Virus record (IMG/VR): IMGVR_UViG_3300033074_001413
Coordinates: 1-64,000 of that record
Direction: 5' to 3' (one strand)
Source of the DNA: a virus
Lineage: Duplodnaviria; Caudoviricetes
Length of the DNA: 64,000 bases
Position numbers and translations under genes: made by a program
Shown: piece after piece, positions 1 to 64,000 of the stretch
Position numbering within the stretch: the stretch's first letter is position 1
How the letters are laid out: each line of letters begins with the position of its first letter
The notes under the pieces: generated by a model
What the model was told of the DNA's origin: nothing
Database searches by the model: none
Seen by the model: the letters and a program-made list of their open reading frames with translations, nothing else

Positions 1-83
1 TCACCATCCATGGCCCGCGAAATGGCGTTTGCTCTAGTAGAATCATCAGATAAGGTACAGAGACCACGATTGTTCGAAGAAGA

Positions 84-479
84 TTAACGCCACCCTTCAA
101 CTAAGACTTCATCCCAGTCGTTGTCATCCAATCCCATATCTTTATGGTATTGCTTAGGAATTTTCCTAAAATCCACAACCACTTTGTCGGATGGACAATC
201 AATCCACACTTCAATATATGCACGTGGTGGATCCTGGGACATCACCCAGTCTTCAATAGCGGATTTCTCGCTGAAGTAGGACCGTAGTTTCTTCTTTGGT
301 TCATTGACTACATCGTCTAATTCAACGAATCTGTAGAGATCAATTGGTGCTGTTGACTTGAACTGGGCCAACTCCTTGCGGATTTGTGGGGTAAGTTCGG
401 AGTGTGAAACTCTGTCTTTTGACTTGGACCATAACCAATCATGACACCATTGAACAGCTTCTTTTGACAAAGACTTCAT
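84..479 (-). CDS. Small late protein, possible R-S-E clade ADP-ribosyltransferase-like fold
   Basis: LYR...SYF...EVLV motif spacing; CTAAATA upstream (TATTTA at 487-492); N-terminus MKSLSKEA. Confidence 0.4.
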   Translation of the reverse strand: MKSLSKEAVQWCHDWLWSKSKDRVSHSELTPQIRKELAQFKSTAPIDLYRFVELDDVVNEPKKKLRSYFSEKSAIEDWVMSQDPPRAYIEVWIDCPSDKVVVDFRKIPKQYHKDMGLDDNDWDEVLVEGWR

Positions 480-529
480 ACTTCATTATTTAGGGGAAGA
501 TATGGTTTAATGGTGGTAGAGGAACTACC

Positions 530-901
530 ATGGCGACGGTAACTACACCTAAGTTGAAAGTTGGAGACAAGATCTACATCCGCACCTCTCTGTCGATTGA
601 CCACGGTCAGGACGACGTTAGTGGTGGACTGGCCACGGTTGCCAAGATCACATCTGGGATCAGTGCTGGCAAGAAGACTCCGTTCGTCGAGGTGAAGGAG
701 GTTCCCGGTACTTCGTACAACTGGGAGATTTTGGCTGAAGAACAAGAGTCGCTTCGCAAGCAGTACAAAAACCAAGTCGCCCATCCCGATCCGGATTTCC
801 CTGATCACTGGACGAGAGGCGACCGCGTCAACTTCATGGAATCGCGGTATGGTTCGGCTATTGCGGATCAGTATCTGAAGAAGTTGGCTCGGAAGAAGTA
901 G
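530..901 (+). CDS. Hypothetical phage protein
   Basis: 123-aa ORF with GAGGA ribosome-binding site and a TATGGTTTAAT -10-like box upstream. Confidence 0.7.
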   Translation: MATVTTPKLKVGDKIYIRTSLSIDHGQDDVSGGLATVAKITSGISAGKKTPFVEVKEVPGTSYNWEILAEEQESLRKQYKNQVAHPDPDFPDHWTRGDRVNFMESRYGSAIADQYLKKLARKK

Positions 902-1070
902 GCCAGCATTGCGGCCCTTGAGAGTTCAGCACTTCTTGCTCGGCCAAGGTTAATTCGCGCCAAGCAATATCCATTTCATCGAGTATTGGATCTTCTTGAT
1001 CCTCTGGTAGGCCAGCAGCCCTAACAGCGAATAAACGATCCTGAAGTGCCAAGTATCTTGTAAGGCCCAT

Positions 1071-1535
1071 TTACAACTCCGTGTTCACAAACTTAATCAG
1101 CCAGCCAGGACACCATTCTTCGTAGTTTTTGTGATACATGGCACTAAGCCATAGGATCACGTTCTCATGGCAGTTTCCGCCGATCCACACCAAGTCCCCA
1201 TCCAACCCTTTGTCCGAAATGGGTGTCTGGTTGAATCCAAGCGGTTTTGCCACGGCATCACCGATCTTGATGTCCAAATTGTTGTTGGTCCCTTTGTCAC
1301 AGTTAATAATCAGAGCCAAACTGGAATGTAGGGACAATTCTTTAAGCCACTTTGGGATAAGAGTGGTAAGCTGGTCCACTAATTTCCCGGCACTGTCTTT
1401 GGTCGTTTTGATTGTGCCAAGATTTATCTCGACAACCGAAACGCCCTTGAGATATTGGTCGATTTTATCAGGACCTGGAATCCGAGGGTCAACATAAATT
1501 TTGACCGTATGCGGTGTCCCTTCTATTTGGATTTT
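1071..1535 (-). CDS. Hypothetical protein (start uncertain)
   Basis: Protein-like ORF 1071..1604; the extreme 5' part overlaps a plus-strand promoter, so an internal start is likely. Confidence 0.4.
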   Translation of the reverse strand, partial: KIQIEGTPHTVKIYVDPRIPGPDKIDQYLKGVSVVEINLGTIKTTKDSAGKLVDQLTTLIPKWLKELSLHSSLALIINCDKGTNNNLDIKIGDAVAKPLGFNQTPISDKGLDGDLVWIGGNCHENVILWLSAMYHKNYEEWCPGWLIKFVNTEL

Positions 1536-1645
1536 CTTCGTCTTGGCTTGCATAACTTTACATAGTAGCTTATTGACTCGCACGGGATCAAGTATGGTTG
1601 ACAATTTCCCCAGGAATATGATATTCTAGTCTTTGGGAGACCTAA

Positions 1646-2044
1646 ATGAAGTTCGTCAAGATCGCAACAAACATGTACCCAGTGAAAGGTATTGAGTGGG
1701 TCAACTTCACGGCCATGATCGATGGTGCGCAGGGCGTGGAAGTGAAATTGATCGGCGTCAATGACACCTTTCGCTATACCGGAGACTTCGCCAGTCTCGC
1801 CTACGACATCCTGAAGCCTCTGCACGTGCAGATCGGTACGGATTACTTCCTGCCGCACCGCATCGATTGGGTTGACTTCGCAGCCAACATCAACGGACAA
1901 GTGGGCGTGGAAGTGCGTATCGACGGGGAAGTCGATGCTGCTGGCAATGCCACCACGCGTCAGTACACCGGGCAGTTCGCCGAGGAAGCTTACAACGTTC
2001 TCGCGCCGCTGGCCGACGACGAAACCATGGCCGCTGGAAACTAA
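1646..2044 (+). CDS. Hypothetical protein with an internal two-fold duplication
   Basis: IEWVNF..GVEVKL..YTGDFA..AYDILKPL is repeated as IDWVDF..GVEVRI..YTGQFA..AYNVLAPL; TTGACA promoter and GGGAG RBS upstream. Confidence 0.75.
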   Translation: MKFVKIATNMYPVKGIEWVNFTAMIDGAQGVEVKLIGVNDTFRYTGDFASLAYDILKPLHVQIGTDYFLPHRIDWVDFAANINGQVGVEVRIDGEVDAAGNATTRQYTGQFAEEAYNVLAPLADDETMAAGN

Positions 2045-2069
2045 CCAACCGAAAGGAACCGACAAATCA

Positions 2070-2567
2070 ATGAAATCCCACAACGTTTACATCACCGCCG
2101 CGCTGATCATGGTCATGGCCCTGCTTGTGGCCTGTGGCCCCCAACCCCAAACCACCTACGTACAGCAACCGCAGCAACAGCAGCCAGTCGTGGTCGTCCA
2201 GCAACCGCAGCAACAGCAGCCGCAGGTCGTGGTCGTGCAGCAACAGCCGACGCAACAGCAACCGCAACAGAAGTATGACCCGTACAAGCCACAATACGGC
2301 GCGGGTGGGCAGATCTCACGCGGCAACGCCCAACAGCAGACCCCGACTGTGGTGACCCAACCGGGTATGCAGGGGCAGATCTCGCGTGGTCCTGCCACCC
2401 AGTCGGCACAGCAACCCATCACCAGCAAACCCAATTATTCGACGACTGTCACCGCGCCAGCGGCACCGAAGTACTCCGCGCCAGCACCTGCGGCGGCACC
2501 GAGGTACTCCGCGCCACCCGCGTCCACCAGCGGCGGCATCTCGCGAGGCAGTTCCTCCAGGAAGTAA
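2070..2567 (+). CDS. Q/P-rich low-complexity lipoprotein
   Basis: ATG 2070 after GAAAGGA; hydrophobic signal peptide ending in lipobox LVAC; QQPQQQQPVVVV, GQISRG and PxYSAP repeats. Confidence 0.7.
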   Translation: MKSHNVYITAALIMVMALLVACGPQPQTTYVQQPQQQQPVVVVQQPQQQQPQVVVVQQQPTQQQPQQKYDPYKPQYGAGGQISRGNAQQQTPTVVTQPGMQGQISRGPATQSAQQPITSKPNYSTTVTAPAAPKYSAPAPAAAPRYSAPPASTSGGISRGSSSRK

Positions 2568-2583
2568 ACGTGGGAGTGAGAGT

Positions 2584-2615
2584 GGGTCCGGTCCCGTTGA
2601 TTTGGGACCGGACCC
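2584..2615. other. Perfect 12-bp GC-rich hairpin
   Basis: GGGTCCGGTCCC-gttgattt-GGGACCGGACCC with no U-tract. Confidence 0.7.
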
Positions 2616-2798
2616 GGAGAGGGATATGACACCGTTTCTCGGACCGTTGATGTCATCGGTCAGAAGCAAAAGTAGCGGCGAAGAGAAGGATCCTCTGCTG
2701 TCGTTCGGATTCAAGAACGTAGCCCTGATTGTGCTGGCGTCACTTGCACTCGCTGGCGGGATCATCTTGTGGCTAGATAAACTCGGAATGTGAGGTAT

Positions 2799-2874
2799 GG
2801 GCGCGTAGCTCAGTGGATAGAGCATCGGCCTTCTAAGCCGAGGGTCGCTGGTTCGAATCCAGCCGCGCCTACCA
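2799..2874 (+). tRNA. tRNA-Arg (anticodon TCT), CCA encoded
   Basis: GGGCGCG/CGCGCCT acceptor stem, TAGCTCAGTGGATAGAGC D-arm, TCGGC-CTTCTAA-GCCGA anticodon arm, GGTTCGAATCC T-loop, 3' ACCA. Confidence 0.97.
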
Positions 2875-2878
2875 TATT

Positions 2879-3439
2879 ATGGCTAGCTTATTAACTCCTC
2901 CCGGCATCATCCTGATCAACCCCAAGTACGAGCATAACGTTGGAGCTGCTCTACGTGCATGCTCCGCCTGGGGTATCTACAATCTCCTGTGGACTGGCCA
3001 GCGTGTTGTATTTGATCAGGACACCACCAAGCGCATTCCGCGTGAAGAGAGAATGAAGGGATATAAGGACGTCAAGTGGTTACCGAACGTCGACAAGCCA
3101 CTCAACCTCTTCGAGAACATTGTCCCTGTCGCCATCGAGATTAAACAGGGTTCAGAGTCACTAACCACGTTTGAGCATCCAGAGAACGCTGTATATTTGT
3201 TCGGACCGGAGGATGGCTCGATTCCACAGGTGTACTCAAGGTTGTGCCATCGGTTTGTTCACATGCCGTCTCATCACTGTCTCAACCTGAGTGCCGCCGT
3301 GAACGTGGTTCTATATGATCGCCGGATGAAAAGACAACGAGACGGCTTGGAAGAGGTACTTCCTCTCCACGAAGTTCTGCATGAGCACCGTGGTGTTGAC
3401 ACCCCAACACTCACCGGAATCGGATGGGATGGCAAATAA
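2879..3439 (+). CDS. SpoU/TrmH-family (SPOUT) RNA methyltransferase
   Basis: NPKYEHNVGAALR, YLFGPEDGSI and CLNLSAAVNVVLYDR SPOUT motifs; directly follows the tRNA. Confidence 0.85.
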   Translation: MASLLTPPGIILINPKYEHNVGAALRACSAWGIYNLLWTGQRVVFDQDTTKRIPREERMKGYKDVKWLPNVDKPLNLFENIVPVAIEIKQGSESLTTFEHPENAVYLFGPEDGSIPQVYSRLCHRFVHMPSHHCLNLSAAVNVVLYDRRMKRQRDGLEEVLPLHEVLHEHRGVDTPTLTGIGWDGK

Positions 3440-3667
3440 TGCGAGTATCATGGAAAGTCAATCGCAGCCTTGGCGCGAGCGGTCCGTGGGTCATCCAACT
3501 TGCAATCAGTAATGGTCGTGGAGGTTACTCTTTTCGTCCTCCATTAGACGGCCACACCAAATTCCAGACCAAAGCAGAGGCGCAACAGTTCAAGAAAACA
3601 CTACCGACGCCATTCTGCACACATGGCGTAATAGTCGACGGAATTACCACGTCGGGAGTAGCGATCT

Positions 3668-4084
3668 ATGGCTGAGGTGCAATTTGTCCTTGTCCGTGAA
3701 GAAAACGACTGGCGCAAAGTTGGGGAATATCTCGCTAAACAGATGTCCACTGTTCCGGTGACGACTTCGAAGTATTCGAAGACACCAGAAGAGGCGTTCA
3801 GCCGAGCACAGGAGTTGGTTGAAACCAATGATGAACGCTTGGCAGAAGTGATGTCATGCTCACTTGCGGCGGTTTACCAGGAGAGGCTATACTCTCTGGT
3901 TATGACCAGAGAACCAGGACAAACCCATCTCTCTATCGTGGAGGTCATACCCAACCAGCGACTGCAAGCCATTCCTGATACGATGGTCAGCAAAGTCATT
4001 CCTCAAATCCTCCCGGAGTACGAGGAGAGGGTGGAAGGCGTGCTGAAAGAAGTCCGACATTTCTTTCAGGTAGACCATGCCTAA
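3668..4084 (+). CDS. Hypothetical protein
   Basis: Part of an overlapping plus-strand gene run (3439-4445). Confidence 0.6.
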   Translation: MAEVQFVLVREENDWRKVGEYLAKQMSTVPVTTSKYSKTPEEAFSRAQELVETNDERLAEVMSCSLAAVYQERLYSLVMTREPGQTHLSIVEVIPNQRLQAIPDTMVSKVIPQILPEYEERVEGVLKEVRHFFQVDHA

Positions 4085-4445
4085 GGTTTATCCAACTAAC
4101 CAGTACATCCTGATCGGTGATGTGGTATACTTCTCAACAGGCCATACCCAACCGCGTCCGGTTAGCAACCAAATTGCTATTCTCTACGATTCCCAGAACT
4201 CCACAGTATTGAAACATGGTCCGTCAGATGCTGTCCATTCGGCGGCTGAGAAAATGCGGAGTCAAATTAAGGGTAATATGCCGGGGTGGGCCAACGCGCT
4301 CATAGTGGTCGAGTTTGATATACTCGAAGTCGGGCTTGACTGGGTCAACAAGGTGATTAATACATCCGGGATTATTAACCAAATGATACGGGAGTATGTG
4401 GCCAAAAATGGCGGAACGACGGGTGGTCGGGAGTGGTGGGGGTAG
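4077..4445 (+). CDS. Hypothetical protein
   Basis: Overlaps the stop of the upstream gene on the same strand. Confidence 0.6.
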   Translation: MPKVYPTNQYILIGDVVYFSTGHTQPRPVSNQIAILYDSQNSTVLKHGPSDAVHSAAEKMRSQIKGNMPGWANALIVVEFDILEVGLDWVNKVINTSGIINQMIREYVAKNGGTTGGREWWG

Positions 4446-4485
4446 CCATTTGACACGGCCCATTTAGGTGTGGTAAAATGGAAAC

Positions 4486-5679
4486 GTGCGTGAATTGGCT
4501 ACAAACGTTATCCGGACCCTCCGGGAACACGGCTTCCAGGCGTGGCTGGTCGGTGGGTGTGTACGGGATATCCATCTCAACGTCGAGCCGAAAGACTACG
4601 ACGTGGCCACCGACGCCACCCCTGCTCAAATCAACGCTATCTTCCCCGACTCTGACTTAGTCGGCGCTCACTTCGGTGTGGTCATTGTTCGCGGTGAAAC
4701 TGGCTACATCGAAGTCGCCACATTCCGCAAAGACCATGGCTACAGCGATGGCCGTCGCCCCGATGAAGTGTCATTCGTGACTAACCCCCAGGATGATGCT
4801 GCTCGTCGCGATTTCACCATCGGTGCCATGTTCATGGACCCTGAGACCAACGAGACTCTAGATTTCTTCGGCGGGCTAAACGACTTGCATAACGGAGTCA
4901 TTCGCACGGTTGGCGACCCCAACGTCCGATTCGCCGAGGACTACATCAGAATGCTTCGAGCCATCAGGTTCGCCGTTCGGTTCAAGTTCTCCATCGATCC
5001 GATGACCATGGTGGCGATCAGCAGCAACGCACACAAAATCACCAACATGGCGGCGGAGAGAATCCACGGGGAGTTGGTTCCTATTCTCTCGCATCGGAAT
5101 GCTGATTACGGCGTGGCCCTCCTTATACAGAGCGGCCTTCTACAACACATTCTTCCGGAGGCTGATCAGCCAGCCACCCATTACAGGTTTCAACAGGTTG
5201 GTGAATTCTCGTTCCCACTGTCGATGGCCATCCTGCTGACCCACTGCGATCAGCGCATCATCGAGTCGGTGATGAGGCGGATAGTCTGTACCACCAAAGA
5301 GACCGAAGAGACAGTCTGGCTGGTTGCCAACCGGAACAGCTTAATGACGGCTTGCACTATGCCAGTCCACGAGTTGAAGAGACTCTTGCGACATCAGTAC
5401 GCAAGGCACCTCACCGCGTTCTACCGGACGGTGAAAGTGATCGAACCGTTGACCGCCATCTGCAATGGGTTGAGCTACATCGCCCGCCAGGAATGGACGC
5501 ATGAGGATCTGTGGCCGACTCCTCTCATCAACGGTGAAACGCTCAAGGGCCTAGGAATGACCCCAGGCCCTCAGTTCAAAGTGGTTCTAGAAGCTGTTGA
5601 GAACGCTCAACTCGACGGTGAGATAACGACCGTGGACGAGGCTCTTGACCTCGTTGCCTCGTTACACATCAACGTCTAG
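4486..5679 (+). CDS. cca: tRNA nucleotidyltransferase (class II CCA-adding enzyme)
   Basis: LVGGCVRD, KDYDVAT, EVATFR, RRDFTI and EDYIRMLRAIRF motifs; lacks the poly(A) polymerase G[RK][RK]F motif (has LVGAHF). Confidence 0.9.
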   Translation: MRELATNVIRTLREHGFQAWLVGGCVRDIHLNVEPKDYDVATDATPAQINAIFPDSDLVGAHFGVVIVRGETGYIEVATFRKDHGYSDGRRPDEVSFVTNPQDDAARRDFTIGAMFMDPETNETLDFFGGLNDLHNGVIRTVGDPNVRFAEDYIRMLRAIRFAVRFKFSIDPMTMVAISSNAHKITNMAAERIHGELVPILSHRNADYGVALLIQSGLLQHILPEADQPATHYRFQQVGEFSFPLSMAILLTHCDQRIIESVMRRIVCTTKETEETVWLVANRNSLMTACTMPVHELKRLLRHQYARHLTAFYRTVKVIEPLTAICNGLSYIARQEWTHEDLWPTPLINGETLKGLGMTPGPQFKVVLEAVENAQLDGEITTVDEALDLVASLHINV

Positions 5680-6087
5680 CTTCTTGATCTTCCATGGTTC
5701 ATCATATTCGGCGGTTGGGTATTTGAGAATCTGTTCGACCAGTGCTCGCACTCGGTCCTGAACTTGAATTTCAACACTCCAGCCGTCGACTGTGATGGAT
5801 TCTGTTTTATACCACACAGAAATATCCGCATATCCATCAGCATCCACGGCATTCTTTGTGCCGTGGGCCTTCATTGCGTCGTCAAACTCCTTAGCTAGTT
5901 TCTTAGCCAAGTCGTTCCAACTGCTGGCAGAGATGTCTGCAGTTTTCAGCGTTTTGTAGTCACCCATCTGCCTGATAGCGCCGGGTTTCTTGGGTTTCTT
6001 CAAACCGTTGATATAGAACTTTCCCTTTATCCCCACCGCTTCAAGGATGACATCGCTGATGAATTTATCATATGTCTTAGTAGGCAT
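5662..6087 (-). CDS. Putative internal head protein (capsid-targeting tag)
   Basis: Start reassigned to ATG 6087 (MPTKTYDKFISDVILEA), 5 nt downstream of TAAATA (6093-6098). Confidence 0.6.
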   Translation of the reverse strand: MPTKTYDKFISDVILEAVGIKGKFYINGLKKPKKPGAIRQMGDYKTLKTADISASSWNDLAKKLAKEFDDAMKAHGTKNAVDADGYADISVWYKTESITVDGWSVEIQVQDRVRALVEQILKYPTAEYDEPWKIKKLDVDV

Positions 6088-6208
6088 ACTGGTATTTAGC
6101 CGCCATCCTAGTTTACCATAATTGCACAAAGTCACCATTATGCTAAATGAAGTCCGAGAGATAACTAGGGGACTTCGAGGGTTCATATGAACGACTCATG
6201 AGGAAACA

Positions 6209-7078
6209 ATGTCAAAACCAACTAGCTTACCAGTAGTTCCGGCGCAACCAGACCTCCCCCAGTATGGGGTTGGGTCACTTGCACTATTCAAAACCTTTAC
6301 TCGGGATTCCTATCTCGCCGCTTTCGGTGTACAAGCCCCACCATTTGATCCAACCAAGAAACCAAAACACTGGTTCGACACCTCAGTAACGGGTGCACCA
6401 GATGATGTGGTCTCTTATCTACGATGCATGGGGGTAGACCAAGCAGGGAACCCTAAACCGTTCAAGAATTTTGGAATAACTGTTGCCGACGCAGAAACAG
6501 TTAATCTTCCAGGTGCTTTTAACTATCCCGCATATAACCCCGCACCAACACAAGCCACCGCTGGCGGATCACTGCTGAATAATCGGTATCTATGCCTGAA
6601 GGAAGAAGCTGATGAATTGTGTGTGGAAATCAATGCGGCAATGCCTCCTACCAAACAGTACGAAGTGTATGAGGCCGCTCTAGGTGGTCCGTTCGCATAT
6701 TATTATCCACCAAATGAGCCACGTCGCGTATATCAGATCGGCCCACTCAACGCTGGTTTACTTCTATCTGCCAAGAACCAGCAGGGTGTCGGAAAACCAG
6801 GAAAATGGGTGCTCGAGAATCCAAACGGTGAGGAGCCTGTTTGGAAGTGGGACCCGGTGCCAGCCACATCGAATAACCTAGCTGCGGTTGAAATGCCGCT
6901 TCGCGAATTGCTACCCAACGAAAAGCTCGTTGCTAATTTGTTTGCTGGTGTCGTCATTCAGCGCATCGACAAACAGCCACCATCTCCTGCCGCTGGCGGA
7001 TTTACTCAGCAAGATCGGGATATGCTGGTCGACATTCACGACAATATCCATAAGATTCTAAAGCTTCTTGTCACCTAA
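6209..7078 (+). CDS. Pro-rich hypothetical protein
   Basis: 289-aa ORF with GAGGA RBS, followed by a terminator. Confidence 0.8.
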   Translation: MSKPTSLPVVPAQPDLPQYGVGSLALFKTFTRDSYLAAFGVQAPPFDPTKKPKHWFDTSVTGAPDDVVSYLRCMGVDQAGNPKPFKNFGITVADAETVNLPGAFNYPAYNPAPTQATAGGSLLNNRYLCLKEEADELCVEINAAMPPTKQYEVYEAALGGPFAYYYPPNEPRRVYQIGPLNAGLLLSAKNQQGVGKPGKWVLENPNGEEPVWKWDPVPATSNNLAAVEMPLRELLPNEKLVANLFAGVVIQRIDKQPPSPAAGGFTQQDRDMLVDIHDNIHKILKLLVT

Positions 7079-7094
7079 CGGTTTAGGTGATTAC

Positions 7095-7128
7095 GGCCCT
7101 GGGGTTGTTCCCAGGGCCTTTCTGTTTT
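7095..7128 (+). terminator. Rho-independent terminator
   Basis: GGCCCTGGG-gttgtt-CCCAGGGCC followed by TTTCTGTTTT. Confidence 0.85.
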
Positions 7129-7141
7129 ACTATATATTCAT

Positions 7142-7669
7142 ATGCTCCCGTTCAAGAAATGGCTCGCAGAAGCCGACTATATGGATGACGATAGCGGTCA
7201 TTGGGCCAGCGACTCCGGTGAGGCAAGTGGTGTTCTGACCATCTCCAGGAAATCCGGCAGGATATGTCTAGGGTGGCGTAATGTGATGACCCACACTGGC
7301 GACTGTTGGGGAGTATTTGGAGGGGCTGTACAGGATGGCAAGTCACCAGCGGAAAGTGCCAAATCAGAATTACGTGAAGAGACCGGATATAGCGGTAAGG
7401 TTAAGATGTTCCCGGCTTATGTGTTCAAAGACGGAGCATTCAAGTATTTCAACTTTGTTGGGTTAGTAGATTATGACTTCCAATATAGGCCGTCCAAGGA
7501 TCATAGTTGGGAGATAGATAAAATTAGGTGGTTCACATATCCAGAAGTTCTTAAGGAAATGCGTGAGAAGCCCAACACCTTCCACCCAGGAGTGATTACG
7601 TTGTTTGAGGAGTCGAAGGAATTGATTGAAAAGACTCTTCAGGATCTGGCAGACAGCACCCGCCCTTGA
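7142..7669 (+). CDS. Nudix hydrolase with an N-terminal capsid-targeting-like tag
   Basis: Nudix box GGAVQDGKSPAESAKSELREETG; N-terminus MLPFKKWLAEA; CTATATA-N5-ATG. Confidence 0.85.
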   Translation: MLPFKKWLAEADYMDDDSGHWASDSGEASGVLTISRKSGRICLGWRNVMTHTGDCWGVFGGAVQDGKSPAESAKSELREETGYSGKVKMFPAYVFKDGAFKYFNFVGLVDYDFQYRPSKDHSWEIDKIRWFTYPEVLKEMREKPNTFHPGVITLFEESKELIEKTLQDLADSTRP

Positions 7670-8133
7670 TACATCACCTTGTCGATGTCGTCCTCGCCTG
7701 TCAGTAACGGGAAGTGCAGACCGGGTTGGTCCATCACTCCGTAGCAGTTAGCCTTGAGCATGATTTTATGCACATATTCTAACTCAAACGGAATTCCGAG
7801 ATACTCGGAGCCATTCCTGACGGTAGAGTCGTAGACCAGTGAGGTGTCATCCTTTGGTGCGAACCATGCGTGTTGGATTGGGATTACACACAACATAAAT
7901 CCCTCGACATACACGTACTTGTCCGGATCCTTCATGACGTTGTTGTACGCATTACGGTAGCACTCGCGCTGGCGCGAGAACCACCTTCCCTTGGGAAGTG
8001 GCGCTGGTTGATGAGAACACCCACGTTGCAACACCAGATCCTCAAATCCGGCGAACTTCATTCTGTCAGCGTAGATACCCTTCAGCATGTCAGCCATTTG
8101 CTGCATGTAGCGACGAAGGTTGTCATTTGCCAC
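7639..8133 (-). CDS. Hypothetical protein, possible Cys/His (transglutaminase- or papain-like) fold
   Basis: CYRNA...YVEG...IQHAW; GTG 8133 preceded by GAGGAG. Confidence 0.5.
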   Translation of the reverse strand: MANDNLRRYMQQMADMLKGIYADRMKFAGFEDLVLQRGCSHQPAPLPKGRWFSRQRECYRNAYNNVMKDPDKYVYVEGFMLCVIPIQHAWFAPKDDTSLVYDSTVRNGSEYLGIPFELEYVHKIMLKANCYGVMDQPGLHFPLLTGEDDIDKVMYQGRVLSARS

Positions 8134-8821
8134 GTTTAGCCCACTCCTCAATCCACGACCAGTCGATGCCACGTTCATTTCGTGTGTCAAACATTGGCGT
8201 CTTCTTGAAGTTTTCCTCACCAAAGTCGCGGTCAATAATCTCATGAATAGAGGCGGCTGCTGACTTAATGACTTCCTCTGCCTCTGGCTGGCATGGATCG
8301 AATACCGCTGCCTCGCCCTGATAGACCCGAAAGCCCACAACTGGCAGAGCTTCTTCCTCGCACTGCTCTCTATCCATCAGGACCGCGTAAAGGTCCAAAA
8401 AAGGGAACTCTTTCGCAAGTTTAGACCAATCGTCGAGTACATCCTCCTCAGAAGGCCACTTACCAATGTTGTCAGTAAACACCACTCGGCCAGTCGGACT
8501 GCACCAGCCATGCGGACCGAAGATAAAAGCACTTGCGATCCATGAATTGTGGACATACTGGGTTTCGATATACCCCCATCGGTCACGCCACGCCTGTTGT
8601 TCGTGGAAGACCTTGAAACGGTCCTCCACGGGAGCATCGTAGTCGATTATGGGGATACCAAGGGTTTTCATCACCCGCAGACAGTAATCACGGTCATTCC
8701 CCGCGTATTCCAGTGAGGTGAAGAAGGTGTCGGTACGCCGGATAATCTCTTTGGCCTGTTCGACCGATACAGATCTCCCGAACACCAACATCTGCGGCCA
8801 CTTGGGTAGGCCCCTGTTCAT
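8123..8821 (-). CDS. Hypothetical phage protein
   Basis: 232-aa ORF in a minus-strand operon (9115-7639) below a TTGACC..TGTGGTAAAAT promoter. Confidence 0.75.
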   Translation of the reverse strand: MNRGLPKWPQMLVFGRSVSVEQAKEIIRRTDTFFTSLEYAGNDRDYCLRVMKTLGIPIIDYDAPVEDRFKVFHEQQAWRDRWGYIETQYVHNSWIASAFIFGPHGWCSPTGRVVFTDNIGKWPSEEDVLDDWSKLAKEFPFLDLYAVLMDREQCEEEALPVVGFRVYQGEAAVFDPCQPEAEEVIKSAAASIHEIIDRDFGEENFKKTPMFDTRNERGIDWSWIEEWAKRGK

Positions 8822-9115
8822 TTATGATGCTTTCTTTAGTTTCGGGCGCTGTGGTGACGCCGCCTCCACAAATAAACCAAGTACTGGTCCAGGACGAAGC
8901 CCATTGCGGCGGTGATAAGCCGCAGATCTATACAAGAACTCCACCGATCCACACGTTCCGTTGGTGTTGTCCTTTAGATCCATGGGGTATACGCTCATCG
9001 TTTCTCCGTTCAAGTGGTTGATGGCGTTTCGGATGATCATGTTTGCGTATCTGTCGACGCCAACACGGTCAGCTAACGACATTCGCGCTCCCTGAAGGAT
9101 TTCAATTGCGGTCAT
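8822..9115 (-). CDS. Hypothetical protein
   Basis: Abuts the downstream gene in the same operon. Confidence 0.6.
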   Translation of the reverse strand: MTAIEILQGARMSLADRVGVDRYANMIIRNAINHLNGETMSVYPMDLKDNTNGTCGSVEFLYRSAAYHRRNGLRPGPVLGLFVEAASPQRPKLKKAS

Positions 9116-9246
9116 TCATTTGGTTTTCCAGTCTCTCCGATTCTCTCCATTCGTAAACCATTTTACCACAGAAGAGGGGAAATGGTCAACCTACCCTACG
9201 CCTCATCTGTTGACTATCTCGAATGCTAATGTTATTCTTGAAAAGA

Positions 9247-10896
9247 ATGGCGCTACAGTTCTATACCAACATAGCTGCAGGATCTGATTGCCTTCTTCTC
9301 CGGGAGGTGGTTGACGGGCGGCGAATCAAGAGGAAGGTTCCGTACCAACCGACCTTATTCATTCCATCCAATAAGAAGACCAAATGGCGCGGCACCGATG
9401 AGACTGTAGTTGAGCCAATCAAGTTTGAGTCTGTGGCTGCGGCACGTGAGTATGTTAGGCAGCTCGAAGATGTGTCCGGAGCCAAGATATACGGCAACAC
9501 GGACTACAGATATGCATACCTCAATGAGGAATACCCAACGGAGCCAGTTGAATTCAATAGCAGCCAGATCCTGGTATTCAATATAGATATTGAGGTTGAT
9601 ACCACAGACGGGTTCTGTGAAGCACAGGAAGCAGTTAATCAGATCACGGCCATCACTATTAGGAACAGTCTAGATCGCCGATTCTATGTATGGGGTATGG
9701 GCGAGTTTCGCACTGACCGTAAGGACATCTCATACTTCCAGTGTAAGAACGAAGAGGACATGTTATATCGGTTCCTCGACTACTGGGAGTCTAATACGCC
9801 GGATCTGGTAATTGGGTGGAACATTGAGAACTTCGATATTCCATATCTGGTCAACCGCATCACGCGAGTGCGCGGGAAAGAAGAGGCACGTAGACTTTCC
9901 CCATGGAAGATCGTCCGTGAAAAGACACGCCATAAGTTCGGCAAAGACGTGTTTGTATATGACATTGGCGGGATGGCTATTCTCGACTATATGGTCATCT
10001 ACCGCAAGAACGTGTTGGAGCCAAGAGAGTCGTTCAGTCTGAATGCTATTGCTAATGTGGAGTTAGGCGAGAGCAAGATCAGCTACGATGAAGTGGCTAA
10101 CCTCAATCAGCTGCATGCCCAAAACCACCAGAAATTCATAGAATATAACATCCACGACGTCGAACTGGTGGAGCGACTGGACCGGAAACTCAAGCTAGTC
10201 GAACTGCAGCTGGTGGTGGCATATGCTACCAAGATCAACTATGACGATGTGTTCTCGCAGGTCAAGACCTGGGACACGCTAATCTGCAACCACCTGTTCC
10301 GTAGTAATATCGTCATCCCCATGAAAGAGCATGGAGACAGCAAGCATGAGCAGTATGCTGGTGCATACGTCAAAGAACCAATCGTCGGCCTACACTCATG
10401 GGTCACCAGCTTTGACGTTACCAGCCTCTATCCCAATATCATGCGTACTCTCAACATGGGGATTGAGACCAAAATGACCGCCGATAAATTACCATCGGAT
10501 CTACGTGCGTTCTTGGATACGCTTAGACCAAGAGAGGATCGCACCTCATTGGTCAAGAGAATGCTCAACGGCGATGTAAACATGTCTCCGATATACGACG
10601 CTAATCTGGCGCTGAGCGCTAATGGAGTAACCTACAAGCGCGAACCCCAAAGCTTCTACAGTCAGATGATCGATAATTTATTCAACCAGAGGGTGCTGTT
10701 CAAAAAGAAGGCGCAAAAAGGGAAAAAGGAAGTAGAGGCAATTCATACGGAGATGAAGAACAGACCGGACCCACATGGTTGTCATGGTAGTCTATATGAC
10801 CATGTTCAGTTCATTAAATCACCAGAGTTCGAGAAGGAAAAACGGTTGACATCTGAAGCAGCTGAAGATCAAAGAACTCCTCCTAAGGCAAGATAA
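9247..10896 (+). CDS. 43A: Family B DNA polymerase, N-terminal half (gp43A-like: exonuclease, motif A, first finger helix)
   Basis: DIEVD, GWNIENFDIPYL and YNIHDV exonuclease motifs; YAGAYVKEP and SFDVTSLYP motif A; stops in the fingers region. Confidence 0.95.
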   Translation: MALQFYTNIAAGSDCLLLREVVDGRRIKRKVPYQPTLFIPSNKKTKWRGTDETVVEPIKFESVAAAREYVRQLEDVSGAKIYGNTDYRYAYLNEEYPTEPVEFNSSQILVFNIDIEVDTTDGFCEAQEAVNQITAITIRNSLDRRFYVWGMGEFRTDRKDISYFQCKNEEDMLYRFLDYWESNTPDLVIGWNIENFDIPYLVNRITRVRGKEEARRLSPWKIVREKTRHKFGKDVFVYDIGGMAILDYMVIYRKNVLEPRESFSLNAIANVELGESKISYDEVANLNQLHAQNHQKFIEYNIHDVELVERLDRKLKLVELQLVVAYATKINYDDVFSQVKTWDTLICNHLFRSNIVIPMKEHGDSKHEQYAGAYVKEPIVGLHSWVTSFDVTSLYPNIMRTLNMGIETKMTADKLPSDLRAFLDTLRPREDRTSLVKRMLNGDVNMSPIYDANLALSANGVTYKREPQSFYSQMIDNLFNQRVLFKKKAQKGKKEVEAIHTEMKNRPDPHGCHGSLYDHVQFIKSPEFEKEKRLTSEAAEDQRTPPKAR

Positions 10897-11774
10897 TGGC
10901 GTGCATTGAGAAGATTTATTCAGTATCAGCATTGGTCGGATCGTCCATATGTAATGGGCGTTGTAACTTTTGCGCCGCCACTGGATTGCGTGATCAAGCG
11001 CCATCACGTGGTGAAAACAATGAACTATACTGGCGTAATTTCGCCGCCGCAATTCGACTGTCCGCTCGATACGGTGGATGGTCTCTTTCGCTAACCAGTA
11101 GCGGTGAGCCGACATGTGATCCAGAGGCTGTCACTAAGGCCATGTCAGTGTATCGGCGGTGTGCTAATGATGGGGCATACTTCCCAAATGTTAATCTCTT
11201 TACAAATGGTATTCTTCTAGGCGACGGCGATTTCTGTCACGAGTGGCTTCCGAAGTGGAAGGAACTCGGAATGACCAATATTGCGGTCTCCATTCATTCG
11301 GTTGATCCGGTCAAGCAAGCTGCTGTATATGGTGTCCCACATTATCCGCAGTTCAAGAAAATCTTCACCAACATCCAGAAACACGGTATTGGTGCCAGAG
11401 CCACTATTATTCTCCGAAAGGGAGAAGTCGACTCTGTACCAATGTACAAAGCGGCCATCAATCAGATTGTAGAAGATGGGTGTCGGAATATTACTGCTTG
11501 GCCTGTTGGAAAGCCAGACGGTAGCAGGAATGAGTTCACACCATCGCGGCTACAACTCTGGAAGATGAGATGGTGGCTAAAACAGAACGCCAAATTGTGT
11601 CACGGTCATGTCTGGGGTGGCGGGGTTTATGACTATAACGGGGTAATGCTTAGATTTACTGACTATGTGACCAAGCACGACCCAAACAAGGACTTCGTCA
11701 GACAGTTAGTGGTATTCCAGGATGGAACTGTGGCCTACTCGTGGATTAGAGAAGGCTCTCTATGCATGATCTGA
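10896..11774 (+). CDS. Radical SAM protein
   Basis: CNGRCNFC (CxxxCxxC), SSGEPT, LFTNG; coupled to gp43A through TAATG. Confidence 0.9.
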   Translation: MACIEKIYSVSALVGSSICNGRCNFCAATGLRDQAPSRGENNELYWRNFAAAIRLSARYGGWSLSLTSSGEPTCDPEAVTKAMSVYRRCANDGAYFPNVNLFTNGILLGDGDFCHEWLPKWKELGMTNIAVSIHSVDPVKQAAVYGVPHYPQFKKIFTNIQKHGIGARATIILRKGEVDSVPMYKAAINQIVEDGCRNITAWPVGKPDGSRNEFTPSRLQLWKMRWWLKQNAKLCHGHVWGGGVYDYNGVMLRFTDYVTKHDPNKDFVRQLVVFQDGTVAYSWIREGSLCMI

Positions 11775-12538
11775 AAAGTTTATCGTTGTTCGTTGGTACT
11801 GGTAGGTGTAACGCCAATTGCGCCCATTGCGCTGGCCGTCCACTACGACATACAGCGCCGGAACATGACGGCGACGACAAGCTAGAACACATCCGTAAAG
11901 TACTGATAGAATGCTATGAACGCGGCGCTAGGAATCTATCCATTAGTTGTAGCGGAGAGCCAACCCTCTCGCCAGTATCAGTCACGTCGGTGCTTCAACT
12001 AACATATTGGATGTCTAAGAACGGACAGGTGTATAAGCCGATAAACCTCTATACCAACGGAATAAAGATCGGCGAAAATGCCGCGTTCTGCCAGCGTTAT
12101 CTTGGTGTGTGGAAGTTACTCGGACTGACCCATTTCTACATGACAGTACATAGCTGTGATGAAAAGACTAACGCCAAAGTGTATGGGGTTAAGAAATACC
12201 CACCGCTCAAAACGGTGATTGGCCGGATGAAGGAATATGGGTTTAAGATTAGAGCGAACGTGGTGTTGAATAGAGAGTACTTTGACCACAATATCTTTAT
12301 CGATACAGCCACAAAGCTCCTAGAGTTGGGTGTTGACTCCATTTCCGCATGGCCAATTCGCGACAGTCATGATGAAATAGACAAAGGCCGTGCCCTACTC
12401 TCCTCCGATACGGAGAAGATTGTTGCTTGGGCATCCACACAGAAGAACGTGCATATTTATAGCGGCATGAACGACTATACGCACAAGATCACGCTGTTCC
12501 ATGATGGGCAGCTTACGAATAAATGGTGTAATCACTGA
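11762..12538 (+). CDS. Radical SAM protein, paralog of the upstream gene
   Basis: CNANCAHC, CSGEPT, LYTNG, HS..A.VYGV..YP, AWP and FxDG motifs shared with 10896..11774. Confidence 0.9.
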   Translation: MHDLKSLSLFVGTGRCNANCAHCAGRPLRHTAPEHDGDDKLEHIRKVLIECYERGARNLSISCSGEPTLSPVSVTSVLQLTYWMSKNGQVYKPINLYTNGIKIGENAAFCQRYLGVWKLLGLTHFYMTVHSCDEKTNAKVYGVKKYPPLKTVIGRMKEYGFKIRANVVLNREYFDHNIFIDTATKLLELGVDSISAWPIRDSHDEIDKGRALLSSDTEKIVAWASTQKNVHIYSGMNDYTHKITLFHDGQLTNKWCNH

Positions 12539-13206
12539 TGATAGATTTCTATGTTGAAGACCGGGTCAACCACAACGAAGTTGGCACAGAATATGACAGA
12601 GTTGTCTTTGAAAAGATCAAAGAAACTCTAGGCTCTAGTGATCTCAAACTTCTTGCAGTTGAAAATTGCCAAAGAACCAACGATGACTGGGCAGGTACAG
12701 ATAAGATATTTGTCACCAGTGGTGGAAGATTTCGTGTCGATTTCAAAACTGTGTTTAACTACTCATTCCCAGTCAAGTTAATTCATAGTGCCGACATCAC
12801 ACCACATCCAGAATGGGCTAATATACAGTTATACTATTGGTTCTACAGGAAACCCATCTGTGATTTTATTGCAGTCATCCATAGAAGTAGTAAAAAGGTG
12901 ATTGGTGTTTATATCACAGAAGTAGCGTGGGCTATCACCCTCAAGTATTGTTTAGAGTTTATCAACAAATATAGTAAGGCGGTATATGCCAATATCAACA
13001 TTAGGAAAAACGGGAGTCAATTCCTGTCGTCAGCAGTATACGTTCCTATAAGAGATTGGCATCAGCTATACTTAAAATATGAAAATACCCCAACATCAGA
13101 AATAGTAGATGAACCGTTTGATGCCCTGAGCATATTTCAATACATAAACCAGAAATTCCCATCCTGGCTTAAATCGGCTATAGACAATTACAATAAAAAG
13201 GGGTGA
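12538..13206 (+). CDS. Putative PD-(D/E)XK nuclease (possibly a free-standing homing endonuclease)
   Basis: DWAGTDKIF...RVDFKT motif; looks more AT-rich than its neighbours. Confidence 0.5.
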   Translation: MIDFYVEDRVNHNEVGTEYDRVVFEKIKETLGSSDLKLLAVENCQRTNDDWAGTDKIFVTSGGRFRVDFKTVFNYSFPVKLIHSADITPHPEWANIQLYYWFYRKPICDFIAVIHRSSKKVIGVYITEVAWAITLKYCLEFINKYSKAVYANINIRKNGSQFLSSAVYVPIRDWHQLYLKYENTPTSEIVDEPFDALSIFQYINQKFPSWLKSAIDNYNKKG

Positions 13207-14309
13207 TAATGGAGTTAGCAGAATTAAGTAATGACGAACTCATTGCTCTCGAGGAAAAACTGGATCTAGAGATCGCCTCCGCCGACCTCCGCCAAAAGGC
13301 CGTTAAGGTCTCCATGAACAGTCTCTATGGTGTTGTCGGTAACGGCTACTTCCGGTTCTTCGATGTGGACAACGCCGAGGCGGTGACCATCACCGGACAG
13401 CTTATCATTCAATATATCTCAAGAGAGTTGGACAAATATCTCAATGAACTATTTGGTACAACCAACTACGAGTATGTGATCTACTGCGACACTGATTCCG
13501 TATACGTCCGACTTGAAGAGTTCGTAAACAAATACTTCGCCGGGAAGCCACCGGAGTTCATCACCAAGAAGGTCGATAAGCTCTGTAAGGACAAGATTGA
13601 AAAGGCTATTGAGAGAATCTGTGAGGAGATAGTCTCCAAGGTCCTAAATGGTGTCCAGGGTCATCTCAGCATGAAACGTGAGGCCATCGGCGACAAGGGC
13701 ATCTGGACGGCCAAAAAGAGATACTTGGTCAATGTGCGCGACATGGAAGGGGTTGTGTACGCGGAGCCTAAAATCAAGTATATTGGCGTAGCCCTCGCCA
13801 CAGCGACGACACCCAAGTTCTGCCGCGATAGGATGCTTGAAGCTATTAAGATCCTGATGAAAGGCGATCAGGATAAGCTGATTGAGTATATTGAAGAACA
13901 GCGGCTTGAATTTAATAAGCTCGCCCCAGAAGACATTGCCTCGCCACGGACCTGCAACGGTATTGAGAAATACTCGGATGCCTCAACAGTGTTCAAGCCA
14001 CGGTGTCCATTCCACACCAAAGGTGCGATCATATACAACTATCTGGTCCGCAAGATGGGTCTTGAAAGTAAACTACAGTATATCAGAGAAGGAGAGAAGA
14101 TTAAGTATCTCTATCTGATAGAACCCAACCCAACGCCGGATAGGGCCATTGCATTCCTCAATACGCTCCCCAAAGAATTTGGGCTGCACCAATATATCGA
14201 CTATGACACTATGTGGAGTAAGGGATTTATCGAACCACTCAATCTTATTCTCGAGCCAATCGGGTGGAGATCGGAGAAGGTAGCTTCCCTGGACTGGATG
14301 TTTGAATGA
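13203..14309 (+). CDS. 43B: Family B DNA polymerase, C-terminal half (gp43B-like)
   Basis: QKAVKVSMNSLYG motif B, YCDTDS motif C, WTAKKRY, and C-terminal clamp-binding-like SLDWMF. Confidence 0.95.
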   Translation: MIMELAELSNDELIALEEKLDLEIASADLRQKAVKVSMNSLYGVVGNGYFRFFDVDNAEAVTITGQLIIQYISRELDKYLNELFGTTNYEYVIYCDTDSVYVRLEEFVNKYFAGKPPEFITKKVDKLCKDKIEKAIERICEEIVSKVLNGVQGHLSMKREAIGDKGIWTAKKRYLVNVRDMEGVVYAEPKIKYIGVALATATTPKFCRDRMLEAIKILMKGDQDKLIEYIEEQRLEFNKLAPEDIASPRTCNGIEKYSDASTVFKPRCPFHTKGAIIYNYLVRKMGLESKLQYIREGEKIKYLYLIEPNPTPDRAIAFLNTLPKEFGLHQYIDYDTMWSKGFIEPLNLILEPIGWRSEKVASLDWMFE

Positions 14310-15088
14310 TTATTCGCAAAACACCAAAAGAAATTGAAATAATGCGTTTCGGTGGACAAGCACTTGGAAACGTACTGCAGGAGCTGGCTAACAAGATTAA
14401 GCCGGGAATGTCTACTCTTGACCTTGATCTTATCGCTCAGAAGCTCATCAAGGATCATGGTGCTATAGCGGCGTTCATAGATTATACGCCGACGAAAGGA
14501 AAAGACTTTAGCGACCCATATAGGCACGCGACCTGTATATCTATTAATGACGAGCTTATTCATGGTATTCCGTCCAAAGACAGAAGATTCAAGAATGGAG
14601 ATGTTGTCAAGATTGACTGTGGCCTTCGTAAGGGTGGTTTCTATTCCGATGCTGCCGTCACGGTCACTGTAGGGGAAGTTTCTGAACAGGCACTCAAACT
14701 TATTAGTGTTACCAAGGAGGCTTTAAGTCTCGGTATTCAACAGGCGAAACCTGGGAATAGAATTAGTGACATTTCTAAGGCCATTCAGGACTGTGTTGAG
14801 GCGGCTGGATTCAGTTCCGTTCGGGATTTCTGTGGCCACGGTATTGGTAATGGTTTGCATGAAGATCCACCAGTGCCTAACTATGTTGATCCCAAGCGTG
14901 AAAATCCTCGCCTCAAAGAGGGGATGGTTTTGGCTATTGAACCAATGGTCATTGCTAGTAGCGTGAATATCCTTCGTAAGAAAAGTGATGGCTGGACCAT
15001 TGCATCGAGTGATAAATCTCTCACTGCCCATTTCGAACATACCGTAGCTATTACGGAATATGGTCCGTGGGTTCTAACCAGTCCGTAG
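14306..15088 (+). CDS. map: Type I methionine aminopeptidase
   Basis: CISINDELIHGIP, GFYSDAA, GHGIG..LHEDP, LAIEPM, AHFEHT. Confidence 0.95.
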   Translation: MIIRKTPKEIEIMRFGGQALGNVLQELANKIKPGMSTLDLDLIAQKLIKDHGAIAAFIDYTPTKGKDFSDPYRHATCISINDELIHGIPSKDRRFKNGDVVKIDCGLRKGGFYSDAAVTVTVGEVSEQALKLISVTKEALSLGIQQAKPGNRISDISKAIQDCVEAAGFSSVRDFCGHGIGNGLHEDPPVPNYVDPKRENPRLKEGMVLAIEPMVIASSVNILRKKSDGWTIASSDKSLTAHFEHTVAITEYGPWVLTSP

Positions 15089-15153
15089 TTTATTTGTTGC
15101 TCGGACGCCAATAAAATGTTATAATAATAGGGATACACCCAATAGGAGAACAT

Positions 15154-15321
15154 ATGATTGACTATCGCAGATTAGAAAAAGTCCGTAAGTACGCAGCCAA
15201 GATGGGTTTCCAAGTAACCGAAACCAGAATCTTCGAAACGCCAGAGTCCGTCGAAGCTATGCTGACGCTAGCCCCTGGTGAAGTCACTGCCGCCGATACC
15301 GACGCAGAAGAGGCTGAATAA
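15154..15321 (+). CDS. Small acidic hypothetical protein (55 aa, below the ORF-track cutoff)
   Basis: AGGAG RBS; MIDYRRLEK...AEEAE*; followed by a hairpin. Confidence 0.65.
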   Translation: MIDYRRLEKVRKYAAKMGFQVTETRIFETPESVEAMLTLAPGEVTAADTDAEEAE

Positions 15322-15325
15322 CACA

Positions 15326-15354
15326 AGGGGGAGAATCACTCCCCCTTCCCATTT
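15326..15354 (+). terminator. Probable terminator hairpin
   Basis: AAGGGGGAG-aatca-CTCCCCCTT; weak U-tract. Confidence 0.55.
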
Positions 15355-15366
15355 CATAGGATTCCA

Positions 15367-16398
15367 ATGAATAGATTACTACATGGGGACTGCTTAGCTG
15401 TCCTGAAGACCATCCCAGACAACTCTATCGACTCTGTTGTGACAGATCCTCCGTATGGGTTGGACAATGTAGGCGATAAATGGCACGATGTAGTGCCGAT
15501 GGTTCCGGTGTGGCAAGAATGCTTGCGGGTGCTCAAACCAGGAGGAATTGCTCTGGTATTCAGTGCTGCGCGTACACAGCATCACATGGCCATGAACCTG
15601 GAAAACGCCGGATTCGAAATCAGAGATCAACTTGTCTGGTCCTACCTAAGTGGATACCCAAAATCGCTCGATGTTTCGGCGGCGTTGGATAAGCTAGAAG
15701 GATGTGAGAGACCTGTCATTGGTGAAAAGGAATCCATCGACCCATTCAACAAGTCCAAGAAGAAGATCACCAAGAAGTATAGTAGTGATCCTATTAGCGA
15801 ACTTGCCAAGAAGTATGATGGATGGGGAACAGGACTCAGACCAGCCAATGAGCCAATCACGGTAGCACGTAAACCAATCCCAGATAAATACAACGTTGCT
15901 GAGTGCATCAAGGAGTTTGGAACTGGTGCCATCAACCTCGTGGACTCTCGGATTGCACGTGCGAAGGATAGCAGATGGCCATCAAACATTATGATGGATG
16001 GTGGAGTAGCCGACTGGATTGAGATAATGCATTCAGAGTCATCGGAGACATATCTGGTTGTCAACCCGGACCGCATTGATCACAATCCAAAGCTGATTGT
16101 TGTGCCGAAACCAGCCGGGAAGGAACGGGCGCTTTCCGATCACCCAACCAGAAAACCAGTGAAGTTGATGGAATATCTGGTTAGACTAGTAACTCCTCCT
16201 GGAGGAATGGTACTTGATCCGTTTGCTGGCTCTGGATCGACTGGTGTTGCAGCAGTGCGACAAGGTATGAGTGTTACTCTAATTGAACTTAGCGATGAAT
16301 TCTACAAGACCATTGTAGATCGATTCGAGAATATTCAACGAGAGATGGAAGACATCCCACAGGAAGAACAATCCGCACTTGACGCTTTATTCACATGA
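15367..16398 (+). CDS. DNA N4-C/N6-A methyltransferase (beta class)
   Basis: TDPPYG near the N-terminus; HPTRKP and LDPFAGSGST near the C-terminus. Confidence 0.92.
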   Translation: MNRLLHGDCLAVLKTIPDNSIDSVVTDPPYGLDNVGDKWHDVVPMVPVWQECLRVLKPGGIALVFSAARTQHHMAMNLENAGFEIRDQLVWSYLSGYPKSLDVSAALDKLEGCERPVIGEKESIDPFNKSKKKITKKYSSDPISELAKKYDGWGTGLRPANEPITVARKPIPDKYNVAECIKEFGTGAINLVDSRIARAKDSRWPSNIMMDGGVADWIEIMHSESSETYLVVNPDRIDHNPKLIVVPKPAGKERALSDHPTRKPVKLMEYLVRLVTPPGGMVLDPFAGSGSTGVAAVRQGMSVTLIELSDEFYKTIVDRFENIQREMEDIPQEEQSALDALFT

Positions 16399-16691
16399 CA
16401 GCGTGTAAAGATTGTCGGTATAATCAAGGAAACGAATGCCGGGGTGTTCGTATCAAGGTCATTCATCAGTCCAGGTTTAACCCAATCGAAGGACAGATCG
16501 AACACCCGGTAGAGTACAAATTTGCTCTCTGTCAGAATATAAACAGAGGCGAATGTAAGTTGTTTGAATCTAAACCGACAATGAGACGTGATGGATGGCG
16601 TGAGTCGTTTGCGTTCTCGATATTTGGCGCTGGAATATACCAGCACAAGCAAGAGTTGGAAGAGAGACGGAATGGACGTGCCGATTTATGA
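16395..16691 (+). CDS. Cys-rich hypothetical protein
   Basis: CxxC...C...C...C; ATGA overlap with the methyltransferase. Confidence 0.6.
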   Translation: MTACKDCRYNQGNECRGVRIKVIHQSRFNPIEGQIEHPVEYKFALCQNINRGECKLFESKPTMRRDGWRESFAFSIFGAGIYQHKQELEERRNGRADL

Positions 16692-17107
16692 AGTGCTTTA
16701 TCACAGGTGACGAAAGCGTGTCGAACATATACTATCTTGCTCGACGCGGAGATAACATCGACGCGGTAGACATCCCGGAGGAATTGTACGTGGCATATGT
16801 AAGTGCCTGTGCCGCGTTCGACGAAATTCAAAAGCAGTTATCAGAGATATATGCGAACGAAGTTGTACCTCGATATCAGGCCGACTTTGAGAAGCGTAGA
16901 GATGGGCAAAATAAAGATGTCCATACAGAGCACTGTTGCGTTGTACACGGCTGTAAGTATGGTGACCGCGACTGTCCGGTAGCCAATAAAGTCAAAGTGC
17001 AGTCCTACAGGTGTGAATCTTGTGGGACCCCAAGAGGGTTTGAGAGAGTGAATCCTTATGACTTGGCAGCGGTACGTAAAGGGGCTAAGAACAGGAGACG
17101 TTTATGA
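16688..17107 (+). CDS. Hypothetical protein with a Cys/His metal-binding motif
   Basis: HTEHCCVVHGCKYGDRDCP...CESC. Confidence 0.7.
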   Translation: MKCFITGDESVSNIYYLARRGDNIDAVDIPEELYVAYVSACAAFDEIQKQLSEIYANEVVPRYQADFEKRRDGQNKDVHTEHCCVVHGCKYGDRDCPVANKVKVQSYRCESCGTPRGFERVNPYDLAAVRKGAKNRRRL

Positions 17108-17272
17108 TTACACAGTCTATGCTCAATGCACAGGTTGAGGCAGAAAATAACGCGTATCGCGCACGGTGTGAGCAGACTTATAGGGATCTTCCTGCATTAC
17201 TCAAGCGTGAGTATAAACGTGGATACGCTGCTGGACGCAGGGCTGCATTGAAGGATGCGAAGAAAACCAAAG

Positions 17273-17722
17273 TTAAACCTTGACTGTTTGTGTTATTTTC
17301 AAATCTTGTTTCGGATATAAGCTTATGGTGGCTTCAAATTCATCACTGCCATCAACGCTACTTGGATGATGGAAAGTCATATATCGGAAACCTTCTTGCC
17401 TAGCTTTGGTCGCCTCTTGTTCAATGACTTCATCAATATCGTCATCATTCATTAAGGCGTCCATCACAGCGTCATCAATGTTCTTCGATTTTCCTGGCTT
17501 TGCCTGGACTTTCATCACGCGTGGTTGACCTTTACCGCGACCACCACCAAGAATGGGGTTTACAGCAAATGCCAAAGCCTCTTCTGGCGCAGGAGCCAAA
17601 TATATCAAACCATCACGGAACTCTGTGAAATCCGCCGCCGAAGTGCCATGGAAATAATCCTTTTCGACAATATATGGTGGTGTGGCCACCGCTGCGTAGG
17701 TGAATTCCTTGAAGGTTTGCAT
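17273..17722 (-). CDS. Putative packaged ADP-ribosyltransferase-like protein
   Basis: MQTFKEF N-terminus; YFHGT..F..F..IYLA...A..FA; TAAATA-N5-ATG; paralog of 46436..46906. Confidence 0.6.
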   Translation of the reverse strand: MQTFKEFTYAAVATPPYIVEKDYFHGTSAADFTEFRDGLIYLAPAPEEALAFAVNPILGGGRGKGQPRVMKVQAKPGKSKNIDDAVMDALMNDDDIDEVIEQEATKARQEGFRYMTFHHPSSVDGSDEFEATISLYPKQDLKITQTVKV

Positions 17723-17872
17723 ACCTGTATTTAGCCGTTGATGATTATTATGAGCTGTAGTATTATGGTTCTATATGCAATAATCCTGCATTGCAACTAA
17801 ATAATAACGGCCAACATAGGGTCACAGGCATCAGCCAATAGACCCAAATATAAGGCCAGATAGGAATATAGA

Positions 17873-18940
17873 ATGTCTCTATTTAAGACGTTGATTAAAG
17901 AAACAGGAAATACATACGCTTCCTGTGTAGATGATGGAATTAGCGCTGGTGACGTTTCCGGGTTTATTGACACTGGTTCATATGCCCTCAACCTCCTCCT
18001 CTCAGGTTCCCTTTTCGGCGGCGCACCGAATGGAAAGGTAACCGCCTTCGCTGGTGAAGAAGCCACTGGCAAGACTTTCTTCGTACTCGGTATTGTCAAG
18101 AAATTCCTCGACACATTCACTGATGGTGGTGTACTCTACTTTGAGTCAGAGTCTGCTATCTCCAAGAAGATGTTCGTAGACCGTGGAATTGATCCCAAAC
18201 GCGTCCATATCATTCCAGTGGTGACTGTTCAGGAGTTCCGCAACCAAGCGGCCAGAGTGCTGGACAAATACCTTGAAACGCCGGAACCACGCCCACCGAT
18301 GATTATGGTCCTTGACTCCTTGGGCATGCTCAGCACCACCAAAGAAATCGAGGATATTAAGGAAGGTAAAGAGACTCGCGACATGACGCGGTCCCAACTG
18401 CTTAAGGCTGCGTTCAGAGTATTGACCCTTAAGTTAGGTCGTGCCAGTGTCCCGCTTCTTGTTACCAACCACGTCTATGATGTGATCGGCGCTTATGTTC
18501 CCACCAAAGAAATGGGCGGAGGCGGCGGTCTTAAGTTCGCTGCTAGCACAATTGCATTCCTTTCCAAGAAGAAAGTCAAGGACGATAAGACCAAAGAAGT
18601 GGTTGGTAGTGCGATTCGCGTCAAGTTAGACAAGAGCCGCTTCACCAGAGAAGGTAAAGTAATCACCGTTGCTTTGTCCTACACCAAAGGATTGGACCCG
18701 TACCATGGGCTGTGTGATATAGCCGAGGAAATCGGATTGTTCAAGAAGATTGCAGGAAAGTATGAACTTCCGGATGGTTCCAAGGTATTTGAAAAGCACA
18801 TTAATCAAGAGCCGGAAAAATACTTCACACCGGAAGTCCTTCAGATGATTGAAGAGAAGGCTGCTCCGTACTATCAGTATTCTGTGCAACAGCGCATAGC
18901 TGCTGATGACGACGAAACAATTACGGTCCCTGAGGAATAA
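17873..18940 (+). CDS. uvsX: UvsX/RecA-like recombinase
   Basis: [17 protein letters not shown] Walker [19 protein letters not shown]. Confidence 0.95.
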
Positions 18941-18941
18941 G

Positions 18942-19334
18942 ATGATACCCCAACCGACTCTATCACATCTTAAGAGTGAGTATACGTGGGTAGAGAAGAA
19001 AGGTGAAGAGATGGTCTGCCTTCGACTGGTCAGACCACCCTTCGCCGGGGTTGTCTATCACTACGGTAAGGTGTGGATTGAGGGTGAACGTGACGAAGAT
19101 GGTAATAGCAACGTTCATTTTCAATATCATATTAAAGAAATCCCGAAAGACTTCAACACCACGCTGTTCGAGTCTCAAGACTTCGACAATCTACTAGGGG
19201 ATATTCTCCTGCATGTCCTTGAGGAGGCCAGTATTAGAAAGGCGCAGAATGATGCTGGTATGCCGGACCCAGATCTACAAGAACCGGAAATAATCACAAT
19301 AGAATTAGATGGTGGTGAAAATGGCGAGGGATGA
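18942..19334 (+). CDS. gp40-like protein (T4 head vertex assembly chaperone position)
   Basis: Lies between uvsX and gene 41; PFAGVVYHYGKV...FQYHI...LGDILLHVLEE. Confidence 0.6.
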   Translation: MIPQPTLSHLKSEYTWVEKKGEEMVCLRLVRPPFAGVVYHYGKVWIEGERDEDGNSNVHFQYHIKEIPKDFNTTLFESQDFDNLLGDILLHVLEEASIRKAQNDAGMPDPDLQEPEIITIELDGGENGEG

Positions 19335-19545
19335 ATACTGTCCGTATTGCAAGGCCCACTTGAAAGTGACGTTCAGCAACATTGTCATGTCGGAAACTAG
19401 CTGGACAAGCACACTATCGGTCAACGCTACACAAATTCAAGTAGACGGCGACGGCAATGAACAGTTCCAATGTCCGGACTGTCAACAAAAATGGCGAGTG
19501 GTATTAGGTTCTTGCGTAATGCTAGGACAAAGCACAATAAGGTGA
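19321..19545 (+). CDS. Small zinc-ribbon protein
   Basis: CPYC...CPDC. Confidence 0.6.
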   Translation: MARDEYCPYCKAHLKVTFSNIVMSETSWTSTLSVNATQIQVDGDGNEQFQCPDCQQKWRVVLGSCVMLGQSTIR

Positions 19546-19550
19546 TAACA

Positions 19551-19889
19551 ATGGACAGATATGAAAAGATTCTAGAAATCTCACAGAGAATGTTCCCGGA
19601 ACGGCGATTTGATAAGACGTGCATGCAGAGTCTTTTATCGCTCCTTCTTGAAGAGAGTGGTGAGCTAGCAGGGGCAGCTAGATCGTTGTTCGGTAGAAAA
19701 TATCGGCCAGATGTTGAAGCCGACATGGACCATGTAAAAGAAGAAGTTGGAGATGTGCTCGTGATTGTCTATGCAATCTGCGAGATACTTAACGTGCATC
19801 CAAACGAGTGTCTGGACATCTCCATTGATAAACTCAATGCTAGATACGACAGACACATGGCCGCTACTAACAGCGGTGGACCGGATTAG
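19551..19889 (+). CDS. MazG-like nucleotide pyrophosphohydrolase
   Basis: EESGELA...KEEVGDVL...KLNARY. Confidence 0.85.
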   Translation: MDRYEKILEISQRMFPERRFDKTCMQSLLSLLLEESGELAGAARSLFGRKYRPDVEADMDHVKEEVGDVLVIVYAICEILNVHPNECLDISIDKLNARYDRHMAATNSGGPD

Positions 19890-19962
19890 TTCCGGGATTC
19901 CTATATTCCCATTAGGATGATTTAATAGGTTGGCCATTATAGGGAGATAGGCCAAAACATAT

Positions 19963-21387
19963 ATGGATAGATTAGAACAAACAATAATTAAATCTCTGTT
20001 GTATAGTGAGTCATATACCCGCCGCGCACTCCCCTTCCTGGAAGAGCAGTACTTCGACCAACGACCAGAAAAAGCGATTTTCAAGGTCGTCAAAGAATTC
20101 ATCACTAAGTACAACGCTCAACCGACGCGGGAAGCTATTACCATTATCCTTGACGAGGTCCCAGGATTCACTGAGGATGAGTTTAAGGAAATCACCACCA
20201 TCCTGCAGAATGTCGAAAATGAAAAGGATGAGTCTCCTAACGAAGACTGGCTTATCGAGGAGACAGAACGATTCTGCAAACAGCGGGCAATCCATAATGC
20301 GATTCTGACATCGTTCGAAATCATCAATGATCAAACTGGTCGAAATCACCTACGGATAGAGTCGATACCGGAGCTACTCAAAGAGGCCCTATCTATATCG
20401 TTCAACCCTGACGTCGGACACGACTATTTTGATGACGCGGAACAACGATTCGAAGATTACCACAAGAAAGAGGAGACGCTGGCGTTCGGCCTGGAGATGC
20501 TCGACAAGGCCACCAACGGCGGTCTTCCGCGCAAAACGCTGAACGTTCTGGTCGCCGGGACCAACGTAGGTAAGTCGCTCTGCATGTGCCATTTCGCCGC
20601 CGCTCATCTCATGGTCGGAAGGAATGTGCTCTATATCACCATGGAGTTGGCGAAGGAAGTGGTGGCCAAACGTATTGACGCCAACCTCCTGGACGTCGCC
20701 GTCAATGATCTGGTTGATCTGCCCAAGAATCAATTCCATGACCGGATCAAAAAGATCAGAGAAAGAACCAAGGGGAGACTCGTAGTCCAAGAATACCCAA
20801 CGGCACAACCACACGCTGGTCATTTCCGCAATCTCCTCAACGAATTAGCGCTCAAGAAGAACTTCACTCCGGATGTCATTTACATCGATTATATCAACAT
20901 CTGCGCGTCCAGCAGGTTCAAACCAGCATCCGGCGCTAATTCATATACGCTGGTCAAGGCTATATCTGAAGAGATTCGTGGTCTAGCCGTAGAATTCAAT
21001 GTGCCGATTGTCACGGCCACGCAGCTTAACCGTGGTGGGTTTGGTAACTCAGATCCAGGCATGGATGACGTGGCTGAATCATTCGGTATTCCGATGACAG
21101 CTGACTTGATGATCATCATCACGCAGCAAGGTAAACTAGCCGAGCTAGGGCAGTATCTATTCATAGTAGAGAAGAACAGATATAGCGACAACAAGATCAA
21201 GAAATTTATTATTGGTGTTGACAAGCCGAAGATGCGGCTTTACGATACCGAGCAGACGGCCCAAGAGGACATCGCTCCTGACAAACCAAAATCCGATGAG
21301 GCGGAGAGCAAATATAAGTCGGTTTACGGTAGTAAGACCAAGCAGTTGTTTACCAAGAAAAACTTCTCTGACCTCAAGGTGGTATGA
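19963..21387 (+). CDS. 41: Replicative DnaB-like helicase (gp41)
   Basis: AGTNVGKS, YITMEL, VQEYPT, IDYINIC, TATQLNRGG, ESFGIPMTAD. Confidence 0.96.
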   Translation: MDRLEQTIIKSLLYSESYTRRALPFLEEQYFDQRPEKAIFKVVKEFITKYNAQPTREAITIILDEVPGFTEDEFKEITTILQNVENEKDESPNEDWLIEETERFCKQRAIHNAILTSFEIINDQTGRNHLRIESIPELLKEALSISFNPDVGHDYFDDAEQRFEDYHKKEETLAFGLEMLDKATNGGLPRKTLNVLVAGTNVGKSLCMCHFAAAHLMVGRNVLYITMELAKEVVAKRIDANLLDVAVNDLVDLPKNQFHDRIKKIRERTKGRLVVQEYPTAQPHAGHFRNLLNELALKKNFTPDVIYIDYINICASSRFKPASGANSYTLVKAISEEIRGLAVEFNVPIVTATQLNRGGFGNSDPGMDDVAESFGIPMTADLMIIITQQGKLAELGQYLFIVEKNRYSDNKIKKFIIGVDKPKMRLYDTEQTAQEDIAPDKPKSDEAESKYKSVYGSKTKQLFTKKNFSDLKVV

Positions 21388-22334
21388 TTACTCTTCGCAC
21401 ATTATTCGAACATGTTATCCCTCTAGCCAGAGGGAAATATAACAAGAAGCTCGAACAGGTCATGTACTCCGCGTTGATTCAATACGGAGTAAAGGAGTGT
21501 GTTCTCGGAAAGAAATTCTCCGACAACCTACCAATGATCGATCAGACCTGCAAGCAGCAATGGAGCGAAGGGAAGGCAGTCGACCCCAAATGGGTATATC
21601 CACAGCGCGAACCTTACAAGTCCAACTATACAGTTACCCCACCGGAACCTCCATTCTTCATATACCAACCAAATGGGACATCTGATTTCCCGGACTTTGT
21701 GTTGGTTCTCAAGAATGGTACCGTGATTTTGGAGATGAAGGGTCGCCAGACCTGTGATCGCATAATGTATGGAAGTAGACCCAAACTTGGGGATATATTT
21801 TATGTATATTCGGTGGCTGGCGATGTGACTATTTCTTTATCGGATGATGTAATAAATGAAGATATGCTCAAGATTCTGGATAATCTTGAGATTCAGATTA
21901 AAGGGTTGTGTGGTGACGTCAACGCCACTGCCGACGCCCAGGACTTAGGAATAGCCGTATACGCCCCGCTCAATGTGCACGGTAAAAGCGTACGGTTTGA
22001 TGTTGTCGAAACTAGACACAGGAGGGCACTAGACAATGCCGACAGATTCGAAATCCATAAGCAGCTACTTCAGTCCGCAGCTAACCAAATCCAAAAAGAA
22101 GTTTGTTCTGGAAGCGACAAGAGGGGTGTTCAAGGGGACCAAAATCAAATTCCTTGGAGCCAAGATTGGCAAGTCCAACCCGGATGGGTCAGCCCCGATG
22201 GAAGTGTCATACGACATTATCGAGAATCCATCTGGCAGGGATGTCCATGGATCGGTGTTGGAACGGAACTTTGGAAAATATCTGATCCATATTCTGGAGG
22301 AGCAGATGAAAATCGAAGGTGGGTTGAAGTCTAA
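21384..22334 (+). CDS. Putative PD-(D/E)XK endonuclease
   Basis: QPNGTSDFPDF...ILEMKG; the last ~100 codons overlap the next gene. Confidence 0.55.
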   Translation: MITLRTLFEHVIPLARGKYNKKLEQVMYSALIQYGVKECVLGKKFSDNLPMIDQTCKQQWSEGKAVDPKWVYPQREPYKSNYTVTPPEPPFFIYQPNGTSDFPDFVLVLKNGTVILEMKGRQTCDRIMYGSRPKLGDIFYVYSVAGDVTISLSDDVINEDMLKILDNLEIQIKGLCGDVNATADAQDLGIAVYAPLNVHGKSVRFDVVETRHRRALDNADRFEIHKQLLQSAANQIQKEVCSGSDKRGVQGDQNQIPWSQDWQVQPGWVSPDGSVIRHYRESIWQGCPWIGVGTELWKISDPYSGGADENRRWVEV

Positions 22335-22341
22335 GGGGTAA
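22036..22341 (+). CDS. Second gp40-like paralog
   Basis: GVFKGTKIKF...VSYDII...FGKYLIHILEEQ resembles 18942..19334. Confidence 0.55.
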   Translation: MPTDSKSISSYFSPQLTKSKKKFVLEATRGVFKGTKIKFLGAKIGKSNPDGSAPMEVSYDIIENPSGRDVHGSVLERNFGKYLIHILEEQMKIEGGLKSKG

Positions 22342-22342
22342 T

Positions 22343-22936
22343 ATGTTCTTAACTGATTACATTCGGGTATATGAAAACACCATTCCCGAATCATTGTGCA
22401 ATTCTCTTATAGCTAAGTTCGACGCCGACCCGAATAAGCAGGAGGGACGCATCGACACGGAGAATGGACCCCACAACAAAGAGGCCAGATCTTGCCTTGA
22501 AATCAATGTCACAAGAAGCCAGGAGTGGGCTGAGCTACAGGCTCCGCTAATTGAAGTAGCTAGATTTGCGGCCATTAAGTACTCTCGTGATTGTTCCGGC
22601 ATTATATTCCCAGGTTCCTATGGGTGCGAAGAATTTCGGCTAAAGAAATACGATCCAGAGAGGAAAGACCACTTCGCCATGCACACCGACGTCGGCACGT
22701 ATGCATCGGCACGGCGCTTCCTGGTGATGATGTGGTATCTCAATGACGTGGCGGAAGGCGGCGAGACTTTCTTTCCACACATGAATCTTTATATTAAACC
22801 GCAGAGGGGACGATTGCTCATGTTCCCACCGTTTTGGATGTACCCACACGAAGCTAAAGTTCCAATTAGCAATGCTAAGTACGTAATAGGCACATACTTA
22901 CACCTGTCTAATAGCAACACTTCAAGTGTTGACTAA
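22343..22936 (+). CDS. 2OG-Fe(II) oxygenase
   Basis: HTD, WYLNDVAEGGET, FPPFWMYPH, KY. Confidence 0.9.
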   Translation: MFLTDYIRVYENTIPESLCNSLIAKFDADPNKQEGRIDTENGPHNKEARSCLEINVTRSQEWAELQAPLIEVARFAAIKYSRDCSGIIFPGSYGCEEFRLKKYDPERKDHFAMHTDVGTYASARRFLVMMWYLNDVAEGGETFFPHMNLYIKPQRGRLLMFPPFWMYPHEAKVPISNAKYVIGTYLHLSNSNTSSVD

Positions 22937-22964
22937 CTTTGTCTTCATAAGGTCCAATATAAAT

Positions 22965-23423
22965 ATGCGATTAATAAAGATACTGTTCACGTTATGCCTG
23001 TCCATATCTGCCTTTGGCGCGGATAGGTTTTCTGTCTCCGGTAGTGTAGGCGGTGCATTCAAGCGCGATCCATTCATCGCCAAACCATCTTTAGGAGCAA
23101 ACTTTGGATACAACGTAACAGGTAAAGATCAGGTCTTTGTTCGTTACGGTTACACGTTTGATCACGATGCAACTAAGTGGCATCTCGGAACGAAACACAA
23201 CCTTTGTAAGAGGGATCGATTCACATTCGCCGTCGCTGGTTCTGCTGGTGTTGATATCAAGAACGAAACCGGGGTGGTAAAGCCGTCCTTTACAGTCGGT
23301 CCAGTTGTTTCATACAGCCTTCCGCATCACATGTCCGTTTCGTTCTCACCGACATTCAATAAGGTGATTAACGGTCGTCCGTGTTATGCGAGTGTGGGAA
23401 TGTCGATAGGTAAGTCGTTCTAG
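22965..23423 (+). CDS. Secreted outer-membrane beta-barrel-like protein
   Basis: Signal peptide (MRLIKILF...AFG), alternating amphipathic strands, C-terminal Phe. Confidence 0.6.
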   Translation: MRLIKILFTLCLSISAFGADRFSVSGSVGGAFKRDPFIAKPSLGANFGYNVTGKDQVFVRYGYTFDHDATKWHLGTKHNLCKRDRFTFAVAGSAGVDIKNETGVVKPSFTVGPVVSYSLPHHMSVSFSPTFNKVINGRPCYASVGMSIGKSF

Positions 23424-23644
23424 ACTGGCGGGTGTTTGATGGTGCCATTCTCGGCGTGAAACACCAAGAAGTCGTCTACATCGCAAATGCGCACTTCACG
23501 CCCTTCACGGACTGCCGTGGCAACATCGCCTTTCATAATGTCCTCGAGGTGCATGAAGCCGTCAACCTTGACGGGCTTTCCATAACGCCCATTGGCGTCA
23601 TATATGTAGACAAAAACCGGAAAGTCTTGTCTGGATTGTTCCAT
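23420..23644 (-). CDS. Hypothetical protein
   Basis: TATGGTTTAAT box just upstream of the ATG. Confidence 0.55.
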   Translation of the reverse strand: MEQSRQDFPVFVYIYDANGRYGKPVKVDGFMHLEDIMKGDVATAVREGREVRICDVDDFLVFHAENGTIKHPPV

Positions 23645-23699
23645 ATCTCACATTAAACCATAACTTTTGGTGTGTGGGAAGATATTGCTAAATACAGGT

Positions 23700-23897
23700 A
23701 TGAAGCTACACGAAGATATCACACAAATGCTCACCGGGTCCGATGAGTTGTGGAAACTCATGTTTAAGGAAAAGCATGAGGCGTCATGGGAACCGCTAAT
23801 CAACTTCTCTATCGATGAACAATTTAAGAGTCAAGTCCTGGACTTGATGCAGGAAGTATGTGGTCCTGACTACGAACTGAAGTGGGAAGTAGACTAG
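23700..23897 (+). CDS. Small late protein
   Basis: CTAAATA-N5-ATG (TAAATA at 23689-23694); MKLHED. Confidence 0.55.
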   Translation: MKLHEDITQMLTGSDELWKLMFKEKHEASWEPLINFSIDEQFKSQVLDLMQEVCGPDYELKWEVD

Positions 23898-24229
23898 GCC
23901 GCAGCGTACGGTGTTCTTGAAGCGAATATCCCGTCTTTGTTAGTAATGAAGTAGTGATATCCGCTGATCGCAACCGGGAACACCATATCTGTCGGGCTGG
24001 TCGACCCGTGGTGTGATTCGAAGTCGGCGGAACGGAACGCCTGAATTATCGGCTTTCCGTTGGAAACATGAGCTACTAAGTGATATTTCCCGCCGCGCTT
24101 TCCTGTGACAATGGCTATGACGTCGTTGCCCTGTTTATCCTTGATCGCCTTCTTTGGTACGTCCACGGTCAACCCAAGAGTGGACAGGGGAACCAGAGCC
24201 TCCGCAATAAATCCCTTGAATGTCTGCAT
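23894..24229 (-). CDS. Putative internal head protein
   Basis: MQTFKGFIAEA, close to the T4 IPIII tag; TAAATA-N6-ATG. Confidence 0.7.
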   Translation of the reverse strand: MQTFKGFIAEALVPLSTLGLTVDVPKKAIKDKQGNDVIAIVTGKRGGKYHLVAHVSNGKPIIQAFRSADFESHHGSTSPTDMVFPVAISGYHYFITNKDGIFASRTPYAAA

Positions 24230-24263
24230 ACCGATTATTTAACCACAGACATCGCCGAACAAG

Positions 24264-24707
24264 CTAGACCTTATTGAGGAGGTCCATGATCGGGCTTGGA
24301 ACCTTGGTCGGGTCCAGTACGATGATGCGGCTTGGGAACATCAACGTCCCTTTCTTGCCAGTCAACTCCGGTTCGCGGTGATCCCAGTCGTCATCGACGC
24401 CTTGTACGGTGATTCGGATGCCGGGTCGACCATCGTACTTGTCGTACTTGATCTCGAGGTTCATGACCTTGCCGATGCGAATCCCGGCGCAACGCCCCAG
24501 AGCGTGACCATACGCGATGATTGATCCGATGTGGATCTCCTGCCCGAGCTTGTCGAGCATTTTGCCTTCAAAGAAAGCAGCCACATCCGGATGCTTCTTG
24601 GCGGCGACATCGGCGTTGGCACACTTGTGAGTGTTGCTGTTGCACTTGTACGTGCAACTGATGTAGTATCGGTCCCTACGCAGTGGTTCCAAGGTCTCCT
24701 CCCACAA
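24264..24707 (-). CDS. Hypothetical protein
   Basis: Part of an overlapping minus-strand operon (26891-24264). Confidence 0.65.
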   Translation of the reverse strand: MWEETLEPLRRDRYYISCTYKCNSNTHKCANADVAAKKHPDVAAFFEGKMLDKLGQEIHIGSIIAYGHALGRCAGIRIGKVMNLEIKYDKYDGRPGIRITVQGVDDDWDHREPELTGKKGTLMFPSRIIVLDPTKVPSPIMDLLNKV

Positions 24708-25179
24708 CAGAACTTACTTCTTCCGGGGTAGCGAACCGCAAGATTTCGCCGCGATCCCACCGGGCTTCTTCACCATCGTACGGCGTGGTGCCAGTGACTG
24801 CAGTTCCACGCAGAGCGGGGTTACACCCAAACCCGCCTTCAGCACGGAGTAACCGATATCTGAGATCGCGGTATTTCTTTCCCACACAGTCAGCACGAAT
24901 GACGACGTATCTGTTGGTGAGGTCCTTGCCGACTATGGACAGCTCAGGCGGAACGGTTTCGATCACACCTTTGGACTTGATCTCCCCCTTGCTGTACCGC
25001 TCCAGGAAGATTTTCTGCGCGTCGGGAATTGGGGTAAAGACCTTCCGGCCACGCTCCTCGCGGACGGTGGCCAGCCCCTGCCGAACATGGGTCTGCATGT
25101 GGGAGATATTCCCAAGGCCGCTCGTGGTGATCTCCACGGTGCAGATACGGCAACTGGTACGCGAGTAGACTCTACTCAT
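24676..25179 (-). CDS. Hypothetical protein with a C2H2-like N-terminus
   Basis: CRIC...HMQTH; AEGGFGCNP; GGAG RBS. Confidence 0.65.
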   Translation of the reverse strand: MSRVYSRTSCRICTVEITTSGLGNISHMQTHVRQGLATVREERGRKVFTPIPDAQKIFLERYSKGEIKSKGVIETVPPELSIVGKDLTNRYVVIRADCVGKKYRDLRYRLLRAEGGFGCNPALRGTAVTGTTPYDGEEARWDRGEILRFATPEEVSSVVGGDLGTTA

Positions 25180-26137
25180 GATTCTCCTTGTTTAGTTCAC
25201 GATGCCGATTGTTGTAATCCACACAAACATCCAGGCAGTTATGACTGCAGATGGGATCCTCGTGGGTGTTGTGGTTTTGATACCACTCTAGGCGCTGCTG
25301 GCGCACGGTCTCATCAACAACACCAATGGCTTGACCACCCTCTCGCAAGTAGATGATACACGGATAGTGCTTCTTACCGCAAACCGCCATGTCGTCAAGA
25401 ACAAGCGGGCACTTGTTATTGTCGGTGTCAGATAATCCACGCACCATTCTTCCTGAATGGAAGTTGTCGATTCTGTACTTGAGAATCGGGTGTCTGTCCA
25501 GGAGATGCTGGCTGATGTTAATAGAGCACAGCACCTTCCCGTCTTGTGCAGCCGGGATAACACGGATATCACGCACACCGAGGGTGTCAGCAAAAGCCAC
25601 GGTGTTGCTGATGCTGCGAATGTTGTTCGTTGTAGCCACGATGCCGACTGTCAGGTAGACGCGTTGAGACAGCAACTCAATGTTGGCAATCACCTTTTCC
25701 CAGGCACCAACAACACCACCGCTCATCTGGAACCCGTCCTCCGCACAACAAGCATCCAAGGAGATGGAGAAGTCGTTGACTCCAGCATCAATAAGCTCAA
25801 GGTATTTCCGTATCGGTAGTGACCCGTTTGAGGAAACGGCGATCCTCTTGATTCCGAGATCTTTCGATAGCTGCACCAACTCCGGAAGGCGTCGGTAGAG
25901 CAACGGTTCCCCACCACTGAACCTAACAGCGAATAAACGATGTGAAGCCCAGATTCGCAAAATGCGAGCAGCCTCTTCGTATTCGATATCATCGCTGCCA
26001 GCGCTGCGGCAGTACGGACACCGGAAGTTGCAGCGGTTGGTCAAGAGCATCTCACAACGAGAAAGAGGAGTGACCGCGCTGGCTCTCGCCGCACGGTCAT
26101 CGGATAGGGTATAGAATCCAATCTGCTCCAACTTCAC
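25172..26137 (-). CDS. Radical SAM protein, MoaA-like with a SPASM/twitch-type Cys-rich tail
   Basis: CNFRCPYC, RFSGGEPLL, SSNGS, SISLD; C-terminal C...YPC...CSHNCLDVC; start reassigned to GTG 26137. Confidence 0.88.
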   Translation of the reverse strand: MKLEQIGFYTLSDDRAARASAVTPLSRCEMLLTNRCNFRCPYCRSAGSDDIEYEEAARILRIWASHRLFAVRFSGGEPLLYRRLPELVQLSKDLGIKRIAVSSNGSLPIRKYLELIDAGVNDFSISLDACCAEDGFQMSGGVVGAWEKVIANIELLSQRVYLTVGIVATTNNIRSISNTVAFADTLGVRDIRVIPAAQDGKVLCSINISQHLLDRHPILKYRIDNFHSGRMVRGLSDTDNNKCPLVLDDMAVCGKKHYPCIIYLREGGQAIGVVDETVRQQRLEWYQNHNTHEDPICSHNCLDVCVDYNNRHRELNKENHE

Positions 26138-26141
26138 GTCG

Positions 26142-26891
26142 TTACTTCTTTCTGTTGCTTTCAAACAACCGGGCAAGACTCCTATAGAACTCGTCGGCCT
26201 TCTCCTGTTCACGAAGCCATTCGTCGGCATCGGCCTTCGACATCTCCACACGCACCATCTCATCGTAACGGTCTTCATCATTGCCGTCCGGAGTGGAGAT
26301 GGTATAGGTGTCGGGACCGTCGAGACTAATGGTGCACCCAACTGTCATGGTCACCAGATTGAGGGGTTCACCGACAGCCGCCTGATATTCTTCGCCGACC
26401 AACTGTGTCACCGGGAACAGGTCGTAGCCCATCAGCTCCAGGGCAACCAATTTCTGTTTCGGACTGCGAATAGCCACCATCTCCGGTTCATCACGCCGAT
26501 GCTCGTCGTCATGGAAGTGGCCATGGATATTGACATCGAACGAGCCATCGTCAGCCACCGGAATGTGGGTGAACAGGATGCGCAGCCCATGATAATTGAC
26601 GCGGTACTCCTTGTGTACTTCGTTCCATCCGTGCGACAGATACCACGCGTCGGACTGGCCGTCGTGATTCCCACGCACGAGGATTTTGCGCCCCGGCATA
26701 TGCGCGATGAACATCTCGTGTGCCTGGGACTGCTTGGCGAAACACACATCTCCAAGGTGGATGACCGTGTCGTGTTCGGTGACCTTGGTCGTCCAGTTTT
26801 GAGTGATGGTGTGCTCAAATCCCTCAGGACGCTTTCCACGGCGAACGAGGTTGTAATGGTTGTAATGCGTATCAGCCGTGATATATAGCAT
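26142..26891 (-). CDS. Calcineurin-like metallophosphoesterase
   Basis: DTH, HLGD, GNHD, THIP, HGHFH. Confidence 0.9.
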   Translation of the reverse strand: MLYITADTHYNHYNLVRRGKRPEGFEHTITQNWTTKVTEHDTVIHLGDVCFAKQSQAHEMFIAHMPGRKILVRGNHDGQSDAWYLSHGWNEVHKEYRVNYHGLRILFTHIPVADDGSFDVNIHGHFHDDEHRRDEPEMVAIRSPKQKLVALELMGYDLFPVTQLVGEEYQAAVGEPLNLVTMTVGCTISLDGPDTYTISTPDGNDEDRYDEMVRVEMSKADADEWLREQEKADEFYRSLARLFESNRKK

Positions 26892-27463
26892 ATTATCCTA
26901 AATTAAACCACACGTTTCGGTAAACCGTCAAGTGGGGTTAGTTGATGGTTCTTGGGGGTTTGATGGCATTTTCAGCGCCGTGTGCCAGGAAGTACTCAAA
27001 CAGGTTACGGCGGGCGTCCGCTTCTGTGCTGGACGTTATGAACACGAAACCTTGGTCAGAAAAGATGTCCAGCGCGGACATCCTAAGCGCCGGGTCCTGC
27101 ATGATTTTGTTTAGAATGGCATTTCCACAAGGAAATTCCGCAATGGGGGTTCGATTGCGGTCACAAGGTTTGTCGAGCAACTCCTGCAACGTCATAACTT
27201 CATTAAAGCATATTAGACGTTGTTCAGTCAATTCATAGGTTGACCGCTGCGCTTGAGATGTGGTATTCTTGTGTTAGCCGGAAGCAATAGACCTTCGGGG
27301 TGAGTTGACGGTTGTCGGCGAGTATGGACGAAAGTCCCCTCATCGACCTTGATAGATTAAACTTATTGAGTGTAAATGTATTCAGGAGGGCGGCGGCATG
27401 CCGCCTTTCCTGTTTCAAGTTGGGCTGGTTGACAGTCGCGCCAAGTCAATGTAATATTGAACT

Positions 27464-28842
27464 ATGATTGAGTTTGTAACTGAGTCAAATTCAACGTATC
27501 AGGTCAACATGGACGACATGTTGGTACGGCGCGTTAATGGTCAGCGCCCACCAACGGAACGACAAGGCAAGGACGGTCAATGGAAGAAGTTTCATAGTAT
27601 TACCAAAATCGCCGTCGGTATTCCGGTTGTCATCACATGGGAGATAGTAAACGGAACACACAGAGCAACGGCAACATCTGACGTAACAATCGTGCGGTGA
27701 GGTCATGGACGCTAAGAAGGTTTCACTTGCTAAGGCTCGCAGTGAAGCAAGGGAAAAGAAAGACCACTTTACTTTCCTGCATTGCTGGCTGCTATCGGAC
27801 AGATTCTCTCAACTAATCGAGTTGACCAAAATGTATCATGGTAATAGTCAACTCCAACAACCACTGCAGTTCATCCGACCTACCCCAGGTCCAGTTTTGC
27901 CCGCGTTCGAGTGTGATTTGCTTCAAGCAGTTAGATTCGAGAAGGAATACCTAGCGAAAATGCGGAAGAAAGAAGAAGATCATGACCCTAGCGGAACTTC
28001 GTGACTATCTGAACGGGTTTGAGTCCAAATACGACAACATCGAAGTTGTTGTGTCTGGTTCCGACCATTCCTACTGCCGTGCACGTGCTCAGGTCACCGA
28101 CGCAGAGTACAATAAAGGCCACCTGTCTGAGTTCTTCACCAAAGACGATATGGCTCGTGGCTCGAAAAAAGTCAGCGTGTTGGTGGTCGAGTAGATGCCA
28201 AAAACAAGTCGGGATAAACTCAACTACCTAGATTACGGCTACTCCAGGTTCAAGTTTATCGGATACGATAAAGCCCAATCCCAAGGTTGGGAGATACTGC
28301 CGTTCTCTATCAAAACATATGACTCCGAGCGGGCCTACGACGAGTGGGTACAGTTTCGGAAAAGGGGTGCTGTCGTCATCGACTGTGTTCTGAACCGCAA
28401 CGGAAGGAAATGGTATTTCGGAATTCCACCATCAGACTGGGATGGAGACATTCGACAGGTGGCCCAGGACGCCGGGATGATCTCTCCATTAGGGATTGAG
28501 CCAGATACGTTCAGATGGGTGAGTAGTAACAGTCTAGCCATGGCCGCTTGACTGTTTCATTTACTTCATGGTACGATGCCAATTATGGATGAGCGTGGCC
28601 GTGAGATAACGCACCAGGAAATCAAGGAAGAAACGGTGTACGTCCTTGGTAAGGATAAGACACCGCCCCTGATGACGATGTGGGCAAAGAAGATTGAACC
28701 GGGCAAGATCATCTTCTGGGCTGGTGAACTGCAAATGAACCTTATTCTGCAGTGCAACGACGACGGAACTCTCTCTGACAAAACCGGAGCACAAATCCAC
28801 ATCTGGGAATGGAACAGGCCAGCGGAGTATAAGGAGTCATGA
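27464..28842 (+). other. Run of small hypothetical genes (27464-27700, 27705-28004, 27982-28194, 28195-28551, ~28585-28842)
   Basis: Tightly packed plus-strand ORFs downstream of TTGACA and TTGACT promoters. Confidence 0.65.
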
Positions 28843-28986
28843 AGCATCAGGTGTCATCAACGCCACGTTGGTTGAGAACACTCTGGTGGTGGATTCGTGG
28901 CGTTGATGACGTGCACTTCCGTTCGATCTGTGGAAGATGCCAGCTGACCGGGTCATCTCACTGGTCATTAAACGGGTGCATCAGGT

Positions 28987-29595
28987 TTAAAGCCCCTGAA
29001 TAGCCTTGGCGATAAGCTGCAAGTCCTTCACATCACAAGCTCCATCACCATTGACATCGGCTAACCCACAGGCGGCTTGACCAGTTACCTGCGGAATTGC
29101 CAAGGTAAGGTCGGCTGCGTTGGTCACACCGTCACCGTTGATGTCATATTTCGAGAGAATTGTCAGTACGAAATTAGGGCCAGCACTAATTGGGATGGCT
29201 GACCCATTTGGATCAGTAGCCACTACACCAGATATGACGAATGTGACTGGACCAGCAGCTGCACCTGTAGGAACTATCACCGAGTATTTGGCTATTTCAC
29301 CAGTCGGAATTAAGGTCTGGTTTATCCCAATAACAAGGCAGATGTTGTTGGCCGGGTTGCAATACAACGTTTTGTTAGCGGTCTGAGCATTACTCCCAAT
29401 TGTCGGCGTATAAACATATCCAGATGGGGGAGTAACAATCCACTGAACACCAGATGCGGTGGACACTGAATACGTCAGTGAAAGTGGTACGGTAGCGCCT
29501 GGGCGAGCAGAAGCCTGTCCAGACAGGTTGACGGTTGCCGTTTGCGCGTAAAGTGAACAAGCGGCGATTAGCGTAGCGACTAGTGTTTTGATCAT
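28987..29595 (-). CDS. Secreted cohesin-like plus dockerin domain protein
   Basis: Signal peptide ending LYA; beta-sandwich region; duplicated Ca-binding loops DINGDGVTNAADL and DVNGDGACDVKDL. Confidence 0.8.
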   Translation of the reverse strand: MIKTLVATLIAACSLYAQTATVNLSGQASARPGATVPLSLTYSVSTASGVQWIVTPPSGYVYTPTIGSNAQTANKTLYCNPANNICLVIGINQTLIPTGEIAKYSVIVPTGAAAGPVTFVISGVVATDPNGSAIPISAGPNFVLTILSKYDINGDGVTNAADLTLAIPQVTGQAACGLADVNGDGACDVKDLQLIAKAIQGL

Positions 29596-29644
29596 GACGT
29601 GATTATACCATACTTGACAAGTCGGATCGATCTATGATTAAATA

Positions 29645-29819
29645 GGCTTACCGTGGGACGAGAGCATGGTGCCTAGTTCACTAGGCCGAGGGCGCGGAAT
29701 CCCACAATTCGTCATGAAGTGTGCTGGTCGATCAACCGGGAAGGAGTGGAGATTCATCAGGGGAAACTCTGGTGTAGGTAGGTTCGGTAAGCCCCACTCA
29801 CCAGCGCATTCGTAGTGGG
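29645..29819 (+). ncRNA. Unidentified structured RNA (~170 nt)
   Basis: Intergenic, downstream of TTGACA (29614); multiple helices listed under findings. Confidence 0.55.
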
Positions 29820-29936
29820 TCCTTTCGGTTGTGTTTGTCTGTTTGTCGTTCGTACTCCTGGAGCGCCTGGGGCAACCTGGGCGCTTCCGCTTTTACCCAC
29901 TTGACAGGGATAGTTTCAGTATGGTTTAATTTTGGT

Positions 29937-32900
29937 ATGTACCGAATCATCGAAGTGAAAATGACCTGGAGGCCGGAAAAGGCCACCGAAACCGGAAGCC
30001 AAGAACTGGAACGGAAAATCAACGAAGCCGTCAAGGAAGGCTACAAACTCGACAGGCTCTGCTTCAACAACGTGGATTCGGGTCCGGGGTACAACCCGAC
30101 GGTCACCGCCTACGCCGTCATGGTCAATCAAGCTTGGGCTTGATTATTTCACCCACTCTATGCTAAAATGGCGGTGTGGAAGAACACACCGCCAAGGCCG
30201 TTGAACCAACCACGGCAGATTCCAAGAAAGTCCCCGCCACACCTCCTCCACCTCAACCGTCTTATTGCCACCACTGCGACGGCTGGTACGACGACTGCAC
30301 GCATGGCCGTTATACTGGTCCTTATATCACCCTATGAAATCAACGCCAGAGGACTTCGCATATAGCAACGAACGCCTCAATGAGGTGTTCGCCATCGAAA
30401 CATTCCCTGGATTCACCGCCGAGGTTTGTGGGAAGTGCAAAGCGACGGCGAACGTGGTGGCAGGTGGCTCCGCATGGATTTGCCCATGCGGACACATCAA
30501 TTTCATGTCGTGGAGCAATCACGTAATTCCACATCAACATCCGAACTACGGTCCGTCTCTTCAACGGCTGCATGAAGCAATAGCGCTTGTTAGGAACAGA
30601 GGACAGTATGCCGCAACATAACCCAACCAGTATTCCTACCCTCAAGATTTCCTACACCTGTCCAGAGACCAAGGAAGAGATCAAACTGGCTCTTCCATGC
30701 GATTGCTGCTTAGTGTCTGTGGAGGCGTTGGAGCCAAACAGATATCGCGTTACGCTCAACATTGAGTGTCCATTCTGTGGCAACGACCACGAGTATCTTA
30801 TTCCATAGGAGCCGCCTATGACCACTGAAAGACTTGAAGAAATCTTCGAAGAGGATCACAAAACAGAGTGGACTGGCGACAACGCCTTCCAGGGTCTGCA
30901 GATTATGGCCAAGTATTTGGACCAGACCAAGACAGATCTCATTCAAGGCGCTAGCCATGATGAGATCTATGGTCCTTCCGGCGACGACCTGATCGCAGCC
31001 GGGTTGACCGAGGAGGATGCGATCAAACTCGCTACCCTCAACTGGTCCTACAACGGGGAGTACTTCTCATGTTTCGTCTAATGCGCGGCTGCAAGCTCCA
31101 ACCACACAAGCGCTGCGGGATGTGCGGCAAGAATGTGCGCCCATCGAAACACTCCAGGAAGTGGGATGGGTGGCATTGGCATGCTAGCTGCTGGTTGAGG
31201 TTCCTGTGGGCGTAGTACTCGACGTCACACTCTGCCTCCGGTGTGAACAGGTCGTCATTAAGATTAACGACCAGACCATAACCGAGTGTTCTGTTGACTC
31301 GTTTGTGGAGATTGATGTGGTACAGGTGATTAAAGACGCACTGCGCGTTAGTGGTGTAGAATTCGAGTTCAAAGAATCGGAGTGTTCATGTCCACCGCTA
31401 CCTCCGCAACCACCACAACCGGAACCAACTCCATTCTTTTATACGCCACTACCACCAAAGCCGAGTGTGTTCAGCAACTCCACAGAAGGAGATAATCTGG
31501 AAAGGGGTCGCCTCGATCAATGAAGCTCAACTTACAACGCAAGTATAAGGCCGGGTGGATGACGGTCGGCGTGATTGATACCATCGGAGAGATGGAATGG
31601 TTGGGGGAGTTGCCCGATAACTATCGACTCCTTGACCAGGAGTTGTTCCACAAGATTCTGACAGAACGCGGTGATCCGGACGATGCCATTATGGTGTCGG
31701 CGGAATGTGACAATTGTCATGAGCCGCTCCAAGTGGCCAGGAGCGCTAAGCGGATATGCTTCAGATGCTCCACCTTGACTAACTAAAACGAGGCCGAAAT
31801 GAATCCATTCTATAAGACAACAGAAGAGCATCCAGAGAATGAGAATGCTGCAGCTGGCGTTCTCTATTTCGAAGGGAATCCATCCGACGATGACATCGAC
31901 GCCGCAGTAATAAAGGCATACGGCGAAGAGTGCGGATCTGGTGCTGTGGATGATGGCGGCGCTGGATGGGAACGCAAAGAGACACCAGTCAGCAAGAGAG
32001 CCAAATTGGTTCGTGTCGTCGTCTTCGATGGCGCAGCATGACTTTCAGCATCAAGAAGTCAATGGCTGGTGTAGTGGCATCATGCATCAATGACGCCCTA
32101 CAACGCTCTGGTGCTGATGAGGTCATGGACATCCGTGTCTGGATGCAAAAGTGGCCGAGCGTCGAGTGTGGGTTTGGTGAGACACTCTCTTCAGAACCAA
32201 AGGAGTGTATCGCCCCGACTGTCGTAGTTAAGATTCACAAGAAGCTTCGGTATGTCTACCACAACGGAATATTCGCATATATCATCACCAACGCGGTGTC
32301 GATGCAGTATTACAACGCCATGAACTCTCGTCGACTGCCGGGTGCCTGTGACAAAGCCGAGATATCGATGCTCAATGCAACGTAGATGGAGTGTATTGAC
32401 AGTTCGGTTCATGTTGATCTATAATCGGGTATGCTAACTGAGCAGGAACGAATAGCTCATGCCGTTGGTCAGGCCAACGCCGAGATATACGCCAAGCAGA
32501 TGCTTGCTCGCCGTCACCAAGCATATGCCCAGATTGTCTACGAAGTGATTCGTGACATGCGCGATGGCAAGCTCACCATTGGTGTTCTTACTGCTGGAAC
32601 GCTTTCCGCAGAAGACACCACTCTCCTGGATACCATCATGGATCGGATCAAAGCCTTCGATTCAAGCGGAGCCGTATGAACAGATGCGTCAAATGTGACG
32701 TCGGAGAGTTGAAAGAAAACCAACTCGAAACATGTCCTGTCGGTGGAATGCATGATTTCCGTCCACCGGAAGATTTGACATCGGTTCGGTTGAGTATGGC
32801 GGAGATCTACCGCGATGAAGGTAACACCAGGATGGAGACCCACTATCTCAGCTTGGTGCCAGAAGAGCTGAGACCAAATAAGGTCAAGATTCCGCAAAGT

Positions 32901-33634
32901 TTGGTTCACATCATCTCCATAGCAGCAGCCAACGAGGGCTTACGGGCTGAAGCACGCGGAGACACAATCACGTTCAGTCCAAGAAGGGATGACGACGAGG
33001 TCCGAATACAGGACTGTTACGTGCAGTACAACCCCTCCAGAAGGGTCCTGTACGTATTCCATAAGAACGGAACATGCGTGCTTCGTATCACCGGACTACA
33101 GGTCCCCAAAGAAAACCTCATCCCCCCAATGGATCGCACATGCCTCGCCGAGATTCAACTCGCAGGTCATGCCATCGCCAATATGGAATATATTAGAAGC
33201 GGCGGTCCGGACATGGCCATAGACGGTAAGGCAATAGTAAGATGACTCAGTGGCGCAATAATAAGCCACTTATTGAACTATGGAAGAAACCGTTTGCTTG
33301 GGATGGTGAATCCCTCCTCAACATTTGTAAGTGTGGAATGACCACACAGTGTTCGGATGGAATTTGCCACAACTGTCGAGGCGTTATGAACATAGAAGAG
33401 ATTCGCAAGCTCAAACCCGGTGATTCGATGGAGTATGAAGAGTGCAATCAACGCTATCACTGCGAGTTTGTCTCGCTCAAGGAAGAAGGGAATTGGTTCG
33501 GCCTCAATATGCGCGTCGTCAAAGCCATTCGTTGGACGGAGGCATTTGGCGAGCTGAAACCAGGACTGGATATTAACGTGGGTGGCCGTCCAGATCACCC
33601 CGACAACTGGGGTTGGACAGTTAAACAAATATGA
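29937..33634 (+). other. Run of small early-type hypothetical genes (e.g. 29937-30143, 30334-30621, 30818-31081, 31520-31786, 31799-32041, 32038-32385, 32431-32679, 32676-33245, 33242-33634)
   Basis: Dense overlapping plus-strand ORFs with several sigma70-like promoters; many carry CxxC motifs. Confidence 0.65.
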
Positions 33635-34224
33635 ACATTCTTAAGCCGATCCGCCAGGATCTGAAATACCACTGTTTCGCCTATGACTGTCAAACCAAGT
33701 TCGGAATTCCCCATTTCTGGAATGTCATCACCAACTTGGCGTTCGTACTAGCTGGCATATATGGTCTGATGTTCAATGGCCAGTCAACCAGCTATTACGT
33801 GATCATGGTCGGAACCATCTTGGTTGGCTTCGGGTCAGGCTACTACCACTGGAATCCGAACAACCAAACGCTGGTGTGGGACCGCATCCCAATGACCATA
33901 GTGTTCATGGCGCTGGTCACATCCCTCATCAACGAATGGTGGCTCTGGCCGCTGGTCATTGCTGGCATCCTGAGCGTCGTATACTGGCACTATACTGACG
34001 ATTTGCGACCATACGTGTTCGTTCAGTTCGGATCAGTGATGTTCCTGCTTGCTGTCGGCGGTAAACAACTCTGGCCTGTCGTTGCGATGTACGTTGTGGC
34101 CAAGTTCTTGGAGGCATTCGACCAATCCATTTCACCAATTGGTGGTCACCCATGGAAGCATGTGGCCGCTGCTATTGCCCTCTACTTCTATATCGGCTTG
34201 ACAGTTCACGGCAGACTGTGGTAA
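33631..34224 (+). CDS. Alkaline ceramidase-like membrane hydrolase (CREST superfamily)
   Basis: NVITNLAF, GSGYYH (SxxxH), WDRIPM, GHPWKH (HxxxH); multiple TM segments. Confidence 0.8.
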   Translation: MNILKPIRQDLKYHCFAYDCQTKFGIPHFWNVITNLAFVLAGIYGLMFNGQSTSYYVIMVGTILVGFGSGYYHWNPNNQTLVWDRIPMTIVFMALVTSLINEWWLWPLVIAGILSVVYWHYTDDLRPYVFVQFGSVMFLLAVGGKQLWPVVAMYVVAKFLEAFDQSISPIGGHPWKHVAAAIALYFYIGLTVHGRLW

Positions 34225-34573
34225 GATTTTTAGTATGGCAAACCAAAGCGCACGTAAGAATTTGCTGGAAGCAGCCAGGGCTGTCGTAGCCAATGCCCGC
34301 AAACTGCAAAAGGCCAAAGTGGGCAGTCAGAGCACTAGCAGGATTTTGATGGAACTGAAACACGATCTCGAAGACGCGATGAACTCGCTGCGGGTCGTGG
34401 CCAACGAGGACTAGCATGGATGCCACTGTAGAAGAGTTGAAAGCGGCGCTGAAAGAATGTGCTGCCGCTATGCGCAAATCTGTTGAGGAAGGGTGCACTG
34501 ACCACCTGGACTGTTGTGACGACGCTGGTCAGTTCTGGCATGACGCCGTAGCCAATGCGGAGCGCCTCAGCAA

Positions 34574-36922
34574 ATGAACCTGCGAGTTTTCGTCAAACGT
34601 GATGGCAAAGCAGTCGTCTCACAAGGATGTGACTCGCCAGCCAGTGCTGCCAGCGCTGTCGCTTCGTTTCTGGTTGGATACCCACCTCCCAACTACATGA
34701 TTGAGGTTGTCGAGGACCTTCCTCCTGCCACCAGAATTCAGCGCATCGCCAATTTGCGCTTTCCATCCACTGACTTGAACAGGGAGACCACTATTCTCGA
34801 GTGGATGAAGACTTTACTACTCACCTTGTTTCAAGAGGAAGAGGGGTTTTCCGGGAAGCGACCGCTTGGTAATAGCTCCTGGAAGGCTGATGCTGAAGCG
34901 GCGCTAATCCAGGCCGGACTACTCAACGGAAAGTTGGATTCTGAAGGCTACATCGAGGAGTGTGCCGATAGTATGCCAATTTTTGTAGAAGTCATCAGCG
35001 CACTCGAGACACCCAAGCCTTAAACATTGACATCGCACCGGAATTGAGCTACAATAGAGTTGGTGATCTGCATTAACTGCAGCAACGACTTTGTTGGAAG
35101 GCGCTGCCCTAATTGCGGTGCTCTCCCACCTGAACACGCCAAGAAGAATCCATCTCTTGGCGACATCCTTTACTCGCGTAAATTCGTCAGAAGGTTTTTC
35201 ACCGACCAGAAGAAGATTCGACTGTCCGGTGACGACAAACCTTGGAATGAATGGTAACCATGGAAGCTATTTGTGTATTTCACTCTGAGACAGGGACTGA
35301 GGGTGGATTCTGGGCCGTCCAGGATCTTCAACATATCCACCCTCCAACCGATGGACACCCTTATGGCCGTTGGGATTACGAAGGTCTGCATATTCTCAAG
35401 GATGGTGACAAGCTAACCATCTATTCCAAGGACCGTGAGGTCATTTGGAATGGTGAGATTAAACTCACAGAGTATCCGGTCTTCACCGAAGAGGCCTGTG
35501 GCATGTGGATTCACTCCGACCAGCAAGGAGTGGACCGTGAAACATGGGCCAAATATTTCATGGAAGAGTCGCCGTGTTCGTACTTTCCTGGACCAGAGTC
35601 ACCCAATGCTGAATGAAGACGTTCTACCTGCTGATTGGGAAGATACTCCCCACAATCGCGACTTATGGAAGCGATATGCTAGCGCCCGCAATATAGCTGA
35701 GGGAATTCACGCTAGTGAAAATCATCCCGGCAAGATGAAAGACTGTATAGAGTGCAAGAGCGGGTTTGCACTATTACTGGTAGGTTCACAATGCGCGTGA
35801 ATTTCGGAATGATGATCGGCGACGAACAGTGCCGCGTCGGTTACAAAGAATACCCTGTGGATAATCCGTCAGAGGCTGCTCTGGCTATCGCAACCGACTA
35901 CCTGGAATTCAAGAAGGTGATGGACTATCACGGACATCCAACATTTCTTGAACTCACCGAGAGAGTTGAAGGTTTGCCTGATCTAATAGATGCGCACCTC
36001 GATCCGGTATTGGAGACCGTGATGTACCAATATGAGGCAGGAGTAGTTGATCCCATAACCGGAGAGGTCCGTTGGACAGGAGAAACCATCAAGTCATCTT
36101 CAGAGGAAGAGGCGCTTGATGAGTTTACTAGGCAGGGATACTATCGGAATTTGCGTGTGAGGCAATCTAATATTCCTGACTCGACTCCAACTATGCTACA
36201 ATGAGTTAGTATGAGTCTGCAACAATTTGACGACGACTGTCCTGGGTGCAAGCCAGCGGTGCTGGACCCAAAGACAAACGAAGTGTTGCCAGATGACCAT
36301 CCAGTCATGGTGGCTATCTTTGCCGTGTGGGAGACCACTACCCCGGAAGAGCGTAAGGCATTTCATGACGTGTGCTGTCTTAATTCTCAGCAGCCACACG
36401 ACATGGCACTGATGCAGGGTCTCGTCCTCCGTATCCAACTGGCGATTCACAAGGTGCCGGGAGAAGTCCAATGATGAAGAAGGTCGCACTGATCAAACTT
36501 TCAGTCTGCCCATGTGGGTTTACACTCCTGGCTGACTCCATTCCGCTTGGCACGGAGTACACCATTGACACCGAGACAATCGGCAACGAGTTCTCCTACC
36601 GTTGTGGTCGGTGTGGAACGATCCATCGTAACATGGCAAGCGTGCGAACCAGTCAGTCCCTGCACCCGGAACGACCAATGGCACCTCTGCCACTTGAGTT
36701 GTTCATGACCACGCCGTCTGGCGCTCTCGAAGTAATCCAGTGATCCCACTGCGCATCATCGATTTCGCGTGGACTCCATATGGATATTTGTTCACGCTCA
36801 CCGAGGACGCCACCACCAACAAAGTTTGGTCCGTTTTGCTTGATGCGTATCAGGCGTTGTCGCTCCTTCAACAACCCGGCATTCGGGTAGATACGAGTAC
36901 GAAGATATTCTCGGTTTGGTAG
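34574..36922 (+). other. Run of small hypothetical genes (34574-35023, 35060-35257, 35260-35616, 35791-36204, 36211-36474, 36471-36743, 36740-36922)
   Basis: Packed plus-strand ORFs with overlapping start/stop codons. Confidence 0.65.
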
Positions 36923-37043
36923 CCAGTCAGATACGGCTGGCACAGGCTGATGCCAGAGCCAACATGGATGACGCCGAGCTTCTTGGGTATCCCGCCTCCA
37001 AAAGATGAAAACAGGTGGTGTCTAATTAAAACTGGAGACCACC

Positions 37044-37379
37044 ATGAAGTCATTCAAACAATTCACCACGGAGTCAGTCGAAGTCGTTTTCCTTGGTAAG
37101 GAGTCGCTGTCCGATTCTTCACGCGGTCCTAAACCAAGTGGCCGTTGGGGATGGGAATATCAGTTTACAGTCAATGGTAAGAAGTGTAATGTGCAAATGG
37201 GCGACTGGCTAGAGCATGAAAGCTCCGGTGAGATCGAAGCACAAATGCCGGATCTAGTTGACTTTGTTGGTCCTGACGCCGAAGAGGGTGTCGCGGTCAA
37301 AGTAATGAAGGACATCTTCGTTGATGGTAACGACGACATCCTTAAGCGCAAAGGCACCCGCAAGACCTTTAATGTCTAG
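37044..37379 (+). CDS. Putative internal head protein
   Basis: MKSFKQFTTES tag; CTAATTA and GGAG upstream. Confidence 0.7.
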   Translation: MKSFKQFTTESVEVVFLGKESLSDSSRGPKPSGRWGWEYQFTVNGKKCNVQMGDWLEHESSGEIEAQMPDLVDFVGPDAEEGVAVKVMKDIFVDGNDDILKRKGTRKTFNV

Positions 37380-37381
37380 CC

Positions 37382-37843
37382 ATGAAATCATTCCGAGTAT
37401 TCTCAGAAAGTACCGACGCCCATGTTGACTGCGTTCACTCCGCAGTAGAAAATGAGGCTTTGACATTCCGCGAGAATTTCGGATATGCGGCGCATGGTGA
37501 ACAGTACGCCGCCGCATGGGAAAACGCCTCATCATACCTTCAAAACTGTCCTGGTCTGTCAGAAGACGAGTTTCGGCGGATCCTTGAAAGAGAATACCAC
37601 TTCAAATACGACCCGAATGACTGGGTGTATATGGCATCCACTGGGAAGCGTAATGGTGTGGCGCAGTGGTACTGGAGCTATGTTTCAAGTAGTGAATATC
37701 TCCAGGCCAAAGCGCAGGGTGATATTGCGATTTGTTCAAGATGTGAAACTTGGTGGGCTGACGACAATGACAGCAGCGAGTGCTTTAAGTGCCGGGGTTG
37801 GAAAGAGGCGAAGAATCTCTCTAAACACAGGCCAATATTCTAA
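37382..37843 (+). CDS. Putative internal head protein with a C-terminal zinc ribbon
   Basis: MKSFRVFSES tag; CSRC...CFKC. Confidence 0.65.
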   Translation: MKSFRVFSESTDAHVDCVHSAVENEALTFRENFGYAAHGEQYAAAWENASSYLQNCPGLSEDEFRRILEREYHFKYDPNDWVYMASTGKRNGVAQWYWSYVSSSEYLQAKAQGDIAICSRCETWWADDNDSSECFKCRGWKEAKNLSKHRPIF

Positions 37844-38271
37844 TGCGCACATTCAGCCAGTTCATTACCGAAGCGCAAGGTGAGGTCCTCTACCACGTCA
37901 CCCACACCAGCCTCGTTCCTAAGCTGCAGAAAGAAGGCCTTAAGACTGGGCAAAAAGCCAACTGGGTGAAAGCGGCGTCCGGTAGGAAGTATGGCAAGGG
38001 CGAGGTCCACGCGTTCGAAGACAACCACGACGCCATTCGTTGGGCGGCGCGTATGGACTGGGAAACAAACCGTCAAACTGGTTCAGGGAAGATATCCATA
38101 CTCACCATCAATCGCGGCACTCATAAGTGGGTTGTTGATACCAATGATCCGCTTAGTCAGCTTGGTAGTCGTGGTAAGTGGTTGAAAACCAAAGAGAACG
38201 TCAATCCCGCCGATATCACTCATGTCGAACCGCTCACCGTCGACATGGTCAAGAAGTTGATCCAACAGTAA
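37843..38271 (+). CDS. Putative packaged ART-like protein (Tpt1/DarT-like His motif)
   Basis: MRTFSQFITEA tag; LYHVTH...KLQKEGLK; VNPADI. Confidence 0.65.
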   Translation: MRTFSQFITEAQGEVLYHVTHTSLVPKLQKEGLKTGQKANWVKAASGRKYGKGEVHAFEDNHDAIRWAARMDWETNRQTGSGKISILTINRGTHKWVVDTNDPLSQLGSRGKWLKTKENVNPADITHVEPLTVDMVKKLIQQ

Positions 38272-38279
38272 ATACTAGT

Positions 38280-38687
38280 ATGAAGTCGTTTAGCCAGTTC
38301 ATCACCGAAGTCACTGCGCATGTCTATCATGGCGGTAATCTCTCCGCAGATAAGCCGCTGGTCACCTACTGGACGCAGGACCGCGAAATGGCTCTATCCT
38401 ATGCGGAGATGTCTGCAGATAGATTCGGCGGTGACCACGGGATAATTGACAAGACCCTCACACTCGTACCTGCACCCTGGTCATTGATTCAAAAGGAAGC
38501 GCGTAAGGTCGGTATTGATCCAGAAGATTACACACCCGCAAGCGTATTCGACGCCGAGATACAAGGTGAAGAATCAGTACGCGATCTGGTCAAGGCACTT
38601 AAATCCCTCCATTATACCGGAGCCATTCTGCCCGATATTGCCTACGGCAAGCAGATTGAAGCTGACGCCTGGATTGAGTTCAACTAA
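38280..38687 (+). CDS. Putative packaged ART-like protein
   Basis: MKSFSQFITEV tag; VYHGG...YWTQDREMALSYA; TAAATA-N5-ATG. Confidence 0.65.
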   Translation: MKSFSQFITEVTAHVYHGGNLSADKPLVTYWTQDREMALSYAEMSADRFGGDHGIIDKTLTLVPAPWSLIQKEARKVGIDPEDYTPASVFDAEIQGEESVRDLVKALKSLHYTGAILPDIAYGKQIEADAWIEFN

Positions 38688-38705
38688 CTGTGCTATAATC
38701 CAATT

Positions 38706-38891
38706 ATGGATTGTCCAACAGGTAAACGGTCGTACTCGAAGGGTAAGGCCGAGGCGCAACTCCGTTCACTCACCCGCAAGGATCCAAACTATGCCGGATG
38801 TGTCTATCCGTGCGTCACTTGCCAGGGTTGTCACGTCGGCAGACTCAAGAAGGGTGCACACCGTAACAAGTACAAGGTGGCCGCGCAATGA
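38706..38891 (+). CDS. Small zinc-finger-like protein
   Basis: CPTGKRSY...VYPCVTCQGCH; TATAAT-N6-ATG. Confidence 0.65.
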   Translation: MDCPTGKRSYSKGKAEAQLRSLTRKDPNYAGCVYPCVTCQGCHVGRLKKGAHRNKYKVAAQ

Positions 38892-40149
38892 CGCAAAGGT
38901 ATATTGTTAGATCAGGCGACCACTACTTGGTTTGGGAGGGTGTCGGCAATCAGTACGCTCTTACACTTAACCTGTTCCATACGGTCTGCCGCCAGTCGTT
39001 TGATAAGCAAGCGGAGGCTCAGCGGTTTATTGACGTAGCCAAAGTTGCTGGCAGATCGTTCCTGTACAATAAGGAACTCGACAAGGTCGAATCGGTGAAA
39101 CTTTGCGATATCCCGCTTGAAGTGGTCATGGCTCAGGTCGATATCCGGATATAGTTGCGGGTTTCACTTCACGTATGCTTTAATATACCTATGGATATTA
39201 AAGCCATCGCCAAAGAAATCGCTGCCGCGCTTAGCCGGGACAGTGTGATCCCTGATACGGACGGGTATCAGGAAGAGGCGGAGCGCATTGCGCTCGAGGT
39301 TCTGCAACGGCATGCCTAACCCGCTGATGCTCGTGGGCGCGTTCGTGTTCTTCATCCTGCTCGATGACCGCGTGGTGCTCGCCTTGAAGTACCTGCTGAA
39401 GGACTGGCGCAATAAACTAACCAATTCGGGCTGCTGTTAAAACGATATCTTGCAGGTTCACTTCACCCTGTGATAAAATCCTAGTATGGTATTCAATACC
39501 GAGGACGAAATCCGCGCTTACTACCAGGGTCGCATGGACGAAGCCGACCGTTGGGCGTACTGGCAGGGCGGCGCAAAGTGGTGTGGCACCTCTGATCGCC
39601 GTGCCTTGCAGGACATCCTCGCCGAGCTTACGCTGCAGATGGCGCAGTGCCTGGAGCAGTTCCGGAGGCAACACGCATGACAGGCCAGGAACTGTACGAG
39701 TGGCTCCAGGCGATCCCGGAAGAGGACCGACGCCGCGCACGCTGCACGCTCGAAGTAGCTGCCGAACACGAGGATCTGGTCACGGCCAAGATCTACACGG
39801 AGGGTGATGGTAAGCGCATTTACCTAATCAACAAGTGAGCCGCCGCCATTTGAATTAAGATTAGTAGGCTGTTAAAAGATATGCCGCTCGACAGGCCATC
39901 TGCGACACGCGAGGAATCCATCTCGGATCTACACACCGTCGTATATCTGCTGCAGGGCATAGCCGACCAAATCGAACTCGAAGCCTCCCCATTACCCGCC
40001 GATCCGCACAAATCCGACGACTCCTACTACCGCGTCTGGTCTGCAGTGACCGACGCACGTGCCGCACTGTCCAGTACCGCACGCAGAATACTCGAACTAC
40101 CCGAGCGTCCGCGCTTGAAGCTGGTCAAGCGCGAAAAACCCCAACAACG

Positions 40150-40173
40150 TAGTGGGGTAAATTGGGGCATTTG
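40150..40173 (+). repeat. Direct repeat, copy 1 (24-bp exact core of a ~75-bp imperfect repeat)
   Basis: TAGTGGGGTAAATTGGGGCATTTG, also found at 41210-41233. Confidence 0.9.
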
Positions 40174-41209
40174 ATATCGCATTTTCCGAAGGGTATGGTA
40201 TGTCGCGTGATGAACTGATCGCACAACTTCAACAGCTTCCCGAAGGGGAAGTACAGGTGATCGTCAAGGTGTGGTCGCCGCTTGGCGCTGAGTACGACAG
40301 GCGTCCAGGAACCATATGGGTCGGAAGCAACGCCGTGGTGGTGACGCCGAAATGATCAAAGTACTGATACTCGCTCTGCTGTTCATCCTAATATTGAGCG
40401 GAAAGGGCGAAGCTCCGCCAAGCACATGACCATAACCGTCGAGCAGATGTGGTTGATGGCACGAATCTGCCAAAGCCTGATCATTCCGAAGGCATCGATC
40501 CGGCACGCGGATAAAATAGTGATTAGTCGACTGCTCGTAAAAAGGCTAGTTGAGCTGAGGCGTTGGCACGACGGCGATCAGTATGGCCTTACACAAACCG
40601 GGTGGGCAGTGGCCGAGCGACACCGGATGGAAGAATGGCCAATCAAAGGAACATACCGTGACACCACATGAGGTTTTGACCACGCTTTTGGGCGATCTGA
40701 GCGCACCGGACTTGGAGAATATGCTTGGTCGGGCGCGGGCCTTGAATGCCTCTCTTGAGGCGATCATGCGCAACCGCAACTTCAACGAAGTGACCACGGA
40801 GGAGCACGTGGTCAACAGTATGGAGATGGTCGCACGCGTGGGTGTGGCGATCAACGACGTCAAGAAGAAGCGCGAGCACCCCTATGGCTGAGACACTGGC
40901 CGAGGCGCTTAAGGCGGAAGAGGCACAACTGTCTTTGAAGGTGTTGGGGTTGTCGATCCGTGGGCGAACTCTGACATTTGAGGAGGCGCAAGCGGTGTGT
41001 AAACGGGCGGAAGAAATTGCCAAGCAAAGCCAAACAGATTGAACGTTATCAACGCCAAATAGCGACCGACAAGCGCAGCACCCGGCGCACCGCCAAACGT
41101 CGTTTAGCTTATTTTGCCCGCTACAAGCGGATGACGATTGCGGAGTGTAAGAAGTATCTGCTGCGGATCGGATGGAACTGGCGGGAGTTCTGAAAAAATC
41201 CCCACGACA

Positions 41210-41233
41210 TAGTGGGGTAAATTGGGGCATTTG
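41210..41233 (+). repeat. Direct repeat, copy 2
   Basis: Identical to 40150-40173. Confidence 0.9.
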
Positions 41234-41283
41234 TAGATCGATTTTCCTTGAGGGTATATCTCGCGCACGACCCCGCAGAGCAA

Positions 41284-41363
41284 TAGAGACCTCCGACACC
41301 CGACAGAACACCCGACACCCGACAGAACACCCGACACCTGACAGAACAGTAGAGACCTCCGAC
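41284..41363 (+). repeat. Iteron-like tandem repeat
   Basis: Three 19-bp units CCGACACC(C/T)GACAGAACA(C/G) bracketed by two copies of TAGAGACCTCCGAC. Confidence 0.9.
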
Positions 41364-41494
41364 CAAGGGCCAAACTAGTTTGTTTACGATCCACAAGTTT
41401 GGGGGTTTTGGGGTGGGTTTCGGAAATACCCCCTATGGCCCACCGGGACCCTTCCGGGACCCTTACGTAAACCGACCCCGCCGTCTACTTCGCG

Positions 41495-41929
41495 TCACCC
41501 CGTGTACTTCACTGGGTCCATCATGTTCCCTGCATCCCATGCGATCACTTCATCTATCCCATCGAGTCTGTCTATCACGGCATGCAGAGTTGACAGTGCG
41601 GCATCTGCATCAACATCCCTCGACTCACTTTCATCCTTCTGCGCGGCATGTAGATGTTGCAATGCCTTGGCTAGTTCCTTATCCATCGTGGTTACCAAGG
41701 TCGGTTCATTGTCGTCCGGATCCTTGTAGATAAGCATTTCCCTTTGGTTCTTTGGTATTGTGCCTACCGCTTTCTCAACCCGGCTATGCAAATCCCATAA
41801 CATCTTGAGCATCTGTTCATAATGCGCCTGATTGTAAGTTCCCATTCGGGACGGGTGAAACATGATCTTATCATGCAGGGAGTAAAGTGGTTTGGTATCC
41901 GCTTCGATAAGATACTGTTTGAATGTCAT
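41495..41929 (-). CDS. Putative internal head protein
   Basis: Start reassigned to ATG 41929 (MTFKQYLIEA); CTTTATA-N5-ATG. Confidence 0.65.
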   Translation of the reverse strand: MTFKQYLIEADTKPLYSLHDKIMFHPSRMGTYNQAHYEQMLKMLWDLHSRVEKAVGTIPKNQREMLIYKDPDDNEPTLVTTMDKELAKALQHLHAAQKDESESRDVDADAALSTLHAVIDRLDGIDEVIAWDAGNMMDPVKYTG

Positions 41930-41954
41930 ACTTGTATAAAGCGACCTAACCCAC

Positions 41955-41984
41955 TTGACAGATTGGGGTCTCATGTGGTACAAT
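41955..41984 (+). promoter_or_regulatory. Sigma70-type promoter with extended -10, upstream of the large ncRNA
   Basis: TTGACA-18 nt-TACAAT, with TGTGG immediately before the -10. Confidence 0.8.
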
Positions 41985-41990
41985 GGGTTT

Positions 41991-42615
41991 GTTCGGATGG
42001 GGCTGGTAGGGCGAGCTTAAAGCCAAGGCCAGTCGCCATGAGACACCCGGTGAACGACGGTCGCGAAAGGCGTGCGGCACCGGGATTGATGGTCTAGTTT
42101 AATTTCTGGAAAAACGCAGTAGTGTGAACGTCGGGTTCGGCGTGCAAGGACTCGGCGGCTATTGCATCCTGGGTTCAAGACCAGGGACCATCAACGTGGG
42201 AGAGTGTAGGCCAGTTACCGATGGCTACGAGCCGCCGTATGGCTCTGCCCTGGCGCAATGGGTCGGGCGGTAGGCGGCATCGGGACAATCGACGGGTCGT
42301 ACTCAGCGCGGGCGCGGATTGCACATCTCGGCTACCCGCCACTTCGATACCGTCCACTCTCCAAACGCAACGCTGCGGCAGGGCGGTGACCCAAGGTCGC
42401 TCCGGTGAAAGTCCGGCGAATCAACGGCACTCGTCACGGTAGAACGTGCACTCCTGCCGCAGCAACACATAGCACAACGGCAGAACCATTACTCGACGGC
42501 ACCAGAGCATGGGAGGCTCGCAATGACTCCACCGGGCTAGAAAACCAACCCAAATTAGACAGAAAAATCGCGCCGGAAAGGACACCCCTGGAGATCAACC
42601 TCCGGGGGTGATCCG
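41991..42615 (+). ncRNA. Large structured ncRNA candidate (~620 nt) with an embedded tRNA-like domain
   Basis: No credible ORF; many G-U-containing helices, T-loop motifs and a kissing-loop complement; ends in an 11-bp hairpin (42583-42610). Confidence 0.7.
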
Positions 42616-42664
42616 TTTAGGATAATTCCAGGTTTACCCGAACCTGTGGTAAACTGGTTCATAT

Positions 42665-42976
42665 ATGGATATCGATTTCATAGCAGAAGACACCGACGCC
42701 GGGTCGGTTTCCATTACGGCAGTTTCATCCAAGGCCTACGAGAAGTATCCCATGGGCTTCCGGCTGCTGACCCCTCAACAAGCGCAAAAAGAAGCGTCCG
42801 ATCTACGCGGCAGCGGCTTTACCATCCTGGATCGGACGAGCGCAACGTTGGGCGCAACGTGCGCGACGGGACCCTACAAACAAGTCCTATGCCATCGTCC
42901 TACTCTGCTCATGGACGAACCGTTTGGGGAGATGCAACCCGAACCAGTCCGGAATATCTACATCGAGGTCAAATGA
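42665..42976 (+). CDS. Hypothetical protein
   Basis: TGTGGTAAACT box just upstream; followed by a coupled small ORF starting MNWKYWH. Confidence 0.55.
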   Translation: MDIDFIAEDTDAGSVSITAVSSKAYEKYPMGFRLLTPQQAQKEASDLRGSGFTILDRTSATLGATCATGPYKQVLCHRPTLLMDEPFGEMQPEPVRNIYIEVK

Positions 42977-43613
42977 ACTGGAAATACTGGCATTCTCATT
43001 TCGGGTGTACTCACCCACCGCTCTGCATTCGCTGCACGTGGTGCGGCTACCGGGCCAACCCGTTGAAGTACTACCCGATTGCCATCCTGCAGATACTCGC
43101 GTTCAAGTGCCTGGACCTCCTGGCCTGGATGGAGAAATGGGACCAGCGATTCGCCTCCAACCAGCGGTAGATCTACTTCGCCCGCTCGCCCGCGATAGAA
43201 GTTGGCGAACGCGTCAACCAAACTTCGCGCATCGAATGGTCGAGCAGATCTCTGCCGGGACAATACCAAATCTCTCCGCGCAACAGTGCATAATCAGCAT
43301 CATCCAGGCTGAGTACGGTTTGGAGAAGGCGCAGGAGATTCAAGCTCTGTTCGACACGCTAAACCATACTTGACACGGCAGGTTCACGTATGGTTTAATG
43401 GTTGTAATGCAACCCTTCCAATCAATCGCCGAACTCACGCGCTGGTTCGCCGCGCTGCCCGTGCAGAGTGAAATGAGCGTTCTGCTCGACTTCCGGGATA
43501 TCGGCATCGGTCTGCAGCGGCGGGAGATTCAGAACCGCAATGGCAACTGGGTGATCGGGTTCGGTTCACTGGGCGTGCTGATCTAGCGGCACGGTCAGGT
43601 CACGTTCAGTTGC

Positions 43614-43660
43614 CCCCTGCTAGAGGACAGAATAGAGTAGATCTGTCTCTCTAGCAGGGG
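43614..43660. terminator. Long hairpin at the convergence of plus- and minus-strand gene blocks
   Basis: CCCCTGCTAGAG-GACAGA...TCTGTC-T-CTCTAGCAGGGG. Confidence 0.6.
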
Positions 43661-43981
43661 CGCTCCCTTTATGATCTCTACGGAGTTTCTAAGGGGTTAT
43701 ATCAGCCTTCTACCGAACAAATCCTGTATTTCTACTCTTTGTAAACCGAACTCGTCTCCCCGCTCACAGACGCAGTTTACATCTCCTTTTCCGGTGTTGA
43801 CTCCATCGCTATCTTCAAAATCCCCGTCAAAGGATGAGCGGTATCCCCACGTACTTCCACTCGTGCCCCACCGAATAGCCGTCTAAACAGATCCTGGCTG
43901 TACGGATCGGCAGAGCAGATCGCCTTTGCATCCAACTCCGGGAAAGGTTTGCGCACCAGTGGCAGCAAAATGGGCGTATCT

Positions 43982-44764
43982 TTATCGTCTTTCACTCAGT
44001 ATCTGCTCGACTTCCGCCAATTTCACCGCCGCTTCCAACCCCTCCAGGTTCGTCCCCTCTACCTTGATATTCCTGTCTACCCACACCGTGTAGGTCCCTT
44101 GTTGGATGATAACGGAGGTGTTTGCCCTATCCCACTGCTCTGCGCTGCTGTTCTGGTTGATTTTGAACCCCGCCTGGATTAGTACATCGCGCCACTCCAT
44201 CGTTTCCTCGAAGTGGTCTAGGCCCTTGGTCACCACCTTGCCGTCCACCCAGATGGTATAGGTGAAGAAGTCCTTCGGCTTGGAGATGACCACGGCGACG
44301 TTGTCCTTCTCCCACTGCTCGTTCGGCCATGCACTCTTCTCATGCACGACATGGTAGCCCCTCGCGATGAGCACCTCACGCCAGTTTTTCAGCCCGCTAT
44401 CCTTCCAGTTTAATGTCTCGACCAAGGTGCCCAGGCGGTACTTCCACTCGACTTGAGCGGACTCCTTGCGCCACTTGTAGTCAAGCATCAGCGCCGTCCG
44501 ACAGTCATCCGGCGTGCGGTAAGATTCCTGACTTCCATCTGGGTAGGTAATGCATGCCCCATCCCCACTGCTGCACTCTATGAAATATCGGACGCGTGCC
44601 ACTGGTTCGACAATCACGCGTGCCGAATCGGGGTGGAAGGCTGGATCGGCTTCTAACACCCTAAGTGGGCGCGGACCTTCCGGGAATTCGAGAAACAGCT
44701 CGCCAATTTTGGGAATTCTATAGTCCCCGGTTGGCCTGACCTCAACGCCTTCCCACGTTAGCAT
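43982..44764 (-). CDS. Hypothetical protein with a C-terminal tandem duplication
   Basis: WREVLIARG..EQWEKDNVAVVI..YTIWVD is repeated as WRDVLIQAG..EQWDRANTSVII..YTVWVD. Confidence 0.7.
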   Translation of the reverse strand: MLTWEGVEVRPTGDYRIPKIGELFLEFPEGPRPLRVLEADPAFHPDSARVIVEPVARVRYFIECSSGDGACITYPDGSQESYRTPDDCRTALMLDYKWRKESAQVEWKYRLGTLVETLNWKDSGLKNWREVLIARGYHVVHEKSAWPNEQWEKDNVAVVISKPKDFFTYTIWVDGKVVTKGLDHFEETMEWRDVLIQAGFKINQNSSAEQWDRANTSVIIQQGTYTVWVDRNIKVEGTNLEGLEAAVKLAEVEQILSERR

Positions 44765-45386
44765 GCCAAGATCCTTTCATGCCGCGCAGAGCGCGTGCAA
44801 GCAGCGTCAAATTTCCGTCTAATTACCCAGGATCGATGTACGAGCGCGTTGAAGTCAGATCTGCGCCGTTCGATTGGGCGAAGCCATATTGAAAGCGTAA
44901 ACGTGAGTTGATTACTCCGGATTTTGCGGATCATTTTAAAGCATCCTAATCCTTAATCTTCGGTGCGGCCTTCTTGGGCTTACCCAGTGCCTCCGTCTTG
45001 ACCGCGCAGTTCACCTTCAGTGTGGGCAGGAAGAAATGCGTCTCGCCCGCTTCGACCTTGACGTCACCCGTCGACCACTCCATGATGTCCTTGAGACGGA
45101 TTGAGCGGCGTTTGGCGACGTAGCGCAGTTCATTCAGTACGGCGGTTTCAAGCGTGCGCATGCTCATTGGTTTTCTCCAGTTCCGCGATTCTCCCCTTCA
45201 GGGCGGCTATGCACCCGCGCAGCAGTCCACCTGTGACCGAATCACCATCGGAATGAAACGCGGTGTCCTTGTAGATCCGCCCAACCATCTGGCCGTTGAG
45301 CATGATCCTGCCCTCGCTGCCGTTGCATACCGTGCAGCCACAGCGTTCGACTTCACCCTCGATCTCCATCTGACAGTTCACGCAGA

Positions 45387-45851
45387 TCATGCCGATGCCT
45401 TTCCTGTCCCACGTAGGTATTGGGTCACCTTGAACGGGAATCGTTTGAATATTTCCGGGTATGCTTGGACTGCCATGGCCAGGAGTTCTTCGAAAGTGTA
45501 GTCACCCTGCGCCAGGAAGCAGCTATTGGATTTGAAGCGGGTGTCAACCGTGCGGTCCCAGAATGCCAGGGCTGTCCAGCCGTCCTTCTTGTGCAACAAA
45601 GCCCGACCCTGCGTCTCCTGCTGGTCGGGTGGACAGAGCGTCGAGTCGATGAGGTGCTTCCACGGCTGGACTTCAACTCGACGCGTCTGTCCATTCTCGT
45701 AGAGGTAGTGACCTATCCCGCGTAGACACCCGAAATAGAAGATCGACGGGGTGTTGAAGGCACCACGTTCAGCGTAGTGCTGCGCTACTTCAATGAATGG
45801 CTCCGGTACGCCAAGCCGACGTAGTTCTTCCGGGTCGCACACGCGTTTCAT
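45387..45851 (-). CDS. Hypothetical phage protein
   Basis: In a minus-strand operon; GWTALAFWDRTVD. Confidence 0.7.
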   Translation of the reverse strand: MKRVCDPEELRRLGVPEPFIEVAQHYAERGAFNTPSIFYFGCLRGIGHYLYENGQTRRVEVQPWKHLIDSTLCPPDQQETQGRALLHKKDGWTALAFWDRTVDTRFKSNSCFLAQGDYTFEELLAMAVQAYPEIFKRFPFKVTQYLRGTGKASA

Positions 45852-46435
45852 ATTAGTTCACCGCGTGGCTGACCTGACCGATGATTGAGACGCCAGAGAT
45901 GAGTTCACTCACTGACCCACCTCGCTTTCGGCTTGGGGTGGGCCAATTCGTACTCGGTGCGGAAGGCTATTGCGGTTTCCGGGTCGCAGTTGAGGATGGC
46001 GGAGTACCTGCCAGATCCCTCGTTCAACCCGGTGCCACCCTCGGCCAGACGTTGGCGAACCTGGGCGAGAGCATACATCAACTGTGTTTGATCTTCACCT
46101 TCGATGGTGATGGTAAACTTCAGCATAACCCAATTCTACCACAGAACTGGGTGAATTTGCAACTATCCTATTTGCCGAACCCGACCTTGAAACCCTTGTT
46201 GAACGCCTCGACAAACGGCTTATTGGTGGATGCGGCTAGCAGCGCGGCGGTGAGCAGCGGAGTGGTGTCTTCCAATTCGCTGGCTAGTTCACTACCCATT
46301 TCATGCTGCTCGATATATCCCAGGAATGTTTCCTTCTCATCGAGTGGAATGTCATATTCCTTGCACATCTTACCGAATAGTTGACCTTCCTTTTCGAAGA
46401 TCTGAAGAGCTTTTGTTTGATTCATGCTTGGCATC

Positions 46436-46906
46436 TTAATCCCTTTTGAGGTTGAGGAATGATAGGTCGACAACCTCGTGATCTAAAATCTGAACATCCG
46501 TAATTTGCAGATCTTCGGATGGGTATAAACTAACTGTTTCTTTGAACCGTCCTTGCTTCATCCAACCCTTGCCGGGTGCGGTACGGTGCAAGTAGGTGAG
46601 ATATCTATATCCTTCTTCGCGGGCTTGAGCGATTTCCCGTTTCAGCACTGTGTTGAACGTTCGTCCACGAACGGCCTGTTTGATAATCTCATCAATGTCT
46701 TTAATCTTTCCTGGTTTGGCCTTAACGGTAAGTATTCGTGGCTCTCCTGGTCTGCCGTACTGAACTCGCGTCCATGGCATTATTGCGTCTTTGTTAGAAG
46801 CCAAAAATATAACGTCGCCTTGGAATTTTGAGAACGCATGTTTAGCGCCGTGATAAAAGACCCACTGATCTTTAATTTCGGCCATCAACTGCTGATAAGT
46901 ACGCAC
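46436..46906 (-). CDS. Putative packaged ART-like protein, paralog of 17273..17722
   Basis: MRTYQQLMAE tag (GTG start); FYHG..F..F..IFLA; TAAATA-N5-GTG. Confidence 0.6.
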   Translation of the reverse strand: MRTYQQLMAEIKDQWVFYHGAKHAFSKFQGDVIFLASNKDAIMPWTRVQYGRPGEPRILTVKAKPGKIKDIDEIIKQAVRGRTFNTVLKREIAQAREEGYRYLTYLHRTAPGKGWMKQGRFKETVSLYPSEDLQITDVQILDHEVVDLSFLNLKRD

Positions 46907-47434
46907 ATCTTTATTTAGGGTGATGTTTCAAACAGGCCAGACAGTCCACTTCCGCCCAGTCAAATGTGGTGAGCAGTGGCGAGTCAGTGCACATCTTCCA
47001 GGCGCGACAGGCACGACCTGCTGGACACAGCGTCCTGAGTTGGTTGTGACCATTCCACCAACCCATGTGGCGCTTACGTGTAGTTGCGGCCTTCGTCGAC
47101 TTTGCATTGGCAGATGACACAATGATCCTCCCATGCGTGTCCACCAGCAATTAACCGGGTCTCCCAGTGTCTCCAGGAGTGAACCAGCACACACCACCAT
47201 CCAGGCTTCCGGCTAACAGAATGGAAGGTTGTAGCACACGTCTTCATATATGCCCTTCAATGAAATCGGCCTCTTGTGCCACAGCGCTTCGATGGTGGAA
47301 ACCAATGAAAAGTAAATCACCATCAGGATGACCAAAACACAAGTAAGATAAGTCCAGCCATGGCTAGGACTAATATCGTCAGCGCCGTCGCCAGTGCCAG
47401 ATTCCACGAGCACTGCATTAGAAAAATTACTTTA

Positions 47435-48580
47435 TCAATGTGCGACATTAACACGTTTCCACTTCCTACCGACGCGAATGGTGGATTTACCGACGAGTTT
47501 TGGTACACCGGATATGCGGCAATCGTCTATCTCAACCGCACCAGCCTTGATAAGACGTTGGGCTTCGGTATTTGACGACGCCATGCCAGCCGCGACCATT
47601 ACACGATCAAGACGGTCCTCCTGGACGGAGACCTCCTCAATGTCCGTTGGCTTTTCACCACGCGTGAATTGCTTCTCCCATTCTTCCTGTGCGATGTCCG
47701 CTGATTGACGGTCATGGAGCCATTCGACAATCCTCCATGCCAGTTCGAGCTTACATATCCTTCTATCCAGGTCTGGGCTAGCCGGATTGATGAATACCTC
47801 CGGGAACAGTGTCCCCCACCAACGAAACATCAGCGCGTCGGAAATGCTCATTACCTTGCTGAACATCTCGAACGGTGCTTCATTCAGCGCGATGTGGTTG
47901 CCAAGCGACTTGGACATCTTCTGGACGCCGTCAAGCCCCTCGAGCAACGGGACTGTGGCAATAACCTGAGGCTTGGCTTTGCGTAGGCGCATGTACTCAC
48001 GCCCGATCATCAGGTTGAATAGCTGGTCGGTGCCGCCAAGCTCGATGTCCACGCTCTCAATATGCGAGTCGTAGGCTTGCAGAAGTGGGTATACCAGTTC
48101 ATGCAGGTGGATTGGGGATTGGTCTGCGAACCGCTTCTTGAAATCGTCGCGTGCCATGATCTGCTGGAGCGTAAAGCTCGACAATAGACGAATCACGTCC
48201 GCGAAGGAAAACTTATCGAACCATTTGTTGTTCTCATGGACGCAGGTCTTGTCCTTATCCAGGATCTTGTAGACCTGATCCAGGTACGTAAGGGCATTCC
48301 GGCTGATGATGACCTCGTCTAAAGCGGGACGTAGGGAGTTGCGGCCAGTCGGATCACCGATTGCTGCAGTGGCAGTGCCGACGATCATCATCACGGTGTG
48401 ACCGTGGTCCTGGAACGTACGAAGGGTTTTGAGCAGGACGGCGTGGCCGAGATGGAGGTCTGGTGCAGTTGGATCGAACCCGGCTTTCACACGCAGTGGC
48501 TTTCCACTCGCGATCAACGCGTCGAATTCTTTCTCATCCACAACCTGTACGAATCTGTCACGCAGCTCCATGCCATTCAC
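47435..48580 (-). CDS. tyrS: Tyrosyl-tRNA synthetase
   Basis: KAGFDPTAPDLHLGH, IGDPTG, YPLLQAYD, ELGGTDQLFN, KMSKS, C-terminal S4 domain. Confidence 0.96.
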   Translation of the reverse strand: MNGMELRDRFVQVVDEKEFDALIASGKPLRVKAGFDPTAPDLHLGHAVLLKTLRTFQDHGHTVMMIVGTATAAIGDPTGRNSLRPALDEVIISRNALTYLDQVYKILDKDKTCVHENNKWFDKFSFADVIRLLSSFTLQQIMARDDFKKRFADQSPIHLHELVYPLLQAYDSHIESVDIELGGTDQLFNLMIGREYMRLRKAKPQVIATVPLLEGLDGVQKMSKSLGNHIALNEAPFEMFSKVMSISDALMFRWWGTLFPEVFINPASPDLDRRICKLELAWRIVEWLHDRQSADIAQEEWEKQFTRGEKPTDIEEVSVQEDRLDRVMVAAGMASSNTEAQRLIKAGAVEIDDCRISGVPKLVGKSTIRVGRKWKRVNVAH

Positions 48581-49589
48581 GGTCCCTTCTTAGGCGACGT
48601 GCTCTCTCTTCATCATCTTCTTCACGACGGGCGAACTCGGAGATGGGATGATATGGAATACCAGTCCCATATAGTTCCCGACATATCTCCCTTTCGATGT
48701 CTTCTGCGGTGCGATTGTACGGCATGGCTAATACCTTCTGTGCGGCACTGACTGTTCCTTGCGTTTCAGGAAGTACTTCTCGATGAACCTGATCTGATCG
48801 GGAGTGAACCCGGCGATGCCAGCTTCTCTGAGCCACTCTTCGCGTTCCAGTTTGTGCTTTTCACGAAATTCTTCAAGCACCTTATCTCTTCCGAGAGTCT
48901 TGCTTCTGACAGCCATTCATAATCTCCCAATACAAATCAATCTTGGTTTGCCATCTGTTGACGGTCTATCCGATAGATGGCTCTGGCGATGTGTCCACAC
49001 CAAATTCTGAAAGCTTTCCGCACCACGGACAGGTCCACTGATGCCTGTTTTCTGGAGCGTCTGCTATCGTCCACCACTTCCGGCAATGTGGGCAACGGAA
49101 GTGATATAAATGCTCCAGCGAGCGCAGTCCGCGTTGGTTCATATTGATACGTAGTCATGACCTACCACGGACCACAGCAGTAATCTTCATTAATTTAGCC
49201 AGCGCGTCGGCAGCTTCCTGATCCATACCTTCTTCAATATAGGCCTTGGCTAAATCGCGGTACGCCTCACGCAGACCACTAATGGCGGTGACCAGCGCTT
49301 CGCGGCACTTAACTATGCTAGTTGGCGGCGTTGGCACCCCGCGTTTCATTGTTCTTCCCCGATGAACTCTTGAACCCGTTCGTCGGACGGCACAACCCAA
49401 TTGGTAATTCGGCCAGTCTTGACGTCGATGTCGAGGGTGATGGAGCAACGTCGGGGCGTAGCCGCTACGCTGAAGCAGAATACTTCCGTCGTCACCAAAC
49501 AGAGTGGTAGAGCAGAGGTCACTGCACTTGGCATCAATCCTCAGGATCATACCATCATTCTACCACAAGGTGAATGAAACGGTCAAGAT

Positions 49590-49931
49590 TCAACGTTTGG
49601 CTACGAGCCAGTTGGTGTGGTTGCCTATCCGCTCAAACAACCCGGTGCTAAGGTAGTAGTTGACCAATTTATCTTGATTACCACGAGTGGAGTAGGCAAA
49701 TAATACGAGAGTGAGACCAAGCTTCTTTGACTCCGCTACGGCCTTGCGGAGGACCTCTAGGCCAGCGCCCTTCTCACCACCATTGGTGAGACGATCAAGG
49801 AAAGCGATGTCATCAATGTCGCATTCAAGATCATCGGCGAGTTCGTCGGCGTAGTCGTAGTAGAAATCGTTGTCAGCCCATTCCTCTGGCTCAAGAAGTT
49901 CCGCCGATGCTGCGCCTGATTTGATTTCCAT
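49590..49931 (-). CDS. GNAT-like acetyltransferase
   Basis: KGAGLEVLR...LVLFA...LVNYY..GLF; third gene of a late operon. Confidence 0.55.
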   Translation of the reverse strand: MEIKSGAASAELLEPEEWADNDFYYDYADELADDLECDIDDIAFLDRLTNGGEKGAGLEVLRKAVAESKKLGLTLVLFAYSTRGNQDKLVNYYLSTGLFERIGNHTNWLVAKR

Positions 49932-50326
49932 TATTCTTTCGGGAACCCGTAATTCAACTTAACCGGACGACCATGCATTTGGTCATCGACGAACTTTTTG
50001 AGGGTCTCCATACCAATGTCAAGATGTTCTTGATCTGCGGACTGTGACCACTGTCTGAAGTTAGGGATTCCATTATTGTCGCAATCTTCTTGTGCAGACC
50101 ACCAACTCCAGTTCTCTTCATCTCCATAATCCTCAATACCAATCACACCTGGGAACTTCGGATGTTTTGCCCAGTAATATGACTTCTTATGAGCGAGTTC
50201 GAAACCCTGACCGAGAAGCCATGTAATGGCTTCTTTACAGAACGCTCCTGTGTGTTGTGTCCATCTCGGACGGTTCTTTGTCCAGACAGAAGATGCTTCC
50301 TTGAGGAATTGATTAAATGGCTTCAT
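49931..50326 (-). CDS. Putative internal head protein
   Basis: Start reassigned to ATG 50326 (MKPFNQFLKEA). Confidence 0.65.
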   Translation of the reverse strand: MKPFNQFLKEASSVWTKNRPRWTQHTGAFCKEAITWLLGQGFELAHKKSYYWAKHPKFPGVIGIEDYGDEENWSWWSAQEDCDNNGIPNFRQWSQSADQEHLDIGMETLKKFVDDQMHGRPVKLNYGFPKE

Positions 50327-50327
50327 T

Positions 50328-50858
50328 TCAGTTTGCCTTGTAGAATTGAATACCGAATGCGTCTTCACCCAGTTCGTCGTACTCGTCGCTGATCTTGAAG
50401 CCCTTGGGAAGTTTGATCTCTATATCCTGCGGCTTGGCCAGAAGGAGTGCGACGGTCTTGGCTCCCTTATCCAGGAGATACTCCTTGAACTCTTCGCCGT
50501 ATGTCAGATCACAGCTATCAGAGAAGTCCGACTTACCCGGTTCCGGTAGCGCGGTGCCAAACGTGATAACGTCAATTGGGCCGAACATGAAGTCCTCTTC
50601 AAGCAGTCCATTACCACGCAGCATCTCGATGTACTCTTTGTCGTCATCACCACCAGCAAAGGTTCTCAAATACATCTCGTCTGCTTGCTTGCGGTCCTTG
50701 GCAAGAATGAGTGTTGCTCCACCACGGCTATCGTAGTGACCATAAAGCCACGCGCCGGAAATATGTGTGACTTCCCCCTCCAGCTTAGGAGTGGTGTTAG
50801 TACCTTCGCCGAGCAGTAGTTTACCCGCCTCGGTGATTAGTCCTTTGGTGATTGACAT
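50328..50858 (-). CDS. Putative internal head protein
   Basis: MSITKGLITEA; CTAAATA (TATTTA at 50878-50883) and GGAG RBS. Confidence 0.6.
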   Translation of the reverse strand: MSITKGLITEAGKLLLGEGTNTTPKLEGEVTHISGAWLYGHYDSRGGATLILAKDRKQADEMYLRTFAGGDDDKEYIEMLRGNGLLEEDFMFGPIDVITFGTALPEPGKSDFSDSCDLTYGEEFKEYLLDKGAKTVALLLAKPQDIEIKLPKGFKISDEYDELGEDAFGIQFYKAN

Positions 50859-51030
50859 TCGTCTGGCTCCTGACTAGTATTTAGGGGTTGGACGTCCGTA
50901 ACCTTGAGGGCTGGTAAAGCGTGGCGAAGCACCATACGAACGTCATCGGCGGTAGCATTTTCTGGACTCCGTATGTTGGCTGTAATCACCCAGACCTTAG
51001 GGAATTTGTCCATACAATCATTATATCACA

Positions 51031-51276
51031 TCAGGCCCAAACCACGCTACTATTCTTGATGAAATAATGAGTTCCACATGGATTGAGTAGTGATGGGCTT
51101 AGGCTAACCAGACCGTTCTCTCTGGTCATCGTCCATCCATCAGACCCAAGTGGCGTCACTGCTTTAATCCCACACTTACAAGGGCACACATGAATGGCTA
51201 ATTGGAATCTTTCCGAGATGTACATAACATTGTCGGCCAGTTTATCCGGCATGAACTCTACGTCTTCTATCGTCAT
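51031..51276 (-). CDS. DUF6527-like small metal-binding protein
   Basis: YISERFQLAIHVCPCKCG...TPL...SLSPS...CGTHYFI...VVW. Confidence 0.7.
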   Translation of the reverse strand: MTIEDVEFMPDKLADNVMYISERFQLAIHVCPCKCGIKAVTPLGSDGWTMTRENGLVSLSPSLLNPCGTHYFIKNSSVVWA

Positions 51277-51325
51277 CTTGCCGCCAATGGGCCTCCTTTT
51301 CAATAACTAATTAATTCGTAGGCTT

Positions 51326-54300
51326 ATGGCTCTTTCATTCAATTTTGCTCCATACTTTGACGACTTTGATCCGGCCAAGCATTTCTATCGGGTAATCTTC
51401 CGGCCAGCCCAGGGTGTCCAGGTCCGTGAGCTTAACCAAATGCAGTCTATCCTGCAGGAGCAGGTGTCTAGATTCGGCGCTTACTTCTTCAAGCATGGCG
51501 CAATGGTTATCCCAGGACAGGTTGGGTTTGATGCGAAGTTGGCCTATGTCCGTCTCAAGAGCATATCACGGCCATTCGATCCACTCATTATTGGTAAACA
51601 GGTATTCGGATTGTCAAGTGGTCTGGTTGCAGAAATTCGTGCGTACACTCCAGCAACAGTGAACGATCCTGATACGATCTATGTCAAGTATCTCAACTCC
51701 AACGTAGCTGGAGATCTTACCTTCCAGGTTGGTGAGCAGCTTCTGTTAATCGATGCCGATACCAGTATCGCCAAAGCCGAAGCCGCCGCAGCGGAACTCG
51801 CTGCCGCCACTGTGCAGCTTAGCACTGGAGTTGGGTCAGTCAGTACTCTTGATCCAATCTGGCACGTAACTAGCCCGTTGGGTGGTGGCTCTCATGCCGC
51901 TACGATTATTGACTGGAATCCATACTGGCGCGTACCTAGCGAAGGATATAACTGGATCTCGGCGAGCGGTGCTACTCAGAGTATGCCGCTTGGTGATTAC
52001 ACCTACAACACCGGGTTCAGCATTGATAACGGTTCGACCAGCGCAATATTCGAATACACCATCGCAGCGGATGATCTCGTTAAGTCGTTCACACTTACTG
52101 GTCCTGGTGGATACGTTGCGACGAAGGACTACTCTGCTCTAAACCTGCGTGGTGGTCTAGCCGACATGATCGACAACTTACCGGGTGACGGTAGTTATGG
52201 ACTGACCATCGTTGTCGAAAATCAAGCGAGCGCATACAGTGGTCTTCAACTAAGCACTGGTCAGGGAGCAGTTGGTAGTCTAGACACTCTCTGGCAGGTG
52301 AAGGCACCAAACAGAGCAAGACGTGGTGCTGCCCTGATTATCGATCCAATGGCTCACTGGTTCACTCCACCATCTGGTGCGAAGTGGATTGGTAGCGTGG
52401 CTGACCAGGATGTTGTCGGTGTCTATGAGTATTCCGCACAGTTCAATGTCGACACTGGAACCAACTCCAGCACGTTCACCTACTCAATAGGCGCTGATAA
52501 TCGTGTGAAACAGTTGGTATTGACTGGCCCACAGGGTTTCAAGTCAACCAAGACTTATTCCGGCCAGCACTTCGGCGATGGGAACCATGGCACGTGGGGT
52601 GAGATGGTTGAGGACTCCATCAAGGGTATGCCTGATGGCGACTACACCCTGACCGTACAAGTTGAAAATACTGAGACAGTAGTCACCGATCAAACGCCAG
52701 TCGATGCCAGCACCGGGACTGGTAGCTGGACCGTATTGACTCCTGGCTCCGGGACATTCGTTGCAGCCAACGTTATTACCAAGGATCCACTCTGGATCGA
52801 CGTGGCTGGTGCTGAATGGGTCGGTGCAAGTTCCAATGCAGTCACACAGGGTATCTACACGTTCAAGCGCGACGTCACAATCAACGCCAGCGCCAATAAT
52901 GGTGTGTTCAATTACACCATCGCTGCTGATAATAGCATTAGAAAGATCACCCTAACTGGTCCTGACGGGTATATCGCCACACGCGACTACACAGAGCAGG
53001 ATAGATATAGCGAAGCCATTACAGACAGTTTCTATGAGCTACCGGGTGATGGTACCTACACAATCACGGTGGATGTAAAGAATCTGCCTGTACCAACTCG
53101 CATCCAGACTGAGTCAACAGTAATGTTGAACACCGGGTTTGGTGTGATCGGATCGAATGATAACCGCTGGACTGTAAAGGTTCCTGGTAGTGGATCATTC
53201 GTGCCAGCACACGTGATTGCTCGTGACGCTAGCTGGATGGTTGAGGGAGTGAACCAGCACTGGATCTCCGCTGGTACATCCAGTGCTGATGCTGTTCCGG
53301 CTGGAACGTACACGTTCAAGACCGAGTTCGAATTTGCATCCGGATCAGACTCCGGAGTCCTGAACTTCACTGTCGCGGCCAACGATGCTATCCGGACAGT
53401 AAAGCTGGAAGGTCCAAGCAGCTACTCCAGCACCAAGACATATTCAGATCTAAGCAACTACCATAATGGGGAGACCATCGCTGACATATTCGATGATCTT
53501 CCTGGAGATGGCAGCTATACTCTCACCATCACGGTAGAGAATAATGCTGGACCAGCGGTCCGTGTCAACCTTCCGACCATATCATTGAACAGTGGCTCTG
53601 GAATAGTTGGTTCTACTGACACTAAATGGACAGTGAAGCGTCCATTTAGTGGAACGTGGGACCCGGTATATGCAGTCGGTGGTGGTGCTGGTTGGTTCTC
53701 TGCCCCTGCCGGATCGCACTGGGTGTCACCGGATCATGATAACAACGCTCTTGCGAAAGGTGTATATGAGTACGCCACTACATTCAATATTACTGGTGGG
53801 GCAGACTTAGCCACACTCACACTCGACATTGGTGCTGATAATATCCTGAAGGATCTTGTACTAACTGGTCCTGGTGGATATTCAGTTACGCGCACATACG
53901 GAACAGACGACCGCACTGTTGCACCACTTCATGAGTCTATAACCAACCTTCCTGGAGATGGTACTTACTGGCTGAAGATTAAAGTAGAGAACTATCCGGT
54001 TCCACAAAGAGTCCAGACTGAAAGTGCCCAATCCATTGTGACCGGACAGGGTGGTGGAACACCTGGGACAGCTGACCGTCGGTGGACTGTTTTGAATCCA
54101 GATGCACCATCAGCGATACCAGCACCATTGGCCTCTCACCCGAACTGGTTTGCTCCAGATGCTGGTACATCCTGGATCGGATATACGGCTGGCGCAAACG
54201 CGGCACTACCACTCGATGTCGTCATCCTTTGCGATACCACTGGTAGCATGGGAGCCACCATACAACAGATTAAAACAAACATCGACTCTATCGTCGATGA

Positions 54301-57300
54301 TGTGTTTAATCAGAGTGATAACGCTAAAATCGCTATCGCACAATATAGAGACTGGGGCGACTCGTTTGTTTATGCTGTGCCGACCCCTCTATCAGACAAT
54401 AAGACTGTTATTCACGCGGCGGTCCAGGGGCTTGTTGGTGGAGAAGGTGCTGATACACCAGAATCTAACCTATACGCACTTAAGCAAGTAGCTGACACTA
54501 TGAACTGGCGTGCTGGATCGATGCGCCTTATATTCTGGTTCGGTGACTCTAGCGGCCACAGTCCGTCGCCTGACGCGTCTCAGGCATATGTCCCTGGTAC
54601 ATCTGGCGTCACACCAGTCACGCTAGACGCTGCTGCTAACGCCCTAACCGCCAAAGGCATTAAGGTCTATGCCACGAACGTAAATGGGTTAAATGGTGGT
54701 GGTGATGGCCTTAACGCAACAGGGCAGGCCCAATTCTTTGCTACCGCCACTGGCGGCGCTTACTTCAACGCTTTAAGCGGAAGTGAAATCGCCAGTATAA
54801 TCACCGACACCATTGCTGGATTGGTCCAAAATGGTGGAGCACCTGCTGGTGACTATACATTCTCTACCACGTTCTCAATCCGGACTGGTTCCGATTCTGC
54901 ATCCTTTGTTTATAGCCTGGGATCAGACAACTCCTGTCTATCGGTGACAGTAACTGGCCCTAGTGGGTTCCACGCGTCTAGATCACACCTTGGTGATCAC
55001 TTCTTGGAAGCCCAACGCAATGACGTTCGCAATCAGACCTTTACTGGTCTGCCTGGAGATGGTGATTACACAATCACTGTCGTAGTCAACAACGCCTATG
55101 TGCCAACCGGAAACGCTGTCGGCCTATGGTTCAGCGCGGTTGTTACTCCTGCGATTGTGAGTGACAATATATCAACACAGACCGGGCTATTGGTAGCCAA
55201 CGCCACAGTATCACCGAGCAAGTGGAACTATGACATCCCATCGTCCATAGGACTTCTGGTCAGCGCCAGCGCAGTACCAAGTATCCTTGATCCGAACCAT
55301 CCAACGTCAAGTGGTCTAGCAATGTCGGCGGTCTTTGTGCCACGCGTCATTGACCCACCACCAGGATCTGGATTCATGCTGAAGGGATCGGTAGCTCCTG
55401 GTACTCCAACCGGACTCCTGTTGGATAATGCGAGAGTCATTCCAAATGTCGCATCGACGTGGACCGTTGATATCAACGACCCACTTGGGTTGACAGTATC
55501 TGCTGGTATCGAACAGGGAGTGTACTTCTATAATGGGTTGTTCGTGAGCGTCGACAAGCAGTTACTGCTGCTCAACAAATACAACAATCTGTTCACTGGT
55601 ACGGTCGGTCTCAAAGTAGTTGAGAGTATCATTACCGAAGATGATGACATCAGCTTGCTTGAGCCAGAGCAAACATCACCGAACTATACCGCTCCTGGAG
55701 CACACCGCTACAAGGTGGAGATGTTCCTTGAAGCCCGTGACTACGACAACCCAGTAACGTCAGATTTCATTGAGTTGTTGAAGCTGACCGATTCTGCTGT
55801 AGTCACCCAGGTGACCAAGACAGATTATGATATCATTCATCAGACTCTGGCCCGTAGGACCAAGGACCAGTGGGGCGACTACGCCAAGACACAATTCGGC
55901 ATAGATGTTCGTGAACATCTTGACACCTCATGGGTGGCTGCTGGTACTGCGCAAGCAGGTGCCTCGGAGACATTTACTCCACCAGTTCCGGCAAACATCA
56001 CCCTAGCCTTCTTGTCCTCCAATGTGGATAACTTCTACCAAGGATTTACCATCCACTTGAAGACTGGAGTGGGCGGCGGTCAGACAAGAACGATCACATC
56101 CTACAACGGCGCTAGCAAGATTGCCTACGTCGACAAGAACTGGGATGTATACAAGACACCGGACAACACCACAGAATACACCATCAACGACCCAAGCAAA
56201 TCCAACCGTGGAATATTCTCTCCAGCGGATGGTGGGTCCGAATCTAAACTGGCAGTCGGTATCGAAGCTGGTAAAGCATATGTGAATGGTTATGAGGTTA
56301 ATAATCAACACACAACCTACATCCCTATCGATAAAGCCAGATCTACAGAGACCCATGAAGGATCAACGTTCGCCGAGTACGGTTCTTATCTATTCGTGAA
56401 GAATCTGCATGCAATGCCAGTTCCGTCTCTAACTCAGGGACGTGACTATCTGCAGATCTCCATAATGGGAACCAAGGCCACTGGCACCTATTCCGCCAAT
56501 GACGAAATTGGTACAGCACGCGTACGCGACATTGAATTTGCCTTCGGTCCTAACCCGAACGACTCCAACGCGGTGTTCCGCATCTATCTGCAAGACATCG
56601 CAATGAAGGCCGGATACGACATCGACTTTGCGAGATCGTTCTTCCTGACCAGCGGAACCAACAATCAGAACGGGTTGAATGCCTGGGGTGATATCGTCAC
56701 GGTATTCGACATGGCCAACGTTGTTGGTCAAGGATTCGTTGCTGGTAACGACATCACTGGTCCAAACGGGATTGGTACTGAGGTGGTGGTATTGTGGGAT
56801 TCCCTTAACGGAGTGGTGTTCACTGAACCGAAATCCGGAAACCCGCAGCAGATCACATCGCTTGGTCCGGTAAGTGCTACCGGGTCATCGACGGCCAATA
56901 TCTCCACCAGAACACAACTGTTCGATGGATCGCTGTTCATGAACGTCTGGCCACTAGGTCGGACGGTAGTAAACTCGCTCCATCCGGGTGCTAAACTGAC
57001 AGCGCAGCCAACTGCCGTCACTAATAACACCCTTCGGTTCCCATCAAGCGCCTCGAACGCTAACGACTTCTACATCAACAATAATGTGCGCATTATCTCT
57101 GGTCCTGGCGTGGGTCAGATGCGCACCATCACTGATTACGTCGGTTCAACCAGAACGGCCACGTTCGACTCCGCATGGGACGTCGGTAATCTGCCAACCA
57201 CCTCCAGTATATTCGTATGCATGGAGCCAACCATAGTCAACTATCACGCACGTAAGGTGATACAGGCTACTGGTGTAAACGGCACATTTACTTTCAGTTC

Positions 57301-60300
57301 CACCGATCCGTTCGTACATCCGTTCAATGCATACGACTTTATGGCGGTGTGTATCGCCAAGGGTGGTGGTAGCCCATCATTCAATGTCGGAGAGGTGATT
57401 GACCTCGGTCTGTATGCACCGGAATATCCGGTTACCAATCCGCAGTGGACACAGTTCGCCGTCCAGATTGGTAGCAGTACCGACACACTCCGGTTGGTGG
57501 CCACTGTCAACAAGACAGCACAGAACGAGAAGTACAAAGTATGGACTCCATATTCGGTAGGTGATACTACCACCTGGATGCCATACACCAGTGGCACGGG
57601 CGCTGGTGTGCTAGCCAACGAGATCGGCCTTGAAGTGGCTGACGTCCGCGACTTCAGAGTGTACCAAGGTGTGAAGACATGGGAGATCCCATTCAACGCT
57701 TACACTAACACGTTCACTCCTGGCATGCAGGTAGTTGGTGTTACCAGTGGTGCACGCGGTCAGGTATTAGACTTTGACACCATCGGTGAGATACTCACTC
57801 TCACTTCGGTGAGCGGTACATTCCTTGATGCCGAAACAATTGAGTGCATGTCTGATCAGACCATCACCGCTAATACCGATGGTCCGTTCACCGTTGTCTA
57901 TGCCACGCCTGATCTCAATTCCGATCCGGTCAACTATGTGGAAGTCACTGACAACTACTCGTTAGACGACGGTCAGAGAGACACACATTATCAACTTGCT
58001 AAGATTATTCGGAAGCCTGGATATCCAGTTCCTCCGTCCGACACCAATCTACTCATCACCTGGGACTACTTCAAGCATGTTGGTACTGGTGACTTCTTCA
58101 GTGTGGATTCCTATCTCGGACAGGTCGCATATCAGGACATCCCAGTCTATGAGAACTCACTTGGCCGTTCATACCCACTACGTGACAGTCTGGACTTCCG
58201 TCCTACCATCAGTTCGAATGGGTTGAATTTTCATGCTGCTGGTAGCGTGTGGTCCGACCCATTGCTAGTCGGCGATCAAATCACTTATTCCTCTGTCTAC
58301 TATCTGGACAGAATTGACAAGATCTTCCTCGCGGAGGACGGCACGTTCAAAGTTAACCGTGGTACTTCATCGTTGACTCCGGTGCCACCAGAGAACATTC
58401 CTAACACAATGCTTCTCTACACGCTGCATCTCGATGCCTATACAATGGGACCGAAGGCAGTCAAGGCTAAAATGACCGATAATCGCGGATACACAATGCG
58501 CGACATCGGTAAACTCGAAAAGCGCATTGAGAATCTTGAGTATTACACACAGCTTAATCTGCTCGAGCAGGACACAGCCAAACATCAGGTCAGAGACACT
58601 AAAACCGGACTGGATCGCTACAAGAACGGATTCGTGGTTGATAATTTCAAGAGCCACGGAACTGGGAATGTGTGGGATGTAGACTACAACTGCGCCGTCG
58701 ATAATGCGGTTGGTGAACTTCGCCCACAATACTATCAGGACAATGTCGGTATCGAATATGTGAGTGATCAGTCGACGGGAGTCATCAGAGTGGGCACCAC
58801 TCTCCCAGGCGACATCCTGATGCTGCCATACTCGCACGAGGCAGTGGTCAGTCAGCCACTCAGTACCAGAGTAGAGAATGTTAATCCATTCACCAACTTT
58901 GGATGGGGTGGTAGTCTCGAACTAATCCCACCATCTGATGAATGGCGCGACACCGCTCGTCGTCCAGATGTTCTGGTCAACGACGATAATGCTATGCGCT
59001 ACATCAACAGACCACTTGGTGTGGTTTGGAATGAGTGGCAGACTAACTGGACTGGTGAGTGGTCCGACACCAGCGCTCGTACGATTAATTCATCTTCGAC
59101 TTCGACGCGTAGCTCTGATGACGTCATCACCAATACGACGAATACGACCACGGAAGTAACGCAAACCCGTGACGTGCAGCAGTCTAGATCTGGGACCCGC
59201 ACTACAGTTGTTCCACAGACAGTGCGCGTGGATACCGTAGACCGTGTTGTGAACGTGGAGACAATTCCGTTCATTAGATCTCGCGTAGTTCAGTTCATCG
59301 GCAAGAGGATGAAACCAAAGACGCGTGTCTACCCATACTTCGATGGTAGATTCGTGGGACAGTGGGTTAGACCAACCCGCGTTCCTGGGTTGACCCCATA
59401 CATTATCCCATTCGACGAAGCACCAATTCAGGCCGACAACAACGCGCTTGGACTAACAAGCGACACGTCGACTCCAAGTGAAACGTTGGCTGCTGGCTCT
59501 ACCGATATCACCAATATCAACACTGGTGCGCCACTTGTCAGACCGACTGGTAACCCTGGACCAAGCGGGGAAGCTACGACCAACGCGTCGTCTTCGGATA
59601 GAACTACTCCTCCAACAACCACTGGAGCAGACCTTACTTCCGGTCGCATGGTTCCAAATGATACCATAGACAGGTTGCGAGTGGTGGCTCCTGGTGTATG
59701 GAGTCTTCCGGCCACATTCATACAGAACAACATTGATATCGGCAAGACCCTTGGTGGGGCTGCTCAACCTACGCTTCACCCGTTCACGCCAATGCCATTG
59801 GTGGTCCCAACCATCACGGCACGCGACATCAACGTGACGGCGATCCGTGACGCACATACCGAACTAACTGGTCGGACAGACCGTGAATGGAGTCTGCCAA
59901 CACCAGCTATGACCGTAGCTGGAACGGCAATCACGCCGACAGTGACATTCAGACCATCTCCGGACTGCGTGGTAGTTAAAGTATCTGGCGACAGTCAAGC
60001 AATAATGGCAAGCCAGACATTCCCACAACCACTGGTTGTACAGGTCAACCGCAGTGGAATTCCAGTGTCTGGTGCTACAGTGCAATGGAAAGTCACTGGG
60101 CCAGCAATAGTTTCGGGACTAGGGACACGTGAAGGCGTAGTAGCGACGGATGCCGTTGGTAGAGCGCAGGTGACTGTTACTGCCAGCGATGCTCCTGGGG
60201 CTATAGTGGTCACCGCCGACATCGGCGGAACGCCAATCCAGTTCAATCTATCAACCACGTTCAACACTAACCGGGTTACCGGAGCAGTGGCAACTGGTCC

Positions 60301-63300
60301 AGCCATCATCCCAACCGGAGCGTTTGTTGGAGGTGGTGCACCAACTACCGTGGTAATGGGTACAGAGACGACCATTGATGGCGTCAATCCAGCTACGACA
60401 CTATTCAGAACCAACACTACTGGCGGAGACCGTGGAGTAGCTCCTATCGCACCGACACCTCCAACGGTGGCAAGTGATCTGTTGTCCATTCAGACCTCTC
60501 TACAGAAGATTTTAGAGGCGTATGGGAAGGATCCAACGGCGTTGCTTGGTGCTGGACACCAAGTGGGCGTTCCATACTACGTCAGTGAGTTAGGCAAGAA
60601 TTACACAGTGGTAGGATACACTTCAACGTGGCAACCGATTGTTATTGTCCCACGTTCGGATGCTAGCAAATATGCTACTGATGTATACTCTATCAGTCTA
60701 TCCACTGGCGCTCTAGCCTATATCGTCAACGACGAAGGATACGCAATATTCAAGCAGCAGCAAAGTGGCACCGCCATGATGATGCCTGGAGTGCAGATCA
60801 CATGGCTTGGTGGTACAACCGGACGCAACGACACGCTAGTGCGCATATTCCAGCCAGGGGCGGCTACAACAGTAACAACTGGTGTGGTGGCCACTGCGTC
60901 TACGGCACTAACGTCGAATCAACTCAACGATGCCCGCGCCGTCATCATGGCCAACCCAGGTATTCTACTTCAGATTTCTGGGCTAACCAATGAGGAACAA
61001 CATGTTAGCTCGGTCACGGAGATCAACAATCTCCTGGTCGCCAAGCCAGAGGTAGCAAGCGCTGTACTGTCAGGCAGGACTGATACATCCACAAGCAGCA
61101 TCACGACGTCAGTTCAGAGTGGCTCCGCCAGATTCCAAATGCTGGATGACCCAATCAGAATTGATCCGGCCACTTACAGCCTCAGCCAGTCCACTCTGGC
61201 TCCAACGGCAACCATTCCGACAGGTACGGCGTTCGGTAATGAACCGAAATATGGCGACCCTCTCTACACCAACGGGGTTGGTACAGTAACTGGGGAATTC
61301 TGGATTCCTAACACAGATGCTATCCACTTCCGTGTTGGTCGGAGATTGTTCCGCCTCACCAGTAGCCCGAATAACAACAAGAACGCTGAGACGTGGGCTG
61401 ACGCCGTGTACTCAGCGCAGGGTACGCTATACACCAATCAGCGGACAGTAACTAGCATTCGTGAGCCACACTACGTCGTCGAGAACCTGTACGACTCCGC
61501 AAGCTATACCGAGACACAAACCGACCTTCGATTCGAGTCACAGTCCTGGGATGAACCAGCTCCTCAACCAATCGAGCCTCCAGCACCAGTCGTTATTGAC
61601 CATAATCCGACTCCTGTGATTACGGAAGCGACCAGGACCACGACGGAAGCAACTAGAACTACTACAGAGGTAGCTCCGCCAGCAACCGAGCCAGAGCCTC
61701 CGGTGTTTGAGCCACCAATAGAAGAGCCACCTCCACCAGCGCCAGACCCACCACCTCCAGTGGTGTTGAGTGTGACGACCACAACCACGTCCACGTCAAC
61801 TTGGTTCGACCCATTAGCTGAGACATTCCTGGTGGACACCAAGGGTGGGTACTTCCTGTCGAAGATTGACTTGTTCTTCGCGAGTATCGATCCACGCATG
61901 CCAGTGACCGTCCAAATCAGAACGACCGTAAACGGGTACCCAAGCAAGAAGGTTCTACCGTTCGCCGAGAAGACCATGTACCCAGAGACCGGGGCGATCA
62001 AGGTGAGCGATGATGGTAGCATTCCGACCACATTCGAGTTCCCAGTTCCAGTATATCTGGAAGAGAACCAGGAATACGCCTTCGTGGTGATGGCCAACAC
62101 CAACAACTACCTGCTGCACACAGCAAGAATGGGTGAACGAGCGTTCACAACTGGTGCGGTTGTCAATCAGCAACCATACGCTGGTGTTATGTTCAAGAGC
62201 CAGAATGCCAGTACCTGGAGTGCTGACCAACTCGAAGATATAAAGTTCACGATATACAGAGCCAAATTCGATGTATCGTCCCAGGCCACAGTATACTTCC
62301 GCAATAAGGATCTCGATACTGTAGTGCTTGGAAACAACCCATTCCATACCGCACAAGGTAGCGACATCGTTCGTGTCCTACACAGCGATAATGGAATGGT
62401 CCGCAGCAATGACAAAGGAAGCGTCGTTACCATCGGGCATGTCCAGGATGCTCCTATCAACGGAATCCCGGCTGCGGCCTTGGTCGGCGACTTCACGGTG
62501 GAGTCCGTTGATCTGGACGCCTACACCATCAAGGCCAATCTAGCGGGAGATTTCGACAAGGCAACCATTAGCAATGGTATATCCGGTCCATCGTTGGTAG
62601 AGGTCAGCAGGGAGTTCCAATACAACCTGATGCACCCAACGTTCGGTACCATGATTATGCCTGGAACCGGAATAAGCTGGTTCGCACGCACCATTAGCGG
62701 TAAGGCAGTTCATAACAATGAGCTGGCCACACAAACACCATTCCAGAAGAGTGATTTCGTGGCCATTGTGCCGAACACCAACATTGAGTATAGCGTTCCA
62801 CAAATGATCGCTACTACCAAGACAGAGACACTGAATGTGGTTGGCAACAGTCCGTTCGATAGAAGATCACTTCTATTCCGTGCCGTGATGTTCACCACAC
62901 AGGACAACTTGACACCAATGGTTGACCTGCAGAGAATGAGCGCAATTGTTGTCCACAACAGGTTGGATGATCCAAACTTCAACAACCAAACGTTACCACT
63001 ACACGACAAGGGAGTGACATTTACCGCCACCTCCGATGAGTTCATTGAGTTCGGTGGATATGACCATCTGGAAGTAACCGGAGTAGCAGAGAGCGGTGGA
63101 GCTACCAGTATCAATATCGGTAGCCTCGGTGTAGAGATTGACGACTACTATGTGAACATGTCGGTGAAGGTGATTGCCGGAAGCGGCCAGGGTGAAGAGA
63201 AAATCATCACCGCTTACAGTGCACTAACTCGTGACGCCACAGTCGACAGTGCGTGGCACACCAACCCAGATAGCACATCCCAGTTTGAAATCTGGAGAGG

Positions 63301-64000
63301 ACAGTCCATGCATCTTCGCAAGAAGGTATTGTCCGCAACAGCGACCCGTGGAGCCAACAGTAGTGTCAACATCGCTGGTCCAGTAACGGCACCGGATGTC
63401 TACAAGGGTATGATCGTGAGGATAGTTGGTGGCACTGGTGCTGGACAGGAGCGCGAGATTATCAGCTACCAAACCGACGGTAGCCACTCCCCAGAAGGGA
63501 AGATCACCGTCGACTCACCATGGCTTGTGAATCCGTCCAATACCAGCAGCATTATCATTCTAAGCTATGGAACCGATCTCAACTTCGATAATATGCACGC
63601 TGGTCGTGGTATCGTCATCAGTGGGGCTAACAACTCAGCCAACAACCATGACATCGACAATACCGTCCAGATCATCAAGGTGACACGCAACATAATGACT
63701 TGCAACACCACGTTCAAGCCCGAAAAAGGTAGTGGTGGCGTGGTAATCACGGCATACGACAAATATATCAGTGAGGAGGCGTCTGGTGGGTGCTCCGCAT
63801 CAAGTCGTTACATCACCAAGCGGTTTACTCTGAACCAGTCGGCTAATTCACTCCGACTGACACTGAGTATATCGAGACCAGTAGGTAGCTTCGTAGATGT
63901 CTACTACAAGACACTCTTGATGGACGCCGGAAGCCACTTCGATGATGTGCCATATACCTATATGGAACTGGAACCTGGAGTGAATATGGAGCCACAGGAT
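51326..64000 (+). CDS. Giant DUF4815/VrlC-like virion structural protein (at least 4225 aa, truncated by the window end)
   Basis: MALSFNFAPYFDDFD..FYRVIFRP..VQVRELNQMQSILQ; GVYFYNGLFV; APGAHRYK; YTMRDIGKLEKRIENLEYYT; KNGFVVDNF; DPLAETFLV. No stop found in the parts translated, and the ORF track has no terminated ORF in this frame. Confidence 0.92.
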   Translation, partial: MALSFNFAPYFDDFDPAKHFYRVIFRPAQGVQVRELNQMQSILQEQVSRFGAYFFKHGAMVIPGQVGFDAKLAYVRLKSISRPFDPLIIGKQVFGLSSGLVAEIRAYTPATVNDPDTIYVKYLNSNVAGDLTFQVGEQLLLIDADTSIAKAEAAAAELAAATVQLSTGVGSVSTLDPIWHVTSPLGGGSHAATIIDWNPYWRVPSEGYNWISASGATQSMPLGDYTYNTGFSIDNGSTSAIFEYTIAADDLVKSFTLTGPGGYVATKDYSALNLRGGLADMIDNLPGDGSYGLTIVVENQASAYSGLQLSTGQGAVGSLDTLWQVKAPNRARRGAALIIDPMAHWFTPPSGAKWIGSVADQDVVGVYEYSAQFNVDTGTNSSTFTYSIGADNRVKQLVLTGPQGFKSTKTYSGQHFGDGNHGTWGEMVEDSIKGMPDGDYTLTVQVENTETVVTDQTPVDASTGTGSWTVLTPGSGTFVAANVITKDPLWIDVAGAEWVGASSNAVTQGIYTFKRDVTINASANNGVFNYTIAADNSIRKITLTGPDGYIATRDYTEQDRYSEAITDSFYELPGDGTYTITVDVKNLPVPTRIQTESTVMLNTGFGVIGSNDNRWTVKVPGSGSFVPAHVIARDASWMVEGVNQHWISAGTSSADAVPAGTYTFKTEFEFASGSDSGVLNFTVAANDAIRTVKLEGPSSYSSTKTYSDLSNYHNGETIADIFDDLPGDGSYTLTITVENNAGPAVRVNLPTISLNSGSGIVGSTDTKWTVKRPFSGTWDPVYAVGGGAGWFSAPAGSHWVSPDHDNNALAKGVYEYATTFNITGGADLATLTLDIGADNILKDLVLTGPGGYSVTRTYGTDDRTVAPLHESITNLPGDGTYWLKIKVENYPVPQRVQTESAQSIVTGQGGGTPGTADRRWTVLNPDAPSAIPAPLASHPNWFAPDAGTSWIGYTAGANAALPLDVVILCDTTGSMGATIQQIKTNIDSIVDDVFNQSDNAKIAIAQYRDWGDSFVYAVPTPLSDNKTVIHAAVQGLVGGEGADTPESNLYALKQVADTMNWRAGSMRLIFWFGDSSGHSPSPDASQAYVPGTSGVTPVTLDAAANALTAKGIKVYATNVNGLNGGGDGLNATGQAQFFATATGGAYFNALSGSEIASIITDTIAGLVQNGGAPAGDYTFSTTFSIRTGSDSASFVYSLGSDNSCLSVTVTGPSGFHASRSHLGDHFLEAQRNDVRNQTFTGLPGDGDYTITVVVNNAYVPTGNAVGLWFSAVVTPAIVSDNISTQTGLLVANATVSPSKWNYDIPSSIGLLVSASAVPSILDPNHPTSSGLAMSAVFVPRVIDPPPGSGFMLKGSVAPGTPTGLLLDNARVIPNVASTWTVDINDPLGLTVSAGIEQGVYFYNGLFVSVDKQLLLLNKYNNLFTGTVGLKVVESIITEDDDISLLEPEQTSPNYTAPGAHRYKVEMFLEARDYDNPVTSDFIELLKLTDSAVVTQVTKTDYDIIHQTLARRTKDQWGDYAKTQFGIDVREHLDTSWVAAGTAQAGASETFTPPVPANITLAFLSSNVDNFYQGFTIHLKTGVGGGQTRTITSYNGASKIAYVDKNWDVYKTPDNTTEYTINDPSKSNRGIFSPADGGSESKLAVGIEAGKAYVNGYEVNNQHTTYIPIDKARSTETHEGSTFAEYGSYLFVKNLHAMPVPSLTQGRDYLQISIMGTKATGTYSANDEIGTARVRDIEFAFGPNPNDSNAVFRIYLQDIAMKAGYDIDFARSFFLTSGTNNQNGLNAWGDIVTVFDMANVVGQGFVAGNDITGPNGIGTEVVVLWDSLNGVVFTEPKSGNPQQITSLGPVSATGSSTANISTRTQLFDGSLFMNVWPLGRTVVNSLHPGAKLTAQPTAVTNNTLRFPSSASNANDFYINNNVRIISGPGVGQMRTITDYVGSTRTATFDSAWDVGNLPTTSSIFVCMEPTIVNYHARKVIQATGVNGTFTFSSTDPFVHPFNAYDFMAVCIAKGGGSPSFNVGEVIDLGLYAPEYPVTNPQWTQFAVQIGSSTDTLRLVATVNKTAQNEKYKVWTPYSVGDTTTWMPYTSGTGAGVLANEIGLEVADVRDFRVYQGVKTWEIPFNAYTNTFTPGMQVVGVTSGARGQVLDFDTIGEILTLTSVSGTFLDAETIECMSDQTITANTDGPFTVVYATPDLNSDPVNYVEVTDNYSLDDGQRDTHYQLAKIIRKPGYPVPPSDTNLLITWDYFKHVGTGDFFSVDSYLGQVAYQDIPVYENSLGRSYPLRDSLDFRPTISSNGLNFHAAGSVWSDPLLVGDQITYSSVYYLDRIDKIFLAEDGTFKVNRGTSSLTPVPPENIPNTMLLYTLHLDAYTMGPKAVKAKMTDNRGYTMRDIGKLEKRIENLEYYTQLNLLEQDTAKHQVRDTKTGLDRYKNGFVVDNFKSHGTGNVWDVDYNCAVDNAVGELRPQYYQDNVGIEYVSDQSTGVIRVGTTLPGDILMLPYSHEAVVSQPLSTRVENVNPFTNFGWGGSLELIPPSDEWRDTARRPDVLVNDDNAMRYINRPLGVVWNEWQTNWTGEWSDTSARTINSSSTSTRSSDDVITNTTNTTTEVTQTRDVQQSRSGTRTTVVPQTVRVDTVDRVVNVETIPFIRSRVVQFIGKRMKPKTRVYPYFDGRFVGQWVRPTRVPGLTPYIIPFDEAPIQADNNALGLTSDTSTPSETLAAGSTDITNINTGAPLVRPTGNPGPSGEATTNASSSDRTTPPTTTGADLTSGRMVPNDTIDRLRVVAPGVWSLPATFIQNNIDIGKTLGGAAQPTLHPFTPMPLVVPTITARDINVTAIRDAHTELTGRTDREWSLPTPAMTVAGTAITPTVTFRPSPDCVVVKVSGDSQAIMASQTFPQPLVVQVNRSGIPVSGATVQWKVTGPAIVSGLGTREGVVATDAVGRAQVTVTASDAPGAIVVTADIGGTPIQFNLSTTFNTNRVTGAVATGPAIIPTGAFVGGGAPTTVVMGTETTIDGVNPATTLFRTNTTGGDRGVAPIAPTPPTVASDLLSIQTSLQKILEAYGKDPTALLGAGHQVGVPYYVSELGKNYTVVGYTSTWQPIVIVPRSDASKYATDVYSISLSTGALAYIVNDEGYAIFKQQQSGTAMMMPGVQITWLGGTTGRNDTLVRIFQPGAATTVTTGVVATASTALTSNQLNDARAVIMANPGILLQISGLTNEEQHVSSVTEINNLLVAKPEVASAVLSGRTDTSTSSITTSVQSGSARFQMLDDPIRIDPATYSLSQSTLAPTATIPTGTAFGNEPKYGDPLYTNGVGTVTGEFWIPNTDAIHFRVGRRLFRLTSSPNNNKNAETWADAVYSAQGTLYTNQRTVTSIREPHYVVENLYDSASYTETQTDLRFESQSWDEPAPQPIEPPAPVVIDHNPTPVITEATRTTTEATRTTTEVAPPATEPEPPVFEPPIEEPPPPAPDPPPPVVLSVTTTTTSTSTWFDPLAETFLVDTKGGYFLSKIDLFFASIDPRMPVTVQIRTTVNGYPSKKVLPFAEKTMYPETGAIKVSDDGSIPTTFEFPVPVYLEENQEYAFVVMANTNNYLLHTARMGERAFTTGAVVNQQPYAGVMFKSQNASTWSADQLEDIKFTIYRAKFDVSSQATVYFRNKDLDTVVLGNNPFHTAQGSDIVRVLHSDNGMVRSNDKGSVVTIGHVQDAPINGIPAAALVGDFTVESVDLDAYTIKANLAGDFDKATISNGISGPSLVEVSREFQYNLMHPTFGTMIMPGTGISWFARTISGKAVHNNELATQTPFQKSDFVAIVPNTNIEYSVPQMIATTKTETLNVVGNSPFDRRSLLFRAVMFTTQDNLTPMVDLQRMSAIVVHNRLDDPNFNNQTLPLHDKGVTFTATSDEFIEFGGYDHLEVTGVAESGGATSINIGSLGVEIDDYYVNMSVKVIAGSGQGEEKIITAYSALTRDATVDSAWHTNPDSTSQFEIWRGQSMHLRKKVLSATATRGANSSVNIAGPVTAPDVYKGMIVRIVGGTGAGQEREIISYQTDGSHSPEGKITVDSPWLVNPSNTSSIIILSYGTDLNFDNMHAGRGIVISGANNSANNHDIDNTVQIIKVTRNIMTCNTTFKPEKGSGGVVITAYDKYISEEASGGCSASSRYITKRFTLNQSANSLRLTLSISRPVGSFVDVYYKTLLMDAGSHFDDVPYTYMELEPGVNMEPQD

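Follow-up and report, generated by a model that had tools for sequence, protein, structure and literature searches.

A T4-like phage DNA polymerase gene split at the finger tip, probably by foreign DNA that carries a pair of radical SAM genes

Gene 43 of Aeromonas phages 25 and 44RR is arranged as 43A, a homing endonuclease gene and 43B (Petrov et al. 2010, cited via PMC2988022), and co-purification and activity have been reported for the two polymerase subunits (PMC2988022). In Acinetobacter phage 133, 43A and 43B are separated by a same-strand insert of ~2.9 kb that contains eight small ORFs, most of them hypothetical but including the tk.4 phosphatase. The nrdA gene of Aeromonas phage Aeh1 is split by mobE, and its halves reassemble (PMC3045599, PMC2988022). 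An engineered Pfu polymerase with a finger-tip break and stop-start coupling has full activity (PMC3061061). Active polymerases are obtained from both natural and engineered finger-tip splits (PMC2988022, PMC3061061). An earlier note on the DNA described here had named the split 43A/43B genes and mobE in Aeh1 nrdA as precedents, and both are confirmed in the literature (PMC2988022, PMC3061061). That note had also called metabolic cargo inside the split unusual, which has to be tempered: multi-gene cargo inside a split gene 43 is already known from phage 133, where the 8 ORFs include a phosphatase.

We analysed a 64 kb window (the whole stretch of 64,000 nucleotides) from a T4-like phage. ORF calls gave the order polA, rSAM1, rSAM2, ORF222, polB and methionine aminopeptidase, all on the plus strand (Table 1), with the T4-type family B polymerase (PolB) encoded by two cistrons that are 2313 bases apart. 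The polA ORF is open from 9223, and the ATG at 9247 agrees with an alignment to RB69. The PolB exonuclease domain and the beginning of the polymerase domain fall in polA, and the remainder falls in polB. In profile searches, polA matched positions 8-498 of the full-length family PHROG 262 and polB matched positions 498-852, placing the break at position 498 for both halves. Each cistron also matched a half-length family: polA the N-terminal-half family PHROG 2062 (502 positions; E 2.4e-141) and polB the C-terminal-half family PHROG 1918 (382 positions; E 2.7e-116). Residues 4-23 of polB align to residues 526-549 of the T4/RB69 polymerase, just upstream of motif B, putting the polB start at about RB69 residue 535-549, and polA stops after the same helix as gp43A of phages 25 and 133. 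By alignment, then, the break is at the finger tip, between the two predicted finger helices, as the earlier note had it in describing a gp43A that stops after the first finger helix and a gp43B that starts before motif B. Its statement that all catalytic motifs are intact also held: we found Exo I (DIE), Exo II (NFD), Exo III (YNIHD) and motif A (DVTSLYP) in polA, motif B (KVSMNSLYG), motif C (DTDS) and KKRY in polB; each radical SAM protein has CX3CX2C, with cysteines that are invariant across the family alignments. The 47-aa tail of polA had no homologue and no match in the family libraries. A MAFFT alignment appeared to show a finger-tip segment duplicated in polA and polB; we rejected this, since the polA tail and the beginning of polB are not similar by BLASTP, and alignment with phages 25 and 133 explains the apparent overlap by a finger tip that is shorter in the fused relative L010.

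Table 1. Genes and border motifs of the split polymerase locus (positions in the 64 kb window)
Feature	Position	Strand	Description
polA, gp43A-like N-terminal subunit	9247..10896	+	N-terminal domain, 3'-5' exonuclease, motif A, first finger helix (predicted), 47-aa tail
Left border motif AAGGCAAGATAATGG	10885..10899	+	Shine-Dalgarno, polA TAA stop, overlapping rSAM1 ATG
rSAM1, 292 aa	10896..11774	+	Radical SAM, uncharacterised family, very strongly conserved
rSAM2, 258 aa	11762..12538	+	rSAM1 paralogue; usual downstream partner in other genomes
ORF222, 222 aa	12538..13206	+	Low-GC ORFan; possible PD-(D/E)XK-like motif (D55, D68-F-K70)
Right border motif AAGGGGTGATAATGG	13198..13212	+	Shine-Dalgarno, ORF222 TGA stop, polB ATG 13209
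polB, gp43B-like C-terminal subunit	13209..14309	+	Second finger helix with motif B, palm with motif C, thumb (predicted)
Type I methionine aminopeptidase	14306..15088	+	TIGR00500 (296 bits; cut-off 171); closes the coupled run

The genes abut or overlap throughout. polA and rSAM1 share one base (TAATG), rSAM1 and rSAM2 overlap by 13 bases, rSAM2 and ORF222 share one base (TGATG), and polB and the methionine aminopeptidase gene overlap at ATGA. At the ORF222/polB junction, polB either starts at an alternative GTG at 13203, with a GTGA overlap, or follows a 2-base gap at ATG 13209, for which the Shine-Dalgarno spacing is better. These stop-to-start sequences bear out the claim that the five genes lie on one strand and are translationally coupled. 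With the aminopeptidase gene, the six would form one translationally coupled unit within the replication module, and the cargo would therefore be made alongside the replisome.

The locus shares several features with those of phages 25 and 44RR: a T4-type PolB in two cistrons, a finger-tip break, an N-terminal subunit that ends after the same helix, and a small free-standing ORF immediately before the second cistron. By contrast, polA is 29% identical to gp43A of phage 25 and closer to fused enzymes, the 2.3 kb insert contains two radical SAM genes and no group I intron, and ORF222 cannot be recognised as a seg or GIY-YIG gene. The multi-gene insert of phage 133 is alike in arrangement but has no radical SAM gene and belongs to another phage lineage. 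In Aeh1, as here, insertion of a free-standing gene has divided an essential gene related to replication, and the tails that arose with the insertion may aid assembly, a part that the 47-aa polA tail could, by analogy, also play. Aeh1 differs in the gene that is split, in its single recognisable HNH-type endonuclease and in its lack of metabolic cargo. The split Pfu polymerase, a laboratory construct of an archaeal enzyme that carries no insert, is coupled through AUGA, as compared with TAATG and ATGA in the window.

The earlier note had suggested comparing fused with split genes across related phages. All 20 related polymerase loci that cover the break site, from IMG/VR and JGI metagenomes, are fused in a single frame. 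Identity to the fused L010 enzyme is 40% for polA and 49% for polB, as against 29-37% to the split enzymes of phages 25 and 133 (29-30% for the gp43A proteins alone). We found no evidence of common descent with the Aeromonas/Acinetobacter split clade, the nearest relatives all being fused. As reconstructed from these alignments, the comparison shows a fused polymerase to be the ancestral state. Because the window polymerase is nearer to the fused enzymes than to the split enzymes of phages 25 and 133, the split probably arose independently at the same permissive site. No relative exceeded 49% identity in the metagenome and IMG/VR collections, and the transition from fused to split is therefore neither datable nor visible in sister genomes.

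The reading that we favour, and consider on balance probable, is that of a T4-like phage with a predicted two-subunit family B polymerase, split by foreign DNA whose nucleotide-metabolism cargo is not specific to the polymerase. Insertion of this DNA would have split the gene at the break-tolerant finger tip, leaving dNTP-binding fingers rebuilt from one helix per subunit. By analogy with the known split systems, the polA and polB subunits would assemble into a working enzyme. One part of the insert would be a ready-made rSAM1-rSAM2 operon, whose contexts elsewhere point toward nucleotide or DNA-precursor metabolism. The other would be ORF222, a compositionally foreign ORFan that was probably a separate acquisition and may be a nuclease. 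We infer both the nucleotide substrate of the radical SAM pair and the order of the insertion events.

If ORF222 is a free-standing homing-type endonuclease, it could have cut the fused gene at the finger tip and inserted itself, much as for mobE in Aeh1 nrdA or the seg-like gene in phage 25, with the radical SAM pair hitch-hiking or arriving later in the resulting gap. ORF222 is a compositional outlier (GC 0.38 and GC3 0.39, against 0.47-0.59 in its neighbours); the GC of the radical SAM genes is 0.47-0.48, a difference that argues for a separate arrival, and ORF222 was probably acquired separately from them. It also lies directly 5' of polB, the position of the homing endonuclease gene in phage 25, and its D...D-x-K pattern and leads from the ESM Atlas point toward PD-(D/E)XK proteins, although those leads are weak (PD-(D/E)XK clusters with feature scores of 0.91-0.92 and a structure TM of 0.43). 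In addition, the motif AAGG-N3-GATAATGG is common to both borders of the insert and occurs nowhere else in the 64 kb window, but this motif was defined post hoc. Against an endonuclease, we found no relative of ORF222 among 5.8 billion proteins, 1.84 billion representatives, IMG/VR or GenBank phages, and no family match in Pfam, PHROGs, NCBIfam or PADLOC even at E 10, and its single-sequence AlphaFold2 model was unusable (pLDDT 42). Neighbour clustering and tblastn likewise revealed no ORF222-like gene at any of 63 other radical SAM loci. We therefore regard insertion driven by ORF222 as unlikely. The insert had been described as two paralogous radical SAM genes and a PD-(D/E)XK-like gene; the first part stands, with 32% identity between rSAM1 and rSAM2 (E 3.4e-34), whereas the second comes down to a sequence pattern and the Atlas leads.

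Both radical SAM proteins exceed the 29.5-bit cut-off of the PF04055 core, at 49.1 and 39.4 bits, placing them in the radical SAM superfamily. More than 600 relatives of rSAM1 have 63-73% identity, and about 200 relatives of rSAM2 have 45-52%; in a quick tree, rSAM1 of the window groups with viral and CPR copies, with no strongly supported branch. We found no published description of the rSAM1-rSAM2 family. The structures nearest to the rSAM1 model (pLDDT 83.5) are those of MoaA and viperin, which use nucleoside triphosphates (TM 0.5-0.64, 13-18% identity), a likeness that lies mostly in the generic radical SAM barrel. MoaA (GTP 3',8-cyclase) and viperin/pVip resemble rSAM1 in having CX3CX2C near the N terminus, and both act on a nucleoside triphosphate. 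By contrast, the pair scored 18-33 bits against the cut-offs of 180-284 for these enzymes: 25.9 and 32.6 bits against 284 for the MoaA equivalog, and 17.7 and 23.5 bits against 180 for the viperin/pVip family, for which a further search gave 21.8 bits with rSAM2 only. The conserved C-terminal part also differs (CHGHxWGGG), and neither MoaA nor viperin is characterised by a two-paralogue operon or by NrdR and AAA_28 contexts. Neither protein matched the NrdG model. NrdD was absent from the 98.8 kb record of the phage; as this record is ~55% complete, the absence carries little weight, and other nucleotide genes may lie outside it. A match of the rSAM1 C terminus to the nuclease-like Pfam family EC042_2821 (17.7 bits against 24.9) was taken as noise.

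In IMG/VR and GTDB, we found the pair, or rSAM1 alone, at 63 other loci, 7 viral and 56 cellular, in DPANN archaea, CPR bacteria and other phages. The tandem order rSAM1-then-rSAM2 is present at 32 of the 56 cellular loci. CPR copies adjoin nrdR, and the neighbours of DPANN copies include AAA_28 kinase-like proteins and a metallophosphoesterase. In CPR, NrdR-box-like palindromes lie upstream of rSAM1 at -108 to -119 and -72 to -77, ~14-fold more densely than over the remainder of the loci; as putative sites, they may regulate nrdR only, since the intergenic region is common to nrdR and rSAM1. We also considered the pair as a substitute for ribonucleotide reductase and rejected this, class I/II or class III enzymes being present in 4 of 5 host genomes. 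Judged by this distribution, rSAM1-rSAM2 is a pre-existing operon that is not polymerase-specific.

The earlier note had proposed a functional link between the pair and the polymerase. One form of such a link would have the pair modify DNA or produce an unusual (deoxy)nucleotide, with the split-finger polymerase adapted to the product and the siting of the genes matching their expression. The tight translational coupling, the modelled resemblance of rSAM1 to NTP-using enzymes, and the presence of a DNA methyltransferase gene and a third radical SAM gene nearby in the phage are in keeping with this, as is the broadened nucleotide tolerance of an engineered Pfu polymerase that combined a finger-tip split with a point mutation (PMC3061061). 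However, none of the 63 other loci has a T4-type PolB within 6-8 kb, and one of the viral loci is on a complete phage contig of 442 kb that lacks a gp43-type polymerase altogether. The DPANN and CPR copies are chromosomal genes with housekeeping-type neighbours, and the corresponding gap in phage 133 holds unrelated cargo. Since the pair, or rSAM1 alone, occurs at 63 loci away from T4-type PolB genes, a polymerase-specific role is unlikely, and the proposed link is not supported; nucleotide-metabolism cargo is the better reading. We consider functional coupling improbable, also in the form of a new radical reaction on a nucleoside triphosphate, yielding for example a non-canonical DNA precursor, with the two-chain fingers tuned to accept the product.

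The window is a metagenomic contig without a close relative, and its insert could in principle be an assembly chimera, or be removed as an intron or intein to give a single polymerase. However, a separately assembled 14.4 kb Logan contig (X1), possibly from the same sample as the window, spans positions 9000-14773 and crosses both insert junctions with zero differences. From a second study, of wastewater, contigs that are 96-98% identical cover the rSAM1/rSAM2 junction and polB; ORF222 and both polymerase junctions lie outside the coverage of this run (X3) and of a further run (X2). A look-up of RNA runs that contain the locus listed none. All 25 listed differences from this related strain are synonymous; polB accounts for 16 of them and the radical SAM genes for 9, which shows that these genes are under purifying selection. 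All three inserted ORFs are intact. We checked the locus against the split intein/fractured gene class (PMC2677866). A search of positions 9000-15200 gave no Rfam match to a group I or II intron ribozyme core at E up to 1, and a Pfam-type domain search found no Hint domain at the polA end or the polB start, polB beginning directly in the finger helix. Moreover, the stop codon of polA shares a base with a start codon, and polB comes with an ATG and a Shine-Dalgarno sequence of its own. An artefact or a spliced element is thus scarcely credible.

Under the favoured reading, in which foreign DNA split the polymerase gene, the cargo would serve as an auxiliary nucleotide-metabolism function, co-made with the replisome. 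The locus is an apparently independent case that would mark the PolB finger tip as a place where foreign DNA repeatedly lands in T4-like phages, and it suggests that multi-gene enzyme cargo can reside there. It also puts an orphan radical SAM pair, very strongly conserved, NrdR-linked and common to phages, CPR bacteria and DPANN archaea, right inside the replication operon of a phage. This siting strengthens the case for a family that acts on DNA precursors, and the compact five-gene unit could be expressed to find the reaction.

Six co-directional ORFs occupy 9.2-15.1 kb of the window on the + strand. Two of them match half-polymerase profiles and enclose three other genes, bearing out the earlier note's claim of a DNA polymerase gene split by inserted genes; the polymerase is of T4-type family B. 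By Pfam and PHROGs, polA (gp43A-like) comprises the exonuclease domain and the first part of the polymerase, and polB (gp43B-like) the rest. On the full-length profile PHROG 262, polA ends and polB starts at position 498, and each half matches a profile built from half-polymerases (polA, PHROG 2062, E 2.4e-141; polB, PHROG 1918, E 2.7e-116). The RB69 alignment of polA extends through motif A, and polB residues 4-23 correspond to positions 526-549 in the T4 and RB69 polymerases of solved structure, with motif B directly after. The catalytic motifs are intact, as had been claimed: Exo I-III, motifs A, B and C, and KKRY are all readable in the translated halves. In RB69 both finger helices contribute residues that bind the triphosphate, R482 and K486 from the first and K560 and N564 from the second (PMC3061061), and we infer that the dNTP site of the window polymerase would be built from both chains. 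The last 47 residues of polA have no match and appear disordered and charged; they might form an assembly tail, by analogy with split NrdA of phage Aeh1.

Features in and around the split polymerase gene (window positions)
Feature	Position	Strand	Basis
CCA-adding tRNA nucleotidyltransferase	4486-5679	+	
NUDIX hydrolase	7142-7669		
polA	9223/9247-10896	+	ORF reading
polA 47-residue tail	10753-10893	+	
rSAM1 (radical SAM)	10896-11774	+	ORF reading
rSAM2 (radical SAM)	11762-12538	+	ORF reading
ORF222 (222 aa)	12538-13206	+	ORF reading
polB	13203/13209-14309	+	ORF reading
Type I methionine aminopeptidase	14306-15088	+	TIGR00500, 296 bits
DNA methyltransferase	15367-16398	+	
Third radical SAM gene (389 aa)	25172-26341	-	PF04055, 72.9 bits

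From polA onward the junctions read TAATG, then 13 shared bases, TGATG, either a GTGA overlap or a gap of 2 bases, and finally ATGA; no + strand terminator was found inside the six-gene run. The polA ATG at 9247 agrees with the RB69 N terminus, and the ATG at 13209, with a properly spaced AAGGGG, is the more probable polB start. Met-Glu-Leu opens the C-terminal subunit in the window phage (13209), phage 25 and phage 133 (L077 5610, -; L079 1253, -, among the comparison loci); the three start points fall in different alignment columns, and the surrounding DNA is alignable only at the Shine-Dalgarno sequence and ATG. The methionine aminopeptidase gene, ATGA-coupled in translation to the polB end, is an unusual member of a phage replication operon, and it has a GC3 of 0.41, below that of the polymerase.

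Around the polymerase lie UvsX, a gp41-type helicase, a NUDIX protein and a DNA methyltransferase; the tRNA nucleotidyltransferase and methyltransferase genes flank the region. Among GenBank phages the nearest polymerases are those of cyanomyoviruses (~40% identity). All related IMG/VR and JGI metagenome loci covering the split site encode one continuous in-frame polymerase and, judged by sequence comparison, the fused polymerase is the ancestral state. Among known natural splits, the phage 25 record shows a homing endonuclease between 43A and an intron-bearing 43B, and in the phage 133 record eight ORFs, one of them a phosphatase, fill 2.9 kb between 43A and 43B; in both, gp43A ends after the same helix as window polA. 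However, polA is 29-30% identical to gp43A of these phages versus 40% to the fused polymerase of the related locus L010, and polB 37% versus 49%. Because both halves are closer to the fused enzyme, the simplest reading is that the window gene was split in an event of its own, at the permissive site used in those phages too.

The pattern AAGG-N3-GATAATGG stands at both ends of the 2313-base insert (10885-10899 and 13198-13212) and, with one mismatch allowed, has no further copy in the 64 kb window; derived from its own two sites, it is no proof. It fits a TAATG junction, already bicistronic and comparable to the short one of phage 44RR, that was duplicated on cargo insertion. Such a history in two steps was also considered for phage 25 by Edgell et al. 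(PMC2988022).

ORF222 could have been the agent of the polymerase split, which we regard as unlikely. The case for a nuclease consists of the pattern D55...D68-F-K70 plus weak leads, from the ESM Atlas, to PD-(D/E)XK clusters; against this, ORF222 has no relatives in any collection searched, and no family matches it at a threshold as loose as E 10. Its composition (GC 0.38, GC3 0.39) differs from that of its neighbours, the radical SAM genes included (GC 0.47-0.48, GC3 0.48-0.59), which suggests that it was acquired separately from the pair.

The two radical SAM proteins, rSAM1 and rSAM2, are 32% identical paralogues (E 3.4e-34), with over 600 relatives of near-constant length at 63-73% identity and about 200 at 45-52%, respectively. 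The predicted rSAM1 model (pLDDT 83.5) is closest in fold to MoaA (TM 0.64) and to viperins; MoaA and viperin family scores of both proteins are far under the cut-offs. In PDB profile searches the best E was 2e-5, for rSAM2 against a biotin synthase, and no lower than 0.005 for rSAM1. A quick tree weakly groups window rSAM1 with other viral and CPR copies. The third radical SAM gene scores best as MoaA-like (79 bits, cut-off 284); its product is extended by ~95 aa at the N terminus, its length is unrelated to that of the pair, and the small ORFs around it are unannotated.

We compared 63 rSAM1 loci, 7 from IMG/VR and 56 from GTDB genomes; among the latter are Woesearchaeota, Nanoarchaeia, Pacearchaeota, Paceibacterota, Collierbacteria and Dojkabacteria, and their chromosomal contigs measure 0.5-0.77 Mb. 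An rSAM2-type gene directly follows rSAM1 in 32 of the 56 cellular and two of the seven viral loci. At five loci (L009, L070, L072, L075, L076) rSAM1 matches in two pieces, through a frameshift or interruption of the gene or a mistake in assembly. A divergently transcribed NrdR gene lies beside rSAM1 in ten loci, nine of them from CPR-type bacterial bins; DPANN neighbours are AAA_28 kinase-like genes, a divergent 279-aa gene and a 170-aa gene, both of unknown function, and a metallophosphoesterase. Palindromes resembling NrdR boxes (core CWATATATWG, 9 or more of 10 positions matching) precede rSAM1 at -108 to -119 and -72 to -77, with a density of 3.2 per kb upstream versus 0.23 per kb in the rest of the loci. 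In the CPR nrdR/rSAM1 intergenic regions (L021, L022, L023, L050, L061, L066) they lie 70-120 bases upstream at conserved distances, spaced by 42 bases where there are two. The pair is not a substitute reductase, since a normal RNR is present in four of the five host genomes checked. No RNR was found across the 98.8 kb IMG/VR record that holds the window, itself judged ~55% complete.

The earlier note had offered a functional link between the pair and the polymerase as one of two readings, and this was not supported: none of the 63 loci has a T4-type PolB within 6-8 kb of rSAM1, nor was one found anywhere in five viral records searched whole (one complete, 442 kb). A true functional coupling of radical SAM chemistry to the split polymerase is accordingly improbable, and from its distribution the radical SAM pair is a pre-existing operon with a life of its own.

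There is very little chance that the insert is an assembly artefact or spliced element, given a separately assembled 14.4 kb Logan contig (possibly from the same sample) that spans 9000-14773 with zero differences, no Rfam match to the locus at E up to 1, and no Hint domain by domain search. Wastewater metagenome contigs from another study match at 96-98% over the rSAM1/rSAM2 junction and within polB. All 25 listed differences (nine in the radical SAM genes, 16 in polB) are synonymous third-position changes, which indicates that these genes are under purifying selection in the window lineage.

Overall, we favour a split polymerase that belongs to a known kind, arose independently and is probably functional. 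Its gap would contain an operon with an auxiliary role in nucleotide metabolism, together with a foreign ORFan, and all of this would be co-expressed with the replisome. Split gene 43 with cargo was already known; what is new is the identity of the cargo and its implication for an orphan radical SAM family.

Follow-up and report, generated by a model that had tools for sequence, protein, structure and literature searches.

Organization of the locus

We analysed a window of 64,000 nucleotides (the whole stretch of DNA presented here). It corresponds to positions 1–64,000 of an IMG/VR virus record of 98.8 kb, for which CheckV gives a completeness of 55%. Between the ATG at 41929, where a leftward gene starts, and the ATG at 42665, the first in rightward direction to open a reading frame (ORF), lies a gene-free interval with a sigma-70-type promoter at its left end. 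This promoter, which the sequence-only reading had described as strong and as belonging to the RNA itself, scores 11 out of 12, carries the TG extension and is indeed the top site in the 14 kb from 36000 to 50000. The predicted transcription start (+1) is near 41991. The coordinates of the main features are collected in Table 1.

The interval 41930–42665 contains no start-codon ORF longer than 73 amino acids (translation table 11). Recoding was considered and rejected, since neither table 4 nor TAG read as glutamine opened a convincing frame in this interval. No Pfam match was obtained for ten ORFs, nine of them inside the region and one just downstream (42924–43373), and a codon-usage score trained on the long genes of the phage is flat across 41930–42665 in all six frames. 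The initial claim that no plausible ORF is present thus stands under three genetic codes. The GC content of the RNA stretch is 59.7%, compared with 50.4% for the genome, which places it at the 98th percentile of windows of equal size.

On its right side the RNA is followed by ~1.3 kb (42665–43980) in which all ORFs are short and have weak coding statistics, and a hairpin at 42628–42657 directly precedes the ATG at 42665. Further to the right (43360–43660) a promoter-like sequence TTGACA-17-TATGGT immediately precedes a 62-residue ORF (43398–43586, ATG at 43398), which therefore appears to be leaderless. This ORF is followed by a 12-bp hairpin at ~43612–43658 and then by TTTA, an arrangement that resembles the terminal hairpin of the RNA. 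A piece of this promoter region (43367–43401, 31–35 nt) matches other contigs of the DNA run X1 and is thus a repeated cassette.

Table 1. Positions of the main features of the RNA locus, of contigs from RNA libraries and of the synthetase gene. Positions are those of the window.
Feature	Position	Strand	Remarks
Sigma-70-type promoter	41955–41984	+	−35 TTGACA 41955–41960, 18-nt spacer, TG-extended −10 TACAAT 41979–41984 (TGnTACAAT 41976–41984)
Proposed RNA gene	41991–42615	+	~625 nt; from predicted +1 to end of terminal hairpin, both ends inferred
Domain 1, hairpin with internal loop	41997–42039	+	z −3.0
Domain 2, hairpin closed by CCCGGUG/CACCGGG	42046–42084	+	z −2.4; 3/200 shuffles as good
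Domain 3, tRNA-shaped four-way junction	42086–42194	+	z −5.1 and −4.7; pair probabilities mostly ≥0.9
Domain 4, branched, closed by GGAGAGUG/CACUCUCC, three hairpins	42195–42367	+	z −2.7; 1/200 shuffles as good
Domain 5, 12-bp closing helix with three hairpins, one of them CCGG-UGAAAGU-CCGG (T-loop-like)	42372–42463	+	z −3.3
Poorly structured 3' part and A-rich linker	42466–42572	+	z −0.8; 41/200 shuffles as good; low pair probabilities
Terminal hairpin, GC-rich, 11+3 bp, then ...GUUUAGG	42580–42614	+	z −4.7; MFE frequency 0.97
RNA-library contigs, run X3	42005–42375 and 42415–42575		0 differences
RNA-library contigs, run X4	42010–42484		0 differences
RNA-library contigs, run X5	42003–42220 and 42348–42498		0 differences
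Tyrosyl-tRNA synthetase (TyrRS)	47435–48580	−	PHROG 9270, E 7e-75

Phage and genome context

The DNA polymerase of the phage is of the gp43 type and ~40% identical to the polymerases of T4-like cyanophages. Together with a DnaB-like helicase, a UvsX-like recombinase, TyrRS and eight distant tRNA genes it indicates a distant T4-type myovirus. The stretch is found on a contig of the DNA run X1, and the longest contig of this run has 179,659 bases, a length that would suit a genome of ~180 kb. The closest copy of TyrRS, with 57% identity, is encoded in a 405-kb virus record; the nearest bacterial matches (38–46% identity) are scattered across several phyla.

All of the eight tRNA genes found in the phage encode CCA. 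A tRNA-Tyr is absent among them, in a record that covers only ~55% of the genome. The tRNA genes nearest to the RNA locus, at positions 2799 and ~71.2 kb in the record, are separated from it by at least ~29 kb. The latter belong to a tight cluster of five on the minus strand at 71157–71551 of the record (L039 7157–7551) with the order Cys, Lys, Cys, Lys, Lys, in which the Cys/Lys pairs are duplicated. A tRNA-Leu and a tRNA-Thr lie beyond this cluster. On the plus strand of the window a single open frame of more than 4225 amino acids extends from 51326 to 64000 and runs off the window; the GC skew is negative there despite the plus-strand orientation.

Transcription in metatranscriptomes

Nine public runs are listed for the stretch, and three of them (X3, X4 and X5) are metatranscriptomes of one study. 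A check for a transcript had been asked for in the sequence-only reading. Contigs from the RNA libraries were found in all three runs, and mapped on 40500–45000 they are confined to 42003–42575, entirely inside the proposed RNA gene. None of them has loose ends or runs on into unlike sequence. The flanks 40500–42002 and 42576–45000 are uncovered in the three RNA runs, and the DNA run X1 spans the whole of 40500–45000 in one piece. The 5' edge lies at 42003–42010 in all three RNA runs, 12–19 nt past the predicted +1. The 3' edge reaches at least 42575, five bases ahead of the terminal hairpin.

Carry-over of DNA would also cover the flanks, so that the contigs are most simply explained by an RNA whose abundance or stability far exceeds that of the neighbouring mRNAs. 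The contigs therefore point to a discrete, accumulating RNA from 42003–42575, as judged from one study and from contigs, which give no strand, true ends or level. An own promoter, the lack of an ORF and a discrete transcript are thus all found at this locus, as is to be expected of a stand-alone phage gene for a non-coding RNA; its direction of transcription and its precise termini are those that we infer from the promoter and the fold. Three further runs (X6–X8; marine, wastewater and other) hold only 5–7% of the sampled words and have no bearing on the habitat.

Predicted secondary structure

The minimum free energy (MFE) calculated for the 631-nt stretch is −259.7 kcal/mol. The z-score of the whole RNA is −3.6 against a set of 20 shuffles and about −2.8 against a set of 40, and no shuffle of either set folded as well. 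One shuffle out of 40 had as many confident pairs, and five out of 40 had an entropy as low. For 150-nt windows of the genome the mean z-score is −0.49 (sd 1.17, minimum −4.5), and the z-scores found here sit inside the tail of these ordinary windows. The per-domain values (−2.4 to −4.7) are moreover flattered, because the domain boundaries were taken from the fold itself, after folding. Overall the fold exceeds chance to a moderate degree only.

Three observations speak for the plus strand, namely the promoter, a difference of 14.6 kcal/mol and, in the 5' third, the strand-specific z-scores at 42001–42225 (−2.9 and −3.1 on the plus strand versus +0.6 and −1.0 on the minus strand). The number of G-U pairs, which had been put forward as an argument for the plus strand, does not contribute to this assignment (19 on the plus strand versus 24 on the minus strand).

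According to the prediction the RNA is a string of local domains and not a globally interlocked structure; no well-supported long-range helix or pseudoknot is present in the predicted fold. Two 6-nt complementarities between loops were noted (GUGCAA/UUGCAC and UAAUUU/AAAUUA). This is about what chance gives, with ~1 expected by our own estimate from the loop sizes and two seen. Most of the helices that had been named from the sequence are part of the MFE structure, namely CCCGGUG/CACCGGG, GGAGAGUG/CACUCUCC, GCGGG/CCCGC, the 12-bp helix 42372/42452 and the 11-bp helix 42583–42610, with many pair probabilities of at least 0.9. The hairpin CCGG-UGAAAGU-CCGG is also part of it, but with a pair probability of only ~0.5, whereas CCGAUG/CAUCGG and GAGCC/GGCUC are alternatives outside the MFE structure. 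A closure of the 5' and 3' ends by 5 bp is possible, but weak (probability ~0.3). The case for an ornate RNA is the weaker one: the folding is moderately better than that of shuffles (z −2.8 to −3.6), and the predicted structure consists of local domains with loop-loop matches at the level of chance and no well-supported long-range helix.

The hairpin at 42580–42614 is a possible terminator with a short U run; a terminator scan does not call it.

The tRNA-shaped domain

Domain 3 is the best-defined part of the RNA. In the predicted fold it adopts a tRNA-shaped topology, a four-way junction with an acceptor-like stem stacked beside a T-like arm. The acceptor-like stem has 9 bp and the D-like hairpin 3 bp; the place of the anticodon arm is taken by a long, bulged arm of 18 bp with a 9-nt loop, and the T-like arm has 5 bp. 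The T-like loop has the sequence GUUCAAGA (8 nt) and the D-like loop the sequence UUUAAUUU. Acceptor-like stem and T-like arm would form a coaxial stack of 14 bp.

In spite of this shape domain 3 was rejected as a true tRNA. ARAGORN does not call it, the Rfam tRNA model (RF00005) gives no match even at E-values up to 10, and by direct reading it is without the CCA, the D-loop GG, the U8 and the 2-nt linker of real tRNAs, and its T-like loop has 8 nt, not the 7 nt of a tRNA. A suggested link to tRNAs is found inside the RNA, in the form of one tRNA-shaped domain, but not in its position, the real tRNA genes being ~29 kb or more away.

We also ran a single-sequence covariance model of domain 3 (R1), without filters, on the tRNA region of phage T4 (12 kb searched). 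The best match was tRNA-Thr, followed by rnaC (11.9 bits, E 0.15), tRNA-Ser and a match overlapping tRNA-Arg. All of these matches are weak, with E-values of 0.05–0.4 for the top three and up to 0.6 within the top four. A derivation of domain 3 from a phage tRNA was rejected, because only letters of the T-loop are common to both.

Comparison with known RNA families

A scan of Rfam 15 at gathering scores yielded only the tRNA at 2799, and a permissive scan of 41800–42800 gave four chance-level matches, with no tRNA, RNase P, tmRNA, intron, GOLLD or ROOL among them. The GOLLD model (RF02032; conserved 3' region, gathering score 150 bits) has no match in the whole record at E-values up to 10. The ROOL model (RF03087; 574 positions, gathering score 99 bits) has no cmscan match in 41800–42800; a dedicated ROOL search of the whole record gave no match either, in a setting in which no control genome was matched. 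For bacterial RNase P (RNaseP_bact_a, RF00010) no match was obtained in the phage, and 11 of the 14 control genomes were positive. The tmRNA model (RF00023), positive in most control genomes, touches only true tRNA genes at 71.3–71.5 kb and 96.7 kb, and ARAGORN finds no tmRNA. The sequence-only reading could not match the RNA to a known family, and the Rfam 15 cmscan and the dedicated models likewise miss the locus.

Like tmRNA and bacterial RNase P RNA, the candidate appears to be stable, is several hundred nucleotides long and contains tRNA-like or T-loop modules. The arrangement GAAAGUCCGG ... ACAGAA ... CCGG superficially recalls, on our reading of the sequence, the P4 strands of the RNase P consensus. 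The spacing and order of the elements, however, fit neither of the two RNAs, and their models find nothing at the locus.

Search for relatives

A blastn search (word size 11) with 41930–42665 against 50,697 phage records found no homologue, and neither did five scans for exact or gapped motifs in IMG/VR and JGI metagenomes. The single motif match (L033) was rejected, as it falls by chance on stem II of a hammerhead-like core (CUGAUGA...GAAA). That core, at ~17–50 on the minus strand of IMGVR_UViG_3300002966_000068, comprises CUGAUGA, the hairpin GCCGG-UGAAAGU-CCGGC and GAAA. It is hammerhead-ribozyme-like, unrelated to the RNA, and sits directly behind a capsid-like ORF at the end of the contig.

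The flanking proteins gave the same picture. A 144-residue leftward protein and a 260-residue protein have only self matches among 5.8 billion proteins, and the 103-residue ORF at 42665–42976 has only a self match among 1.84 billion representatives. Scans of IMG/VR with the flanking proteins gave no useful match; the matches in L002 and L003 were rejected, because the underlying DNA codes on the other strand. The phage that is nearest by TyrRS (the 405-kb record mentioned above) shows neither a BLAST match nor a match to the domain 3 model, and this model has no match in 19 other records related by DNA polymerase. No paralogue of the RNA was found within the phage itself. The island from 39 to 44 kb consists entirely of orphan sequence.

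With no homologue by any of these routes, covariation analysis is inapplicable, no class can be defined and no base pair is supported by covariation.

Proposed role of the RNA

Based on these results we propose that this distant T4-like phage has, at the locus, a separate gene whose product is a stable RNA of ~0.6 kb that is not translated. The existence of the RNA gene as such we regard as well supported. The explanation as a whole is the one that we consider probable, and our confidence in it is kept moderate, because covariation, the standard proof of a structured RNA, cannot be applied.

The RNA polymerase of the host, with sigma-70, would start transcription at ~41991 from the near-consensus, early-type promoter. 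The transcript would form five or six domains, stem-loops or junctions, that are largely independent of each other, and would probably end at or just before the GC-rich hairpin 42580–42614. As suggested by the RNA libraries, it would accumulate far above the neighbouring mRNAs. As to its action we favour, tentatively and with low confidence, tRNA mimicry or protein binding, by a mechanism in which the RNA might act in trans as a scaffold or decoy. Domain 3 might engage a tRNA-binding partner of the host or the phage, and the flanking domains could supply stability or extra binding sites. Candidate partners are RNase P, RNase Z, the CCA-adding enzyme, a synthetase such as the phage TyrRS, or a tRNA-directed defence nuclease. 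The gene for TyrRS is located 5 kb from the RNA locus, with no obvious link between the two.

It is conceivable, if doubtful, that the RNA is the first example of a hitherto undescribed class of large RNAs in phages, with a tRNA-shaped module in a 0.6-kb scaffold and an early promoter, which would work as a decoy or sponge or form a higher-order particle. If this is true, it could be a sponge for a tRNA-binding factor of the host, e.g. a defence nuclease that cleaves tRNAs or an enzyme of tRNA processing or charging. The function of large, abundant phage RNAs such as GOLLD, ROOL and the T4 species rnaC and rnaD is a long-standing puzzle. The present RNA adds a case in which a clean promoter and a tRNA-shaped module inside the RNA go together with direct evidence that it accumulates in nature, and this offers a concrete handle for experiments. 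As a singleton it can be given a family, or a comparative proof of its structure, only once relatives are at hand.

Alternative explanations

In T4, rnaC and rnaD (species 1, 139 nt, and species 2, 119 nt) are processed out of a tRNA transcript. They resemble the candidate in being stable, non-coding RNAs of a T4-type phage with a puzzling function. According to its fold, rnaC (the second-best match of the domain 3 model) has a true T-arm, an acceptor-like closing stem and non-canonical arms between them. With the annotated production of rnaC and rnaD from the tRNA transcript as a precedent, and with plant t-elements and MALAT1/mascRNA as further analogies, domain 3 could serve as a cutting mark. 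In this case RNase P and RNase Z-type enzymes would cut a precursor at domain 3 into a ~95-nt 5' piece, a ~109-nt tRNA-like RNA and a ~400-nt 3' piece as active products. The 14-bp coaxial geometry of acceptor-like stem and T-like arm suits such a role, as does the ranking of T4 tRNAs and rnaC at the top of the matches to the model. RNA contigs, however, bridge both ends of domain 3 (42086 and 42194) in all three RNA runs, so that an uncut form exists and some of the RNA, at the least, stays intact at these sites. Domain 3 also has no CCA, no G in the usual −1/+1 context and no match to the tRNA model. The 5' part of the RNA is covered more deeply by the contigs than the 3' part, a point in favour of processing, but contig depth cannot rank the parts of an RNA. 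The T4 species differ from the candidate as well: they are 120–140 nt long and are, by annotation, located inside the tRNA cluster and cut from its transcript, whereas in the candidate the tRNA-shaped module makes up one domain out of five or six in a 0.6-kb RNA that has its own promoter and lies ~29 kb or more from the tRNA genes. There is no detectable sequence similarity between rnaC or rnaD and the candidate. We consider processing at domain 3 to be unlikely as the main explanation.

A second alternative is a very long 5' leader that would regulate in cis the rightward ORFs at 42665–42976 and beyond, with the hairpin 42583–42610 as a conditional terminator. The RNA has the same orientation as the next ORF, and the second hairpin (42628–42657) abuts its ATG. 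On the other hand, the RNA contigs end at 42575 with nothing downstream, and the ORF itself, a 103-residue frame without a relative among the 1.84 billion representatives, has weak coding statistics. A length of 600 nt is several times that of known bacterial leaders, and small genes of this phage seem to stand directly behind their own promoters, as does the one at 43398 with its promoter at 43370–43400. A leader function is thus rather improbable.

The reading as a giant ornate RNA leads to GOLLD and ROOL, which share with the candidate a size of ~0.6–0.8 kb, an origin in phages or prophages, high abundance and the lack of an assigned function. Membership in an ornate giant RNA class in this broad sense is possible. 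In particular, the candidate could form a self-assembling, RNA-only particle of this kind as a member of an unrelated family. Size, phage origin and abundance fit, two loop-loop complementarities of 6 nt are present, and the tRNA-shaped element inside the RNA may be compared with GOLLD, which sometimes holds a tRNA in its linker (10.1101/2024.12.08.627333). The two complementarities, however, are close to the number expected by chance, and the fold has no supported long-range helices, pseudoknots or kissing loops. An RNA of the GOLLD/ROOL kind would be expected beside tRNA islands, whereas the candidate is located away from tRNA genes, with no tRNA island and no family of its own. The models of both families are null at E-values up to 10, but the dedicated ROOL search has little weight, as it was silent in the control genomes. 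A particle of this kind is therefore quite improbable.

It is also very unlikely that the RNA has no function at all, i.e. that a strong promoter transcribes decayed, GC-rich filler and the product persists only by virtue of its GC-rich folding. The moderate z-scores, the orphan character of the whole 39–44 kb island and the lack of conservation data would agree with this. Untranslated and unprotected RNA is, however, normally short-lived in bacteria, and of 4.5 kb only this locus shows up in the three RNA libraries. It is also rare for a lytic phage to retain 0.7 kb of filler downstream of the best promoter it has, and domains 3 and 5 as well as the terminal hairpin are well defined.

An early origin transcript, which would prime or open a nearby replication origin as in the precedents of ColE1 RNA II and of T4 oriE with its iterons, dependence on an early promoter and strand-switch region (PMC3016281), has on its side the T4-type phage, the strong early-type promoter, a strand-switch region with a cumulative GC-skew maximum at 41254 and a 19-nt iteron-like array at 41293–41357, 0.6 kb to the left of the RNA and thus within 0.7 kb, but it is highly improbable. 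Transcription of the RNA leads away from the array, the converging rightward (9–39 kb) and leftward (44–51 kb) gene blocks account for the skew peak, the RNA is not G-rich (GC skew +0.01), and a primer need not accumulate as a long, folded, discrete species of 0.57 kb.

Repeats to the left of the RNA

The iteron-like array (41276–41363 with its borders) is built from three units spaced by 19 nt and based on CCGACACC, with a 22-nt repeat on both sides. The skew maximum at 41254 is that of the whole contig. A 14-nt perfect inverted repeat connects the RNA (42296–42309) with 40285–40298, so that pairing between the RNA and a transcript from the plus strand of the latter would be possible; such a complement is about what chance gives genome-wide (~0.5 expected by our estimate). 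A 40-nt direct repeat, 90% identical, occurs at 40134–40173 and 41194–41233, and in run X1 as well this repeat has a second, 90%-alike copy on the same contig. The copy at 41194–41233 holds a minus-strand hairpin followed by a T-run, a terminator-like site at 41217–41200.

Follow-up and report, generated by a model that had tools for sequence, protein, structure and literature searches.

A tRNA-like, probably non-decoding domain in a predicted ~620-nt non-coding RNA of an uncultured T4-like sewage phage

The stretch of DNA analysed here (the window) comprises the opening 64 kb of an IMG/VR virus record of 98,840 bases, of an estimated completeness of ~55%, from an uncultured T4-like sewage phage. 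The record has T4-type traits: its family-B DNA polymerase is split, it has genes for a UvsX/RecA-like protein and for a DnaB-like helicase, and a T4 neck protein is also encoded. The record carries eight tRNA genes (Arg-UCU, two Cys, three Lys, Leu-UAA and Thr-GGU), each with an encoded CCA and none of them for tRNA-His, and, among tRNA-related enzymes, a CCA-adding enzyme, a tyrosyl-tRNA synthetase (TyrRS) and a SpoU/TrmH-family methylase. Between divergent genes, and not beside the tRNA island, lies an interval of 735 bp without genes that contains a tRNA-like domain (Table 1). Three proteins encoded nearby each stand as a singleton in a set of 5.8 billion.

The best-supported reading of the interval is a separately transcribed, uncatalogued non-coding RNA (ncRNA) of ~620 nt, far from the tRNA genes, that encloses the tRNA-like domain. 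Transcription is predicted to start at ~41991, behind a near-consensus promoter, and RNA contigs begin at 42005 and 42010; they finish at or before 42575, ahead of the hairpin of the likely terminator. The downstream gene, at 42665, has a promoter-like sequence of its own (TTTACC-17-TAAACT, near 42633-42655). Folding predicts that the whole interval is structured (z −2.9 for 636 nt), and a comparison with Rfam matched no family, at the gathering score or at E ≤ 10. The second of two 5′ hairpins (42046-52 / 42078-84) stops 1 nt short of the acceptor-like stem of the domain, while the multibranch domain that follows includes a hairpin loop, UUGCACAUC (42319-27), complementary to the loop of the long arm. 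A reading frame in the region was rejected, since a divergent relative (X6, below) has indels of lengths not divisible by three. The idea that the upstream hairpin and the long arm are linked by duplication was rejected as well, with only GTGAACGNCGG and GGCGTGC common to both.

Table 1 Features of the predicted ncRNA and its tRNA-like domain (positions in the window)
Feature	Position	Strand	Description
Sigma-70-type promoter	41955..41984	+	TTGACA, 18 nt, TG-extended TACAAT; 11/12 matches (near-consensus)
5′ part of ncRNA, two hairpins	41997..42084	+	Pair probabilities ~1.0
tRNA-like four-way junction	42086..42194	+	Sequence, fold, conserved-position count
Acceptor-like stem, 9 bp	42086-42094 / 42186-42194	+	Includes U-2:A74 and U-1:A73
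TA linker between acceptor-like stem and D stem	42095-96	+	Sequence
D arm	42097..42115	+	Stem GUUU / AAAC, 42097-42100 / 42112-42115; loop AATTTCTGGAA
Long arm	42116..42165	+	18 bp, 5-nt bulge, 9-nt loop
Long arm, lower helix	42116-42123 / 42158-42165	+	8 bp, 2 G-U
Long arm, bulge GTGAA (GUGAA)	42124-42128	+	Sequence
Long arm, upper helix	42129-42138 / 42148-42157	+	10 bp, 3 G-U
Long-arm loop	42139-42147	+	9 nt; GGCGTGCAA = GGCGUGCAA
T arm	42168..42185	+	CCUGG / CCAGG, 42168-72 / 42181-85; loop GTTCAAGA = GUUCAAGA
Next multibranch domain	42195..42367	+	Closing helices 42195-97 / 42365-67 and 42199-206 / 42355-62
Variable stretch of ncRNA	42389..42445	+	Many substitutions and indels in X6
Likely terminator	42583..42612	+	11-bp G+C-rich hairpin, then AUCCGUUU (short U run)

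A look-up of sequencing runs returned two runs with the entire stretch, three metatranscriptomes from a single study and three further runs with a small share of it each, and Logan contigs of four runs were aligned to 41400-43200. Contigs from two metatranscriptomes covered 42005-42375 (depth 13.6), 42415-42575 and 42010-42484 at 100% identity, and the flanking genes were without contig cover, which was absent at 41400-42004 and at 42576-43200. Contigs from the two runs bridge 42086, the long arm and 42194, with no joint reported. An uncut, unspliced form of the RNA is present in RNA libraries in which the neighbouring genes are not seen, and the cover fits the predicted promoter and terminator. 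Such contigs give neither the ends nor the strand of an RNA and drop rare forms, minor processed or spliced ones included, and mature tRNA-sized RNAs are captured poorly by standard RNA-seq; uncut contigs therefore do not rule against processing.

The domain is a four-way junction of 109 nt (plus strand) made up of an acceptor-like stem, a D arm, a long arm and a T arm, and inspection of the sequence recovered, position by position, all the elements that an initial annotation had listed from the letters alone. The predicted fold reaches −44.1 kcal/mol; dinucleotide shuffles give −28.6 ± 3.3 kcal/mol, and none of 200 does as well (z −4.69). Within the 624-nt RNA as a whole the helices of the domain have probabilities of 0.92-1.0, the D stem alone being weak (A-U-rich, probability ~0.14); along the nine pairs of the acceptor-like stem the values run 0.63, 0.92, 0.97 (five pairs), 0.72 and 0.49. 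The 11-nt D loop bears A14, A15, G18, G19 and A21, and the T arm, read in tRNA register, presents G53, T54, T55, C56, A57, A58 and C61. With Watson–Crick pairs throughout, the T arm has an 8-nt loop (−43.6 kcal/mol), which departs from the canonical T loop; a 7-nt loop in the canonical register brings a G.A mismatch and is ~6 kcal/mol costlier (−37.4 kcal/mol).

Numbered as a tRNA, the domain carries the expected base at 21 of 23 conserved or semi-conserved positions: U8, G10, Y11, A14, R15, G18, G19, A21, R24, C25, G26 and U33 in the 5′ half, and R37, Y48, G53, T54, T55, C56, R57, A58 and C61 in the 3′ half. The partners of the tertiary pairs are all present (U8-A14, R15-Y48, G18/G19 with T55/C56, T54-A58 and G53-C61). 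A covariance model built from the domain alone aligned an unrelated, ordinary tRNA-Val end to end at 32.7 bits, with only the long arm collapsed. Together, the z-score of the fold, the count of conserved positions and this alignment indicate that the likeness to tRNA is real and not a chance cloverleaf.

Standard finders do not see a normal tRNA here, as had been anticipated: ARAGORN at default settings called neither a tRNA nor a tmRNA at the domain, and Rfam 15 gave no match either at the gathering score or, for stretches of 1501 nt and 125 nt, at E ≤ 10. At relaxed settings (introns allowed, 80% threshold) ARAGORN reported a tRNA-His(GUG) with a 31-nt insert, 42128-42158, at the canonical 37/38 site, a reading that is statistically weak given 288 calls in the genome versus ~210 in shuffled copies at these settings. 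Removal of the insert leaves a 5-bp anticodon stem, formed by the lower 5 bp of the long arm, and a loop of 7 nt (G-U-GUG-A-C) that includes U33 and A37. This insert-free sequence passes ARAGORN only at 92% of the normal threshold or less, a level that yields four extra calls per 98.8 kb in the real genome versus none in shuffles, and its 76 nt had no significant match to any tRNA gene in 50,697 phage records. The initial annotation had the anticodon arm replaced by a long stem; an anticodon stem and loop are in fact still recognisable, but they are interrupted at 37/38 by a long, perfectly paired 31-nt hairpin of very high stability (probabilities 0.97-1.0). In the intact domain positions 32, 33 and 38 are paired within the 8-bp lower helix, and an open 7-nt anticodon loop was not found.

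The domain thus has the look of a His-like tRNA into whose anticodon loop a hairpin is inserted; because this long hairpin interrupts the loop, the domain is probably unable to decode. A paired −1:73 position is a hallmark of tRNA-His. Taken with the canonical anticodon loop that appears when the insert is removed, the −1:73 pair of the domain offers a weak hint, at the level of sequence, that it may descend from a tRNA-His gene that gained or grew an anticodon-loop hairpin, and the domain is possibly of tRNA-His origin.

The same features could belong to a real tRNA-His(GUG) gene with a 31-nt intron at 37/38 that is spliced by a phage or host activity, the product being trimmed and CCA-tailed. 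A normal intron-bearing tRNA had been named at the outset as the outcome that would overturn the first description, and the insert at 37/38 does resemble one: the anticodon stem and loop become canonical on its removal, with U33 and A37, the −1:73 pair makes an 8-bp acceptor stem as in tRNA-His, and the 98.8-kb record encodes a CCA-adding enzyme and no tRNA-His. We nevertheless regard this explanation as extremely improbable. The call appears only at the relaxed settings, with their excess of 288 genome calls over ~210 shuffle calls; a bulge-helix-bulge is absent, the arm having a single 5-nt bulge and a 3′ splice site that would fall within a continuous helix; and the RNA contigs are unspliced. 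The domain pairs U-1 with A73 in place of G-1:C73, and the real tRNAs of this phage all encode their CCA. Neither a tRNA splicing endonuclease (tRNA_int_endo), RtcB, HisRS nor Thg1 was found in the 98.8-kb record, nor was Rnl1, for which the control search gave no match anywhere; these absences are weak evidence because the record is only ~55% complete. To our knowledge, no protein-spliced tRNA introns are known in bacteria or phages.

At its other end the domain also departs from a working tRNA. As the initial annotation had it, there is no 3′ CCA, A73 being followed by ACG, and a CCA on a free single-stranded end was not found, the next helix beginning at 42195. The acceptor stem is clamped by helices on either side, with linkers of 1 nt (5′) and 0 nt (3′). 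This geometry bears on the proposal that the domain is a processing signal, whereby the domain would be a cutting site for host RNase P and a 3′ endonuclease, in the manner of mascRNA/MALAT1 or the tRNA-like units of the herpesvirus MHV68; cleavage there would release a 109-nt small RNA, possibly CCA-tailed by the enzyme of the phage, and define the ends of a 5′ (~95 nt) and a 3′ (~420 nt) RNA. The tRNA-like shape, with its acceptor/T stack and elbow, would suit such a role, genes for a CCA-adding enzyme and a SpoU/TrmH-like methylase are present in the phage, and the tRNA-like domain of Mycobacterium smegmatis YrlA is cut by RNase P and CCA-tailed (PMC4201824). Against it, the RNA contigs from two runs extend across 42086 and 42194 alike, partial processing lying beyond contig resolution; the acceptor stem has 9 bp, with positions −1, −2, 73 and 74 paired; and helices adjoin both sides, leaving no single-stranded 3′ tail. 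The proposal, first made from the sequence, is not supported by the bridging contigs and the clamped acceptor stem, and processing at the domain appears unlikely.

Several known RNA types were considered for the domain or the ncRNA and rejected. A tmRNA was rejected as there was no ARAGORN or Rfam match and the domain is internal and contiguous; YrlA or a bacterial Y RNA, as there was no Rfam match, no TROVE domain in the record and a permuted topology; and membership of GOLLD or ROOL, for which Rfam gave no match at the gathering score or at E ≤ 10. The theta ribozyme is a nested double-pseudoknot ribozyme that starts within ±5 nt of the 3′ end of a phage tRNA (PMC10879173); a theta/HDV-like ribozyme at the 3′ end of the domain was rejected, with no HDV-type match in Rfam and no candidate beginning at 42190-42200 in a loose descriptor search. 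An attP-type copy of the 3′ half of a host tRNA was rejected, this T arm occurring in no host tRNA. The ncRNA also contains a CR-I-like GGUGAAAGUCCGG (42404-16), broken by indels in X6, and a CR-V-like GACAGAA...CGCCGGA (42559-79); bacterial RNase P RNA was rejected, the resemblance being one of motifs only, with no Rfam RNase P match at E ≤ 10.

Two divergent relatives of the ncRNA were found, a wastewater contig (X6) corresponding to 42153-42499 and an RNA contig from activated sludge (X7) corresponding to 42144-42299. Both are identical to the window over 42144-42228, that is, over the 3′ half of the domain and a further 34 nt, while in the following 71 nt X7 has eight substitutions (Fisher p 0.0015) and X6 is heavily rearranged within 42389-42445. 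The multibranch domain at 42195..42367 is conserved in both, with helix 42246-50 / 42260-64 re-paired, and one hairpin downstream of the domain shows a compensatory change from A:U to G:C at 42389/42397. The compensatory change and the re-paired helix indicate that the larger RNA is under structural selection. For the domain itself the relatives cover the 3′ half alone and are invariant there, covariation being seen for none of its helices; a covariation test was impossible because no relatives beyond these two occur in any collection searched. The contigs of X6 and X7 both start at 42144-42153, which could be chance at 3x depth.

The searches behind this statement were of several kinds. A blastn search with the 736-nt region as query returned no relatives from 50,697 phage records. 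Exact 19- and 21-mers of the T arm were absent from viral_contigs and metagenome_contigs, and the two matches of the 19-mer in genome_contigs both lay by chance in coding sequence. A gapped D-loop/T-loop pattern had eight chance matches in viral_contigs, none fitting the domain model R1, and a gapped T-loop/next-loop pattern had 62 in metagenome_contigs, one of them an ordinary tRNA-Val. Model R1 run against the record and three other phage records recovered only the domain itself, and loci reached via neighbour proteins or TyrRS (L002-L004) held no similar RNA. The main limit of the analysis is that the RNA comes from a single, rarely sampled phage lineage.

Conservation also weighs on the view that the domain is a decaying tRNA pseudogene, a functionless passenger in a longer transcript. 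Such decay would account for a sequence that falls below the tRNA threshold even without its insert, that has either a G.A mismatch or an 8-nt loop in the T arm and that lacks CCA. It would not account for a 3′ half that stays invariant in two relatives diverging just downstream, for an inserted hairpin so long, perfectly paired and stable, or for 21 of 23 conserved tRNA positions left intact, and we consider a pseudogene very improbable.

The initial annotation had also proposed a kissing contact between the long arm and a downstream loop, and GTGCAA (42142-47) is indeed complementary to TTGCAC (42319-24), both lying in predicted 9-nt hairpin loops. When the loops were shuffled, the long-arm loop gained a partner of at least 6 nt in 1.35% of trials (P 0.0135) and any pair of loops reached 6-nt complementarity in 10% of trials; the complementarity is therefore suggestive, not proven. 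In X6 the partner loop has lost two bases (UUGCACAU to UUGCAU), keeping five Watson–Crick pairs and a possible G-U, so that the contact is compatible with the single variant seen, but without covariation. A kissing-loop contact is plausible though unproven; the core that both loops share, UGCA, is self-complementary, so the loops might conceivably also pair from one molecule to another.

We rate as about an even chance the reading that 42086-42194 is a tRNA-derived, non-decoding domain integral to the ~620-nt RNA and serving a structural role. Of the uses suggested in the initial annotation, a structural module fits the domain best, because it is embedded in a larger expressed RNA, where it is clamped in a junction. 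In such a role the D/T-loop elbow and tRNA core, being retained, would make the domain a pre-folded, L-shaped scaffold or joint; the 31-nt hairpin would seal the anticodon loop and turn the arm into a rigid 18-bp rod or strut; and the acceptor stem, without CCA, would be locked into the multi-helix junction. The rod may present its 9-nt loop for pairing with the loop at 42319-42327, either within the molecule, which would fix its architecture, or from one molecule to another, as happens in ROOL and GOLLD, both phage RNAs, and the elbow would stay free as a docking surface.

A free elbow could also serve a decoy or sponge, a mimic that occupies a tRNA-recognising protein (a host anticodon nuclease, another tRNA-targeting defence or a tRNA enzyme) without being consumed. 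In favour of this, the domain retains elbow and core with its anticodon loop masked, and the RNA turns up in metatranscriptome libraries that show no flanking genes. The phage has extra genes for tRNA-Lys (three) and tRNA-Cys (two), a surplus of a sort frequently associated with tRNA-targeting defences. An anticodon-nuclease decoy would, however, be expected to retain an open anticodon loop, there is no identifiable partner protein, and the neighbouring genes are singletons among the 5.8 billion proteins; we judge a decoy quite improbable.

Beyond the structural role as such, two bolder proposals, that the RNA belongs to a self-assembling class with a tRNA body as its joint or that the tRNA body is a handle for tRNA enzymes or host defence, seem decidedly unlikely. 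Were the first true, a domesticated tRNA body with an 18-bp strut, its elbow and a kissing loop would form an architectural joint; were the second true, the CCA-adding enzyme, the TrmH-like methylase, TyrRS or a host tRNA-targeting defence would engage the 620-nt RNA. In both cases the tRNA fold would have a use new to phage biology, and the presence of these three enzymes in the phage makes it possible to design interaction tests. The initial annotation had likewise suggested the CCA enzyme or TrmH as acting on the domain; both genes are there, but nothing connects them with this RNA.

Among known systems, T4 species 1 and 2 (rnaC and rnaD) are stable non-coding RNAs of ~120-140 nt that are co-transcribed within the tRNA cluster. 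By description the ncRNA resembles them as a non-coding RNA of obscure function in a T4-type phage, but it is ~620 nt long, has its own promoter and lies at a distance from the tRNA genes. The mascRNA of MALAT1 and the tRNA-like units of MHV68 are modules of eukaryotic systems that are excised by RNase P/Z and CCA-tailed; they too are tRNA-shaped, non-decoding modules inside a longer non-coding transcript, whereas here the RNA contigs pass through both ends of the domain. With tRNA-His (GUG) the domain shares the GUG triplet, U33, A37, an 8-bp acceptor stem with a paired −1:73 and the standard nucleotides of core and elbow, and it differs in the 31-nt hairpin, U-1:A73, the T-stem mismatch or 8-nt loop and the missing CCA.

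YrlA (PMC4201824) likewise keeps an acceptor-like stem and D and T arms, extends the anticodon position into a long helix and does not decode. Its topology is permuted relative to the domain: the RNA of YrlA ends at the long, Ro-binding helix and its acceptor stem is closed by a loop, whereas in the present domain a loop caps the long arm and the acceptor stem is open. Nor did Rfam give a YrlA match, and no Ro60/TROVE or RtcB gene was found in the 98.8-kb record.

GOLLD and ROOL are RNA-only cages that assemble via kissing loops, and the linker of GOLLD holds phage tRNAs (10.1101/2024.12.08.627333 = PMC12286853). Like them, the ncRNA is a large (600-800 nt for the group), promoter-driven and highly folded phage RNA that encloses a tRNA-type unit. 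Kissing contacts are a main building principle of GOLLD and ROOL, whereas here there is a predicted 6-nt loop-loop complementarity only. Unlike those of GOLLD, the tRNA unit departs from the canonical form in its masked anticodon loop and missing CCA, has no Rfam match and is clamped in a junction, while the tRNAs of GOLLD lie in a disordered linker. Units of tRNA type thus recur inside or beside large, ornate phage RNAs. In the present case the tRNA body appears withdrawn from translation, yet it is invariant in the 3′ half shared with its relatives and present in RNA libraries, which would make it a clean model for what the tRNA fold does in such RNAs, whether as scaffold, docking site, enzyme handle or decoy.

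Each of the three genes that flank or lie near the large non-coding RNA stood alone in a set of 5.8 billion clustered proteins, and none of the three matched PHROG; the gene neighbourhood of the RNA is unique to this phage lineage. The −35 hexamer of the RNA promoter, TTGACA (41955-41960), reads TGTCAA on the opposite strand, upstream of a divergent, leaderless-looking gene with its start at 41929, which suggests that the two transcription units have overlapping back-to-back promoters.

Genes and tRNAs of the phage discussed in the text
Feature	Coordinates	Strand	Remark
Gene near large RNA	41498-41929	−	singleton
Gene near large RNA	42665-42976	+	singleton
Gene near large RNA	43982-44764	−	singleton
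Tyrosyl-tRNA synthetase	47435-48580	−	bacterial-type, S4-like C-terminal domain; in window
CCA-adding enzyme	4486-5679	+	in window
SpoU/TrmH-family methylase	2879-3439	+	in window
Family-B DNA polymerase	9223-10896 and 13203-14309		two-gene split; region 9223-14309
Close-packed tRNA array (locus L011): tRNA-Cys x2, tRNA-Lys(UUU) x2, tRNA-Lys(CUU)	71157-71551 of G000 (whole record)		outside window

The phage encodes three tRNA-related enzymes in the window. The closest IMG/VR counterpart of the tyrosyl-tRNA synthetase (57% identity) came from a 405-kb phage contig. No tRNA-Tyr was found within the 98.8 kb of the record. Some phage tRNA sets are thought to counter host nucleases that target tRNA, and by analogy the duplicated Lys and Cys tRNAs of the array are reminiscent of such sets. 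Elsewhere in the window, two radical-SAM genes and an unassigned gene separate the two genes of the split DNA polymerase.

Within the large RNA, the D-loop UUUCUG (42103-42108) of the tRNA-like domain is complementary to CAGAAA (42560-42565), which sits in a long A-rich single-stranded stretch close to the 3′ end; this complementarity could represent an alternative or tertiary pairing. Two motifs, GGUGAAAGUCCGG (42404-42416) and GACAGAA...CGCCGGA (42559-42579), could form 7 bp and are similar to the CR-I and CR-V/P4 strands of RNase P. As RNase P models gave no match and the first motif is disrupted by indels in X6, a divergent wastewater relative, we rejected an RNase P RNA identity, and the likeness is probably coincidence.

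The contigs of X6 and of X7, a divergent relative represented by an activated-sludge RNA contig, start no more than 10 nt apart (42144-42153), at positions that fall in the long arm, either in its loop or in its upper 3′ strand. Possible reasons for these nearby starts are an RNA end, a 5′ half that varies between relatives, or mere chance, given the 3x depth. The stretch 42389-42445 is hypervariable, with numerous substitutions and indels in X6, and RNA contigs from the metatranscriptome run X3 were interrupted over 42376-42414. The large ornate phage RNAs ROOL and GOLLD have variable linkers of their own, and 42389-42445 may, by analogy, be a similar linker.

What the first reader, a model, noticed from the sequence alone, without database searches (positions are those of the whole stretch)
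51810..55445. Nested (Russian-doll) domain architecture with a VWA tip inside the giant virion protein
Seen in sequence (frame starting 51326): six ~135-aa beta-sandwich repeats (STG..D..W.V...W...WI...G.Y.(Y/F)...AD(N/D)..LTGP..LPGDG.Y.(L/I)T(I/V).VEN) start at about 51810, 52245, 52700, 53120, 53580 and 54030. A VWA domain (LDVVILCDTTGSMG, ~54212-54830) is inserted in the middle of repeat 6. Directly after repeat 6 come exactly six short G-(L/F)-hydrophobic strands: NAVGLWFSAVVTP, TQTGLLVANATVSP, SSIGLLVSASAVP, TSSGLAMSAVFVP, PGSGFMLKGSVAP and TPTGLLLDNARVIP. The DUF4815 core then resumes (GVYFYNGLFV). From recollection, similar galactose-binding-like domains end 'V.N...PTGL.V'. Inference: each domain is inserted before the last strand of the previous one, so the chain runs out through six domains to a VWA tip and returns, donating one strand to each. 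This would form a locked, extensible adhesin stalk, a deeper version of the nesting in pilus tip adhesins such as RrgA.
Basis: partly seen in the sequence, partly recalled or inferred. Interest (0 to 1): 0.82.

Follow-up and report, generated by a model that had tools for sequence, protein, structure and literature searches.

The report
Nested jelly-roll stalk, VWA tip
A 4,270-residue phage baseplate-type protein carries a 1,220-residue insert in which six sugar-binding-type domains seem to be nested inside one another like Russian dolls, with a von Willebrand A adhesion domain at the far end; this is a rare, deep form of a known architecture, supported so far by sequence comparison and modelling, not by a structure.

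Summary
The ORF from 51326 (4,270 aa, DUF4815) has six 31-42% identical repeats, a VWA domain splitting repeat 6, then six G-(L/F)-hydrophobic strands before DUF4815 resumes. A 2,236-aa paralogue in the same phage and 80 of 80 viral relatives run straight across this site, so the 1,220 aa are a lineage-specific insert.

The repeats belong to an uncurated family of bacterial surface jelly-roll domains (570 hits). An AlphaFold model of one member (pLDDT 87) matches GH2 sugar-binding and CBM folds (Z about 10). About 50 of 54 outside domains have a "PTGL.V.G.V" last strand 1-9 residues after the "V.N" strand. Repeats 1-5 lack it.

Profile comparison tiles the family profile as core (ends at V.N) plus distal strand. 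Strand 2 docks in trans into repeat 5 (ipSAE 0.81, best control 0.51) in a central slot with the family's polarity.

Nesting is therefore the best reading (about 0.72) but is not shown directly. The AlphaFold run on the nested segment failed (pLDDT 45). No homologue exists for the repeat-versus-strand count test. The reverse order rests on topology alone.

Deep recursive nesting is already known in cyanobacterial RNA polymerase SI3, and VWA-tipped nesting in RrgA. This is a new variant of a known kind.

The parts
51326..64000 (+). Giant DUF4815 virion (baseplate-type) protein, 4,270 aa; it runs about 140 nt past the window end
   Evidence: ORF; full length; Pfam DUF4815, 180 bits in three stretches; phrog_358
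51326..51772 (+). Host N-terminal block (residues 1-149), conserved in the paralogue and in cyanophage homologues
   Evidence: Giant 2-169 aligns with paralogue 3-179; cyanophage homologue; phage 812 protein 9euf_0 residues 1-59
51773..51814 (+). Ala-rich outgoing connector (residues 150-163)
   Evidence: Read from the sequence; helix is my inference
51815..52222 (+). Repeat 1 core (residues 164-299), ends at the V.N strand with no closing strand of its own
52238..52669 (+). Repeat 2 core (residues 305-448)
52712..53083 (+). Repeat 3 core (residues 463-586)
53117..53545 (+). Repeat 4 core (residues 598-740)
   Evidence: strands at pLDDT 60-83 in the weak model
53582..53992 (+). Repeat 5 core (residues 753-889), used as chain 1 in the docking run
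54026..54211 (+). Repeat 6, first part (residues 901-962, profile positions 5-56)
54212..54820 (+). VWA domain (residues 963-1165) inserted in a loop of repeat 6; MIDAS-like D970-x-T972-x-S974
   Evidence: Pfam PF00092 above its cut-off; alignment with collagen VI VWA domains
54821..55090 (+). Repeat 6, second part (residues 1166-1255, profile positions 55-142)
55109..55150 (+). Strand 1 (residues 1262-1275), in-line closing strand of repeat 6
   Evidence: 10 residues after the V.N Asn, as in the family; predicted as a strand even in the weak model
55172..55216 (+). Strand 2 (residues 1283-1297), proposed closing strand of repeat 5
   Evidence: Docks on the repeat 5 core through residues 1283-1300
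55238..55279 (+). Strand 3 (residues 1305-1318), proposed to close repeat 4
   Evidence: Motif and order; the assignment is inferred
55301..55342 (+). Strand 4 (residues 1326-1339), proposed to close repeat 3
   Evidence: Motif and order; weakest match to the outside motif matrix
55358..55399 (+). Strand 5 (residues 1345-1358), proposed to close repeat 2
55400..55441 (+). Strand 6 (residues 1359-1372), proposed to close repeat 1
55466..55903 (+). Host DUF4815 resumes (residues 1381-1526), starting with the host's own 'PLGLTVSAG' segment
   Evidence: Giant 1381-1887 aligns with paralogue 161-676 at 46% identity; Pfam 1394-1526

Best explanation
The 1,220-residue insert (residues ~160-1380) is a recursive domain nest. 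It sits in a surface connection of the N-terminal part of a DUF4815 baseplate-type protein. Each of six galactose-binding-like jelly-roll domains carries the next domain inside the arch between its second-to-last ('V.N') strand and its last ('PTGL-type') strand. The innermost domain carries a VWA domain in another loop. The chain therefore runs out through six cores to the VWA and comes back. On the way back it lays down strand 1 for repeat 6, strand 2 for repeat 5, and so on to strand 6 for repeat 1. It then re-enters the host fold at the point it left. That makes seven successive insertion levels.

In this fold the last strand spans the sandwich from the arch end to the end that holds the domain's own termini. 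The domains should therefore stack head to tail into a stalk of roughly 20-30 nm (my inference). Every junction would be double-stranded, and a metal-dependent VWA adhesion domain would sit at the tip. The likely function is host-surface attachment by the baseplate, possibly helped by glycan binding of the jelly rolls.

Shown directly: the insert in the host, the VWA inside repeat 6, and the missing last strands of repeats 1-5. Supported by modelling: a distal strand fills a repeat's empty slot. Inferred: the reverse order, the stalk geometry and the function.
For: (1) The insert is real. The 2,236-aa paralogue in the same phage is continuous where the giant is interrupted (giant 2-169 = paralogue 3-179; giant 1381-1887 = paralogue 161-676). 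In 74 related viral loci that hold both blocks they lie 145-208 aa apart. Six further loci are cut by contig ends, with no room for an insert. None of the 80 has an insert.
(2) Family. A profile of repeats 1-5 finds 570 proteins at E<=0.001, mostly PEP-CTERM or type IX secretion surface proteins. About 50 of 54 outside domains that reach the V.N strand have a recognisable closing strand 1-9 residues later, including each domain of tandem arrays.
(3) That strand is part of the fold. The AlphaFold2 model of homologue P0138 has mean pLDDT 87.3 and closing strand 168-177 at pLDDT ~89-96. GH2 sugar-binding domains, CBM61 and CBM4-2 align over model residues 20-178 at Z 9-10, rmsd 3.2-3.9 over 120-137 residues.
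(4) Repeats 1-5 stop short. hhalign of the repeats with their out-linkers against the outside family gives probability 99.4% and E 5e-22. The alignment ends exactly at the V.N Asn (template column 165). A 21-column profile of the six distal strands has its best placement on template columns 170-179, the closing strand. It is short, with P 0.08.
(5) Repeat 1 has only about 6 residues between its V.N Asn and the first strand of repeat 2, too few for an in-line closing strand.
(6) Docking of the repeat 5 core with residues 1274-1308 scored 0.81, against 0.51 for the best of 3 controls. That mark was reached by 58 of 80 solved complexes and 2 of 110 mismatched pairs; these counts hold only roughly because my own alignment was used. 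The runs agree in at least 92% of contacts and the partner's pLDDT is at least 62. The interface is residues 1283-1300. They run antiparallel to the 'TLTLDIGAD' strand, touch the first strand (1-4) and 44-50, and touch alternate residues of the V.N strand. L1288 lies near the V.N end, which is the family's polarity.
(7) Out-linker and paired return-linker lengths roughly track each other under the nested pairing: about 6/5, 14/10, 11/12, 12/13 and 11/12 residues, for the repeat 1-2 junction through the repeat 5-6 junction.
Against: AlphaFold2 on residues 601-1340 (repeats 4-6, VWA, strands 1-4) gave mean pLDDT 45. Strands 2-4 came out as low-confidence coil, so the direct test failed rather than passed. 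The tools return no coordinates, so pairings could not be read anyway.

A motif matrix built from outside closing strands scores the six strands only -2.5 to 6.3 bits. Shuffles of the protein reach a mean maximum of 8.5. The in-line 'PTRIQTESTV' after repeat 3 scores 4.3, which is as good as the distal strands.

One unrelated 35-residue control also docked at 0.51. The docking pass may reflect likeness to ordinary jelly rolls and says nothing about which strand serves which repeat, or about cis versus trans.

No homologue with a nest was found, so counts cannot be compared.
Confidence: 0.72

Rival explanations
1. In-line closure. The hydrophilic out-linkers (such as PVPTRIQTES, PVPQRVQTES, GPAVRVNLPT) serve as degenerate last strands of repeats 2-5. 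Strands 2-6 are then a tandemly duplicated strand that forms its own small beta-meander or extends the sheet of repeat 6.
For: By length an in-line strand is just possible after repeats 3-5, which have 11-12 residues before the next first strand. 'PTRIQTESTV' scores 4.3 on the outside closing-strand matrix, similar to the distal strands. The out-linkers after repeats 3 and 5 are unusually alike, which suggests a structural role. The failed AlphaFold model did not place strands 2-4.
Against: Repeat 1 has only about 6 linker residues. The linkers after repeats 2 and 5 score -9.4 and -4.0. The profile-profile alignment stops at V.N and does not take in the linkers. The weak model did not predict the out-linkers after repeats 4 and 5 as strands. 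This reading leaves unexplained why exactly five extra copies of the family's last-strand motif follow repeat 6. It also leaves unexplained why strand 2 fits the repeat 5 slot.
Confidence: 0.13
2. Strand exchange between subunits. The distal strands do complete the cores, but those of neighbouring chains in a trimer, giving an intertwined three-chain stalk rather than a nest within one chain.
For: The docking run shows only that a core accepts a distal strand supplied in trans. DUF4815 relatives in phage 812 baseplate structures belong to multi-copy assemblies (81 chains in 15 entries). The tripod proteins of that baseplate are trimers (PMC13433997). Sequence alone cannot tell cis from trans.
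Against: Strand 1 follows repeat 6 at the family's normal hairpin distance, so at least that closure is most simply in cis. The roughly matched out and return linker lengths fit return along the same stalk. That the giant protein trimerises was not tested here.
Confidence: 0.08
3. The cores stay open or are only loosely ordered. The strand region is a flexible, Pro-rich tether with no fixed pairing, and the resemblance to closing strands is a remnant of decayed duplications.
For: Individual strand scores are within the noise of shuffled sequence. The nested segment modelled poorly.
Against: The model's contacts suggest the slot is central in one sheet of the sandwich, flanked by the first strand and the 'ADN' strand (my reading). 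Domains lacking such a strand would expose their core. The six cores keep 21 invariant positions, which argues that they fold. Five of the six strands rank within the top 14 of 4,259 windows of the protein.
Confidence: 0.05

Closest known systems
Gram-positive pilus tip adhesins RrgA (PDB 2WW8) and GBS104
   Same: Domains D1 and D2 are non-contiguous in sequence. The VWA domain D3 with a MIDAS site is inserted between their halves and sits at the tip of an elongated molecule (PMC7893114). The logic is the same: the chain goes out, carries a VWA at the tip and returns.
   Different: RrgA has two host levels built from Ig-type folds, with isopeptide bonds and sortase anchoring. Here there would be six homologous jelly-roll levels inside a phage baseplate protein. 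No isopeptide motif was examined. No sequence relationship was found beyond the VWA fold class.
SI3 insertion of cyanobacterial RNA polymerase beta' (recursive sandwich-barrel hybrid motifs)
   Same: A homologous small beta domain is recursively inserted into itself, up to six levels, producing a long arm (PMC13114784). This is the closest precedent for depth and self-similarity.
   Different: The fold is different (SBHM, not jelly roll), and so are the host (RNA polymerase trigger loop) and the function. SI3 has no adhesion domain at the tip. It has bifurcating nodes, whereas the phage insert would be strictly linear.
DUF4815 virion proteins (PF16075, phrog_358), including the 1,152-aa protein in the phage 812 baseplate structures (PDB 9EUF, 9EUJ, 9EUK)
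   Same: The host protein matches PF16075 (180 bits) and the 812 protein at residues 1-59 and 1419-1525 (E 2.6e-15). In a cyanophage the homologue lies next to baseplate wedge genes.
   Different: None of 80 viral relatives, nor the paralogue in the same phage, has an insert at this site. That the 812 protein is the 'tripod' protein is my inference, not verified.
Uncurated jelly-roll domain of PEP-CTERM and type IX secretion surface proteins; fold class of GH2 N-terminal sugar-binding domains, CBM61, CBM4 and CBM35
   Same: hhalign gives probability 99.4% and E 5e-22 from the first strand through the V.N strand. The fold of a member matches GH2 and CBM domains at Z 9-10.
   Different: In the outside members examined (about 50 of 54 domains) the last strand follows in line. 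In repeats 1-5 it does not. The giant's repeats also have 'LTGP' and 'LPGDG' motifs of their own. Sugar binding was not tested.

Membership tests
Galactose-binding-like jelly-roll domain family of bacterial surface proteins (no Pfam or NCBIfam model) | Significant profile similarity over the domain | tested here: met
   570 hits at E<=0.001 with the repeat profile. hhalign probability 99.4%, E 5.4e-22 over 134 columns. No curated Pfam or NCBIfam family reaches its cut-off.
Galactose-binding-like jelly-roll domain family of bacterial surface proteins (no Pfam or NCBIfam model) | Jelly-roll fold shared with GH2 N-terminal and CBM domains | tested here: met
   Tested on homologue P0138, not on the giant's own repeats. 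pLDDT 87.3. Z 9-10, rmsd 3.2-3.9, 120-137 residues aligned. Foldseek E about 1e-4 to CBM35. For the repeats the fold is inferred from homology.
Galactose-binding-like jelly-roll domain family of bacterial surface proteins (no Pfam or NCBIfam model) | Closing 'PTGL.V.G.V' strand within about 10 residues after the V.N strand | tested here: not met
   Met for repeat 6 (strand 1). Not met for repeats 1-5. The proposal is that the feature is supplied from a distance.
VWA domain (PF00092) | Pfam match above the gathering score | tested here: met
   33.5 bits against a cut-off of 23.8, residues 964-1122.
VWA domain (PF00092) | MIDAS motif DxSxS plus distal Thr and Asp | tested here: inconclusive
   D970-T-T972-G-S974 lies at the DxSxS position in the alignment with collagen VI VWA domains, so Thr replaces the first Ser. 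The distal Thr and Asp were not assigned. The VWA part of the only model was low confidence.
DUF4815 (PF16075) virion proteins | Pfam match above the gathering score, collinear with relatives | tested here: met
   180 bits against a cut-off of 30, in three stretches. Collinear with the 2,236-aa paralogue apart from the inserts.
Nested (discontinuous-domain) insertion architecture, as in RrgA or RNA polymerase SI3 | Host domain sequence interrupted by a complete guest domain | tested here: met
   Shown for two levels. The insert lies in the DUF4815 host. The VWA splits repeat 6 at profile position 55/56.
Nested (discontinuous-domain) insertion architecture, as in RrgA or RNA polymerase SI3 | Distal segments complete repeats 1-5 in reverse order | tested here: inconclusive
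   Strand 2 docks on the repeat 5 core at 0.81 against a best control of 0.51. The strand profile maps to the closing-strand columns at P 0.08. AlphaFold2 on the nested segment failed. The order is inferred from topology.

The most novel reading that the evidence does not exclude
The insert may be a strictly linear, seven-level domain nest: host, then six homologous jelly rolls, then VWA. It would have been built by repeated self-insertion into one beta-arch, giving a double-stranded stalk of about 20-30 nm that starts and ends at a single loop of a phage baseplate protein. Its cores could only close from the inside out, once the C-terminal strands have been made. It would be the deepest such nest known in a virus or an adhesin, with no relative among about 15 billion predicted proteins.
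Probability: 0.65. Interest if true: 0.72.

Novelty: new variant of a known kind. Interest (0 to 1): 0.62.

Why it matters
If the nest is real, it shows how a phage can grow a long receptor-binding appendage from an internal loop of a conserved baseplate protein without disturbing that protein's fold. The chain has to return to where it left, and recursive nesting turns that constraint into a stalk. It would be a second, independent natural case of deep self-similar nesting besides RNA polymerase SI3. That would make it a useful model for asking how discontinuous domains fold in order, and how such architectures arise from duplications. It would also be a possible scaffold for displaying a binding domain on a stiff, double-linked stalk. 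For phage biology it marks a VWA/MIDAS domain as a candidate host-recognition tip in an uncultured large phage.

Tried and rejected
(1) AlphaFold2 on residues 601-1340, with the only clean alignment available (repeats 1-3 laid on 4-6, effective depth about 2), gave mean pLDDT 45 and pTM 0.29, with the strand region below 50. It is unusable either way. Whole-protein homologue rows gave messy MAFFT alignments and were not used.

(2) Searches for homologues with the insert, to compare repeat and strand counts, found only the protein itself in the near-length search and nothing in the shorter-length search. The ESM Atlas gave a best score of 0.75, below its useful range (one search was a size slip).

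(3) A motif matrix of 54 outside closing strands showed that the individual strands are not above shuffled-sequence noise. Only their clustering is notable: 5 of the top 14 windows, crude binomial P about 1e-3.

(4) I tested co-similarity of out-linkers and return-linkers under all 120 pairings. The nested pairing ranks 18th (r 0.54) and the forward pairing 28th, which is inconclusive.

(5) I tested whether the host's N-terminal beta region with its 'PTGL' segment is a seventh, outermost jelly roll. hhalign probability was 0.09%, so I rejected it.

(6) A sequence search of the PDB with the repeat profile found nothing significant.

(7) I could not confirm that the phage 812 DUF4815 chain is the tripod protein. 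The text gives no lengths and no supplement is held.

Full report
WHAT IS THERE. The window comes from a 98,840-bp viral contig, estimated about 55% complete. It encodes a DNA polymerase in two pieces, a DnaB-type helicase, a UvsX-type recombinase, a tRNA nucleotidyltransferase and a tyrosyl-tRNA synthetase. The frame starting at 51326 is open to the window end and gives a 4,270-aa protein. Pfam finds DUF4815 in three separated stretches and one VWA domain. PHROGs finds phrog_358, a family of virion, baseplate or tail proteins of unknown function (PMC8341000).

The sixth is split at profile position 55/56 by about 200 aa that match Pfam VWA above its cut-off. After repeat 6 come six strands of the form G-(L/F)-hydrophobic-hydrophobic...P, spaced 14-22 residues apart. 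After them the DUF4815 match resumes.

THE INSERT IS DEFINED BY A PARALOGUE. The same contig encodes a second DUF4815 protein of 2,236 aa. Giant residues 2-169 align with its residues 3-179, and giant 1381-1887 with its 161-676. About 1,210 residues are therefore inserted at a point that is continuous in the paralogue. A cyanophage homologue, encoded next to baseplate wedge genes, is continuous there as well. In 74 related viral loci that hold both blocks, the blocks lie 145-208 aa apart. Six further loci are cut by contig ends and have no room for an insert. The seventh 'PLGLTVSAG' segment, at 1386-1394, is the host's own, matching 'PTGLAALGH' in the paralogue. The host region is not detectably related to the repeats (hhalign probability 0.09%).

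WHAT THE REPEATS ARE. An exhaustive profile search found 570 proteins at E<=0.001. These are bacterial surface proteins with PEP-CTERM or type IX secretion signals. They carry one to five copies of the domain, and no Pfam or NCBIfam model covers it. An AlphaFold2 model of a 211-aa single-domain member, built on 38 aligned sequences, has mean pLDDT 87.3. It matches GH2 N-terminal sugar-binding domains, CBM61, CBM4-2 and CBM35. The matches have Z 9-10 and rmsd 3.2-3.9 A over 120-137 residues, spanning model residues 20-178.

THE KEY COMPARISON. In the outside family, the strand ending 'V.N' is followed within 1-9 residues by a 10-residue strand, 'PTGL.V.G.V' or 'AMGLNLTG'. I saw this in about 50 of 54 domains, including every domain of tandem arrays. 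In the model this strand (residues 168-177) is confident, and it lies inside the range aligned to solved jelly rolls.

In the giant protein only repeat 6 has such a strand in line. Repeats 1-5 pass from 'VEN' into the next repeat's first strand ('L.(S/N)TG') after 6-14 residues.

Two profile-profile comparisons make this precise. The repeats, together with their out-linkers, align to the outside family at 99.4% probability, and the alignment ends exactly at the V.N Asn. A profile of the six distal strands finds its best placement on the closing-strand columns that come next. Because that profile is so short, P is only 0.08.

DOCKING. I folded the repeat 5 core (residues 753-889, with a 33-row alignment that contains no closing strands in its columns) together with residues 1274-1308. 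The score was 0.81, against 0.51 for the best of 3 controls. That mark was reached by 58 of 80 solved complexes and 2 of 110 mismatched pairs; these counts hold only roughly because my own alignment was used. The runs agree in at least 92% of contacts, and the partner's pLDDT is at least 62.

The interface is exactly residues 1283-1300. The strand runs antiparallel to core residues 77-85. It also touches residues 1-4 and 44-50, and only alternate residues of the 'Y.Y..F' and V.N strands. I read that as a central position in one sheet, packed against the other sheet. L1288 lies by the end of the V.N strand, as in the in-line family. The strand's far end lies near the domain's N-terminus.

Both junctions of the proposed nest are therefore geometrically possible. 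The guest domain would leave and re-enter at one end of the sandwich, and the domain's own two ends would meet at the other.

There are caveats. The pass may reflect likeness to ordinary jelly rolls. One unrelated peptide scored 0.51. The run cannot tell which strand serves which repeat, or whether closure is in cis or in trans.

WHAT FAILED. The direct test, AlphaFold2 on repeats 4-6, the VWA and strands 1-4, gave mean pLDDT 45. The cores were partly formed, strand 1 was modelled as a strand, and strands 2-4 were coil. The tool returns no coordinates, so pairings could not have been read anyway. No relative with a nest exists in the collections searched, so the count test cannot be done. The motif matrix and the linker co-similarity test were not decisive.

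RIVALS. In-line closure by the out-linkers is possible by length for repeats 3-5, and 'PTRIQTESTV' resembles a closing strand weakly. It is impossible for repeat 1 and poor for repeats 2 and 5. It also leaves five extra copies of the last-strand motif unexplained. Strand exchange between subunits of an oligomer cannot be excluded from sequence.

COMPARISON AND NOVELTY. RrgA and GBS104 have two discontinuous domains with a MIDAS-bearing VWA at the tip (PMC7893114). Cyanobacterial RNA polymerase SI3 shows recursive self-insertion up to six levels (PMC13114784). The principle and the depth are therefore both known. What would be new is the combination: a jelly-roll fold, a strictly linear seven-level nest with a VWA tip, a phage baseplate-type host, and no known relative. 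I rate it a new variant of a known kind, interesting but still a prediction.

Noticed in passing
Same contig beyond the window: G000:C1 about 77867-84577 (L003:13867 to L004:577): A second DUF4815 / phrog_358 protein of 2,236 aa is collinear with the giant one but lacks its inserts. The phage therefore carries a plain and an elaborated paralogue.
   Followed up: yes
window about 59411-61246 (giant residues 2696-3307): A second insert of about 610 aa relative to the paralogue, with no Pfam match. It holds Thr/Pro-rich linkers and what looks like a bacterial Ig-like segment. There is also extra material at about residues 1887-2200.
   Followed up: partly
window 53084-53116 and 53993-54025: The connectors after repeats 3 and 5 are nearly identical (PVPTRIQTES and PVPQRVQTES), far more alike than the repeats themselves. 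The return linkers after strands 1 and 3 are also alike. This suggests a structural role or a duplication in units of two repeats.
   Followed up: partly
window 9223-10896 and 13203-14309: The DNA polymerase is encoded in two ORFs that match the N- and C-terminal halves of phrog_262, with three ORFs between them.
   Followed up: no
window 47435-48580 (-) and 4486-5679 (+): The phage encodes a tyrosyl-tRNA synthetase (phrog_9270, E 7e-75) and a tRNA nucleotidyltransferase (phrog_2244, E 1e-57).
   Followed up: no
Proteins P0003-P0170 (outside homologues): The jelly-roll domain, with its 'TG.G..D..W.V', 'W(I/V)', 'G.Y.Y', 'ADD', 'LNG', 'V.N' and 'PTGL' motifs, is widespread in PEP-CTERM and type IX secretion surface proteins. 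No Pfam or NCBIfam model covers it.
   Followed up: partly
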